The notes under the pieces were generated by a model. It did not search any database. It had not been told where the DNA came from and was given only the letters and a program-made list of their open reading frames with translations. A stretch of DNA of 64,000 nt from Heptranchias perlo. Lineage: Eukaryota. Where the stretch lies: the NCBI RefSeq assembly GCF_035084215.1, contig NC_090335.1:47926001-47990000 (forward strand). Reading direction: 5' to 3'. The position numbers were made by a program, and so were the translations under genes. The stretch's first letter is position 1. Every line of letters starts with the position of its first letter. Shown in pieces: positions 1-64,000 of this stretch.

Positions 1-293
1 TTTTAGACTGTGCCCCCTACTCCTAAAATCCCCAACCAGCGGAAATAGTTTCTCTCTATCCACCCTATCTGTTCCCCTTAAAATCTTATAAACTTCGATC
101 AGATCACCCCTTAACCTTCGAAACTCTAGAGAATACAACCCCAATTTGTGTATTCTCTCCTCGTAACTTAACCCTTGAAGTCCGGGTATCATTCTAGTAA
201 ACCTACGCTGTACTCCCTCCAAGGCCAATATGTCCTTCCGAAGGTGCGGTGCCCAGAACTGCTCACAGTACTCCAGGTGCGGTCTAACCAGGG
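1..293 (-). mobile_element. CR1 LINE ORF2 C-terminal fragment (cut by window edge)
   Basis: Reverse complement translates LVRPHLEYCEQFWAPHLRKDILALEGVQRRFTRMIPGL...RLRGDLIEVYKIL, the typical CR1 ORF2 C-terminus also seen at 41880-42455. Confidence 0.9.
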
Positions 294-1265
294 TTATATC
301 CTCTCTTTGCTTAAAAGTAGGAATTGCAAGTAGGAAATGTTTCTGTGAAGACTCAAGTCCAACCGAAAAAGTTCACTCATCTGTAATGTTAATATGTTCT
401 TCCCAATATTTGTTATTCAAAGTCAATGCAAAAGTCAGCTTCCATAAGCAAGTCTACATTTCCTATGAACTGAAGCTTAATCATTGTAGAAAATAATCTG
501 GGATAATGTTGCCACGAGGCAAACAATGAATTTTTCTACCAATGGGATATGCACTGGAAATAATGTGGCCTACCCACAAGCCAATGCAAAACACAACACT
601 GCCAAACTGTGTAGCTCAGGCTAAAAATTGTGCCATGTTTATTCCCAGATTAGGCAGCTTCTGGCTAAATCAGAATCAGAACAAAAACAGAATGAGGGGA
701 GATAGTTTGCAAACATTGATGATTAACAATAACACACGGCATCTCCTTTAATCAAGAGATGCTAATTCTAACACAATATGAAGCTGGTTAGCTTTCGAAA
801 AAACAAACCTTATTTTCGACGGTTCAACCATTAGGGAAAGTGATGGCACTTCCTCTCGCAGTGGTAATGTTACCTATATTAACACTGGTGTCTGGCCTAA
901 CCATAGACCACTTATAAAGAAATGCAAAACAAACTGTAGACCAACCGTACCCCTTTCTCTGCCACACTTCCGTGTTAATCACAAATAGTTTAACCTGGAC
1001 TTTTAGCATTAAAATAAATGGATTAAAATAATGTTGATTGGAAAATCTATGCTATTGCTTATTCTGTCCATCACAAAAACAGAAATCTCTGCCAGAAAAT
1101 AGTCACAACAGTCATTTTTAAATTGTTACAATACTGGCATAGCTTACAAAATTCCTATAAAAAATATTGATTCTTATGACGTGAAACAAGATGGATCCTC
1201 AGGTCGGTCACAATCGTCTTTTTACAAAACTACCAATTGTACTAAAAAGTATTTTTTTCCTACAG

Positions 1266-1667
1266 AAAGTAGTCTGAGTACGACTGTTACCAGTAACACT
1301 ACCAAGGTTTTGGAGGGTGACTTGCTCCAGTTCGTCTGTGATGTTCGTTCGGCAATCAGGAACAACAGTCGCCTCTCTGTCACCTGGCAGTTAATAAACA
1401 AACAGAGACAGGCCACTGACATCATCAGCTTGGACCAGGACGGTACTCAGGTTATTGGTACACTCTACCATAAGCGTGGTGCTAATGGAGACATCAGACT
1501 GGCCAAACGGCGGCCAGATTCTTTCATACTGGATCTACATAATGCAATAATATTGGATGATGGAGAGTATGTTTGTACGGTGGCTGAATGGATCATGAAC
1601 GTAGGTGGAGAATGGCAGCGAATAGGAAAACAATCAGCTCATGTCGTAGCGGTGGTAACTCCTCTAG
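1266..1667 (+). CDS. IGSF3: IGSF3 (EWI-3) internal exon, Ig V-type domain (equivalent to human Ig4)
   Basis: Acceptor ttttttcctacag|AA, donor CTAG|gtaagt, 402 nt, phase 1-1. Translates (E)SSLSTTV..VLEGDLLQFVC..LSVTWQL..DDGEYVCTVAEWI..VTPL, with Ig Cys/Trp/D-x-G-x-Y-x-C and the EWI motif. Confidence 0.93.
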
Positions 1668-2289
1668 GTAAGTGCTCGGACCAAAAAACCTGCCTCGGAG
1701 CTGAAAAATTTCTGTCTAGTCTGGTTACTGTCTGATTATCTAAAAGGAGTATTTTTTTGTAGAATATATAAATACTGGATATGTTGTGGTAATTATAATC
1801 ATTAACTGATCAAATCATGAGTGTTAAAGTCATAAGTGAATGTCAGTTAGCTCATTATGGAGATATTTCTGAAATAATGTGGCTGGCTATGACATATATT
1901 CCAGTTATAATACTAGAGTCACTACTTTTGAAATGTGTAATTGGGTGGAGGTTATTGATAAAAGTTTAAAAATGAACGCAGCATGAAATTTTCAGTGTAA
2001 GGATGTTGGATTGGATCCGCCACAATTGGGTTGTAGAGAGGGAAGCTAGCGGCTGCTTTAACTCTGCACCTCCAACTGGTGGAATTGCCGCTTGTTGGGA
2101 TATGCTGTGTATTCATGCTGCGATCATACCTACATACTCGCACACAATTTATGGTGAGTTGAGCTACTCGTGAGGAGTTCCTAGTACACACAGTTCGCCT
2201 AAAAGAGGCATTTGTTTCATGGCCAACTAATGACTATCCTCCTTGAGGAGAGGGAGGGGCGGGGGGAAGGAGGTAAATGTGATCTTTTT

Positions 2290-2545
2290 GAGGTGGCTCC
2301 AAGATGACATGCCTGGCAATGGAAGATTGGAACCAAGTCAACAGACTTGACAATCCAAAGCCTAACCTGGCTGAGCTGAGATATCCCCACGGTCAAATAA
2401 CATTCACTGGTTGGGTTCACATAAGAAGAATGGTCCACACGGGGAAGATACTGTAGGATGGCCAACAACCGTGGAACGGTACCCCAGTACAAGTGGGTGC
2501 CTTCAGGAAGGGGGTGGGGAGAGGGAATAGATCTTGCAATCCTGT
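2290..2545 (+). mobile_element. Degenerate 3' part of an LF-SINE-like element
   Basis: Segments ggttcacataagaagaatgg..gtggaacggtaccccagtacaag..ccttcagga are reverse-complement similar to the copies at 9085-9430 and 32410-32780. Confidence 0.45.
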
Positions 2546-2617
2546 GAAATAAGGTATTTTGGGAAGTTTTTAGATTGTGGAAGTTGGTGCTGATTCCTTT
2601 TTTTGATCACTTCTCAG

Positions 2618-3019
2618 AAACCGGCTTCAGCGTTACTGCAATGACACGAACACCATCAGTGATCTACAACAATGCATTTGAGCTGCAGTGTTTCATCAGA
2701 CCCACCTATCCTTCCCGAGTGCCAGTGTCTGTAACATGGAAATTCCAGCCTGCTGGCTCAAGCAACAGTTATGATATAGTCACTTTTGCACGTGACACAG
2801 CCATGGCATGGGGGGACAAGGCAACAAATTTTAAAAGTAAAACAATGATAATAAGGACATTGTCCAATAATGTCCGACTGGTTGTCTCTAAAGCCAGTGA
2901 CTTGGAGGCTGGGAGATACCAGTGCATTGCTGAACTGTGGCACCAAAACCAGATGGACCAGTGGGTGAGGAAAACCAGTAAATCTTCAAATATCCTGGAG
3001 GTGAAGGTTAAACCCCCAG
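2618..3019 (+). CDS. IGSF3: IGSF3 internal exon, Ig domain (equivalent to human Ig5)
   Basis: Acceptor cacttctcag|AA, donor CCAG|gtaagt, 402 nt. Translates (E)TGFSVTAMTRTPSV..FELQCFIRPTYPSRVPVSVTWKFQPAG..EAGRYQCIAELW..SNILEVKVKPP, closely resembling recalled human IGSF3 (GFAVTAISRTPGV..VPVSVTWRFQPVG..EAGKYQCVAELW). Confidence 0.95.
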
Positions 3020-3519
3020 GTAAGTGCATGGCCTTCTTGCTCAACTAGATTAAACTAGCTTGTCAGCCTGTTTATCCACTGATTTGTCCTTCATTCGATA
3101 CATCAATATGTCTGTGTACCTGTAGTCTCGTTCCTCAGTCGCCCTGCCCGTTTTCAATTCTGTGGTACAGTACAAGCTACTTAAATTCCTAACTGATCTG
3201 TTTACCACCTTATTAACATGCTACAGGCCAGAATACTTTGGTTTATAACAGTTTGGATAGACTAATATGAGACCCAAGAATTCTTATTAAATTTTAAGCA
3301 GCAAATCTCCTAGTTATTACAGAGGAGCACATGGCTCTAAACTTTTAATTATAAGAAATTCTGCATTATGGTCTTATTTCTTTTCACATACACATATATG
3401 TGTACCAAAGCAATGCATTGTGGTTGATAGGTATACATTTTGAAAAGGCCCCATTTTTTTCCGCCAATTTCCTCTCCTCTCTTGAAGGCATTGATTGCTT
3501 GCCAAAGTAGTTCCACAGA

Positions 3520-3840
3520 TGCTGGGTGCCCTATGGTAGTTTGCCCACGGAGGCCATTAAGCATGTGTGAATCTTGACAATGAGTGTTGGCAGGTTGTTA
3601 TATGTGATGCCAAGGCTGATCCCATGTTCACCCAACATGAACACTCAGCAGGGATTGGATAGCGATAGGCAACAGGAACCCCAGTTATTTTCTACCCCCC
3701 TAACCCAGGGACATTGCGACCAGTTATAGAGCCCCCACCTCCACACTGGCTCAGATCAGCTAACTCAGCACAACTGGAGGTCAAATCTGGGCCTTCTATG
3801 GCTCAGGTAATCAGTGGGTAAACTTGCCAAGCTATCAGAA
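3520..3840 (-). mobile_element. Old tRNA-derived SINE (LF-SINE-like)
   Basis: Motif gatcagctaactcagcac...tcaaatctgggcctt is shared with the copy at 9085-9430; it reads as a degenerate B-box-containing head on the minus strand. Confidence 0.55.
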
Positions 3841-4040
3841 AGCCAAGGCACTGTGTTTATTGTGCAGTATTTGGCAAACACTTATGTTCATTTTCCAACA
3901 TAAAGGCATAATTTGTCTCAAACACTTTTACATCAAACAGATGTCACTGTTCAGCTTGCACGTGATGTCATTGCAACAGTAAATGCCATGCAGCTCTCCT
4001 CCCTTCCCTACTATAAAGAAGCTTCTTTAAAAAACATAAT

Positions 4041-4913
4041 GGCCCCAATATTTACGAGGGTGCGGGGGAGCGTAGTAGTGCAGGGAAAACCCAGCAAGGC
4101 CCAGGACGCAGAGGTCCAGCCGAATTTAATGGCAGGACCTCATTATCATTTTTTCTTCCATTTCCCACCCGGAAGTCAGTCAAATTGAAAGGCAGGCCGA
4201 TTGCCGGGCCGGAAAACCGGCAGGAGGCCACAGCCAGGGACACTTGGGGACAGTCCCCAGCAATCAGTAGGGGGAGGGAGCAGGAGATTAGGGCTTGGTG
4301 GGGGAGAGGCCATCGCGGGAGGGAGGGAGTGAGACATTGAGGCTTGGTGGGGGGGAAGAGAGGCCATTGCGGGAGGGAGTGAGAGATCGGGGCTTGGTGA
4401 GGGGGAGAGAGGCCATCGCGGGAGGAAGGGAGTGAGAGATTGGGCTTGGTTGGGGGAGGGGAAGAGAGGCCATTGCAGGAGGAAGGGAGTGAGAGATCGG
4501 GGCTTGGTTGTGGGGGAGAGAGATGCCATTGCGGGAGGAAGGGAGTGAGAGATCAGGGTATGAGGGGAGGGATGTCAACTCCTGCTCCCCCTGGTCCACA
4601 AGGAGCGTGTTAAAGGCACTCAGCTTCTTAAGCCGGCAGCTCCCGCCTCCCTTTCACCGCCGGCTTTCCCGAGCCCTGGGAAACCCACACGGCAACTGTT
4701 AAATTTAAATCATGCTCCCAATTGCACTGTGGGAGCCCCATTTAAATATGTTAATGTGGCGGGACACTCGCACGACACGAAATCCGCTGCTGTAAAAATA
4801 GCAATGGGTGCATACACAGCAGGTTGGGGACATGTTCCCCGTTTTAAAAATTTTAACCCCCCCACTGCCCTGACCGTCTCCCGCTTGTCATGGGGTGGGT
4901 CAATATCGAGGCC
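4041..4913. mobile_element. Non-autonomous PIF/Harbinger-type DNA transposon (MITE-like) with internal ~57-bp G-rich tandem repeat (~4285-4570)
   Basis: TIRs ggccccaatatt (4041) and aatatcgaggcc (ends 4913), with AAT on both flanks (3-bp TSD). Internal unit gggcttggtggggggagaggccatcgcgggagggagggagtgagagatcg occurs about 5 times. Confidence 0.75.
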
Positions 4914-5491
4914 AATGACTTTCATTTCTGCCTGTCGGCCAGTCAATCTCTCTCCCTTCCCGTACAGTCCATAGTTTAGACTTCATCTCTCCATCTTCCC
5001 GCCTCCCTCCCACCTTCATCAGCTACTTCAGTCTTAAATGTAGCTGTCCCTTGAGGTCCTGAAGGCAGCTTTGCATCAAAGCTCATTTCCTGCAAGTAGG
5101 ATTGAATGGAGCCAGTAGCCATTAATGTTCTTGCTGTTCTGTCACAGCAGTAATTAGAGTCACTGTGCATTAGTAGTAATGAATGTTCATCTCTGAGCCA
5201 TTCACCAGAATCACTAGCATAGGAATGGAAGATTTGTTCCATTAACACTTTGAACTCCTGAATCATTCATTAGGAATTCTGAGGTCTGGCTCAAATATTT
5301 TCAAATGATTTTTAATATAGTGTATGTTTATTTATGATGCCGGATGGGCCTTATTTCTGATTTGATGGCATTTTCCTCAGAATCTGTCCTGGGCTTCAGA
5401 AATAATGTATGAGATCAGCAATCCTGAAACACAGGGAGAAGAAGGAAGGGGCTGAGAGAAGTCACAGAGAGAACTTCCAATAGAACATACA

Positions 5492-5790
5492 GGTCTAGGA
5501 ATTCGATGAAGCTGTGCCAGTTTTACAGGAGTAAAACGGGCACCAAAAGGTCCAATATGGCAGACAGCGGCACGCGCTCATTCTGACCCAGAAGTGCGTC
5601 ACCCACCATATTGGTATAGGCATCAAAAGAAGCGTCCAGGTCCCATACCTGAAGCAGATGTTAGGCCCTTAGGATATGCAAATAAGGGGCCTAACATCTA
5701 TTTGATGACCCTTTTATCAAATTGGTTTGCCTTGAACACAGCAGGAGTTATCCCCATGTGTGGGGGAATGAGGAGCACAGAACTATTGAA
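5492..5790. mobile_element. Terminal fragment of a probable DNA transposon with an internal palindrome around an octamer motif
   Basis: GC/CpG-richer block starting ggtctaggaatt. Inverted repeat agatgttaggccctta / taaggggcctaacatct flanks ATGCAAAT at 5676-5683. Loosely similar to 45455-45530. Confidence 0.45.
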
Positions 5791-6475
5791 ATCCCCAAAA
5801 ACCATGACATTTTAGAAACCATGACTTAGAAGATCTGTTAATTTTTAGGTGAAAATCTCTGATCAGAAGTCAGTTTAACATTTGCAAAATTATCAATGAA
5901 AATGAGGAAAAACTGAAAACAACATTAATGTTACAGAAATTCTCTCTGCAGTATGTATTAGTCCTTTTCCAGTTTTCTCTCCCCTGCCATAAGGACACTG
6001 GAGGTTATATTCGATAGCCCTTGAAACCGGGCGTGGGCATCGCGGTCCGCGATTAACCCGTGCCTGGTACTTCCGTCGCAGGCAGCACGAGGCACTCATC
6101 CTGCCTGAACATTCACCTCAGCCAAGCGTTGAAATCCTGCGTTGACATGACGATTCCTTGAAATTTGATTTTCCCCAGAAGGGAGATCCTGAATCTCTTA
6201 AAGGCAGGCTGTATCTCTGACAGGTAGCCTGCATCTCTTAAAGGTTGTCTGTATCTTTTATTTGCAAAAAAATAAGATACGGGTCTGCATGGAGTCTGAA
6301 CGGAGATCAGACATCGCACATGTAAAACACAGATGCAGGTCCCGTCCCTATATTTACAAACTGTTGAGTTATGTTAAAACATTGAACAAAGGTTGCACAC
6401 CACTAAATCCCACATCCTCCAATCTGCAGGCCAGACCTCACCAATCTGCCAGTCCGAGTTGGTACCAGGCCTATG

Positions 6476-6704
6476 AGAGTGTGTACACCAAGGTTCTTTG
6501 CTGATGCACTAGAGGCCTTGGTGCAAGAGGTGGACAGGAGGAGGGGCATCCTATATCCGCAGATGGGGTGGGGGGAGGTGGCAAGAGGTCCTCCAGACAT
6601 ATGCCCAAAAGGCAGTGGGGGATGCAGTCAATGCCAGGCACATAGCACCACGAACATGGATGCAGTGCAGGAAGAAGTTCAATGCTTTGACTTGAGTGGT
6701 CAAG
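6476..6704 (+). pseudogene. Degenerate Myb/SANT-like DNA-binding exon of a Harbinger ORF (NAIF1/MSANTD-like)
   Basis: PRFFADALEALVQEVDRRRGILYP, then after frameshifts KRQW..DAVNARHIAPRTWMQCRKKFNALT*VVK|gtgagt donor. A second exon remnant EKVAHNRRQ lies at ~6970. Confidence 0.8.
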
Positions 6705-7052
6705 GTGAGTGAGGTCAACTGTCAATTGGCATCTCCTACCAATTGCACCACTAACCGCATCCACTGCTCCTTTCACTACACCCCCCATCACCCACCTACC
6801 AACAAACTCTTTCAATCAGTATTCAACTCTGCCAATCAGATGCTTCCTCTCACCCTCACACATTACCAATGTTGCAAGCCGCCCACCCACACCTCACAGG
6901 CCACACACACTGGCAGCTATTCAACCATGACAGGCACATCACCCAGATACACATCCCACTTTCTTGCAAGAGAAGGTGGCACATAACAGGAGGCAGCATG
7001 TGGCAGTGGCATTTAGCCCCTCGAGCCTGTTCCGCCATTCAATGAGATCATG

Positions 7053-7149
7053 CAGCTCCAGAACGTGAAGCGGATTCGGTTTAAGCGAGTTGAGAATTTT
7101 ATAAGAGACTCCAGGAGGAAATCCCGAGATGAAGTTCGGTTTGTTCGGA
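7053..7149 (+). pseudogene. RPL7L1: Captured ~97-nt fragment of an RPL7L1-like coding exon
   Basis: Absent from the sister copy (~46020-46040). Translates QLQNVKRIRFKRVENFIRDSRRKSRDEVRFVR, similar to recalled human RPL7L1 [27 protein letters not shown]. Confidence 0.75.
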
Positions 7150-7807
7150 CTGTGACTTAACTCCATATGCCCATCGTAGCCCCATATTCCTTAATATCCT
7201 TGGTTCACAGAAATCTGACAATCTCAGATTTAAAATTCTCAATTGAGCTAACATCAACTGCCGTTTGCAGAAGAGCGTTCCAAACTTCTCCCACCCTTTG
7301 CATGTAGCAGTGTTTCCTAACTTCACTCCTGCTTTAAATGTTAAGCTATGTCCCCTCGTCCGAGTGTACAAGTATAGGAGACCTCCAAAAACAAGTACAA
7401 ATGCATCAGCAGCCAGAAGCAATAATCCAAAAATTAACCTGTAAATCCTGCATGGTCCCTTTAAATAGCGCTGGTGGAGGGGTCCTCCAGGCCGTTTAAG
7501 ACATGTTTAGCTGGTCGTGGTTAAGACAGTGCGTTGAGTGGAGCGTTAAGTGCCAAAATGGTGCCTATCACTTTAAATCAGCATTGCACACTGATCGAAT
7601 GCATATTCTCCCTACTTTACACGATGCCCACGTTCGTTATCCGGGCATGCACTAAACCCTTTACCAAGATTCCACTTCTGCCATTTAATCACTTCCTGTT
7701 CTCCGCTTGCACTTTACAGGTCATTCTATTTCTTCTTCTGTTGCATGGTCATTGTGGGGTTTTCCCTCTTTGCCTTTCCCTTATTTTTGTGCCTTTTTAA
7801 ATGTTTT

Positions 7808-8147
7808 TTTTAAAAAAAAAGACTCGATTTATATCGCACCTTTCACGACCTCAGGGCATCCTGAAGCGTTTTAAAACCAATGAATTACTTTTGAAGTGCA
7901 GTCACTGTTGTAATGTAGGAAACGCAGCAGCCAATTTGCACAAGCTCCCATAAACAGCAATAAGATAATGACCAGATAATCTGTTTTAGGTGTTGGTTGA
8001 GGGATACATGTTGGCCAGGATGCCAAGACAGGCATTTCCCACAGTGCAGCACTGAAGTGTCAGCCTAGAGTTTGTACTCAAGTCTCTGGAGTGGGACTTG
8101 AATTCACAACCTTCTGACTCAGGGGCGAGAGAGCCACCACTGAGTTA
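7808..8147 (-). mobile_element. tRNA-derived SINE (SacSINE1/DeuSINE-like, L2-type tail), internally deleted
   Basis: Minus-strand head taactcagtgg (A box) ... gaattcaagtccc (B box); tail aaaggtgcgatataaat resembles the L2 3' end at ~26130. Confidence 0.8.
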
Positions 8148-8164
8148 AATGTTGTTTACCTGTA

Positions 8165-8270
8165 ATATCTTCCGGCTCAGATGAAGGATCCATACCTGAA
8201 ACATTAACTTGTCTATTCTCTCCACAGATACGGCCTGACCTGCTGAGAGTTTCCAGCATTTTCTGTTTTA
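8165..8270 (+). mobile_element. Penelope-like terminal-repeat fragment with degenerate hammerhead motif
   Basis: cagatgaaggatccatacctgaaac..ctctccacagat..ctgacctgctgag..tttccagcattttctgtttt; related pieces at 26660-26765 and 62965-63160. Confidence 0.55.
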
Positions 8271-9084
8271 AATTAAAATGAGAGTTATTTTTAGAATCTG
8301 AATTGCACATTTAATTAAAAATCCTTTTTTCCTGTCTTACAAATTATTTATAGATTCTATTAATATTAAATTTGCAATTTCCATACACTTCATCATTCTA
8401 CCTAAGATCAGTTTACTTGACACTTACTTAGCAGATCTCATTTTCCCCAGTTATGTTGAATACAACAATTGATACATTGCTTTGTTTAGTCCCTTCCCCC
8501 ACTCGAGACAAAATCCTTTGCTTTGGCCCTGACCGTACAAATCATTAATGTTTCCAGTACATTCTGTTTGTTGATTTTTGGTACTGATCCCCAAAGACTA
8601 CAGAGAGGCACTTAAGCTGAACACTAATGGAGTCTGAGCAATGGTGTGCAAACAGCAGGAAATGGTGGCAAGTTATTCTTTCAACTTTTAAAATCCCTTG
8701 TGTATATGGATTAACTTAATATCACGATCCCTAAAGGATACTGTGGCACATTGCTTTTAATTTCTATTGTATAATAATTTCTTTCAGTGAGTAGAGATGA
8801 AAATTGTTATGAAAGACTATTTTCTATACATTTCTAATAAATTATAATTATTTTTGCACACAGATACTGTGTAGGGCTCAGTGACACAGTAGTTTAGTAC
8901 ACTATCCTTCCACCACTGGGATTGGATTTGAACTCAGCCCAGATTGGTGACACCATAAGTCCTAGAAGTCACAATAATATCTGTGGGTAATGCTGTGTTA
9001 CAGTTTATATGGAAATTCCTGCATTTACGAGATTCTCAACGCAAGTACATATGCGGAATTCCCAAAACCTACTGTTTTTTTTCC

Positions 9085-9430
9085 TTTAGAAATTACTTAT
9101 TAATTTTCTCCCTTCCTGAGGACATTGAATCTTTCTTGTGGTACAGTTCCACAGACAGCCTCTAGTACCTCGACCAAGTTACCATTATTCATGTGTAAGC
9201 TTTAACAGTGAATGCTGATGAGCTGTTTGACCTTAGATGCATCACAGTCAAGCCTGCTCTCTAACTGGTTTTCCGCATCCCCACCTCAGGGACACTGGGG
9301 ACAATTTTAAGATGACTACTGCCATTCTTACTGAGATCACCTAACTCAGCACTGACTGAGGATTGGGCCTGGGATCTTCCAGTTCTGTATGGCACAGCTA
9401 CTCATTGCATAAACTCATTAAACTATTAAG
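9085..9430 (-). mobile_element. Old tRNA-derived SINE (LF-SINE-like)
   Basis: gagatcacctaactcagcac..cctgggatcttcc..ctgtatggcacag head region and ctcccttcctgagg..ggtacagttccac tail are shared with other copies in the window. Confidence 0.55.
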
Positions 9431-12400
9431 GATGATCTTTTGGAGGTTGGTGGGGGTGAGGGGGTTCAAAGCTAAGATGCATCTCCACCCCAGGCTACAT
9501 GGACTTCCTGTTGTTGTAGCATTGTATTTGAAGCCATTGCCTTGACTAATACTGGCACATTCATAGGTTGTTGCAACACATGCGAGTGAGAGAGTAGCTG
9601 TGGCCTGGAAGAGAGTGGGGATTGGGGCCGTGGTCTGGGAAGGCTGGGAGCTTGGAGGAACCATGAAGGTTAGCTGGAAGACCATGGGCTGGGATCAAGA
9701 GAGAGTTGGGAATCCAGGGTTTGGGACCTGGGAGACAGCAGAAAGACTGGAGACAGGGGCTGGGAACGAGCTTGTAATAGCAATTGTACTCTGCAAAATA
9801 AATATTGAAGAAAGCTGTTTCGAGTAATGTCAGCTGGAAACTGGCATTAATAATTCCCCTTGAACAAATGGAAGCAATTCATTTGCAAACCCATTTTGGG
9901 AAAATGTATTAAAAAAAGAGCAATTTTCTTTGCATTGTTTTTGTGAGCTCATTCTTTTCTTTAAATTCCAGGATTAGCAGTGGTTTACAGGTAAACTAGG
10001 GAGTGTAGTATGCGGATGGTGTGGGGCGTGAAAGACTGGACTGGAGCAGATAGATGAGCACAGATTGGGACCAGGGCAGGAATAAGCTGGAAAGGAGAAC
10101 ACTTTTGGCTTGGGGACTAAAGCACTTCTGGGGTGAGAAACAGGCACAAGCTGGCCAGAAAATGGTCTGGTGTGGAATGGAACATTAGATGCATACTTCT
10201 CACATCTGAACGATCCCTGACAACCATGTGAATGGTAATACATTAATGTTCACCTGGTTCCCAATGACCAATCAGAATGTTAGAAATGGAATAAGATACA
10301 TATGAAATTTACTAATCGATCTTCCATGGCATTGCTGATTGAGATAATTTGGGGGAAAAATGGAACTCTTGCTGACACTCTTGACTCCTTACTAATCTCA
10401 GGGTAGATTTCCTCCTAGTCTCCAATGATAAGAATTACATGGGTCTACTTATAACACAATTTGAACTCTTAAATATGTAAAATTAATTTAATTTAATTAA
10501 AATTTCCAGTTTGCGCTTTTAAATACTTATAGTTACTTCAATTTCCTCAATTTTCTGTTTTCTCTGGATTCTCGTGGCTTCCTGTTGTTTTTTTTCTAGA
10601 ATTTTGTTAGCAAGCACCAATCAAATGGATGAAAGGGTCAAATCTGATTGGAGATTTACAGACCAATCGGATTATGGCAGATTAATCAATGATTCAAAGG
10701 GGATGGAGAAGTAATAAGAAAGTGCAGAGGGAAGCCTGTAGACAATCACACACAAACCCTCCCAGGTAGAGAGATCAATAGATAGATAGACGCTTACCTG
10801 ACTTGAGCTACAAGAGTACCACATTGACGTGCAAGAATGTTGGGAAATTAAAAAACATTTCTATGCCTAATTCTGGTATTTACAGATCAGTTCTGCAATT
10901 GTAATCCTGGCAGGTTAATCACGATGTGTCCTCTTAGGACTGCCTACACCGAGTTAATAAAAGGGTAGTGTTGTGAGGGTAAAGAGTGAATTCATTTTAA
11001 TGCTGCATCAAGATTTATCACTTCTGCGTAAAAGCTGAGAAACATTAATTGTCATATTGATTTCCTGTTTGTCTGCCCTGGATCCCTGGAAGAGTTCAAA
11101 GCAGTTCACATGATTGGCAACCATCAACTCAATAAAAACCCAGATGATTTAACTCCCAGAGATTTATTTTCTAGTATGGTGCCTGCACTTGGTGCAGCCC
11201 CACATCACTGACGACACTGAATTCATAGCAAACAAGCACGTGGGTCTTATTCTTTTAAAACTTAATAACCAAGTTTTAGTTTACAGTGAAGTAAATTCAA
11301 TTAGAACTGCTGGAAAATTTGTTTCCTTTAGAAGAGGAAATCAATGAAACTTAGGAAAATCACCTCAGGAAACAATGGGCCATTTCAGTCCATTTGTGGG
11401 TTGGACAGTTTAAAAATGGTGGTTGTACTAGATCCTGTTGATATGTTGTAAGGTTGGTATTACAAATCCAAGCAGGGATAGAGCCCATTGAGTACTACTG
11501 CTCTATTATGCTACGTGCTGTCGATGTGATAAACCATGGCCTAGAAATTCGGCCTGACAGCCTGAACTGGGTGCAGCGAATGGTCCCTGCGCCTGAATGG
11601 GTAGCCCCGAGTACACCCGATATCAGGCCTTGGGCTTCATTTAAATGAGACCAGCGAGCTGTGGACACACGCTGGCCATTCACGATAGACCAGTGTGAAT
11701 GTGGAACTGGGCTAAGACAAAGTAACAAGATCATTAAAGTTTCAGAGAGGGCTTTTAAGCTAATCTTAAACAAAACAGTCTAAACAAAAGTATCTAAAAT
11801 AAGGAAGTCAAGATGATACAGATGGAGGAAACCAAAATGAAAACACCTTTTAGTCCCACAGGCCAAGGAAGGCAACTAGTGAGCCAGTAGACTCTGCATG
11901 TTGATGTTCAAAGATCACCTCAGCATGAACTATAGCTTGAAACAATGGACAAGTAGTTAGAGGAAACCTGCCCAGTGCTCCTGTGCATCCTGGACTGCAG
12001 AGGGCAGACTTGGTCAGGCCCAGGAGGTTCCACTTCCAGGTCATCTAGGTACAAAACCAGAATTGGTACCAGTGTGAATTGAAATTGGTCGGAAGTACTG
12101 ATTTTGAACATATAAATTGCCTCAAGTTGTGTTGTTTTGGAAATTAGATTTTGGCCTATTACAAATTGTTAACAACCACAGCAAACAAGCACTGCTTCTC
12201 TAGTTAAAGTTCAGATTGTTTACTGGCCCTCAGTAAATCATAATAGGAAGAGCAGGTATAGTCTCAAAATAAGAAGCTCTATTTTGTGTAATAAATCTCT
12301 CCTGCTATTGTGAACACTAATGAAACGGGAGTGGGGGTTAGCTTCTGGGCAGTGTAGTTATGCAGAATGTGTTGAATTTCATATTATAATAACAATCCTC

Positions 12401-13354
12401 TCAGCACCTTCATTAGCACAGTTCTGAGAAGCTTTGGGAAATCGCACAGTCGAAAATGGCACAACATCCACCCGCTTCTGGGCTAGGGCAACCAATTATT
12501 TTAGCAATCGAGTATTCAATCAGTAACTGAAATGTTCAGTGGGGAATTTAGACATTAAAGGTTTTGTAAAATGGAGCCATTTTCCTCCTTAAAATGTGCA
12601 TTAAGCTTCTCGCACAATAACCTGCCTTTGTCACATTAAACAAGCCCCTACTCACTCATCGTACATTTCTCATTCATTGTCCAGGATAGTGCACATCATC
12701 TTCGATGATTGCCCAGCTAATAAGCTGAAAAGAATAAAATAACATTTCAGCTTTTGTTTTGTTACTGAAACGGTGCCAGCAGAATTCTGTAGAGCAGGAT
12801 TCGAATGACTGCATCTAATGTGTTTTACCCAGCACAGATTATCTTGCTTGAACGAAAAAAAAATCTTTTATTTAGTTTTCCCTTGATAATATAATTGATG
12901 TATTTAATCTGTTGCTATGTCACTAGCCAACAGAGGGTTATAATTAGGAATACAGATTGGTCTATTAATAGTCCATTCTCAAAGATCATTAACCCTTTCA
13001 CCTTCTAGTTCTGATAATTCAGGAGCTCACAGGACATCACTAGGTTCTGGTTGTTATGAAATTATTGCTGAAAGTTGTTTCTACCTCTTAAAAAAAAAAT
13101 GCTCATTCCTTATTAAATTCCATCTGTTTAATTCACAAAATGCCACACAATTGGAATACCATTAATGTTGGAACAAAAGATAAAAGTAGCAACAGAAACA
13201 GAAATCTAGTTTAGGGCTGTCATGGGTGCATTTTGTGCAAAGCTAAATAGATAGATAGGAAATAAGAAAAGGGAGGCTAAAAAGAAGCAACTAAATAATA
13301 AGGTAGCTACGGTAAAAATACGATGAAGTCTGTTCATTTTTAAAATGTATGAGT

Positions 13355-13595
13355 ATGCGTGCATGTAATTCTGTTTATATCTATGTGTGCGTCTATCTAT
13401 GAATGTATCTGTAGACATGTGTCTGTATACCTATCTATATTTATGTGCATGCTTATATGTCTTTATCTGTGTGTGTGTGTGTGTGTGTGTGTCGGCATCT
13501 TTGTGTCTGTGTGCCAGTCTCTATCTGTGTGTCTGTACCTTTGCCTGTATGTGTGTGTGTGCAGTCTGAGTCTGTATCTGCATTCCTGTGTGTGA
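13355..13595. repeat. (GT)n microsatellite within GT/AT-rich low-complexity tract
   Basis: Pure (GT)~12 at ~13468-13492 with degenerate gtgtct/atct flanks. Confidence 0.9.
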
Positions 13596-16212
13596 GGAGT
13601 TCTATAGTAATTTAGAAACCTTTAAAAACCTAAAGGGATGATACCTATAAATGTTCTCTTCTTTTGTCTCTAAAACTTAAAAATTGTATTTCCCCACAAC
13701 AGAAGATCTTGTATATTTGCACATTTCACCTAGATTTTTCAATGTGCAGTAATAGAAAAGTGTTTTCTTTATACTTTTCCATTTCCCTCCTTTGTTCTTT
13801 CCTCTTTATTTTTTCCAGCCATCATCAGTAATTCCAAACAAACTATTCATTTATCAAAATCTATTCACCATAGCAGAACACTAGCTTTTGTTTAAGAAAT
13901 GAGGCATAAAATTAACTATTCTATAAAGAGAATGTGTGGTGAATTGGACTGGCACCTTAGAGGGCTGTACAGTATTCTGGATATCTCTAATGATGCACTG
14001 GTAGAAACTGCAAGCAGAGATGATGTCGTAATGAGACGACTAAAGGCATTGTTTTAAAAATTGAAAATATTTGATCCTACTTATATTTCAGAATGATTTG
14101 AGGGTGTTACAGTATTCCTTGGAGAGAGAGCATTTACTAGATGAACACCACTGACATTTATTAGATGAACATCAGTGTAGTGCGGGAACATGTTATCCAT
14201 TAATGTGTGCCTGATCCACTCAGCTCCATTAATCAATATGTATAGTAGATTCATTGTGCTACTCCAAAGCCTATGAGTGCCACATGGAGCTCTCTAAATC
14301 CATTTGTCTGGGAACTGTCGTCTGTGCAGTTTCAGTCTCCTTGTTTTAATTGCCAACTCATGTGATGTGTTATACAACATTGGGGAATGTAGTCAGCACT
14401 CAGCTAGTTTAAAGTGGATGACATGCTGGTGGCATATCAGTAATGCAATGTTCCTTTTTCAAAAATGTCAAATCAGCATCCATTTTTTTTTTAAAGCTGT
14501 TGCTTGGAGCAGCTATTTTTTGTCATTGTAAATCTTTTTTACTTCCCAGGTCCAGGCCTAGGTGTCTCAAGGCACAATTGGCCCAAAAGCTCATGGGCCC
14601 GACAGCCCACCGTAAGTGCCATGATTCACCTGTCTATGAGCTCTGGCATTGATCGCACAAAAGTCATGAGGGTCGGGGTGTGGGGGTCACTTAATTTAAA
14701 TAATTACACAAGGCTGCCGTGCTCCTAAGGGCACATCTCAGATGCCACCTTAGGGAAGATTCTGCAAATTGAAGTTTAGGTGTCCAGTTCCAGTGGGAAA
14801 GATGCCTTACACATCAATAACCTTTATAGGGGGACACTAAAATTGCTTAGAATTCTTCAGGGGTCCAAGCCATGACACAGGCCTGGATCCCCAGGTGGGC
14901 ACCACATGTGATATTGGACCAGCTGGAACGCCTTCTCCCACCCAAGGGTACCGGCCCACCAGTGTTCCCACTAGACCAGGGACGTGTGAACTCCTGTATG
15001 GGAGTCCCTGTCCCCGGCCACACCCACCACTCATGCCACAAACCTCGTTGGTGGTGGTCAGAAGTTCCGCCCCAACAAGGCCCTGTAGAAATTGCCATAT
15101 CTGGGTCCTGATCCTCATTGCAGAGCTTCCATTGGACTTCTGCTGAAGTTACAGTGGGAGTGCACCAAGCCCTGGATTTTTAGGTTTCTAGACCTGCAGC
15201 CATTATTTCTGCAATGCAATTTTCAACATACAGTACATACACTGGAATGAAACTATTGTTTTTAAGCAATACTTTTGTTCCTATTCCACAGGGTGATTCC
15301 TTCCCCAGGAACCAGTTCACAAAGGAGAATAGTTTTATTACATAGCATGTAATGATGTGACCTGAGGAAGCTGCAACCTGCAGGTTATTTTAAAATTTCC
15401 CAGCAGGACTAGCATTACAATATTAATGTGTTAGTGCTTTGATTAAATATTAATGTAGCGCACATTTGCACAATAAAGATGCAAACACGGCAACTATACA
15501 GCAGCTTTTTGGATACAATATCTGTTGTATGTCATATTGATGATCTCAGTGAATATTGCAAAGCAGAAACTGCCTCAATGTTGAGTGACTCCAGTGAACA
15601 TTAAAAGCAGGAACAGTGGGGCATCTTTTTCTGTTTCTCAGCCCATGTTTCTTGTTGATAGCTCTGTTGCTGGCCAGGTGAAGTCACACTAAAGCTCAGT
15701 ATATTCTAAACTGTCTAGCTCACCACTAAATAATGTCCTGAATTCTTCCACAGGCAAAACAGTTATTCATGTAACTCACACTCCTCACAATTAGTTCATT
15801 GGCTGGGGGAAAAGATGCACAATGCAATTCTTGTAGTTGTGTGGTTAAGCTACTTGCTTTGTAGACCTGTGGTTATGAATTTGAGTCACAGCACTGTCTG
15901 ATAATCCAATGAAACCACAGTCATGAAGGGCTTTATTTGATGTTGACTAGTCTGCTACATGGGGCATCTCACTACAGCTCTGTAGCAGACAGTGGGAGGA
16001 GAGTGAAGAAGGGGTAGATGAATGATTACTGTCTTGCTTGGAAGTAAATTGCCTCAGCACAGATTGTGGCGAAGTGCTTGCTCTAGCTGCAGAAGATACT
16101 ATGGTGGCTAGAATGCATGAGAGAAAAAAATGAAGAAAATATTAACAAAATGTGTTTTTATTTTGTGTTCACCATTGTCCTGCATGTGACTAGATCATTT
16201 CTTTCCTCACAG

Positions 16213-16620
16213 ATAGTAGATTAAAAGTCAACCAAATAAAAAGGAACCTTGTAGTAACAGAAAATGACAATATTCGTTTAAACTGTACCATCACAAATCA
16301 AACAAGTCCAGACTCGCAATTCTCTGTACAATGGTATGTTCAGAAATCACTGGAGAAAGAGAACAAACTCATCCTGAAATCAAACCGTGACTGTGTGTTC
16401 GAGTATGGAAACTGGTTAGGAAAAGACAAGTGGAAGGAGAGACTTCAGGCTGCAAAACCTTCAAGTGGGCTCTATACTTTGGTCTTACAAAAAGCTGATA
16501 TTGATGACAGTGGCAAATACTATTGTTACGTGGAGGAGTGGCTGCTGAACCCCAACAACATCTGGTATAAAGTTGGAGAGAACATGTCCGGACTGACCAC
16601 TGTCACTGTCCAGCACCCAG
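16213..16620 (+). CDS. IGSF3: IGSF3 internal exon, Ig domain (equivalent to human Ig6)
   Basis: Acceptor ctttcctcacag|AT, donor CCAG|gtattg, 408 nt, phase 1-1. Translates (D)SRLKVNQIKRNLVVTENDNIRLNCTITNQTSPDSQFSVQWY..DSGKYYCYVEEWLLNPNNIWYK..TVTVQHP. Confidence 0.93.
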
Positions 16621-17710
16621 GTATTGAATCTATGTTTATTCCTTTCAAGTATAGAATAAACTTTCAATTCTTGCATGCTTATGAAGAATACTCTGTGGAG
16701 TGACGGCTAGGTGCCTCATTAGCAGGAGGGGAGGGTAAATCAGAGCACAAGTCTGCTGGCTGCTCTCATGCACCTCTCTTGATAACTGCATTGGCAGAGG
16801 GCTATGCCCTCCTCTTCGTCAAGGAACGGTACAGATATTTAAAGTGAGGTATGGCTCATATTGAAAAGTGAGCACAGTGGGGAACTGAACTTGTGCCTTC
16901 TTACTCTGTGATGTGTGATGGTCATTGTCAACCATCTGAACATAGCAACTTCTATTAAAAAACCTCAGGACCAAAAGAGAATGATACTTTACAGATTCTC
17001 TTCACTGACAGAACCAATCTACCTAATTATATTTTTACGTCTAATGAACATTTTCCAAGGATTCGATGCTAGTGTTATTTGCTGTGTAAGTGCATTTGCG
17101 ATATAATACAAATTCTGTATTCGACCCTGGTATTGGCTGTCATTTTCATGGATATAAACTAAGAGGTGGAACTGATGTATGCATTTGCCACTTTTGATTT
17201 GTTTGGCATATTGCTGATTAGCCCCACGGGATGATTCAGCTCCAAGGTGAGTGCACCAGTATCTTTATTTTAGATGTGTTTCTTAACTCCCCAAAGCCAA
17301 CAACCCAATGTCTAAGGCATGAAATTGTTGTATGTGACATTAGTGCTACAGAGAGGGAGGTGAACCAGGTGGAAACACACAAAAAGAAGCAAACCCACCC
17401 TGCTCTTTACTAACATCCCTCCCATTACAGCCTCAGCACCAGCTCCTCAATAGTTCAGCTGTTGGGGGAAGGGAAATACCTTAGCTACAGTTATTACCAC
17501 AGTCACCATTTCCCCTCTTCAGCTAGGTCATAGCAGCAGAACCAAAATCCACTTGCATTGTTTCACCAAACTGAAAATGTTGACCATTATCTCCCTCTGC
17601 CATTTTATTCACTGTAGCTGCAGCCACTTGTGTTTGGTGCGAAACATAGCAGAACAAATGCCATTCTCACTCCATGTGGCCTTGCACTGCTCATTGTCAG
17701 AACCCAAAGT

Positions 17711-17756
17711 AGGGCCATAACTGTCTCGTACTTTGTTACGAGACAGTTATGGCCCT
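17711..17756. repeat. Perfect 20-bp inverted repeat with 6-nt loop
   Basis: agggccataactgtctcgta-ctttgt-tacgagacagttatggccct. Confidence 0.9.
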
Positions 17757-18898
17757 TTTACTTTTCATGTGGCTGGTAATGGCAGTCACAGATTCTGCTG
17801 CAAAGCTGTAATATAAATCAAGTGGTTTTATATGCCATTTTTCCAACCACAAGTGTATTCAGTCCACCCATACAGACCAGTGATCTGGGTTTCACATTGC
17901 CAGCGAGAATGGAATCCACAGCACACGGAGCTACAGCACATTGCAGAACCACTTCCATTTGAACCAGTTTTGAATTCTAAAGGGGTCATCAGTGTTATGA
18001 TGTAAGTGGTTCCATAGAAATTTCTTTTCCTGGAAGCCAATTAAGAAATCTGAGGCTGTACTCATCTGACACTGCTGAACCAGATGGCTCATGAACAATG
18101 TCTAGGACAGGAACTCCTGCTGATCTCCAGGGTTCCTTTCCCATGGAGCTGATTGCTGTCATTATCTGAGTAGCTCCGTGAAGAAGACAGACACTCAGGG
18201 TTATGAGGATTCTCATGGAAGAGAAGCTACAGTGAAGTTTAAATTATTTTTGAAAAAGAAAATTTTTATTAAACTCACCCTAGATTGTGGAACAATGCAG
18301 TGAAAGATCGACTCCTCCGTACACAAACACTCTTTTCTCCGCGTATTCTGTGCTCTTGATGCTGGTGACCAGTGCACTCCATACTTCTCAGTTTCTCCAC
18401 AGTTGGATTGTATCAGCACCTAATCTTATTCCTGTCCAGTCCATTACATCATCTAGCCATGTTCTTTACCTACAATTTTTCCAGATCATAATCATCATAA
18501 TCAGCCTCATCACTCTTTTCTTGAGTTATTTCATTTGAGGCCATCTCATTTGTTATTTTTATTGTGCAACTCATTTTCAACAAGCATCAGGAGTGCACAC
18601 ACAAACACTGCTGGAAATAATTTTTCTCTGAATGTCCAGTAATGCATTTCCAGAAATTTCTGTTTTTATTGCACTAAATATTTTGCTTTCGAGGCGCATA
18701 AATTGAAACGCTCAAACTGGTTCCCCATGTGTTTACAAGAATTACTTTTGTTAACACAGTCAAGTTAATACATTTGAATAGAATATCTGCTAAATAAATC
18801 TGTTGGGGAGTTATGAAACTATGCTTTCTTCAATGATATTAAAATTCTTTGGCTGTCAAGTTTCCTTTTAATGAAATTAAGACATTGTGTACCTACAG

Positions 18899-19309
18899 AA
18901 AACAATTTGCAAACCGTCAAAACTGAAAAGAATATTTCTGTACCAGAGGACAGCCAGATTCAGCTGGATTGCAAGATCAGCAACCGTACCAACCTGGATT
19001 CCCAACTATCTGTGGCCTGGTATGCCCGGAGAACACTGGAGACAGATAGACATCCCATTCTCAGCCTGAATCGGAATTCTGTTTTTGAGTATGGCAGCTC
19101 AGTGGATAACAGTGTGAGACTGAGGGATAGGCTACGGTTTGAAAAATCTACCAACGAACTGTATAGTTTGATACTACAGAAAGCAGCTATATCTGACACT
19201 GGCAGTTACTACTGTAATGTGGAGGAGTGGTTACTTGGCTCTAATAATGTGTGGTATAAACTGGGAGAAGATCAGTCTGGACTGACTACTGTCACTGTAA
19301 AACAGCCAG
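18899..19309 (+). CDS. IGSF3: IGSF3 internal exon, Ig domain (equivalent to human Ig7)
   Basis: Acceptor acctacag|AA, donor CCAG|gtactg, 411 nt. Translates (E)NNLQTVK..IQLDCKISNRTNLDSQLSVAWY..DTGSYYCNVEEWLLGSNNVWYKLGEDQSGLTTVTVKQP. Confidence 0.93.
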
Positions 19310-21478
19310 GTACTGTATAGCTATTAATTTTGGTTTAGGAAAGAATCTTTAATGGAGGGTGGTTTGCAAAAGCTATTCCTCTCATTGACATCAGACCACA
19401 TTACATCAGGTCACCTTTTTGGAAATTTTAAGACATGGCTGTATGATGTTTAAGAAGTTAGATTATACTGAAAATTAGCTAAAATCTGGCTTCTGAAATG
19501 CAATACCTCCCAGGTGACTGACGTGTACTGAGTTAGCCCCAGTTTTAAATTACAGTGTGTTGTTAAACAAAAGAAAAGTTTTTTTTTTAAATTCATACGC
19601 GAAGTACTCATAAAGTTTAACACATTTGCAAGCTATTCCTGACCACTAACTGAGTAAAGTTAATATTGCTTGTGGCATTGCCCTGTCTAGCCATGTACTA
19701 CACCTTCCCGGCCTATAAGCAATGGTGCATATCCCAAAAGTGCAACCATGCTTATATACAATGGGGGAAAAAGCACATATGGCTGCATGGCTGCCCTTGA
19801 AGAGCCAGCAGTATAACAAGGCAGCTGAACTTAACTTTCTCAGATTATAATTGTGACATTGGCTACAAGTGAGTCATTTTGAAAAGCACAGATGTTATTA
19901 AATGGACAAAAATAAAAAATAATCAAGCAAACCTAATGATTTAGTTATAGCCTGCCAGAGGCAATCTCTTAACATCTCGTTAGTACTGCTGGTGTTAATA
20001 TTGACTTAATCACAGTGTGACTTCTTTAAAAAATTAATTTAAATTGAAATACCACCTGGACATTCATCTCTGCCCCATTTAGTCATGATTAAGCTGGTGT
20101 ACATGATTGCTGCCTGCAGGCAGAAAAGGTGTGAGATGTGATCAGATGGGATGGTGATAGAAATTACATTAACTAAGTACAGTTTACTCAAGTAGGCTGA
20201 GGAGCTTGTCCTCAAGGAAATTGCAAAAAAATAAAATATTGTTGCATCATCAGGAATAACCTAGCAAAGTTTGACTATCTGAGATCCGCTATACTATACA
20301 AAGGTCCATGAAATAGGCCATTACGATATGAGATTTTTCCAGAAATATGACAGCCCGCATTATACTCGGATAAAGTGTAGGTGTCCAGCTATGGCTCTGA
20401 TGATGTAGTTTTGGTGTAGTGTAATCTTACTCCTGGTGTTAAACTGGAATTTGCTGTAATCTATCCCGCATGTCTCCAGATAGCAGCAAATGCTACTGCG
20501 GTGACAATGTCACTGCACTATGGTGTCTACATGGCTGGATTAAGTGACTCAAAGTTTGCAGTAGAATAACATTTATGGACCTTTGGTGAAACCAGAGTTC
20601 ATGAGACTATTTGTGTAAGGACTGCAGTTCATACCTTGAGCTGGTATGCACATACCCTAGCATGAGTCATCACCTTTGGTAGAAGAGAAGAAAAAAATTG
20701 GAAAAAGAAAAACCAGTGGAGGACCTACTTTTATACTGGTGCTATTGTACAGTGATATGACAGTTGCTCTGGTATAATAGTGTTTGGGATGTATGAACTT
20801 CACTGCTTTTGAAGATTTCCATCTTTTTTCTGCCTCTAATTTGCCTTCCAATTTTTTACTCCTGCCTTTGCTAAAGGAGCTCACTGATGTAGCCCTTCAG
20901 CAACTCAACCAGATGGTTATTTAATTTAATCTGTGGTCCTGAACAGCAAGAGGTCAGCAAACTGTTTGAACATGAGGAGCCATCAGAGCTGAGCTCAATC
21001 CTGCCCCCGTCTGATGTACTGCTCTCCAGGTCACAGCTACTGTATAAATTAAAAGTCCCATCTGACCTTGTCAGGTACAGCAATTCCACATTTCTGCAGC
21101 AACAGTCTGCTTAACCTGGGGACCTTCCTGCATCATTCAATTTTTCTTCTTGGTGGGCTGATCTAGGCAGAGATATCTGAAGGTGGGCTTGTTCCACCCC
21201 TGGCTGAGGGAAATAGTGTGAATATATAATAGTAAATTCACCAATCCTGCGCTCCTAGTGGGAAGCCGTGCTCAGAAGAGGTATGAGTCGGAGATAGGAC
21301 GACAACACTGCAGCTCTGATTCTCTGACCTGCACTGCCTTCAAGCATGACTCCCTGCTGGGAGCATCAGATTGATGAATTTACTCTATAGAAAGAAAAAT
21401 GGGAGAGCTGACTTTCTCAGGTTTTCAAAAATGAAACATTAAAATATGTTATGTCTTTGTTTTCAATTTCACAAACAG

Positions 21479-21901
21479 AATTTAAAATGCAAGTGGATAA
21501 AACGGAATTGAATATAAGCATATCAGAGAAGGGCCTGTTCCAGCTCAGCTGCAATATAACCCACCGAACACAAGATAATTCCCAGTTTGCCGTATCCTGG
21601 TTCGCATGGAAAGCCAAAGAGGGTGCTGACAGAATCATGAAAGAGACAATTTTAAAAGTTGATCATAATTCAGTGTTTGGGTTCGACGTCTCACTGGATG
21701 GAGCTGAGGGGATGAAGGACAGACTCCAGTTAGAGAGACCCTCCAATGGATTGTACAGCTTGACGGTGCAGAACACTGGCAGCAGTGACACTGGGAATTA
21801 CTACTGTCACGTGGAGGAATGGATTCAAAATGCCAACAATATCTGGTATAAACTAGGAGAGGATGAGTCTGGACTGGTCATGGTCACTGTACAAAACAAA
21901 G
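21479..21901 (+). CDS. IGSF3: IGSF3 internal exon, membrane-proximal Ig domain (equivalent to human Ig8)
   Basis: Acceptor acaaacag|AA, donor AAAG|gtaatt, 423 nt. Translates (E)FKMQVDK..FQLSCNITHRTQDNSQFAVSWF..DTGNYYCHVEEWIQ..VTVQNK. Confidence 0.93.
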
Positions 21902-22035
21902 GTAATTTACTCAGATAGTTTGAGGTGTGCAGAGCAGTATTCATATATGATACCTTCACTCAACTGATGCTGTCACTTTGTTTCTCAGTGAGATCTTGCA
22001 GTTATCTCTTGAGGACTTTGTGGGACTTTATGATT

Positions 22036-22535
22036 ATAAGAACATAAGAAATAGGAGCAGGAGTAAGCCAATCGGCCCCTCGAGCCTGCTCCGCCATTCA
22101 ATAAGATCATGGCTGATCTGATCCTAACCTCAAATCTAAATTCATGTCCAATTTCCTGCCCGCTCCCCGTAACCCCTAATTCCCTTTACTTCTAGGAAAC
22201 TGTCTATTTCTGTTTTAAATTTATTTAATGATGTAGCTTCCACAGCTTCCTGGGGCAGCAAATTCCACAGACCTACTACCCTCTGAGTGAAGAAGTTTCT
22301 CCTCATCTCAGTTTTGAAAGAGCAGCCCCTTATTCTAAGATTATGCCCCCTAGTTCTAGTTTCACCCATCCTTGGGAACATCCTTACCGCATCCACCCGA
22401 TCAAGCCCCTTCACAATCTTATATGTTTCAATAAGATCGCCTCTCATTCTTCTGAACTCCAATGAGTAGAGTCCCAATCTACTCAACCTCTCCTCATATG
22501 TCCACCCCCTCATCCCCGGGATTAACCGAGTAAAT
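22036..22535 (-). mobile_element. 5'-truncated young CR1 LINE (ORF2 end plus 3' UTR)
   Basis: Open ORF FTRLIPGMRG..RMRGDLIETYKI..RNFFTQRVVGLWN; tail (ttcttatgttcttat) on the minus strand. Confidence 0.92.
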
Positions 22536-24539
22536 GTATGTACCAGGTTGGACAAGGGGGCTGTGAGTGTTTGGAAAATGGGGGAGTGAGGGGCAGTGGC
22601 TCTGTGAGGCTGAGGTCAGACTGATTCCACTTTTAGAATGTTCTATGTTTCCTGAGCGCTGAATATTTGGGATGAGGGAAGGCTTTGCTGCCATTGTGGC
22701 TTGTGTCCATGTTGGCGGCCCCCTGTATGCAGAGATGTGCTGAGTAGCTTGGGGAATCCCTGAAAAAGCTTCCCAAATGATCTTTCCATGTTTGTGTTAC
22801 TCTCACCTGTTTCTCTCTTCCTCTGTCTTTGTCATTCTCGCCGTTTTTCTGTTTCTCTCTCATTTCTGTGCTCTAATCCATCTCTGCTTTTGACCCTTAG
22901 GTGCTGATTTTGCTTCTTCACAGATGCCCACTTTGGACAGCAGTGGAGAAATAATCCAGTCAGGTTGTCCTGTCCTACAGGGCCCAAACCCAAATGACTG
23001 GCCAGCCAGGCCCTTGGTTCAGACCTTCATCTAGTTGGGGTCTCAGCTCACATCCCCAGGAAGACCCTGGACTCTGATCTCCAGTCAGCTCGCTAGTCTC
23101 TAGTCCCAGATCTCCCCCACCCACCCCTAGGCCCCAGATATTCCTTGACTGTCACCAAGCTTTGGACTCACTTCAACCATCTTGAAGCTTGAAATCCACA
23201 ACCACCACCTGGCCCTGAATTGTCTCCCTTCTCTGTCTAGACCTCCTCAACCAGCACCTGTTCTGAACCCTTTTGATCATTAGCAAACCTAGGACTCTGT
23301 TTGATACCCATGATGAACTCTACTACAGGCTCATGTAATCACACCTAGATCACCAAAATTGTATATGTAACTCACAGCCACCTCTCTGTGCCCACTGCAT
23401 GGGCATTTTGACTGCTGTCAGGACCTTAGCTCATTTGTTTTTCTTATTGACCATCTTTCGCTTCTGCTCTTACCCTCCACCCTGCTCTTGGCCACTGCAG
23501 GACCATTATGGTCCTGCCTTCAGTCACCTAATCCTTCTCCCACCACTGTTTGGTGTCTATTTTATGCCTCTGTGAAGCACAAGGGGATATTTTATTAGGG
23601 CAAAGGTATTGAAAAATGCAAGTTTTTTTTGTATCTTCTTCTCCGCATTTCTCTATTAATCTTTTCCTGTATCTCTACCCTCCCCATTTATCTCTATTAA
23701 TCTATTACTATATCTCTTTCTCTCCCCATTTATCTCTTAATCTATTCCTGTGTCTCTGTTACTCTCCCTCTTTTTCTTGCTTTTTTCCCCCTCTTTGTTA
23801 TTGTCTTCCTGGGAACAGCAAAAGGCTGCAGGAGAGAGTGAGTGGGGAATGACTGGAGGCGACACTGAGCAGAAAGCGGAAATGTGGAGTGGCCATAGAT
23901 GAAACTAGAGTGCAGTGAGTGATTGAGTCATGAGGACATGCATGAAGTTGGTCTGCTGTGTTGGGGGATTGGGGAGATAGCTGAGTGAATGGAAAGTGCA
24001 GTGCATAAGTTTGTGATTTGCTTAATGAATTATCAATTTTTTAATGTGTTTATTATGTAATAAAGTTTATTTTAAGGGTGTATAGTGGGATGGGTGAGGG
24101 ACTAACTTGGCAGCTACACACCACAGAAATTCATTTTTGATAGAATGAGATTGGTCGTTTTTGTGACTAAACTGATCATAACTAATACTACAGAGATAAT
24201 TTGGAGATCTGATTAGTCTCTGGTGACATGGTTCTGGGATCTTTTCAGTTGAAGGGACACTGGTCTCTGTAATCTGTTAGATGAAAGAGAAAGGAGTCTT
24301 AATACACAAAATGTTCACAAAGACATTTTTAAAAATTAGATAGATAGAAAGGTAGATCTGGCAGTTTTTCTGGGACCAAGTGTTTATGCTAAATTCTAGT
24401 GAAAGTAAATAATTGCAAACCATATGCTGTGGGGCTGGGCCCTGTACTAGGGTTTAGTTATCGCATTTCTATTATGGTTCTTGCTATCTAAAATATTTTC
24501 AGTAAATCAGCTTGATGGCCAGGAATCTGTAATAATAGA

Positions 24540-24728
24540 CTTCATTGTCACTGGGTCAAAATCCTAGAACTCCCTTCCTAACAGCACTGTGGGAGAACCT
24601 TCACCAAATGGACTGCAGCGGTTCAAGAACGCAGCTCATCACCACCTGCTCAAGGGCAATTAGGGATGGGCAATAAATGCCGGCCTCGCCAGCGACGCCC
24701 TCATCCCATGAACGAATAAAATAAAAAT
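24540..24728 (+). mobile_element. 3' end of a CR1/L2-group LINE family with A-rich tail
   Basis: ctgggtcaaaatcctagaactccc..ctcaagggcaattagggatgggcaataaatgc..atcccatgaacgaataaaataaaaa; same family as the 36.1-37.2 kb pieces. Confidence 0.8.
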
Positions 24729-25546
24729 CTGGACTAGAAAAAGAACCACAAAATTTTCACTTCTTGGATGCTTTAACTATGATTATTCATCTTGATTTGC
24801 AAACAAGTTTTGGAAGCTCTATGATGTTGCAGATTGTACAGGTTCTTTGGGGAAAGAATAAGCTATCTAAGGCTGATTGGTCTTTTCTCATTTCATACTT
24901 TTTTTGTTCTTGTTACAGTATATGAATATATCAAAGTCCCTTATCAAATGGAAACTATTGTATTATCTCACAGAAAATCTATTTACCCACATTTAATGTA
25001 CATTTTGGTGTTAAATCAAGTTGGCTTAAAATGGTATATCAGAGAATCCTGAAGTAAATTGGGTAGATTGTTGCTACGTTGTCAAAAAGGAGAAAAAATG
25101 TTGAGCAGAGACCAAATATTTCTCCATTGAAGGGAAAATTTGGAACGTCACCTCAGAATGCTTGTGTGTACCTTGTACCAGCTGGCTCAAGAGTGGTGTT
25201 GGAAAAGGCCTGGCATTATCATTGTTTATCAGTTACTATATCTAACCAAGTTAAGAAGGATGTGTTAATTTTCTTTGGATTCTGAAGTTAGAAAATTATC
25301 CACTCATTAGCATTGAGTAAAACATTTCCTTGGAACATTTCCGGAACCTTGGTGGGATGAAAGTTTCCACTGTTTGCCAGCCGTAAGGGCCAAATGTGAA
25401 AAGAATTTGAACAGTCTCAACCCAGTTCTATGTCAATTTTATTTCACGGCACAAAACTGCATGCAGCTCAACATTAATTGGCAATTTCATTGAAAGGGCT
25501 ATAAGGGATTACACATTAAGGAATCATATATATATATATATATATA

Positions 25547-26158
25547 GCCTCTCCATCACAAAGATCAACTAATTCCACCTCCGTAACCTCCGCTGCTTCT
25601 ACCTCAGCTCCTCTGCTGCTGAAACCCTCATCCATGCCTTTGTCACCTCATACTTCACTATTCCAATGCACTACTGTCCGGCCTCCAATTGTCCATCCTC
25701 AGCAAACTTCAGCACATACAAAACTCAGCTACCCATATTCTATCCCACACCAAGTCCCATTCACCCATCACCCTGTCCTTATTGTCCTATACTGACTCCC
25801 AGTCCTCCAGTAATTCAAATTTAAAATTCTCATCCTTGTGTTTAAATGTCTTCATATCCCTCCCTATCTATGTAACCTTCTCCGGCCCTATAACCCCATC
25901 CCCCCCCACTATTGATGGTCCTCCCTTCAACCGCTTAGGCCCCATGCTCTGGGATTTCCTCCCTGAATCCCTCTGCCTCCCCACCCCCCTCTCTTCCTTT
26001 AAGACCCTCATTAAAACCCACCTCTTTGGCTAAGGTTTTGGCGACCCCTTATATCTCCTCTGGCTCAGTGTCCATTTTTATCTGATTTTATGCTGCTGTG
26101 AAATGCATTAGGGCATTTTTCTATGTTAAAGGCGCTATATAAATGCAAGTTGTTGTTG
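25547..26158 (+). mobile_element. L2 LINE 3' fragment, preceded by an (AT)n microsatellite
   Basis: Remnants ETLIHAFVTS..KLQHIQNSA..SSFKTLIKTHLF; tail aaaggcgctatataaatgcaagttgttgttg. A short inverted tail copy lies at 26183-26255. Confidence 0.85.
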
Positions 26159-27375
26159 AATTATAGAGTGATAAATGTGTGGCAACAACAACAACAGCTT
26201 GCATTTATATAGTGACTTTAATGTAGAAAAATGTTCCAAAGTGCTTCACAAAGGCATGTAATTTAAAGGCTGTACTTCAGTTTCAGGTCCTGTTAGGACT
26301 CAAAACAACTGAACCTTTGTTCTTGTGGAGTATGTCCAATGTGGAGAACTGCAGGATCGAATAACTCCCTCTTTTAACTCACTCTCAGCCATTGTACTAT
26401 AACACAGTGGTGTCAGTCAGCTTACACTCCCTCAACCACCCAGAAAGGAAAGATTTCAAAGTGGTTTTTCCTTGTATGTGATAGCTGGCCCACACACAGG
26501 GTGGAAAATGCCTTGTGTATTAATCAGTTGTGCCTCAGCTTATCCAATAGCCCACATAATGTCACTTAGCATCAGTTTGGGACATGATCAATATGCAAAG
26601 TCTGGTGAAAAGGCCACTTATGTTTAGATTTTTTTTAAAAACTCAAATACTGGAAATCTGATACAAAAGCAGAAAATGCTGGATATAAACAGCACGTCCA
26701 TCAGCATCTGTAAAGAGAAAAGACAAGTGCACTGGGTGTAAAACCTTCCTCATAACTGGAAAGGTCGTACACACAAAGGTGACATCCACCTCTTGTGTAT
26801 TGATGGTAAACTTTAAACTACAATAACATGATTTCTGCCAGCAAGTAGAAACTTTAGGCAATTCTACTTTGAAGTTTGGCCAAATATCTCAAAAAATATA
26901 ACTTTTACCATTTTTAAATGCCAGCTGTGTGTGAAATCAATCTCCTCACCCTGGAGGAAACCCTAATTAAAAAGAAGAAAATACTTACAAATCATAATTT
27001 CCTTTTGTAACATATTTGGTAATGTTGTCTGTTCCATAAGGTCAAGTACAAAGTCATTCAGGAACTATTCACTGATCTCAGCTTAACATATCTGCCATCT
27101 TAGTTTTCCCTATCAGAGCACATGATGTAATAGCGACAGATTCAACTCCTGAATCATCCAGGTGTCCTGGATGAAAGAAATGGTGTGGCACCAGGTGCTG
27201 CTGCCAAGGTACCTCCTTTAGCCAGGAGGGTGGGATGCTCTGGGCACAGGTCAATGGTTCAGTATTCAATCACATGGTTTGAAGGAAAATGAGGAACCAG
27301 CCTAATGGGGAGGGGGGGGGGATGCTGACAAAAATCAAAGTGAGTTTCTGACCTTTCATTATTTCTTTCCTACAG

Positions 27376-27626
27376 GATCTTCTCTCCAGGAAGCAATTTG
27401 TTCAAATGATTCCCTGTTCTACTTTATATTTTTCTACCCCTTTCCAATTTTTGGAATCCTCCTTATTGCCATTTTACTAACACGCTACAAAACGCTAAAC
27501 TCGCAGAAGAAATCTGATGGCAAAAATGGTGTCCCATTACTCTGGATTAAAGAACCAGCGGTGACTTATTCTCCAACAAGCCTTGAGCCACCGGATTTCA
27601 GAATAGGACCAGGAAGCCTTGCTTAA
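27376..27626 (+). CDS. IGSF3: IGSF3 terminal coding exon: transmembrane segment, cytoplasmic tail and stop
   Basis: Acceptor ttctttcctacag|GA. Translates (G)SSLQEAICSNDSLFYFIFFYPFPIFGILLIAILLTRYKTLNSQKKSDGKNGVPLLWIKEPAVTYSPTSLEPPDFRIGPGSLA* (TAA 27624-27626), matching the recalled IGSF3 signature ICSNDALFYFVFFYPFPIFGIL..DGKNGVPLLWIKEP. Not present in the ORF track. Confidence 0.96.
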
Positions 27627-30600
27627 CAGAGGAAGGGGGGGAAAGAATTTTGGAGAAAAAAATAACTGACATTCAATTGAAGGAGTTGAAAGTTATAATG
27701 AATTAAGGATGAATGTTAACCCCCCAAAATATCCCATTTGGAAGCAATATCCTCCACCTCTTATATTAAGGATGTACATTTTGAGGGCCATGGCATTGAG
27801 ATATGGGGGAGAGAGGGTACATTTATTCCAAGATGTTTGGCTCAATTGGCCTCCTCCCCATTACCCCCAACACAATTACTTGATATAGTCGGAATGTTTA
27901 ATTTTACACTAATGTAGATATATAGTCTTCTGCCAACTGTTTTCACTGCATGAGAGTTCTGCTTGTCACATTAGTCCGCTATGTGTAATAGGTCTGATCT
28001 CATGAAGATGCCAGATGATCTCCTGAATGTTAAGACTATTGTCACTCCTGAAGAATACAGAACCGTAGCAAATGCAGTACCGTGGAGGGAAAATATTAAA
28101 CTGCAAAGATGTAAAATTGAGGTGTTTTTTTCCCTAAAGCTTCATGTCACTTTACTGTCCCAATGCTTGGTTTACAGTCTAAGAAGAGTCAACACTAAAT
28201 CAAAGGGTAGTCATGACTGGAGGGATGGACATACACCCAGACCTTCTGTTCAATCACAGCAGTGTTTAGAATATTTGAACAACAGAAACAATAAGAGGGG
28301 AGTGGGAAGATCATCGAAGCTGAGGAGGAGCTGTAGCACTGAAGGCTCATAGACATTGTGTCAGACATGTTGAGTGTTTGGCAAGTGTCAAATGACTATG
28401 ACAAGTGCATCAGAAAAGCTACAAAGGATACCTTGTCTAGGCAATGATCATCAACAGTGCTATGACTGCATTATGACAGAATTACATGAAGATGATGTTA
28501 CCTGAATACAGGACGTAGGACAATGAAATTCCGTCCCTTCCAGTGAATATAGATAAGGATCAAGCAAATTATTAGCACGTACAGCCAATGTTTCTCATTT
28601 ATGAATTTTTTGATACAGAAATCTGATTAAGCTGCAACTCTGTAGAATGGAAAGTAGTCATGCAGCTGGATAGTTTTCTTTTTGTACATTGTTTTTGCAC
28701 TTTTTGAAATAACTTTTTATTCTGTGTTTCAACAAGAATCATTATAATTGCCTGTTTTGTTTTTATAGTGTTCTTTGAAAGAGTGTCATTTGGTCGAAGG
28801 AAATTGTTACGAGCCTGAACAGATCCAGTGCCGAAACACGTTCAATGTGCTAACAGAATCCTAGGCTTTGCTGCAGTCCTGGTCAGCCTAAATCACATAA
28901 CACTTGGCTCAGCTTAAATGTCTTCGAACATTTTCAAACATTCAATCATATTCTGTTGTAAAACAAATCCATTTGTATTTACTACACCACTCTTTAAAAT
29001 CTTTAATTATCTAACATATTGCTGTACACTGTTAAGAAGGGATGTGGGTGGGGTTGAATTATCCATGACTTTTTTTAAGAGGTAAGAATGTTTTGCACTG
29101 AAGCAAAAATGACCAGTTCTTTGGATCATACTCTCAAAAATCACAATAAACTCCACAGGATGAGAAAAAAAAATTCTCTGATATTTGTGTGGGGAAACAG
29201 AAGTGGCCTTGAGAAGGGCAGAGGTGCATGTGGTCTTATCAAGACAGCATCACTATCATGGGGACGGACCTGGATGCAAGATGTTGCGTGGGAAGATTCT
29301 ACAGTTGGAAACTTTTTATCCTAACATTGACTGGCTAACCAAACTGGCTGGATCTCCCTACATAGCCTAGTTTATCAGTTTTCTTGCTGAATTGATATCA
29401 TTTCATGCAGTACAAGATTGGAATTGATAGGTGATTAGTTAACCGAGTCATTAATCTAACAGGGGTGTTCCCTGAGCTGCTCACATAAATCAAACTGTAC
29501 AACCTGATCAGAATAGAATCAACAGTTTTCTAGATAAAGTTACTCTCTTCCGGTAAATGTTCTTGTATTATCACATACAATGTATGTATAATGAACCCTG
29601 CACCAACAACACAGGGCTCATAGATATAGGTTCATTGTAAGCCACTGCATCCTTGATATAGCAGTTCTAACTTCCACACTATTGTTACTGTTCCAGGCTG
29701 TAAGAACGCAGCAGCTGCAGGTTCTGGTAAGATTCTGACTATACATTTGTCTTCCATCAGTGACATTACATTTAAAGATGCCCAATAATGGCTTCCAGCA
29801 GCATATTGCTGCTTGTGGTGCTGGGTGCTTTACTGCATTTGCTGTCTTCTTGCAGTATTTTAAAATGAGATGAGTTATAATAACAGTCGCTTTGGGTAAA
29901 GATCTGGTCTGGGGTTCCTTCGGAAATGTGCATTAAGACTTTGTTTATGCATCAGAGTTGTTGCATGAGGTGGCACAGTATCTCAGTCTGAATTCAGTCA
30001 CAGGATTCATCATCAGACCAAGTATTTAGCCCATGGATCCTTCATGTGAGTGTGATCAGTGGAACACAATGTCCTCATTGGCCAGGGCAGCAAGGGAGAA
30101 CTGGTTTCTAACTACACTAGTGCATTCATATAATATATCTGAGTACATCCACCAGCGGAGAACATAAATGAGCTGTGGACTCGACACTAAGGCCAGTTGA
30201 TGAGTTTGTGCCACTTGAACTCTCTTCTGCGCAGCCCCCCACGCACCATGTGCTTTACCATTACCAAATGAAGTGACGGATTTAAACCTTAAACCTGCAG
30301 AACCATGAGATGCTCATTGGTTTGAATGTTATTCCCTCGCCCGACCTCACTAGTTCACATTATTGTGGTAATGTAACCTTTGCACTGTACATCATCTTCA
30401 TAATAAGAACAATATTAATCAAAAATCTTTGATTTTCTTCTCTTACAAAACTTGCCCAAGCAGATACTGCCTCTGAATTTGCTGTTTCTGGTCCTGGTCC
30501 AGCTAGACTGGTTTGAATGAATCACTTCTTGGAGCTTGAACATCTTGTACACTTATATTGGGAGAGTGAGGCACTTGTTTACAAAGCTCCAGCCTTTGAA

Positions 30601-32409
30601 TTTAGTAACTATTAGTCATTCAAAAGGGGTAAAGAAAGGAGCCTGGGTTATGGGTGCAGCAAAGATGCATTTTAGTGGGAGTTGGTAAACCCATACAATT
30701 TAAAGCAGCTAAGATTCTCAAATGTAGGTGGGAGAATTGGCTTTGAAAGGGAGGTCACTGTGTTCTCTGCCTCATTGAAGAGTCTGAACATTTTAATCTC
30801 CATTGTAAAACAGGTTCTAGGAATAAAGCTTAAGCAGTTTTTTAAAATTATAAAAATGCAATGGAATGTAGTAATCTCTACAAAAGCATAGAACTTAAAT
30901 GATAAATCAGTAATCAAATATGGTAAATGTCTGAGCTTGAGTGTTAATATAGGTTAAAGGCTATTACTAACTTCTTGTTCTGCAGTAGGAGCGCACAATT
31001 ATATTTTTGTGGAGGCAAATAAAAAGGATCTAGCTAAGACCCACAACAGTTCTGCAAAGGAGCAATGCAGTGACATCTATTAATTAAAAACAATGCAAAG
31101 CTGAATCCAGAAATGGATGAACTGGTTTGGGAACAATGTTGGAGGCTGTATCAGGTAACAAATATAGGGAAGGATATGGAAGGCAGAAATTTAGCTAATG
31201 AAAAAGCTTGTATATATCAGACTCACTGAAACATTTGATATTACCAAGAAAAAGTATTGGAGGTTTGGGTTCAAATCTCAGTATGTTATTGGTGCCTGTG
31301 AGATTATTGGGTGAAAAATTCCACTGGATACTTTTGTACACTGTTTTAATTCTGGACCATATCTGGTTCAGGTTCAACTTTGGATAATGCTGGCTTTATA
31401 AATGGATCAAGAAAAAAAATTCTGACTTCACCAGTACGACCTGTAGAGATGCCAAGCAGTGTGAAATGGCATCAGTGGTATTTATGAACTGCAGCAATTG
31501 GCACCATAAGGGCCATGAATGAGTAAAGAAGCAATATGGGTATATAGCACTTAAGTCTTGGCTGAGTGAGCCGAGAAAGACGTAACAGGTTCTGTGTTGG
31601 CCTTTACAAGCTAAAGGGTTTCATTGCAACTTCAAAAAGCAAATTGTAATTGGGTGTCATGTGGCGCTTTAGCAAATGCACATTCTACTTTGCAGACTGG
31701 ATTGAATAATTGAGTAAAAATGCAAACGGGTCAGTTTTCAAAAGTTGGTGTTTGTGGCTTCATTGCATGCTGTATGAAAATCCTATATTCAGCATTATTG
31801 TGGCAATACAAGTCATACAAGTGTGCTCTTTCATTAATATTTAAATGAAGGTATAATGACATGAATAGTGTACACTATCCACATCATCCCCATGACCTGC
31901 AGGGAAACTGATAATGAAGCACAAAATGCAGATGCTGAAATTTTCCAAGAGTGGGAAAAATTGGCATTTTTTGTAAACTTTCACTATCTATTTGCGCAAA
32001 AAGGAGCTTTTTAATAAATGGAAATGTGGAGAGATGTACACTGTTTATTCAAAAAGGTTCTGTAATTAGAAAACAAATGAGAAATTCTTGGTTTGGACCA
32101 TTGAGTCTGGCCAAAAAGCAGCAGGGTTTAGTAAAAAGGAAACTCAAAATATAGTATGTGGTAGAAATGGTGTCCACACAATAGAAATCCAGCACAGACT
32201 GTTTTCCTCCCAATCCCCTAAAATTAAAAAATATTCCCGATTAAGGGAACAGGTCATAAATTCTCACCATGCTCCTCCCCTTAAACATCATGCATTTAAA
32301 TTGGAGAGTGAGTAGTTTATATCGCCTCAGTTTTTTTAAGGTACGTACAATACAGAATTACAGAGATTGATGATTCAAAGACATTGCACCCTTGAATCAT
32401 TCTACAGCC

Positions 32410-32780
32410 TTGTTGCTCTTATTTTTTCCCTGGTATGTTCCTTTCCTATAGTCCTCCCATCTCTCCTGAAGATGCTGAATCTTGCTGGAGTACAATTCCA
32501 TGGGCAACCCTCCAGCACCTCACCCCATCCAAGTGGCCAGTCTTCAAGTCTGACCATAGATAGTAATTCCCAGTAGGCTATCTGATTGTGAGTGACATAA
32601 GAGCTGTGTCTGATCCTGTTCTCATGGTAAAGTTCACATGCATTATCCAACCTGAGTCACCCTGACTATTTTTTCCCCTCCCTAGCTCAGGGTCTCTGGA
32701 TCCAGTTGTAGATCAAACCTGGGACCTTTCTTGTCTGGTTCATTTCCATTTAATGTACAGTTCACTTACCACCTGAGGGA
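32410..32780 (-). mobile_element. Degenerate LF-SINE-like element
   Basis: ctctcctgaagatgctga..ggagtacaattccatggg..gatcaaacctgggacctt, shared with 9085-9430. Confidence 0.5.
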
Positions 32781-32794
32781 AGCTGTCTTGTTCA

Positions 32795-32890
32795 TAAAAT
32801 TATACAGCACAGAAGGGGGCCATTTGGCCCATCATGCCTGTGCCGGCTCTTTGAAAGAGCTATCTAATTAGTCCCACTCCCCTGCTCTGT
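32795..32890 (-). mobile_element. CR1 3'-UTR tail fragment
   Basis: acagcacagaagggggccatttggcccatcatgcctgtgccggctct matches the 3' ends at 47255 and 48301. An oppositely oriented tail of a related family lies at ~33190-33277. Confidence 0.8.
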
Positions 32891-34167
32891 GCCCAAAATT
32901 AAAAAGAGCCATTCAAATGGTATCTATACCTTTGAATCCACTTTAATGTAGGGTATTTTCAACTGATGCCTCAATCTCCCAGTTCTCACGTCATCTGTCA
33001 TTCTGGAATACAACCTGGGGATTAGCCTGAATCTGTTCAACTGGAGAGATGCAGCAAATCTCGCTTCATCTGTTTTTTTTGTAAATTTGAATTTCAAAGA
33101 GGGAATGGGCTACATGTTAAAACCCATGCTAATAATAATTAACTGCATCATTATTAAAGTTAGTCAAATTCAAATTAAACAATAAGTATGGAGGGAGGAA
33201 GCTCCTGTGGAGCATAAATGCCGGCATAGACCAGTTGGCCGAATGGCCTGTTTCTGTGCTGTAGTTTTGATGTAACTTGACACATATTGAAAACAGATGC
33301 CTCATAAATATACCTTTAGTGTTAGTTACCTACAGTAGTAAATGTGTTATTTTATATACTTAAATAAAACTGCATCTTTTTATCTGCTTATTAGGGTGCA
33401 TTAAAAATGTAATGATCAAACGATATTTTGTTGGTGTAGATATTTCTGCTGAAGGCTAAATACTACACAAGTGAACATAAGCTGTTACGGCATTTTAGTA
33501 AAATTTACAATACAGTTTAGTTATCAACTTTTTTTTTCCTTAGCAGTATATGTTGAATCAACCTTAGTACATGTACTGTTAAGGAAAAAAGAGAGGGTCA
33601 GACATGAACCTGATCTCTAACAATCTGAATTATCCATACCATTTGTCAACAGATCTGGCAGGTGTTAAGACAAATCACCTTTTTTGGATTTTTTTTTTAA
33701 ACATTCAGTTCCCAAAATGAAAGTTTCTAAATATGTATCAATTAGATTGGGGGCCGGGCAGGGAGCAAATACAAGTTCAAGTACGATGGGCCATGCTTAT
33801 AAGGATTGATTTGACTATTATGTTTGGCTGATCGCTATATGTGAGGCTGTCATATGCTGTTCCACTTACAAGTGTTATGATTCCACAAAAAGATTTCAAT
33901 ATCAGCATATAATTACTGGTGAATAGGACAGGATGTTGAGTATAATACCAGCTATTTATTGCACTTTCAAAAACAGCTGCTTCACTCACTGACATCTTGA
34001 ACCGGCTCCTGTTCAAAATTAGAGTTTAAATGTTTAAAGTGCTGATGAACAGAACTTGTTGTGAATGTAGTTGATTATTGCACATGGAGCAACACATTCC
34101 GCTCACCAAATAGCAAAGCGTCTTTTTCCAAACTTCCTCAGTGGTCTGGTGGGTGATCAGATCATCA

Positions 34168-34331
34168 GGGGTAAATTTTCATCTTCGCCACAAGGGGGGT
34201 AATCTGGTGGAGCAGATTGCTGGCCCATTATGGAACCCGTCAATGGAATGAAATTCTAGCGGGTTGTATATTGGGCGGGCAGTTTGCTCCACCAGATTAT
34301 CCCCCATGCGTAGAAGATGAAAATTTACCCC
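34168..34331. mobile_element. Palindromic MITE (Harbinger-like termini)
   Basis: Perfect 19-bp TIR ggggtaaattttcatcttc / gaagatgaaaatttacccc, with continued internal pairing (taatctggtggagca / tgctccaccagatta). Confidence 0.85.
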
Positions 34332-35403
34332 ATAGTTTCATCACAGAGAAAACTGAAATTCTCTCTTGTGTTAAAACAATAGTGTAATTAGAAGTAAAAT
34401 ACCACTAATCTCATCACTACAACATAACTGCATTGATCATTATAAACGCGAGCCACACAGATACATATGGGTTGTGGATTTGCAAAGACAGAACAATCAT
34501 CACAGCTGAATGATCATTTATTACTAAAACTGGATCAGGTGGTCTGGTGTTGGCACTCTAGCTCCTCCAGTGGGATGTGTTGTAACTTCTAGCTTGTGAT
34601 GTAACTGAAAATGTTTCCTTGAAGAAGGTGTTATATATTAATTCTAATTAATACTGCTTCATTCAGAATTTCTCAAAAGCTTTGTAAGATTGCAAGATGA
34701 CCAGTCAAAAGTTGCCAGTCTTTGGCACAATGATATCAAACCAATTTTGTAAATTTGTATTTTCTTCACCTAACAAGATTGTTGCACTTTGTAACTATAG
34801 TGATTACATTTTCTCAAAATGATTTTAAAGGACACCTGTTCGACCTACTGGACCTTCTGGTTTGAAGAGACCCTTCTGGTTTGAAGTCTTACTGCTAACC
34901 ACTGGGAAAATTGTTACGAGGTGAATGTATAACATGCTTAAAAATATTAAAATTAACTAAAGAATAAAAATATCACACAACCAGCCTGATGCATGAGCTT
35001 TGCTTCTTGCTGGGCAGACATTTCATTCGGCATTTACACCGACTCGAAAGGTTTGTCCTGATACTCAGTTGACCTGATTTTAAATTTGATATTGAGAGGT
35101 GGGAGCCTTTACTCCAAACCATGATCACAATAAACAATTCCATACAGTTTGCACTGTAATATTTACTGACAGTAATCTACAACTCCTGTAATAAATGGGC
35201 GCTTCACTTGGAGCGTAAACATAGCTTAAGGTGTTGGGATACTCCCAGTTTCTCATTGTTTGGACAGATGTCCTATTGTTTTAGATATTTTCTATGTACC
35301 AATAATGCATGATACTGCAGAATTTCATTTGTGATGTGAGTGTTTTAATGTAAATTTTCAAATGTGATGTGCTTTGTTTGAAATCTCTTGTCATTTTGTT
35401 GTT

Positions 35404-35409
35404 AATAAA
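35404..35409 (+). terminator. Candidate distal polyadenylation signal
   Basis: ..ttgtcattttgttgttAATAAAatgatgggtcttgaaaagatctttgtgtttc; repeat density rises sharply just downstream. Confidence 0.45.
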
Positions 35410-35564
35410 ATGATGGGTCTTGAAAAGATCTTTGTGTTTCAGGTCAGTACTTGGACCAGACTGCTGTGATTATGAACCTTTCATTTTTTTTGTTCAAATC
35501 ATGCTGGGATGGTTCATGGACACTAGCTGCTCTCTGTTCTCTCACCCAAATGGTCATTTTTTCT

Positions 35565-35897
35565 TGCACACAGCATAGTTCGACAAATAGCAATGAGATA
35601 AATGACCAGATAATGTGTTTTGGTGGCGTCAGTTGAGGGATAAATGTTGGCCAGGACACTAGGAGAACTCCCTGGTCGTCTTCAAATAGTGCCACAGGAT
35701 CTTATACGTCCATCTGAGAGTGGAAATGGGGCCTCAGTTTAACATCTCATCTGAAAGATGGCATCTCTGACAGTTCAGGACTGCCCTCAATACTGCACTA
35801 AAGTGTCAGTCTAGATTATGTGCTTAAATCTCTGGAATGGGGCTTGAACCACCAACTTCTGACTCGGGTAAGAATGCTACCACTGAGGCAAGGCTGA
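35565..35897 (-). mobile_element. tRNA-derived SINE (SacSINE1/DeuSINE-like)
   Basis: Minus-strand head agccttgcctcagtggtagc..ggttcaagcccc; body similar to 7808-8147. Confidence 0.8.
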
Positions 35898-36112
35898 TAC
35901 CTACAAGAGGTCTGAGAGAGGTTTAACACCTACCGTGTTTCCGCTGAGCAGATAGAGTTAAAATCATCCCCATAGTAGCAGCTTTAGGCAAAAGACCTTT
36001 GGTCCATCTAGCCCACCTATACACAGCGTTCCCTTGGTACATTTCTAATAACCTCGAATCGCATTTATTGACGAGAACCTGATTAATTGCTTCTTGAAAC
36101 CCATTAAGATTT

Positions 36113-37220
36113 TTTAAAAATTCATTCTCAGGATGTGGGCATTGCTGGTAAAGCTGGCATTTATTGTCCATTGCAAATTGAGCTGAACACTGCAATCATC
36201 AGTGAATAGCCCCACTTCTGACCTAATCATGGGGGGGGGGGGGAAGGCCATTGATGAAACAGCTGAAGATAGTTAGGCCTAGAACACTGCCCTGAGGAAC
36301 TCCTGCAGTGATGTCCTGGGGCTGAGATGATTCACATGCAACAACCACAATCTTTGTGCCAAGTGAGTTTTCCCCCTAATCCTCGTTGACTTCAGTTTGA
36401 CTAGGGTTCCTTGGTGCCACAACCAGTCAAATGCGGCCTTGATGTTTTTTTTATTCATCCATGGAATGTGGGAGTCACTGGCAAGGCCAGCATTTGTTGC
36501 CCATCCCTAATTGCCCTTGAGAAGGTGGTGGTGAGCCGCCGCCTTGAACTGCTGCAGTCCATATGGTGAAGGTACTCCCACAGTGCTGTTAGGTACGGAG
36601 TTCCAGGATTTTGATGTCACGGGCAGTCACTCTCACCTCACCTCTGGAATTCAGCTCTTTTGTCCATGTTTGGTCCATGAGGTCAGGAGCCGTGTAGTCC
36701 AGGCAGAACCCAAACTAAGCATCGGTAAGCATGTTATTGGTGAGCAAGTGCCACTTGATACCATTGTTGGCAACTTCTTCCATCACTTTGCTGATGATTG
36801 GGAGTACGCTGATAGAGCAGTAATTAGCCGGGTTGGATTTGTGCTGCTTTCTGTGGACAGGACATACCTGGGCAATTTTCCACATTGTCTGGTAGTTGCC
36901 AGTTTTGTAGCTGTACCGTAACAGCTTGGCTAGAGGCATGGCTACTTCTAGAGCACAAGTCTTCAGCACTACAGCCGGAATGTGGTCATTGCCCATAGCC
37001 TTTGTTATGTTCAGTGTACTCGGGCATTTGTTGATAACACGTGCAGTGAATTGGTTGAAGACTGGCATCTGTGATGGTGGAGACCTCAGGAGGAAGCCAA
37101 GAAGCATTATCCACTCTGCACTTCTGGCTGAAGATGGTCGCGAACATTTCAGCCTTGTCTTTTGGACTCGCATGTTGGGCTCCACCATCACTGAGGATGG
37201 GGATATTTATGGAACATCCT
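36113..37220 (-). mobile_element. Deleted CR1/L2-group LINE (RT fragments) with a self-nested 3' end at 36446-36610
   Basis: Minus-strand remnants KAMGNDHIPAVVLKTC..WKIAQVCPVHRKQ..NYCSISVLPIISKVME; GVPQG-type motif at ~36290; ttgatgt duplicated around the nested tail. Confidence 0.85.
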
Positions 37221-38064
37221 TCCAAAAAAAATTGCAGAAAAAATCTCTAAAATACCAGAAATAGTGAGTTTGGGTCCAGCTACGCCTAACAATTTGGGCC
37301 TGTTCAGAACTGGCACAAATGCAGGAAACTCACGTTCTCTGATCTTCTGCATGGGGGCAGAACTATGTTAATGAACTAAGTAGGGTTTCGGCAGAGATAA
37401 CTCATGAGCATTGCAAATGATGAAGGAAATTCGCTTGTAGCGATGATTCGGGGTAAATCAGTTATATGCAAATTTCCTCAAAAAAGAAATGGTGCAATTC
37501 AACTCTTATGTTGTAGTTACGCTGAAACTTTCCAGGAGATTCCAGGACAAAGGAACAAATAAAGCAAGTAATAATCACTTGAAAATCTTCAGTTCAGTTT
37601 GAGTAATAAAAATTAAAATTGTCTTCTCATTCCATAAATCTGCTAATTTTGCATCGGTCATTTCTAATATGGACTGTCACTTCAAAACAGCGGAGGGTAT
37701 CAAAAGAATTAAAGTAGTTTCAAAGCCCAACCTCCCCTCCAAATTCTTTCCTACGAAAGCCTGTTTTGTAATTGTTTAAAAATACAGTACACTCTGGTTT
37801 GAGTAAATGATTTAGTAATCTGTACATATTGAGGAAAATTAAAGTATATTAATTGTTCCTCCTGTGCAAACACTAGTCTATTTGTCAATTTAAATTAGCA
37901 GTTTAATAGCTTAATTTTATTATGATTTTGTAGGAGACGGTTCCAAACCAATATAATTTAATATATCCACTGTTTAGCAAGGAAGAGAGACTTTAGCAAT
38001 ACTCTCTCTGCATGCATCACTGACTAAAAATTAGAGCTCTAAGCTACTTTAATCCATTTTCTAA

Positions 38065-38622
38065 AGGGTGCGCGGTGGAAACTCACCCACCGCTTCAAAA
38101 ATGAGGTCCGGGTTATTTTAACTCCTGGGCATCATTTAAATCACACCAGCTGACTTCCCATTGGAAATGGACGGGAACTAGATGGGAAGGGGCAGAAAAC
38201 TGTGCAGCCTAGGGCCGCTTGCCAACACCAGGTAGGTGGCGGGATCAGCTTCAGGGGCCATCTCACTCCTGCTCCTCCTGGCCCCACAAGGAAAGTAAAA
38301 TAACTTACCTTTTTGCGCCTCTTCTGGCCTCAGTTTCTCTTCCCATTGTCTTGACCTGACAGGAAAGCTACAGCGGCTTTCCCACTCTGGCCACCAGTTA
38401 AAATTGCAGTTGGGTCCGGATGACATCAATGGGACCCAACATACATGCTTAAAGACAGTCCCTGCTGGCTTTAGGTGAGTGTGCTTGCTGCCTGCTCAGT
38501 AGAGCAGATTAAAATTTGGAACAGTGAGTTCCTGGCAGTTTTCCGGCGGGTAAGTAACCAGGGCAATTTTAACTGTCCATCTGCCCGGTTTCCACCAGGG
38601 GGTAGGGTTAAAATCGTCCCCT
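38065..38622. mobile_element. Probable non-autonomous DNA transposon (Harbinger-like MITE family)
   Basis: GC-rich block ending gggttaaaatcgtcccc. Inverted subterminal motifs gcggtggaaac / gtttccaccag and a catttaaat motif, as in the 4041-4913 element. Confidence 0.5.
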
Positions 38623-39735
38623 TGGATGTGGCAGAGGCTAGGAGCTGAAAAGCCATTGTTTTTTTGTGGTAATAGAAAAAAAACAATAGGAGAAAATCAG
38701 AAAAAAGGTTATTGCCAGAACATTTATTCTGGTTTTGGATTGGCTTTGCCCTCCTCTGCCTTCTCTTTTCCTTTACTTCAACAAGATGGTTGTACACCAA
38801 CCTACTGTCTGGTTTTCCTATTTGTGTTTCTGTGCTGTAGATATGAACAGATAGAAACCAGTTTTACCCCCCCCCACCCACCTCAGCTGTTATTTCCTGC
38901 TTCCAGGCTTTCTTTCACATTGGGGGAAAATCACCCACATAGACGTTAATAGAAGTTTAATTGCTATAGCTTCAGCCTAGCCAAACTCCTTTACTGAAAT
39001 GATACAAAACTTAAAACCTTACACAACTCTAAGGCTGCTGGCTGCAAACTGAAACACTGAATGTGGACTGCTTTCTCAGGCTTCCTTACCTACATAAATA
39101 TTATCTAAACCCCTTTGAAGCTACAAAGAAACAAATGGCAATGGACAACTGCAACTCTCATAATCACATTAAATTAATATCCATTCATCAATATTGAAGG
39201 GATAGGCAACCTTCTACAATAGCAGAGATGTGCTTGTTCTGGTCAATGAAATCAGTTTACACCTTCGGCATCCCATTGTGCTTGCCTCCGAATCTTGGAA
39301 CCTTAGTGAGTCCCCACAGCCAGTTTGTCCAAGTTTGGAGGTGATGGCTTTTCTATTGAGAAATATTTTATGCGGCCTTGGGTATTAACCCCTGACAGGC
39401 TATTTCTAGCAACACAAAACACTCGTTAAAGATTAAAAACAGACAAAAAGTGCAATTTGTCACATTAATCTTCCTGGCTGCTGGCCTTAGCAAATCCAGG
39501 CAAGTTTACTTTCTGTCACACAAGACCCACATGCAGGGGGCCAGCACCATTCAGACAGGTCTTGTGTAATATAAAAACAGCACCAGACTCTACCAAGTCC
39601 ATACCACCCCCTACCACATCTCACATGATTATGTTAAATCCTCCAGTCTCTACAGCAGTCTGTTTCATTGATGTATTAAATAAATATCTAGATATCAAAC
39701 AAATATTACCAGTTTCTTAAACATTAATAATTTTT

Positions 39736-39798
39736 CTGAACATACCAACCCATAAACCTTGCATGCTGAACATACCAACCCATAAACCTTGCATGCTG
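39736..39798. repeat. Exact 30-bp tandem duplication
   Basis: ctgaacataccaacccataaaccttgcatg x2. Confidence 0.9.
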
Positions 39799-41879
39799 CC
39801 CTTTTTTCCATCTGGCATACACAAAAGAGACAAGGGAATTAAGCTATCCTCTTCTATAAACTCTAACCTTCCTTGTTTGTATAGTGTGTTATGCTACTCA
39901 TCACAAAATTATTACTTTGGAGTTGACAGGGTTTAAGAACAACCCCTCTAATTATTGGGATTGGATGAAAAAAAAGTAACGAAAGTGAGAGGGTTTTGCT
40001 GAAAGAAAGTGTCAAACTGAACTGTATGAAGGGCCGTAACACTGCAGGAATCTGTGAGAATGAGATCAAATGCAATCCTCCGCCTGGAAAACTCGACAGA
40101 GTCTATTGCTATCTCTATCTCTATCTCTATCTCTCCCAGAGCATTGTTAAACATTACATTCAGGGTAATAACAGAATAAAAATGATACAAGCTGCTTATA
40201 CCAAACACAAAGGCAATTTAGAGCTATCAAAAAAAACTTTGTGACTGTTAATTTTCTCCAAATGGTTCCTGGGAAAGTTTTAATAGTGCAGCAATTTACT
40301 ATAAAAAAGCACTGCAACACTAAAACACTACATTTACTTTAAAAAAAACTACAGCTGCTAAATGCGATACTAAGCCACATAGAATGGGGATAGTCCAGGT
40401 GTGATGTCTGATCTGTATTGAGTTATAGTCATTGATTTTAGCCAGAACAGAAGTTAAAGCACTACAATTCTCCTCTGTGTGCCTAAACTAGGCGGGGAGA
40501 AAAATCTACCAGTATTATTACTCCTAATTGGCCATCCGGTAACTCCGCAGGAAAAGGATCCTTTGTGTGGATGTTGGGTGAGGACAGAATTGGACTTGGC
40601 AATGATGCTCCTTAAGCTTGAATAGCCTGCAGACAAGCTGGATGAGATATGGAGGGATAGCGTATGGTTTCCCATGGAACCATACCCCAGCAAGGGCCGA
40701 TGCTTTCAGGAGAAACTTGACAATTTCTCATAAAAAGTGGTAGAGTGTCACTATAAACCTCAGTGCTCAGACTTGTGTCACTTTCCTTACATTAATGCAG
40801 TGAATTTCCTTGGGGGTTCTCCAATTCTCAGCTATTATTGCCAGTTTAATTTGAATGGAGGAACAGTTGGAGGAGAAGGAGGAGCAGCAGCAGCAACCTC
40901 GGCAACCAGCACCGGCAGCAGCTGCTCCCTTTTGAAGACAGCAGCTGAGGAGGCCGCTCGTAGGAGGCCATACCCAGCACACAGGGTGCACAAGCCAAGA
41001 GTCAGTTTCCTGGATCCATCTGAAGAGCAGGAGGCTGCGCTTCTCCAAACAGGCTGTTGTAGACCTTTGCAGACTCCTGCAACAGGACCTGCTGCCTGCT
41101 GGACCAAGGGGCCATGCTTTGCCAGTGGCTCTTAAAGTCTTTTCCTTAAATGCTTTAGGGCAGGAACTTAAAGACAGGAACTGGCTGGTGATCGGTAACG
41201 TAGTGCAAGGGGCACCTGAGGGCAAAAAAGAGGCTATGGATGGATCGGGGAGGAGGTTGATAGGTGGGAACATGGTGGGGATTGGGGCCATATGGCTTTA
41301 AAGTGGCCAACAGGAGTTTCTCTTAGAACCCCCACCCCACAAGGCCATTAACTGCCACACCCCACAATACTGCCAGATGCCAGCAACCCGCAATAATGTC
41401 AGAGTCTGGCACTCCAATGCTCCAAAACCCTCATCTGTCCTGCTTGTCCCTTGGACCTCCCTCTCCAGATTCCAACCCGCCCCACAGTGTTCAAAAACCC
41501 CATGACCATATTTCTGATGTTCCCTTATCCCAGAACTACCCCAGTGCTTCCTAAATCTAAAACTTCCTTCCTCAATAGCCCCATGTCCCAAGATCACTCT
41601 CCCAGTTTTCCTAAAACCTTCCGCTCCACTCGTGTTCTTGAACCCTGCCACCCCCACCACCACCACCACCTTCACAATATGCTAGACTCTGGGACCCCAT
41701 TTTAGTACTGTCAGGTCCTGCCCCCTCCTCTCTGCCCCCACCCCAGCAGTCCCTGGTCCGCCCCGAGGCTGATAAGTCATCGTCCCTGATAGTATTAATG
41801 GGCATAAAATCCCTGTTCTTATAAATCCTCTAATTTACTGTGAGCAACACAGTGAGATCATAGAATCATATCATAGAAG

Positions 41880-44800
41880 TTACAACATGGAAACAGGCCC
41901 TTCAGCCCAACATGTCCATGTCGCCCAGTTTATACCACTAAGCTCGTCCCAATTGCCTGCACTTGGCCCATATCCCTCTATACCCATCTTACCCATGTAA
42001 CTGTCCAAATGCTTTTTAAAAGACAAAATTGTACCCGCCTCTACTACTGCCTCTGGCAGCTCGTTCCAGACACTCACCAACCTTTGAGTGAAAAAATTGC
42101 CCCTCTGGACCCTTTTGTATCTCTCCCCTCTCACCTTAAATCTATGTCCCCTCATTATAGACTCCCCTACCTTTGGGAAAAGATTTTGACTATCTACCTT
42201 ATCTAGGCCCCTCATTATTTTATAGACTTCTATAAGATCACCCCTTAACCTCCTACTCTCCAGGGAAAAAAGTCCCAGTCTATCTAACCTCTCCCTATAA
42301 GTCAAACCATCAAGTCCCGGTAGCATCCTAGTAAATCTTTTCTGCACTCTTTCTAGTTTAATAATATCCTTTCTATAATAGGGTGACCAGAACTGTACAC
42401 AGTATTCCAAGTGTGGCCTTACTAATGTCTTGTACAACTTCAACAAGACATCCAACTCCTGTATTCAATGTTCTGACCAATGAAACCAAGCATGCCGAAT
42501 GCCTTCTTCACCACCCTATCCACCTGTGACTCCACTTTCAAGGAGCTATGAACCTGTACTCCTAGATCTCTTTGTTCTATAACTCTCCCCAACGCCCTAC
42601 CATTAACGGAGTAGGTCCTGGCCCGATTCGATCTACCAAAATGCATCACCTCACATTTATCTAAATTAAACTCCATCTGCCATTCATCGGCCCACTGGCC
42701 CAATTTATCAAGATCCCGTTGCAATCCTAGATAACCTTCTTCACTGTCCACAATGCCACCAATCTTGGTGTCATCTGCAAACTTACTAACCATGCCTCCT
42801 AAATTCTCATCCAAATCATTAATATAAATAACAAATAACAGCGGACCCAGCACCGATCCCTGAGGCACACCGCTGGTCACAGGCCTCCAGTTTGAAAAAC
42901 AACCCTCTACAACCACCCTCTGTCTTCTGTCGTCAAGCCAATTTCGTATCCAATTGGCTACCTCACCTTGGATCCCGTGAGATTTAACCTTATGTAACAA
43001 CCTACCATGCGGTACCTTGTCAAAGGCTTTGCTGAAGTCCATGTAGACCACGTCTACTGCACAGCCCTCATCTATCTTCTTGGTTACCCCTTCAAAAAAC
43101 TCAATCAAATTCGTGAGACATGATTTTCCTCTCACAAAACCATGCTGACTGTTCCTAATCAGTCCCTGCCTCTCCAAATGCCTGTAGATCCTGTCCCTCA
43201 GAATACCCTCTAACAACTTACCCACTACAGATGTCAGGCTCACCGGTCTGTAGTTCCCAGGCTTTTCCCTGCCGCCCTTCTTAAACAAAGGCACAACATT
43301 TGCTACCTTCCTATCTTCAGGCACCTCACCTGTAGCTGTCGATGATTCAAATATCTCTGCTAGGGGACCCGCAATTTCCTCCCTAACCTCCCATAACGTC
43401 CTGGGGTACATTTCATCAGGTCCCGGAGATTTATCTACCTTGATGCGCGTTAAGACTTCCAGCACCTCCCTCTCTGTAATATGTACACTCCTCAAGACAT
43501 CACTATTTATTTCCCCAAGTTCCCTAACATCCATGCCTTTCTCAACCGTAAATACCGATGTGAAATATTCATTCAGGATCTCACCCATCTCTTGTGGTTC
43601 CGCACATAGATGACCTTGTTGATCCTTAAGAGGCCCTACTCTCTCCCTAGTTACTCTTTTGCCCTTTATGTATTTGTAGAAGCTCTTTGGATTCTCCTTT
43701 GCCTTATCTGCCAAAGCAATCTCATGTCCCCTTTTTGCCCTCCTGATTTCTCTCTTAACTCTACTCCGGCAATCTCTATACTCTTCAAGGGATCCACTTG
43801 ATCCCAGCTGCCTATGCATGTCATATGCCTCCTTCTTATTTTTGACTAGGGCCTCAATCTCCCGAGTCATCCAAGGTTCCCTATTTCTACCAGCCTTGCC
43901 CTTCACTTTATAAGGAATGTGCTTACCCTGAACCCTGGTTAACACACTTTTGAAAGCCTCCCACTTACCAGACGTCCCTTTGCCTGCCAACAGACTCTCC
44001 CAATCAACTTCTGAAAGTTCCTGTCTAATACCATCAAAATTGGCCTTTCCCCAATTTAGAATTTTAACTTTTGGGCCAGACCTATGCTTCTCCATAGCTA
44101 TCTTAAAACTAATGGAATTATGATCACTGGTCCCAAAGTGATCCCTCACTAACACTTCAGTCACCTGCCCTTCCTTATTTCCCAAGAGGAGGTCAAGTTT
44201 TGCCCCCTCTCTAGTCGGGCCAGCCACATACTGAATGAGAAATTCCTCCTGAATACACTCAACAAATTTCTCTCCATCCAAGCCCCTAATGCTATGGCTG
44301 TCCCAGTCAATGTTGGGAAAGTTAAAGTCCCCTACTATTACCACCCTATTTTTCTAGCAGCTGTCTGTAACCTCCTTACATATTTGCTCCTCAATTTCCC
44401 GTTGACTATTTGGGGGTCTGTAGTACAATCCTATCAAAGTGATCTCTCCCTTCTTATTTTTCAGTTCTACCCATATAGACTCCGTGGGCGAACCCTCGGA
44501 TATATCCCCTCTCACTACTGCCGTGATGTTCTCCCTAATCAAGAACGCAACTCCTCCTCCTCTCTTACCTCTTGCTCTATCTTTCCTATAGCATCTGTAC
44601 CCTGGAACATTGAGCTGCCAGTCCTGCCCCTCCCTTAGCCATGTTTCAGTAATAGCTATAACATCCCAATCCCATGTACCCATCCATGCCCTGAGTTCAT
44701 CTGCCTTGCCCATCAGACTTCTTGCATTGAAATAAATGCAGTTTAATCTAGACTTCCCTTGGTCTTTGCCCTGCTTTCTCAGACCATCTGTCCGGTCATG

Positions 44801-44890
44801 TTCTGTACACTCTTCCTTACTGCCTTTTGTTTCTGTCACCACTTTACTTCCCACTGACTTCCTGCATCGGTTCCCATCCCCCTGCCACAT
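41880..44890 (-). pseudogene. CR1 ORF2 (APE endonuclease + reverse transcriptase) with one nonsense codon (44354-44356) and one frameshift (~42450)
   Basis: ORFs 44354-44890, 42440-44344 and 41880-42455 join into one protein: YFNARSL..ITETW..YRPP..GDFNFP..SDHN..NYRPVSLTS..DFSKAFDKV..KFADDTK..LVRPHLEYC. Confidence 0.95.
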
Positions 44891-45360
44891 TAGTTTAAAC
44901 CCTCCCCAACAGCACTAGCAAACACTCCCCCTAGGACATTGGTTCCAGTCCTGCCCAGATGCAGACCGTCCAATTTGTACTGGTCCCACCTCCCCCAAAA
45001 CCGGTTCCAATGGCCCAGGAATTTGAATCCCTCCCTCTTGCACCATCTCTCAAGCCACGTATTCATCCTAGCTATCCTGTCATTCCTACTCTGACTAGCC
45101 CGTGGCACTGGTAGCAATCCTGAGATTACTACCTTTGAGGTCCTACCCCTTAGTTTAACTCCTAACTCCCTAAATTCAGCTTGTAGAACCTCATCCTGTT
45201 TGTTACCTATATCGTTGGTGCCTATATGCACCACGACAACTGGCTGTTCACCCTCCCCCTCCAGAATGTCCTGCAGCCACTCCGAGACATCCCTGACCCT
45301 TGCACCAGGGAGGCAACATACCATCCTGGAGTCTCGGTTGCGTCCGCAGAAACGCCTGTC
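44890..45360 (-). CDS. CR1 ORF1 C-terminal SGNH/GDSL esterase domain (5'-truncated)
   Basis: CLPGA..VVHIGTND..DGLHL esterase blocks; its stop overlaps the ORF2 start (TAATG). Confidence 0.88.
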   Translation of the reverse strand, partial: DRRFCGRNRDSRMVCCLPGARVRDVSEWLQDILEGEGEQPVVVVHIGTNDIGNKQDEVLQAEFRELGVKLRGRTSKVVISGLLPVPRASQSRNDRIARMNTWLERWCKREGFKFLGHWNRFWGRWDQYKLDGLHLGRTGTNVLGGVFASAVGEGLN

Positions 45361-45409
45361 TATTTGCTAAGTGCAAAAAGAAAACACAAAATGCCATTGC
45401 TGCCAGAAT

Positions 45410-47700
45410 GGGCCTGCTAGGGCCCGTTGTTTTGGCACAATGCGACCTCCTGAACATCTATGATGGCATCTTGGATGCGCATGCACGCTTCTAGCGTGAT
45501 GTGCGCCGGACACCACCTTGATAAAAGGTTTAGCGCATGCGCAAATAACGAACGCCGGCAACATGTAAAGTAAGGAGAAAATGCGTTTGATCAGTGTGCA
45601 ATGCTGATTTAAAGTGATAGACATCATTTTGGGACTTAACGCTCCACTCAACACACTGTCTTAACCACGACCATCTCAACATGCCCCCATTAGTACTATT
45701 TAAAGGGACCATGCAGGATTTACAGGTTAGTTGCTGGATTATTGCTTCTGGCTGCTGATGCATTTGTATCTGTTTTTGGAGGTCTCCTATACTTGAATAC
45801 TAGATCGAGGGATCATAGCCTAACATTTAGAGCCAGGACGTGCAGGAGTGAAGTTAGGAAATGCTTCTACATGCAAAGGGTGGGGGAAGTTTGGAACGCT
45901 CTTCTGCAGACAGCAGTTGATGCAAGCTCAATTGTGAATTCTAAATCTGAGATTGATAGATTCTGTGAATCAAGGGTATTAAGGGATATGGGACTAAGGC
46001 GGGTTTATGGAGTTAGGTCACAGATCAACCATAATCTCATTGAATGGCGGAACAGGCTCGAGGGACTAAATGCCACTGCTACTTTCTGCCTCCTGTTATA
46101 CACCACCATCTCCTGCAAGAAGGCGGGACGTGTGTCTGGGTGATGTGCCTGTCATGGTTGAATAGCTGCCAGTGCGTGTGGCCTGTGAGTTGTGAGTGTG
46201 CGGCTTGCAACAGTGGTAATGTGTAAGGGTGAGAGGAAGCATGATTGGAAGATTTGAGCACTGACTGAAAGAGTTTGTTGGTAGGTGAGTGATGGGGGGT
46301 GTATTGTGTGGAGCAGTGGATGCTGCTGGCGGTGCAGTTGGTAAGAGATGCCACTTGACAGTTGACCTCACTCACCTTGACCACTCAAGTCAAAGCATTG
46401 AACTTCTTCCTGCACTGCATCCATGTTCGTGGTGCTATGCGCCTGGCATTGACTGCGTCCCCTACTGCCTCCCACTGCCTTTTGAGCATATGTCTGGAGG
46501 GCATCATGCCCCCCTCAACCACGGATATAGGATGCCCCTCCTTCTGTCCACCTCTTGCACCAAGGCCTCTACTGCATCATCAGAGAACCTTGGTGCACGC
46601 ACCCTCGCAGGCCTGGTACCAACTCGGACCGGCAGATCGTTGAGGTCTGGGAGCAGATTGGAGGATGTGGGATTTAGTGGTGCGCAACATTTATTCAATG
46701 TTTTAACATAACTCAACAGTTTGTAAACATATGGACGGGACCTGCATCTGTGTTCTACGTGTGCAATGTCTGATCTCTGTTCAGACAGCAGATTGCTAGG
46801 TTCTCCAGTCTCTCATCCCTGGTACCATTCTAGTAAATCTCTTCTGCATCCTCTCTATGGCCTTGACATCCTAAAGTGCGGTGCCCATTGAATTGAACAC
46901 AATACTCCAGCTGAGGCCTAATCAGTTTTTAAGAGGCTCTTTAACTATCATCCCGCCAGCTTTAATTGCCAGCGGGATTTCCGGATTCGGGATGCCTGCG
47001 CACATACAGGTGCATCCATGGGGAACTCGGAAGACGGCGGGTTGGAACCGGCTTCAGAAACCGAATGGGATTTCCCCAATTTTCGGAGCCCCCCTGCCCC
47101 CAACGCACCTGCAATTTCCCGGGAAAATCGAGCCCCATGTTTTTATTAATTTTTTTAAGAGGTACAGCCTGCCTTTAAGAGATTCGGGCTCCACCCTGCT
47201 GGTGGAAAGTGCGAATGTCATGGAATTGTAGTGGCAAGTTTCATGGAATGGTGTGGTACAGCACAGAAGGAGGCCATTCGACCCATCATGCCTGTGCCTG
47301 CTCTTTGAAAGAGCAATCCAATTGGTCCCACTCCCCTGCTCTTTCCCATAGTCCTGTAAATGTTTTCCTTCAAGTACAATAAATTTTGAAAGTCATTATT
47401 GAATCTACTTCCACCATCCTTTCAGGCAGTTACATCCAGATCATAACAACTCGCTGCATTAAAAAAATGTTTCTTCATCTCACCTCTGGTTCTTTTGCTA
47501 ATCACCTTAAAACTCTGTCTTCTGGTTACCGACCCTTCTGCCACTGGAAACAGTTTCTCCTTCTTTCCTCAAGGCCTGGATTTTTCACATGCTCAAGGTA
47601 AGTTCTAATGTAGCACACCTGCGACCGGTTGACCGGGCACTGGTTAATCGCGCAATGCGATGCCCGCGCCCATTTTCAGGGGTTAACCAATTTAACTCCC
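45410..47700 (-). mobile_element. Non-autonomous Harbinger-like element, copy 2, interrupted by CR1 fragments (~46800-46930, ~47250-47565) and another repeat (~46940-47137)
   Basis: Minus strand RAPRFSDDAVEALVQEVDRRRGILYP..KRQWEAVGDAVNARRIAPRTWMQCRKKFNALT*VVK|gtgagt and ttcttgcag|GAGATGG. Same captured CR1 segment (~45800-46065) and same terminus (47700) as copy 1. Confidence 0.8.
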
Positions 47701-48300
47701 AAATTTTTTTCAGATTGGATGTACCACTTTAAAAGTTGGGCTAGGCTGCCACCTGGTGTACAAAACCTGCATTCCTCAATGCTTGATAAACACGGGCTTA
47801 TGCTGATCTGAGCAATGGAATCTAGTTTCCTAAGTCGCTATCCATTTACTCCATTGCACTCCTTTATTCCAATTATATGAAATCCTTGCTGCAGGCATAA
47901 TACATAAAGGTATCATTTTGATCCAATTATGTTAATGTTTTTTCCCAATATCAATATTTCTCATGCTCAGTATAAGCAAAGTTGTCAACCTGTGATCCAA
48001 TTACACAGGATTGCAGTCTGATATATGCTGTTAAAGAGGCAAGTTAGTTTTCATTCAGACTTACAGGCAAACTCAAACTGAAAACACAATTTGACAGGAC
48101 TGTTTTTAAGTGGAAGTTGCTGCCAGTTGTGCACGCCTAGTATGATTCTCTCGATCGTCCACGGTAACTTCGCCCTTTCTCTGGAATTTCCACGGATCTT
48201 CTGCCAACATTACGGCCTGCAATTGGGAGAAGCTCCATGGAATTTTAACACCTTGATGTTGTTTTTATGATTCTGTTGGTACCAGTATAAGTAATCAATA

Positions 48301-50820
48301 TCATAGTATCATAGTAGGTACAGCACAGGAGGAGGCCATTCGGCCCATTGTGCCTGTGCCAGTTCTTCGAAAGAGCTATTCAATTAGTCCCATTCCCCTG
48401 CTCTTTCCCCATTGCCTGTAAATTTTTTCCCTTCAAGGATTTATCTAATTCTCTTTTGAAAGTACCTATTGAATCTGCTTGCACCACCCTTTCAGGCAGT
48501 GCATTCCAGGTCATTACAACTCGCTGGGTAAAAATCATTTCCTCATGAGGCCTCTTGTTCTTTTGCTGATCACCTTAAATCTGTGTCCTCTGGTTACCAA
48601 CCATTCTGCCACTGGGAACAATTTCTCCTTATTTACTCTATCAATACCGTTCATGACTTCTATCAAATCTCCTCTTAACCCTCTCTGTTCTATGGAGAAC
48701 AACCCCAGCTTCTCCAATCTCTCCACATAACTGAAGTCCCTCATCCCTAGTACCATTCTAGTAAATCTCTTTTGCACCCTCTCTAAGGCCTTGACAGCCT
48801 TCCTAAAGTGTGGTGCCCAGAATTAAACACAATACTCCATCTGAGGCCTAACCAGTTATGCTAAAAGTTTAGCAGAACTTCCTTGCTTTTGTACTCTATG
48901 CCTCCATTAATAAAGCTCAGGATCCCATATTCTATTTTAACAGCCTTCTCAACTTGTCCTGTCACCTTCAAACATTTGTGTATGTGCACCTCAGGTCTCT
49001 CTGTTCCTGCATCCCCTTTAAAATTGTACCATTTAGTTTATATTGCCTCTCCTCATTCTTCCTACCAAAATGTATTACTTCACACTTCTCTGTGTTAAAT
49101 TTCATCTGCCCATTTCACCAGTCTATGTCCTCCTGAAGTCTGTTACTATCCTCCACATTGTTTACTACATTTTCGAGTTTCGTGTCATCTACAAACTTTG
49201 AAATTATAACCTCTATATCCAAGTCCAGATCATTAATATATATCAAAAGATCAGTGGTCCTAATACTGACCTCTGTGGAACACAACTGTACACTTCCCTC
49301 CAGCCTGATAAACAACCATTCACAAGTACTCTCTGCTTTCTGTCCCTTAGCCAATTTTGTATCCACACTGCCACTGTCCCTTTAATCCCTTCGGCTTTAA
49401 TTTTGCTATAAGTCTATTATGTGGTATTTTATCAAATGCCTTTTGAAGGTCCATATACATAACATGAACTGCACCACCCTTATCAACCTTCACTTCATCA
49501 ATGAACTCAATCAAATTAGTCCATCACGATTTTCCTTTAACAAATCCATGCTGTCTTTCATTTATTAGCCCATACTTTTCCAAGTGCCAATTAATTTTGT
49601 CCCGGATTATTGTCTCTAAAAGTTTCCCCACCACCGATGTTAGGCTGACTGGCCTGTAATTGCCAGGTTTATCCCTCTCCCCTTTTTTGAACAGGGGTGA
49701 AACATTTGCAATCCTTCAGTCCTCCGGCACCATCCCCATATCTAAGGGGGATTAGAAGATTGTGGCCAGAACCTCCGCAATTTCCATCCTTACTTCCTTC
49801 GTAACCTAGAATGCATCCCATCTGAACCAGGTGATTTTTCTACTTTGAGTACTGCCAATCTTTTAAGAACCTCCTCTTTATCTATTTTTATCCTATACAA
49901 AATCGCTACTACCTCCTCCATTACTGCTACAATGGCAGCATCCTCTTTTCTAGTGAAGACAGATGTGAAGTATTCATTTAGTACCTTAGCCATGCCCACA
50001 AGTAGATCTCCTTTTTTGTCCCTAATTGGACCCACCCTTCCTTTCACTACCCTTTTGCTATTTATATGTAAATAAAAGACCTTTGTGTTCCCTTTTATGT
50101 TAGCTGCTAATCTATTCTCATAATCTCTCTTTGCCCCTCTTATTCCCTTTTTTAGATCTCCTCTGTACTTTCTGCCTGGCTCTCTACAGTATTATGAACC
50201 TTACATTTGTCATAAGCCTTCTTTTTCCATTTCATTTTAATCTCTATATCTTTAATCATCTAGTGAGTTCTAGCTTTGGATGCCCTTCCTCCTCCCCCTT
50301 CCCCCTGTTTAATGTGTCTACTCTGTAGCCGAACCAACTCCTCCTTGAAGGCCACCCATTGTTCAATTACTGTTTTGCCTACCAATTTTTGATTCCAATC
50401 CATCTGGGCAAGAACCCTTTTTAACTCACTAAAATTAGTCCTCCTCCAGTTAAGTATTTTCACATTTGATTGTTCCTTGTCTGTTTCCATAACTATTCTA
50501 AGCCTAATGATATTATGATCACTGTTCCCCAAATTCTCCCCCACTGAAACGCGCTCCACCTGCCCACTTCATTACCCAGAACTAGATCCAGTACCATGTC
50601 CTTCCTGTTGGGCTGGAAACACATTGTTCCAGAAAGTTCTCGTGCACATTTCAGGAATTCCTCCCCCTCTTTGCCCTTTACATTGTTACTGTCTATATTG
50701 GGGTTATTGAAGTCCTCCGTTATCATTACCGTATAGTTCTTGCATCTTTCTATAATTTGCCTGCAAATTTGCTCCTCTATCTCCTTCTCATTATTTGGTG
50801 GCCTATGGTATACACCCAAT
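48301..50820 (-). mobile_element. Degenerate CR1 LINE (ORF2 from APE to 3' tail)
   Basis: Fragmented ORFs YHRPPNN..DFNNPNID..NSDHNII..KFVDDTKL..RGLRGDLIE; tail at 48301. Confidence 0.92.
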
Positions 50821-51034
50821 ATAATTGATCTGAACTTGGCAAATACACATACATGGACTGTCATCTGGCTCATATGTTTATTTGTACACATTTCTTATCG
50901 CAAGATTCTAAAGTCTGCTGATGGGCCTGTAGTGTATTTCCAGCAGTTTTGTTTTTTCATTTCAGTTTTAGTTTCTATTACTTTGTGATACCTGATTCCC
51001 CGTAATGTTTAATGTTTTGAGAGTTGTTAGTTAC

Positions 51035-51465
51035 ATTGAATTACATAGAATTTACAGCACAGAAACAGACCATTTGGCCCAACTGGTCTATGTTGGTGTT
51101 TATGCTCCACATGAGCCTTCTCCCACCCTACTTCATCTAATCCTATCAGCATATCCTTCTATTCCTTTCTTCCTCATGTACTTATCGAAGTTCCCTTTAA
51201 ATGCATCTGTGCTATTCGTCTAACTACTCCTTGTAGTAGCAAGTTCCACATTCTAACCACTCTCTGGGTAAAGAAGTTACTCCTGAATTCCCTATTGGAT
51301 TTATTAGCAACTATCTTATTGATGACCCCACAAATGGAAACATTTTCAGAATTTTAAAGACCTCTATCAGGTCACCCCTCAGCTTTCTCTTTCTAGAGAA
51401 AAGAGCCCCAGCCTGTTCATTATTTCCTAATAATTATAACCTCTCAGTTCTGGTATCATCCTTGT
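51035..51465 (-). mobile_element. CR1 3' fragment with internal deletion
   Basis: Tail catagaatttacagcacagaaacag..; aggtcacccctcagc..aagagccccagcctg corresponds to the RLRGDL region. Confidence 0.8.
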
Positions 51466-51756
51466 TGTGCTTGAGTTTCTAGAAATGCCTCCTAGTTAGT
51501 TGGGAGACTGGACAGCAATTCTTCCTGACACTAAATGGAGCATTAAACAATATGTCAGTTATTTACATCTTGTAATACAAATTACAATAAATTAAATGAA
51601 GCTAAATGTTAAAAATGACTGAATACAGAACACTTTTTTAAAAAGTGATCAGGTCTTAAAAGGAGCTCTGTACTAAAAGTTTATGCTAGTTCTTCCTCTG
51701 TAGCATTGGTGCAGAATAAGTTGCCATTCTTTCTAAAATCTGCTCCCTTGTGATGA

Positions 51757-53826
51757 CATTTCCACCTCTCCCAGTTTGAAGCCCTCCAGTCTGTCTTCTG
51801 CCCTGTCCGCAGCACTGAAACAGCACAAGTCAAATTCACCGTTGATAATCTATGTGATTGTGATTGCAGTTTGCTGTCCCTCCTCATTCTCTCCACCACT
51901 TTTGACACCATCCACCTTTGTGGCATTACTCTCCCCAGTTCCACTTTTACCTATCACACCATAGACATTACATCACATCCAATGCTTTCTCCTCCCATGC
52001 CTCCACAGTCTTTTACTATCTCCCATCCTGGTCGGTCCCCTGGTAAGGCCCCCATCTTTGTTTCTTCAATTCCAACGGGCACATCTGGCTCTCAACTGAT
52101 TTACCTATCCATCACCAGATCTGACTGGACAACATCAAACACTATCTAACCTAACTCTTCTGCCAAAACCGCCCACTACTCCAGGATCATCCTGGAGAGA
52201 AAAGATAACCCCTGGCTTTTTTTCTTCACTGCCAACCATCTCCTTAAATCCTTCTCTCCTGCCCCTTACACGCTCACCTCTAAGAATAAGTGCAAGGAGC
52301 TCATGACTTCTTTGTCACTAAGATTGAGACCATCCATTCACCTGCCTCTTTGCCTTGCCCACCAAGCCAAACCTTCCTCCACGCATCCCTTGCCCTAGCC
52401 CTGAACCCACATCAACCTAATTTCTCTATCTCCCCTTATGCCCTGTCCAAGCTTATCTCATCCATAACACAAACCCCCTGCTCCCTTAACCCCATTTTCA
52501 TTGAAGTTCTGACCACTCAACTTTGCTTACTGGCCCCTATGCTAGCTGACATTATGGTATCCTCTCCTGAGGTACTGCTGTGTACCTTTCAAAACTGCCA
52601 TCATCATCCTCTCCTCAAAAAGCCCACACTGGACCCCTCTGTCCTTCCAAACTACCGTCCCATCTCCAACCTCTCTTTCCTCTATAAAGTTCTTGAAAGT
52701 GTTGTCAACTCCCAAATCTGTACCCATCTTTTCCATAACTCAGTTTGAATTTCTCCAATCAGGTTTGCACTCCTGCCACAGCATTGAAATGGCTCTAATC
52801 AAAGTCACAAATGACATCCTCTGTGACTATGACCATGGTGCACTTTCCCTCTTCGTCCTCTCTGCAACCTTTGACATGGTTCACCACACCAACCTCCTCC
52901 TCCAATGTCTTTCCTCCCTAGTCAAGCCCAGTGGAACTGTCCTCGCTTAGCTGTACTCTTGGTTTTCAAGTCATAGCCAGAGCAAAAGAAATATCTTTTC
53001 TTCCCACCCCCTCACCTCGACCTCTGGAGTCCCCCCATGTAATTGCTGCCCCTTGAGACATCATCCACAGGCATGAGGTCAGCTTCCACATGTCAACTCT
53101 ACGTTTCCACCTTTCTCAACTGCATCTGTTCCATCAGACTGCTTATCTGATATCCAGTCTGGGATGAGTAACAATGTCCTCGTTAAACATTGGGAAAACT
53201 GAAACGATTGTCTTTGAACCCCCCCCCACCCCATCCCAAACTCCGTACCCTTGCTATTGATTCCATCCCGCTTCCCAGCCACTGTTTCTGGTTGAATCAG
53301 TCTGTTCACAACCTTGGCATCCTATTCAATCTAGAGCCGAGCTTCCGACCCCGTATCTTCCCCATCACAAAGACCGCCTACCACCACCTCCAGAACATTG
53401 CCCACTTCCATTCTGTCTCAGCCAATCTGCTGCTGAAACTCTCATCCATGCCTTTGTCACCTGCAGACATGACCATTCTTCTGGCTGTACTCCCATTTCC
53501 ACGCTCTGTAAACTTCAAATTATTGAAAACGGTGCCTGCTATGTCCTATCTCATATCAAGTCCTGCTTACCCATCACTCCTGTCCTCACTGATCTACAGT
53601 GGCTCCCGGTCCCCCGATGCCCCCATTCAAAATTCTCATCCTCATGTTTAAACTTTTTCATGGCTGTACTCATTCCTATCTTTGTAACCTTCTCCCATCC
53701 TATAACCACATCAGAACTTTCTGTTCCTCCAACTCTGGCCACTTGTGCATCCCTCCCTCCCATCACTGGTGGTCGTGCCTTCAGCCTCCTAGATCCCGCA
53801 CTTTGGAATTCCCTCCCTAAACTCCT
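51757..53826 (+). mobile_element. Degenerate L2 LINE ORF2 (RT) fragments
   Basis: PLLKKPTLDPSVLPNYRPISNLSFLYKVLE; QSGLHSCHSIEMALIKVTNDIL; VHNLGILF..ITKTAYHHLQNIA. The QSG-HSTE block occurs twice (~51780 and ~52755). Confidence 0.88.
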
Positions 53827-55695
53827 ATGAATATAAGAAATAGGAGCAGGAGTAGGCCATATGGCCCCTGGAGCCTGCTCCGCCATTTAATAAGATCTCA
53901 ACTTCCCGCCCGATCCCCATGTCCCTTGATTCCCTTAGAGTCCAAAAATCTATCAGTCTCAGTCTTGAATATACTCAATGACTCAGCATCCACAACCTTC
54001 TGGGGTAGAGAATTCCAAAGATTCACAACCCTCTGAGTGAAGAAATTCCTCTTCATCTCAGTCTTAAATCGCTCACCCCTTATCCTGAGACTATGTCCCC
54101 TAGTTCTAGACTCTCCAGCCAGGGGAAACAACCTCCCAGCATCTACCCTGTCAAGCCCTCTAAGAATTTTATACGTTTCAATGAGATCACCTCTCATTCT
54201 TCCAAACTCCAGAGAATATAGGCCCATTCTTCTCAATCTCTCCTCACAGGACAACTCTCTCATCTCAAGAATCAATCTGGTGATCCTTTGTTGCACCCCC
54301 TCTAAGGCAATTATATCCTTCTTTAGGTAAGGAGACCAAAACTGTACACAGTACTCCAGGTGTGGTCTCACCAAAGCCCTGCACAATTGCAGCAAGACTT
54401 CCTTATTCTTGTACTCCAACCCCCTTGCAATAAAGGCCAACAGACCATTTGCCTTCCTAATTGCTTGTTGTTCCTGCATTTTAACTTTCTGTGTTTTGTG
54501 GACAAGGACACCCAAATCTCTCTGAACACCAATATTTAGTAGTTTCTTACCATTTAAAACATATTCTGTTTTTCTATTCTTCCTACCAAAGTGAATAACC
54601 TCACATTTCCCCACAATATACTCCATCTATCACCTTCTTGCCCACTCACTTAACCTGTCTCTATCCCTTTGCAGACTCTTTGTATCCTCCTCATAGCTTA
54701 CTTTCCCACCTAGCTTTGTATCATCAGCAAACTTGGATACAATTCACTGGGTCCCTTCATCTAAGTCATTATTATATATTGTAAATAGCTGAGGCCCAAG
54801 CTCTGACCCCCACTATTTACAGCCTGCCAACCTGAAAATGACCCGTTTATCCTACTCCATTTTCTATACGTTAGCCAATCCTCTATCCATGCTAATATAT
54901 TACTCTCAACCACATGAGCCCTTATCTTGTGTAACAACCTTTTGTGTGGCATCTTAACAAATGCCTTTTGAATATCCAAATATACTACATCCACTGGTTC
55001 CCCTTTATCTACCCTGCTAGTTACATCCTCAAAAAACTCTAATAAATTTGTCAAACACAATTTCCCTTTCATAAAATCATGTTGACTCTGCCTAATCATA
55101 CTATGATTTTCTAAGTGCCCCGTTACCACTTCCTTAATAATGGATTTTTCCAACGACTGATGTCAGGCTAACTGGCCTGTAGTTCCCTGTTTTTTCTCTC
55201 CCTCCTTTCTTGAATAGCAGGGTTACATTTGCTACCTTCCAATCCACTGGAACCATTTTAAAATCTAGGGAATTTTGGAAGATTACAACCAATGCATCCG
55301 CTATCTGCAGCCACCTCTTTTAGAACCCTAGGATGTAGCCAACCAGGTCCAGGGGATTTGTCGGCTTAGTCCCATTAATTTCTCCAGTACTTTCTCTTTA
55401 CTAATATTAATCATATTCCTCACTCTCATTAGACCCTTGGTTCCTCACTATTTCTGGTATGCTTTTTGTGTCTTCTACTGTGCAGACAGATACAAAATAT
55501 TTGTTTAACGTCTCTGCCATTTCCTTATTCCCCATTATAATTTCTCCGGTCTCAGCCTCTAAGGGACCCACGATTACTTTTGCTAATCTCTTCCTTTTAC
55601 ATACTTGTAGAAGCTCTTACAATCTGTTTTTATATTTCTTGCTAGTTTAGTCTCAAATTCTATTTTCTCCCTCTTTATCAATTTTTTGGTCATCC
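53827..55695 (-). mobile_element. 5'-truncated CR1 LINE (RT to tail)
   Basis: ORFs 53898-54626 and 54761-55153 encode CR1 RT/C-terminal motifs; tail at 53827. Confidence 0.93.
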
Positions 55696-56370
55696 GCTCC
55701 GGGCCCACTATATTAACAACGACCTCCTGCTCGAACAGGCACACGAGAGGAAGTAGTCATCTCCGCCCATTGGAGAGGCCGCTTTAAACCCCGCCCCGTT
55801 GTCGGCCTCACATTCTGATTGGTGCTGGCTGCTGTCCGTTATCCGGAGAGGATTTAAAAGTACGGTACCCGGATGAAACTGGCGGTTTCCCGTCCCCGCC
55901 CCGGTCCCGGTTTATGATTGGGTGAGACCGGCAGAGCCGTCATTGGGAGGGAGGGCGGCGTCGGGCATCACGTGACGTGGATGAGCGGCGTGTGGAACAG
56001 TTGTGTCTTTGGTCGTCCGATAACAAGAGTGGAATGGAGAAGGTGATCTGCGACGAACATGGTACGTCTTTCAGTGCTGCGGAGTCGTTATTGGAAGTGT
56101 GTGCAAGTCGAGTGAATCCAGGGTGCTGTATCGTCATAGGATTCAGGTTTTGCAGACGTATTTCCGGAAGTGACGTATTTTTAACTGGCGGTTGGTGTGG
56201 CCAATCCAGAGCAGGTATTGGTTTTGGACCAATCAGTACGTTGAAAGCTGTGAACTTCCGGTAGCTTTCCACGTGGGACGATGACGTTCCGAGTCGCGGT
56301 GCTGACCCGGGTGATTTAGACTCGCTCGTGCAAGACCGGGACGTTCGTGCCCTCTTCTCGCGTGTTCAAA
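55696..56370 (+). promoter_or_regulatory. TTF2: CpG-island promoter of TTF2
   Basis: Only non-repeat CpG-dense region in the window. GC boxes (ccccgcccc), several CCAAT/ATTGG boxes, E-box/CRE tcacgtgacgt at ~55968, and ETS-CRE ccggaagtgacg at ~56164. Confidence 0.85.
56034..56061 (+). CDS. TTF2: TTF2 (transcription termination factor 2, SNF2-family) first coding exon
   Basis: ggaATGG Kozak; MEKVICDEH(G)|gtacgt, 28 nt, phase 1. Resembles the recalled human TTF2 N-terminus MEEVRCPEHG, and TTF2 is syntenic with the EWI cluster in human. No exon 2 was recognised in the window. Confidence 0.78.
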
Positions 56371-56535
56371 ACTGGAAGTTGCATTTATATAGCCCCCTTT
56401 ACATCGCTTCAAACTGTGCCAGAGTGCTTCCCATTCAATGCATTACTTCTGATGCGTAGTCGCCTATTATGGCGGCAAATACTGAAGCTAAACGTCCTCC
56501 CCCCCCCCCCCCCCATGATACTTTGAAGAAAGTAG

Positions 56536-57056
56536 GAATAAATGCATCATTTTCGGGTTGGCAGGTTTGTAACGAGTGGGTTGCTGCAGGGACTGGTGCT
56601 CGGGCCTCAGTTGTTTACAATCTGTATTTATGACTTAGATGAAGGGACCGAGTGTAATGTATCCAAGTTTGCTGAGGATGGAAAGCTAGGTGGAAAAGTA
56701 AGCTGTGGGGAGGATACAAAGAGTCTGCAAAGGGATATAGAAATGATAATTGCTAGGGAAGAAGGTGGTAGATGGAGTATAATGTGGGGAAATGTGAGGT
56801 TATTCACTTTGGTAGGAAGAACAGAAAAACAATATTTTTTTAAATGGTGAGAAACTATTAAATGTTGGTGTTCAGAGGGATTTGGGTGTCCTTGTCCACA
56901 AAGTTAACATGCAGGTACAGCAAGCAGTTAGGAAGGCAAATGCTGTGTTGGCCTTTATTGCAAGGGAGTTGGAGTACAAGAATAAGGAAGTCTTGCTGCA
57001 ATTATATAGGGCTCTGGTGAGACCACATCTGGAGTACTGTGTAGTTTTGTTCTCCT
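56536..57056 (+). mobile_element. CR1 fragment, left part of an element split by a 5-kb insertion
   Basis: GLLQGLVLGPQLFTI..KFAEDGKLGG..LVRPHLEYC; ends at ..ttctcct and resumes at 62088. Confidence 0.88.
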
Positions 57057-60000
57057 AGAACTGTTACAGTACAGAAGGAGGCTATTTGGCTCATCGAGCC
57101 TGTGCTGGCTCTTCGTAAGAACAATCCAGTTAGTCCTGTTCTGCTTTTTCCCAGTAGTCCTGCAAATTCTTTCCCTTCAAATAAGAACATGAGATAGGAG
57201 TAGGCCATTTGGCCCTTTGAGCCTGCTCTGCCATGCAATGAGATCATGGCTGATCTGATTCTGGCCTCAATGCCACTTTCCTGCCTCAACCCCATATCCT
57301 TTGACTCCCTTGCTGATCAAAAATTTGTCTTAACGCAGCCTTGAATATATTCAGTGACTCAGTCCCCATTGCTGTTTGGGGCAAAGAATTCCAAAGGTTC
57401 ACAACCCTCAGAAGAAATTTCTCCTCATCTCCATCTTAAATGGGTGGCCCCTTATTCTGAGACTATGCCCCCTAGTTTTAGATTCCCCTATGAGGGATAA
57501 TATCCTCTCAGCATTTACCCTGTCAAGCCCCCTCCAGAATCTTATATGTTTCAATAAGATCTCCTCTCATTCTTCTAAACTCCAGTGGGTATAGGCCCAA
57601 CCTGCTCAATCTTTCCTCATAAGAAAACCCTTCCATACCTGGAACAACCTAGTGAACCTTCTCTGAACCACCTCCATGCAAGTATATCCTTCCTTAAATA
57701 AGGGGACCAAAACTGTACGCAGCACTCCAGGTGCCGTCTCACCAGCACCCTGTACAATTGTAGCAAGACTTCCCTGCTTTTATACTCCATCCCCCTTGAA
57801 ATAAAGGCCAATATTGCATTTGCCTTCCCAATTACCTGCTGCATCTGTATGCTAACTTTGTGTTTCATGTACGAGGACACCCAAATCCCTCTACCGCAGC
57901 ATTCTGTAGTCTTTCTCCATTTATATCATATTTTGCTTTTTTATTCTTCCTACGAAAGTGGGTGACTTCACATTTTCCCACATTATATTCCATCTGCCAA
58001 ATTTTAGCCTACTCGCTTAACCTATCTATCTCCCTTTGCAAACACTTTGTGTCTTCCTCATAACTTACTTTTCCACCTATCTTTGTATCAGCAGCAAATT
58101 TGGCCACAGTACACTAGCTTCCTTCATCCACGTCATTGATATAAATTGTAAATAGTTGAGGCCCCCGCACTGATCCCTGCGGCACCCCACTGGTTACAGA
58201 TTGCCATCCTGAAAATGACCCCTTTATCCCAACTCTCCTGTTGGCTAGCCAATCCTCTATCCATGCTAATATATTACCCCCAACACCATGAGCTCTTGTG
58301 CAGTAACTTTTTATGTGGCACCTTATCGAATGCCTTTTGGAAATCTAAATACACTTCATCTACTGGTTCCCCTTCATCCACCCTGCTCGTTACTTCCTCA
58401 AAGAATTCTAATAAATTTGTCAAACAATTTCCCTTTCATAAAACCATGTTGACTCTCCTTGATTTTATTTTGAGTCTCTAAATGTCCTGCTACTACTTCC
58501 TTAATAATCGATTCTATCATTTTCCCAATGACAGATGTTAGGCTAATTGGCCTATAGTTAGTGACCTGCTTTCTGTCTTCCCTCCTTTCTTGAATAGGGC
58601 CGTTACATTTGCGGTTTTCCAATCCGCTGGGACCTTTCCAGAATCTAGTGAATTTTGGAAAATTACAACCAATGCATCCACTATCTCTGTAGCCACTTCT
58701 TTTAAGACCCTCGGATGCAAGCCATCGGGTCAGCCTTTAGACCCATTAGTTTGCCTAGTACTTTTTCTGTAGTGATAGTGATTGTTTTTAGATCCTCCCT
58801 CCCCTTTGCCCCTTGATTATCTACTATTATCGTTATGCTTTTAGTGTCTTTTACTGTGAAGACAGATACAAAATATCTGTTAAATGCCTCTGCCATTTCC
58901 TTGTTTTCAATTATTATTTCTCCAGTCTCATCTTTTAAGGGACCTATACTTAGTTTAGCTACTCTCTTCCTTTTTATATAGTTGTAAAAGCTCTTATTGT
59001 CAGTTTTTATATTTCCTGCTAGTTTACTCTCAAACTATTTTCTCTTTTTTTAGCCCTTCTTTGCTAATTTCTAAAATTTTCCAAATCTTCGGGCTTACCA
59101 CTCATCTTTGCCACGTTGTATGCCTTTTCTTTTAACTTGATACCATCCTTAACTTCCTTAATTAGCCATTGTACACCCTTCTCGTGGAGTCTTTCCTCCT
59201 TACTGGGATATATTTTTGTTGAGAGTCATAAAATATCTTTTTAAATGTCTGCCGCTGCTTATCCACTGTCATACCTTCTAATCTGTTTTCCCGGTCCACT
59301 TTAGCCAACTCTGTCCTCATGACATTGTAACTGCCCTTATTTAGGTTTAATACAGTAGTTTCAGATCCAAAATCCTCACTCAAACTGGATGTGAAATTCT
59401 ATCTTCTTATGATCGCTGTTTCCTAAAGGATCCTTTACTTTGAGGTCATTAATTAATCCTGTCTCATTACCCATTACTAGATCTAAAATGGCCTGTTCCC
59501 TGGTTGGTTCCAAAACATATTGTTCTAAGAAACAGTCCCAAATACACTCTATGAACTCATCTTAAGGGCTACTTTTGCCAATTTGATTTATTCCATCTAT
59601 ATGAAAGTTAAAATCACCCATGATTATTGCATTACCTTTTTTACAGGCCCCCATTATTTTTTGATTTATATTTTGCCCTCTGGTGTAGCTACTGCTAAGG
59701 GGCCTATAGACTATCCCCACCAGTGATTTCTTACCCTTGCAATTTCTTACCTCCACCCAGATTGATTCTACATCTTGATCTTCTGAGCCAAGATCATTTC
59801 TCACTATTGTACTCATTTCATTCTTTATTAACAGAGCTACCCTACCATCTTTTCCTTTCTTCCTATCCTTCCGAAATGTCAGATAGCCCTGAATATTCAG
59901 TTCCAAACCTTGGTCACCTTGCTACCACGTCTCTGTAATGGCAACGAGATCATACCCATTTGTTTCTATTTCTGCTGTCAATTCATCTATCTTATTACAA

Positions 60001-62087
60001 ATGCTGTGCGTATTCAGATAAAGAACCTTTAATTCTGCCTTTTTACCATTTTTTTCCTACTCTGACCCCATTTGCTGGTGCACTCTTATGTTTGTTCGCT
60101 CTGTCCCTGTCACACTCTGGTTATCATTACCCCTATCTCTGCCCTGTACTACTTCCTTGTCCTTTCTCTTCAACATTCTAAATTTCTCCCCACCTGAACT
60201 CTTTTCCGCCCACCCCCATTTATTTTAAAGCCCTATCTACAGCCCTAGTTATTCGATTCGCCAGAATACTGGCCCCAGTATGGTTCAGGCGAAGCCCGTC
60301 TTGATGGAACAGCTCTCTCTTTCCCCAGTACTGGTGCCAGTACTGATACAGAGATTATTACCTTTGTGGTTCTGCTTTTTAATTTAGTCCCTAGCTGCTC
60401 AAACTCACTCAGCAGAACCTCTTTCTTAGTCTTACCTATGTTGCTGGTACCTACGTGGACCACTACAACTGGATCCTCCCACTCCAAGTTCCCCTCTGGC
60501 CCGGAGGAGATGTCCTTAACCCTGGCACCGGGTAGGCAACAGAGCCTTCGGGACTCACGCTCTTGGCTGCAGAGAACAGTATCTATCCCCCTAATTATAC
60601 TATTGCCTATACTACCACCTTCCTTTTTACTCCCCCCCCCCCCCCCCCCCCCACTTGCATGGCCTCCTGTACCATGGTGCCGTGGTCAGTTTGTTCATCC
60701 TCCCTGCAGTTCTTGCTCTCGTCCACACAACTTGCAAGAACCTTGTAACTGTTAGACAAGTACAAGGGCTAAGGCTCCTCCAGTGGTACCTCCTGGATCC
60801 CCGTACCTGCCTCACTCGCAGTCACACTCTCCTGTCCCTGACCACGGGCCAAATCTAAAGTATTTAGTCTAAAGGGGGTGACTACCTCCTGGAACAAAGT
60901 GTCCAGGTAACTTTCTCCCTCCCTGATGTATTGCAAAGCCTGCAGCACGGACTCCAGCTCCTCAACTCTGAGCCAAAGTTCCTCAAGCTGCAGACGTGGT
61001 CGCCCCGGACAATACTGCCCAGTAGCTCCCACATGTTGCAGCTGCAACACATCTCCTGCCCTGCCATATCTATAGTATTTATTTAATTAATTATGTCACT
61101 GTCAATCAAATTATTTATAATTTTGATCTAAGTACTAACCTCGTTTAATTTATTTAATTAAGTTTAGTTAATTATTAATTTATATGCTATATGGTTTTAC
61201 TGTAACTTAGCTCACAGTCCTAAGAAAAAGAAATATTCACCACCAATCACCCACCTGCTTTACCTGTGACGTCATTCTTTGATTTTTATCAGAAAGCGGT
61301 CGGTCGGCTCTTTTCTAGTGAACTCTCACTCTCGCTTCGCTGTTTTTATCCCCGCTCCGCTCTCACTGTTTTCCACCGCTCTAGTGAACTCTCACTCTCA
61401 CTCTGCACTGTTTTTATCCCGGCTCCACTCTCACTGTTTCCCACCGCTCTAGTGAACTCTCACTCTGCACTGTTTTTATCCCGGCTCCACTCTCACTGTT
61501 TCCCGCCACTCTGGTGAACTCTCACTCTGCACTGTTTTTATCCCCACTCCGCTCTCACTGTTTCCTGCCACTCTAGTGAACTCTCGCTCTCACTATTTCG
61601 CACCGCTCTGGTGAACTCTCGCTCTTGCTCGCTGCTGTTTTTATCCCCGCTCCACTCTCTGTTTCCCACCGCTCTGGTGAACTCTCACTCTCTCTCAGCG
61701 CTGTTTTTATCCCCGCTCCACTCTCACTATTTCCCACCGCTCTGGTGAACTCTCGCCCTCGCTCTGCGCTGTTTTTATCCCCGCTCCACTCTCTGTTTCC
61801 CACCGCTCTGGTGAACTGTCACTCTCTCTCAGCGCTGTTTTTATCCCCACTCCACTCTCACTATTTCCCACCGCTCTGGTGAACTCTCGCCCTCGCTCTG
61901 CGCTGTTTTTATCCCCGCTCCGCTCTCGCTGTTTCCTGCCGCTCTAGTGAACTCTTGCTCTCACTCTACGCTGCTTTCATCCCCACTCCTCTCTCACTGT
62001 TTCCTGCCGCTCTGGTAAACTCTTACTCTTGCTCTCACTCCGTCCTGTTTTTATCCCCGCTCCGCTCTCACTGTTTCCCGCTGCTTT
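57057..62087 (-). mobile_element. Full-length degenerate CR1 LINE: 5' monomer array, 5' UTR, ORF1 (zinc finger/leucine zipper + esterase), ORF2, tail, plus an extra 3' tail of another CR1 family (57057-57180)
   Basis: ORF1 start MAGQEMCCSCNMWE (61067), LEELWLRVEELES coiled coil, VVVVHVGTSNIG, APE (VYRP..GDFNF), RT fragments; tail at 57181. Confidence 0.9.
61313..62084. repeat. Tandem array of ~12 imperfect 62-68-bp monomers at the CR1 5' end
   Basis: Unit approximately ctctggtgaactctcactctctctcagcgctgtttttatccccgctccactctcactgtttcccaccg. Confidence 0.92.
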
Positions 62088-62602
62088 TACCTAAGGAAGG
62101 ATATACTTGTCTTAGAGGTGCAACGAAGGTTCACTAGATTGATTTCTGGGATGAGAGGGTTGTCCTATGAGGAAAGATTAAGTAGAATGGGCCCATACTC
62201 TCTGGAGTTTAGAAGAGAGGTGATCTAATTAAAACATGTAAGATTCTTAGAGGGCTTGATAGGGCAGAGGCTGAGAGGTTGTTTCCCCTGGCTAGAAAGT
62301 CTAGAACCAGGGGGCATAGTCTCAGGATAAGACATTTAGGACTGAGATGAGGAGGAATTTCTTCACTCAGAGGGTTGTGAATATTTGGAATTCTCTACCC
62401 CAGAGGGCTGTGGATGCATAGTCATTGAGTATATTCAAGACTGAGATCGATAGATTTTTGGACTCAATGGGAATGAAGGGATATGGGGATCGGGCAGGAA
62501 AGTGGAGTTGAGGTCGAAGATCAGCCATGATCTTAATGAATGGCGGAGCATGCATGACGGGCTGTGTGGCCTACTCCTGCTCCTATTTCATATGTTTCTT
62601 AT
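62088..62602 (+). mobile_element. CR1 fragment, right part (ORF2 end plus tail) of the split element
   Basis: tacctaaggaaggatatactt.. (YLRKDIL..RRFTRLI) continues the frame broken at 57056; tail cctactcctgctcctatttcatatgtttcttat. Confidence 0.9.
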
Positions 62603-62604
62603 GA

Positions 62605-62785
62605 AGGGCAGGGAGTACTCCATGTGCTGGCCACGTTCGTTCCTCAACCACCACCACCAAAAAATAGATTAACTGGTCATTCATTTTATTTTCCGTTTGT
62701 GTGATCTTGCTGAGTTTGTTTATGTAACAGCTGTGACTGCTCTTCAAAGGTAATGCTTGAAATGTGCTATATAAATGCAAACTTT
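62605..62785 (+). mobile_element. SINE 3' fragment (SacSINE1-like)
   Basis: ctggcca..cctcaaccacc..ctggtcatt..gtgctatataaatgcaa, reverse-similar to 7808-8147. Confidence 0.65.
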
Positions 62786-62964
62786 CTGATTCAGATATAA
62801 TATGGGTGCCCTTCTACTCTGCTACAACTAGTATCTTAACTCCAACCTTCCCTTCCACCCGTCCTCCATAACATTGCAAATTTTTCATTTATCACACCAG
62901 CTGCCATTATAGCCTTTCTAGGTTTGTCATATGTAGACAAAAAGCTAGATTGTGGAAACCTGAA

Positions 62965-63160
62965 ACAAAAACAAAATGCTGGAAACTGCAGGTTTTTAAT
63001 TTGCTGACTTACCTGTGAATCCACTTGGGCTATTTTTCTGTTAAAGATGATCTATGAATGCAAGTTATTGTCAGGCAGGAAAGAGCAGACGAGATAACAT
63101 TTCAGGTGTGGACCCTTCATCTGAAATTCTGATGAAAGGTCCACATGTGAAATATCAACC
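62965..63160. mobile_element. Penelope-like terminal-repeat remnant with inverted hammerhead-like motifs
   Basis: aaatgctggaaa head; atttcaggtgtggacccttcatctgaa / ttCTGATGAaaggtccacatgtGAAAt inverted pair. Confidence 0.55.
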
Positions 63161-64000
63161 AAATTGTAGGTAGTTTTCTGTAGTAAGCACATGCTCTTGG
63201 GAATTGTGTTGAGACTGAAACACTTGGAACCCTTACAGCTAGAGAGGAGACTCGGCCATTATTTTGGGCTGGATTCTAACCCAGGTCCTAGAAGTGAAAG
63301 GATAGTGCAACACTTTCACTACATCACCCTTTCAGTTATTATAGTATCCTTACCCGTGTACATTTGACTTGAAATTAAGATCGCAAAGCCCCAGTTGACA
63401 AAAGTTAATGGTTTTTAACGTTTTAAATTGTCTGCCAGAGAATATTTTATGGCCCCCCCCCCATGTTGAATGATTTTATGGCCATAGGCTGACTGGTTAA
63501 CTGGAATACAATGAGTGGAGATATGTATTTTCAACTGGAATTAATATTTCTAATCTGAGAGAAACTAGTCTAAATTGCTTTGTGATATTAGTTTTGTCAC
63601 AGTGATGCTGTAGCTGTTGTATAGGATTTTTATTTCTAGTGGTATTTCTCTAGACAAGTGTTACAGAACAAAGTGTGCTTACTGTGCTTCGTCAGCACAT
63701 GAATCTGTTGCGGATGGTTTGTAAAACACTTGTACAGGGGGTTCCCTGCTTGTGAACATAGTGCAGTAAGTGTGCCGTGTTACTGAAATTACTTCACTAA
63801 TCTGGCGAAAGAGGAATTTAATTGTTTGAGTTTAGTTTCCAGGAAAAAGAAAGCCACGATGTTCTGGGCCAGTGGGAAAGTTAGAGAAGACATCGATTAG
63901 CAATCACTAGTTCAGGAAAGCACTGAAGCTTTGTTGCTGGATCCAATAAAAGGTTGGAACTATTGTCTGTAGGTACAATAGGCTGGATTTTGCTGTGAGC

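Follow-up and report, generated by a model that had tools for sequence, protein, structure and literature searches.

The stretch of DNA analysed here, referred to below as the window, comprises 64 kb of the Heptranchias perlo genome (assembly GCF_035084215.1, contig NC_090335.1, positions 47,926,001-47,990,000 of the forward strand). Within it, we identified two copies of a composite element, each consisting of an outer element and a repeat nested inside it. In one of them (copy 1), the nested repeat was found to be interrupted by a short insert that resembles part of the coding sequence of RPL7L1, and in the other (copy 2) the equivalent site is unfilled (Table 1).

Table 1. Coordinates of the insert, its flanks and the two host element copies within the window
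Feature	Position	Strand	Basis and remarks
Copy 1 of the composite host element, made up of the outer element and the nested repeat, with the insert	6294-7668 (about)	+	blastn, MAFFT
Left flank: first part of the nested, very high-copy repeat (...CCATTCAATGAGATCATG), ending at the break point	7010-7052	+	Contig depth; matches at 22075, 53858, 57206 and 62563
Insert, RPL7L1-like coding piece	7053-7149	+ (sense strand +)	32 in-frame codons plus 1 nt; Ribosomal_L30_N region; aligns to human RPL7L1 residues 53-78
Right flank: nested repeat resuming (CTGTGACTTAACTCC...)	7150-7350 (3′ limit approximate)	+	In register with copy 2 from 46023 down; weaker with other family copies
Copy 2, composite host element with unfilled site	45517-46786 (about)	-	GTTGAT at 46029-46024; blastn, MAFFT, repeat search

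The interrupted repeat and its empty site

Local blastn aligned the part of copy 1 to the left of the insert (6294-7052) with positions 46786-46030 of copy 2 (88.2% identity over 769 columns), and the part to its right (7150-7668) with positions 46023-45517 (82.4% identity over 529 columns); the divergence between the two host copies amounts to 12-18%. Between these two blocks, 97 nt of copy 1 stand against the 6 nt GTTGAT of copy 2, a result obtained with local blastn and, concordantly, with MAFFT. The junctions of copy 1 read ...CAATGAGATCATG / CAGCTCC...GTTCGGA / CTGTGACTTAACTCC, and the equivalent site of copy 2, read on the minus strand, is uninterrupted (...caatgagattatg-gttgat-ctgtgacctaactcc). 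The bases lost from the target number six, and they read GCTGAT in the repeat family and GTTGAT in copy 2.

Inspection of the junctions revealed no direct repeat flanking the insert: the sequences on its two sides are GAGATCATG and CTGTGAC, with no duplicated bases (no TSD). Nor is there an A-run or any polyadenylation-linked end at the 3′ side of the insert, which terminates with ...GGTTTGTTCGGA. On these points our results agree with the initial annotation. The position, letters and translation that it gave for the insert were all correct on re-reading of the sequence, the exchange of about 6 nt of copy 2 for 97 nt in copy 1 was reproduced by both alignment programs, and the reported lack of a TSD and of poly(A) was borne out.

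Frame 1 of the insert (7053-7148) is free of stop codons and translates as QLQNVKRIRFKRVENFIRDSRRKSRDEVRFVR. Stops are likewise absent from two of the five remaining frames, which both belong to the reverse strand, and the open frame alone is therefore no proof of a coding origin. A word-7 blastn search found no second match to the insert within the 64-kb window, and a search for a small-RNA origin gave no Rfam match at E<=1 over positions 6900-7400.

An ATG derived from the repeat, at position 7050, happens to lie in frame with the insert and opens an accidental ORF of 36 codons that is closed by a TAA at 7158-7160; upstream of the insert, an in-frame stop is present at 7014-7016. A complete RPL7L1 gene was not found at this site, where only 32 codons are bordered by repeat sequence on either side. 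The insert shows no sign of function: it has the appearance of a dead fragment that lacks both a promoter and the surroundings of a gene, it has no evident role, and nothing suggests that the accidental ORF is used.

Upstream of the block shared by the two host copies, MAFFT revealed approximately 600 nt in copy 2 that are absent from copy 1 (46786-47700 (-) compared with 6004-6294 (+)), and blastn detected only short matches in this region (6004-6082 and 6142-6218). The difference is probably the result of another nested insertion in copy 2 or of a deletion in copy 1.

Pfam searches of the outer element returned a weak Myb_DNA-bind_4 match in a 28-aa piece (6609-6692; E 0.11, 13.4 bits against a cut-off of 27 bits), and there was no match for the ORFs located at 6473-6709, 6262-6501 and also 6473-6610. 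The nested repeat gave no blastn match to the single RT-bearing LINE ORF of the window (42440-44341, -). The labels used in the initial annotation, Harbinger for the outer element and CR1 for the nested repeat, are therefore to be taken as putative.

Family copies and sequencing contigs

Further members of the nested repeat family were sought with a 14-nt pattern, which occurs eight times in the window at <=2 mismatches, compared with 0.86 occurrences expected. Alignment of the eight sites revealed four clear family members (22094, 57231, 62543 and copy 2), which carry ATGG(C/T)TGATCT at the position of the insertion. Among the remaining aligned sites, 53883 is gapped at this position, and 25497 and 54174 look like chance matches. 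The 97 nt are absent from all of the other aligned sites, and the reading of the family at the insertion site, as given by its consensus and by the other copies in the window, is ATGGCTGATCTG.

We also compared the contigs of four public runs, all from one organism and sample, with positions 6600-7600 at 85% likeness (Logan contigs). Two of these runs are DNA (X1 and X2) and two carry the label 'RNA?' (X5 and X8), which was guessed by the tool. Such contigs drop rare variants and collapse near-identical ones, and holes in their coverage prove nothing. As many as 1016 contigs of X1 and 936 of X2 depart from the window after position 7052 and read on as GCTGATCTG.... Together with the family copies, these contigs lacking the 97 nt indicate that an insertion into copy 1 took place, with loss of 6 nt, and not a deletion of family sequence elsewhere.

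The contigs also located the boundary of the nested repeat, since 977 contigs of X1 extend upstream of 7010 with different letters, which identifies this position as the junction between the nested repeat and the outer element. The nesting is thus real, as the initial annotation had proposed: a very high-copy repeat starts at approximately 7010 inside an older element which is present twice in the window. The nesting predates the duplication of this element.

Summed contig depth on the flanks of the insert ranged from 1e5 to 1.6e7, with the peak of 1.6e7 reached in X1 at positions 7008-7041. Over positions 7076-7143, in contrast, the depth was 47.7 in X1, 455 in X5 and 635.5 in X8, provided in each of these runs by one contig, and 0 in X2. 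The value for X1 resembles that of single repeat copies (36-84 for the X1 pieces listed). That each run with coverage has just one contig there, between extremely repetitive flanks, indicates that the insert was not amplified with the element. Among the contigs listed, none had the window's own A at both 7103 and 7116, and none bridged the junctions 7052/7053 or 7149/7150.

The nested repeat was abundant in both of the probable RNA runs, with a summed contig depth of about 4e5 at positions 7008-7041. Either the family is transcribed or these runs contain DNA.

Four diverged copies of one repeat family (70-82% identity), each with a length of 500-865 nt or more, were found in the window at 22036-22534, 53826-54683, 57196-58050 and 62602-62087 (-). 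They are relatives of the nested repeat, and the point of the unit at which they begin is nearly the same in all four. Such a common start is more in keeping with an element whose 5′ end is fixed than with the tails of randomly truncated LINEs. A 241-aa ORF located inside one of these copies (53898-54623, -) gave no Pfam match.

Similarity to RPL7L1 and the second locus

The resemblance of the insert to RPL7L1, which the initial annotation had proposed, was confirmed by searches of PDB, Pfam and representative proteins and by a profile search. When the 32 residues were compared by phmmer with 177,635 distinct PDB sequences, only one match was returned, to residues 53-78 of human RPL7L1 (8fkp_SI; E 0.003). 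The Pfam family Ribosomal_L30_N was detected in the peptide with E 0.0013 and 19.4 bits, a score that falls below the gathering score of 31.6 bits because the piece is only 32 aa long. A further phmmer search, against 1.84 billion cluster representatives, yielded a single protein at E<=0.001 (P0001; E 1.4e-5, 71% identity). This protein of 55 aa, whose residues 1-31 align with residues 2-32 of the insert, is a partial hypothetical protein of the shark Chiloscyllium punctatum (NCBI) which carries PF08079 and originates from a contig of 2698 nt.

A profile built from two sequences, the insert and this shark protein, placed human RPL7L1 first (E 4.8e-11), followed by uL30/RPL7 chains at 2.9e-8 and weaker, with 36 sequences at E<=1. 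A homologue search with the same profile had four candidates within 0.55-1.75 times the query length, a range that leaves proteins of about 250 aa outside, and it returned only the shark protein. A search of a protein atlas gave no usable match, and none of these searches yielded a full-length RPL7L1 from a cartilaginous fish. Chance similarity to RPL7L1 was rejected on the strength of the sole PDB match and the sole match among the representatives. These sequence comparisons confirm a likeness beyond chance and point to a derivation of the insert from RPL7L1 and not from its paralogue RPL7/uL30.

At positions 7103 and 7116, the single contig found on the insert in X1, X5 and X8 has C instead of the A of the window. 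The from_end values of this contig at the two positions are 47 and 34 in all three runs, which means that the contig, or its matching part, has its right-hand end precisely at 7149 and extends leftwards to 7057 or beyond. A contig derived from copy 1 itself would continue into the flank, and the end at 7149 therefore points to another locus, which carries the 97 nt and diverges at their edge. Judging from the contig table, the end at the insert edge reflects either unlike sequence beyond it or a branch in the assembly graph, and both require a second locus. The sequence from which the insert was templated is thus apparently still present elsewhere, in the form of the locus whose contig matches at least 7057-7149 in these three runs.

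Neither of the two differences between the insert and the second locus alters the encoded residue (ATA>ATC, Ile; AGG>CGG, Arg). Synonymous changes make up only 69 of the 288 possible single changes in the insert (24%), so that under neutrality both would be silent by chance with a probability of about 0.06, which gives a mild hint that the second locus is under selection. The contig matching the insert is about 10 times deeper in the two 'RNA?' runs than in the DNA run, and this depth fits a housekeeping transcript. On the basis of homology, and of the depth in runs guessed to be RNA, the second locus is apparently the RPL7L1 gene itself, in an expressed state.

Two listed differences in at least 93 nt make the insert about 98% identical to the second locus. 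Since the host copies differ from each other by 12-18%, the insertion must have taken place long after the host element was duplicated.

Origin of the insert, known parallels and other features of the window

We consider it likely (with a probability of roughly 0.8) that the organism's own RPL7L1 coding sequence supplied an internal piece of 97 nt, which was copied a single time into one copy of the nested repeat, most likely as an end-joining patch. According to this model, a double-strand break would have occurred in the germline, in a repeat copy that was old and already nested, and a stray fragment would have been used as a patch in end-joining repair, with 6 nt of the target being lost. 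The patch may have been a short cDNA reverse-transcribed from RPL7L1 RNA, or else a DNA copy of part of the RPL7L1 locus, and the donor gene would have been left intact and expressed. A templated insertion made during double-strand-break repair was already the proposal of the initial annotation; it is supported by the RPL7L1 origin of the insert, by its restriction to copy 1 and by the anatomy of its junctions, and it is from these that we infer the break, the pathway of repair and the nature of the template.

Among the alternatives, a replication-based template switch (FoSTeS/MMBIR-like) would be a DNA-templated variant that involves no free fragment: a replication fork that had stalled or broken would have used 97 nt of the genomic locus of RPL7L1 as its template before returning. 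Such a switch would be expected to have the same outcome, namely a short templated insert, a small loss of target and no TSD. It would also fit if the first CAG of the insert were an intron acceptor, the Chiloscyllium model starting at the next codon. The hallmark of such switches is microhomology at the junctions; nothing in the present data separates this explanation from the patch model, and we regard it as distinctly unlikely. A LINE-mediated retrocopy, in other words a fragment of a processed pseudogene (class 1 insertion), produced when a LINE endonuclease nicks the target and target-primed reverse transcription follows, draws some support from the fact that the donor seems to be transcribed and from the presence in this genome of LINEs with endonuclease and RT domains, such as the ORF at 42440-44341 (-). 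However, a TSD, poly(A) and an mRNA 3′ end are all lacking. The insert comes from the interior of the coding sequence, corresponding to residues 53-78 of a 255-residue protein, and its target lost 6 nt and gained no duplication. This combination rules out ordinary LINE-mediated retrocopying, as well as transposon insertion, and leaves a retrocopy of this type very unlikely. A cDNA patch made by reverse transcriptase may be seen as an endonuclease-independent variant, which is included in the end-joining explanation.

Still less likely is a chimera of the assembly or of reads, which would mean that the insert is not truly present at this locus. The lack of the window's own insert variant among the contigs listed, and the depth of 0 in X2, are in line with such an artefact. 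The missing variant is nevertheless to be expected, since Logan contigs collapse near-identical variants; moreover, the element is in exact register on both sides of a clean 6-nt replacement, and the two differences from the other locus indicate that the insert is not a misplaced read of the gene. Pack-type capture, by which a transposon (said to be a Harbinger) took the RPL7L1 fragment and carries it as cargo, is highly improbable. Pack-MULEs and other Pack-type elements hold a gene fragment between their terminal repeats and multiply it with the element. Copy 1 is similar in that a host gene fragment lies inside a transposon, and in favour of capture are the presence of the element twice in the window and the faint Myb/SANT-like piece (E 0.11) in its outer part. 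In contrast to Pack-type elements, there is a single copy with the fragment, whose position is within a secondary, nested repeat and whose age is far below that of the element. The initial annotation had linked such a capture to the occurrence of the insert in other copies of the family; in the event, the only other composite element of the window lacks it, there is no second match in the window, and each run with coverage has one contig on the interior of the insert, at single-copy-like depth (47.7) between flanks of 1e5-1e7. With an identity of about 98% to the expressed copy, as against the divergence of 12-18% between the element copies, the fragment must have arrived long after the element had stopped moving. 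The lowest probability of all attaches to the view that the 97 nt are part of the repeat-family consensus and were deleted from copy 2. Nothing speaks for it besides the two-copy comparison, which alone gives no direction. It is refuted by the family copies reading ATGGCTGATCTG and by the DNA-run contigs that continue as GCTGATCTG after 7052, so that the insertion is private to copy 1, as the initial annotation had supposed; in addition, the insert shows homology to an exon that is protein-coding and conserved in vertebrates.

For the end-joining patch, the edges of the insert may hold information on the template. The initial annotation had pointed out a likeness of the left edge, tgcag|CTC, to a splice acceptor. 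The partial Chiloscyllium model begins at a Leu which aligns with the second codon of the insert, directly after its first codon, CAG. Judging from this alignment, the start of the model would fit the start of an exon, and CAG is equally typical of the end of an intron and of the end of an upstream exon, which makes this only a hint. At the opposite edge, the matching contigs of both probable RNA runs terminate exactly with the insert, as would be expected if a transcript graph branched there because an exon ended. A patch that is exon-precise, or that at least starts at a splice acceptor, seems unlikely to us, with a small but appreciable chance of being correct. If both edges should coincide with RPL7L1 exon boundaries, or if the CAG should be intronic, the template would have been an unspliced or partly processed transcript, a product of splicing or genomic DNA, and not mature mRNA. 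An exon-precise patch, if true, would constitute a natural germline record of the species of nucleic acid used for the patching of breaks in a cartilaginous fish.

The anatomy of the insert matches that of class 2 templated sequence insertions (TSI/TSIP), as these are characterized in the review PMC5110952, which draws on the work of Onozawa et al. (2014 and 2015) on human cells and populations. In that account, class 2 insertions (i) have neither a TSD nor poly(A), (ii) show a micro-deletion or microhomology, (iii) come from donors enriched for transcribed sequence, and (iv) are interpreted as patches of double-strand breaks made by end joining in the germline or early embryo. The insert in copy 1 shares with them its origin as a short copy of a distant, putatively transcribed and intact locus, the absence of a TSD and of poly(A), the micro-deletion of the target and its heritable (germline) nature. 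Unlike the human cases reviewed there, it is found in another vertebrate, within an old nested repeat, and its origin from RNA is only a candidate.

The same review treats processed pseudogenes and other LINE-mediated retrocopies as class 1 TSIPs, with which the insert has in common that its source was probably a cellular transcript; it differs from them in the lack of a TSD, of poly(A) and of an mRNA 3′ end, as it consists of 97 internal coding bases only. Filler DNA at end-joined breaks, for which the review cites mitochondrial DNA (NUMTs) and the capture of cDNA in yeast (Yu and Gabriel 1999; Teng et al. 1996), offers another parallel, in that a break is sealed with unrelated nucleic acid and bears the scars of end joining. 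In contrast to NUMT or retrotransposon filler as described there, the donor in the present case is a nuclear protein-coding gene, and not organelle DNA or a retrotransposon.

Repair scars of this type are already known, and the insert represents a further example of them; a single non-functional scar of 97 nt by itself alters no current view. It does provide a clean natural case of a chromosome break that would have been repaired by means of sequence copied from an unrelated host gene, in which the empty site has been kept in a sister copy and the donor is recognisable. If read in this way, it suggests that templated patch repair, known from human cells and populations, leaves heritable scars outside mammals too. 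A genome-wide catalogue of such inserts, including the boundaries of their donors, could reveal whether the usual template is RNA or DNA.

Several other features of the window were recorded in the course of this analysis. The open frame of 633 aa at 42440-44341 (-) contains an RVT_1 domain (E 6e-35) together with the terminal part of an endonuclease domain (Exo_endo_phos_2, E 1e-6), and a further frame lies downstream (41880-42452, -). According to these domain matches, the former is the ORF2 of a non-LTR retrotransposon, fairly well preserved and unrelated to the repeat that bears the insert. In the region 4272-4558, blastn detected a tandem-like internal repetition, in which the sequence matches itself (78-85% identity) at offsets of about 100, 150 and 210 nt. 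Finally, a strong negative GC skew, reaching -0.44 per 2 kb and accompanied by a negative AT skew, is sustained over approximately 20 kb (42000-62000), and nothing like it occurs in the first 40 kb of the window.
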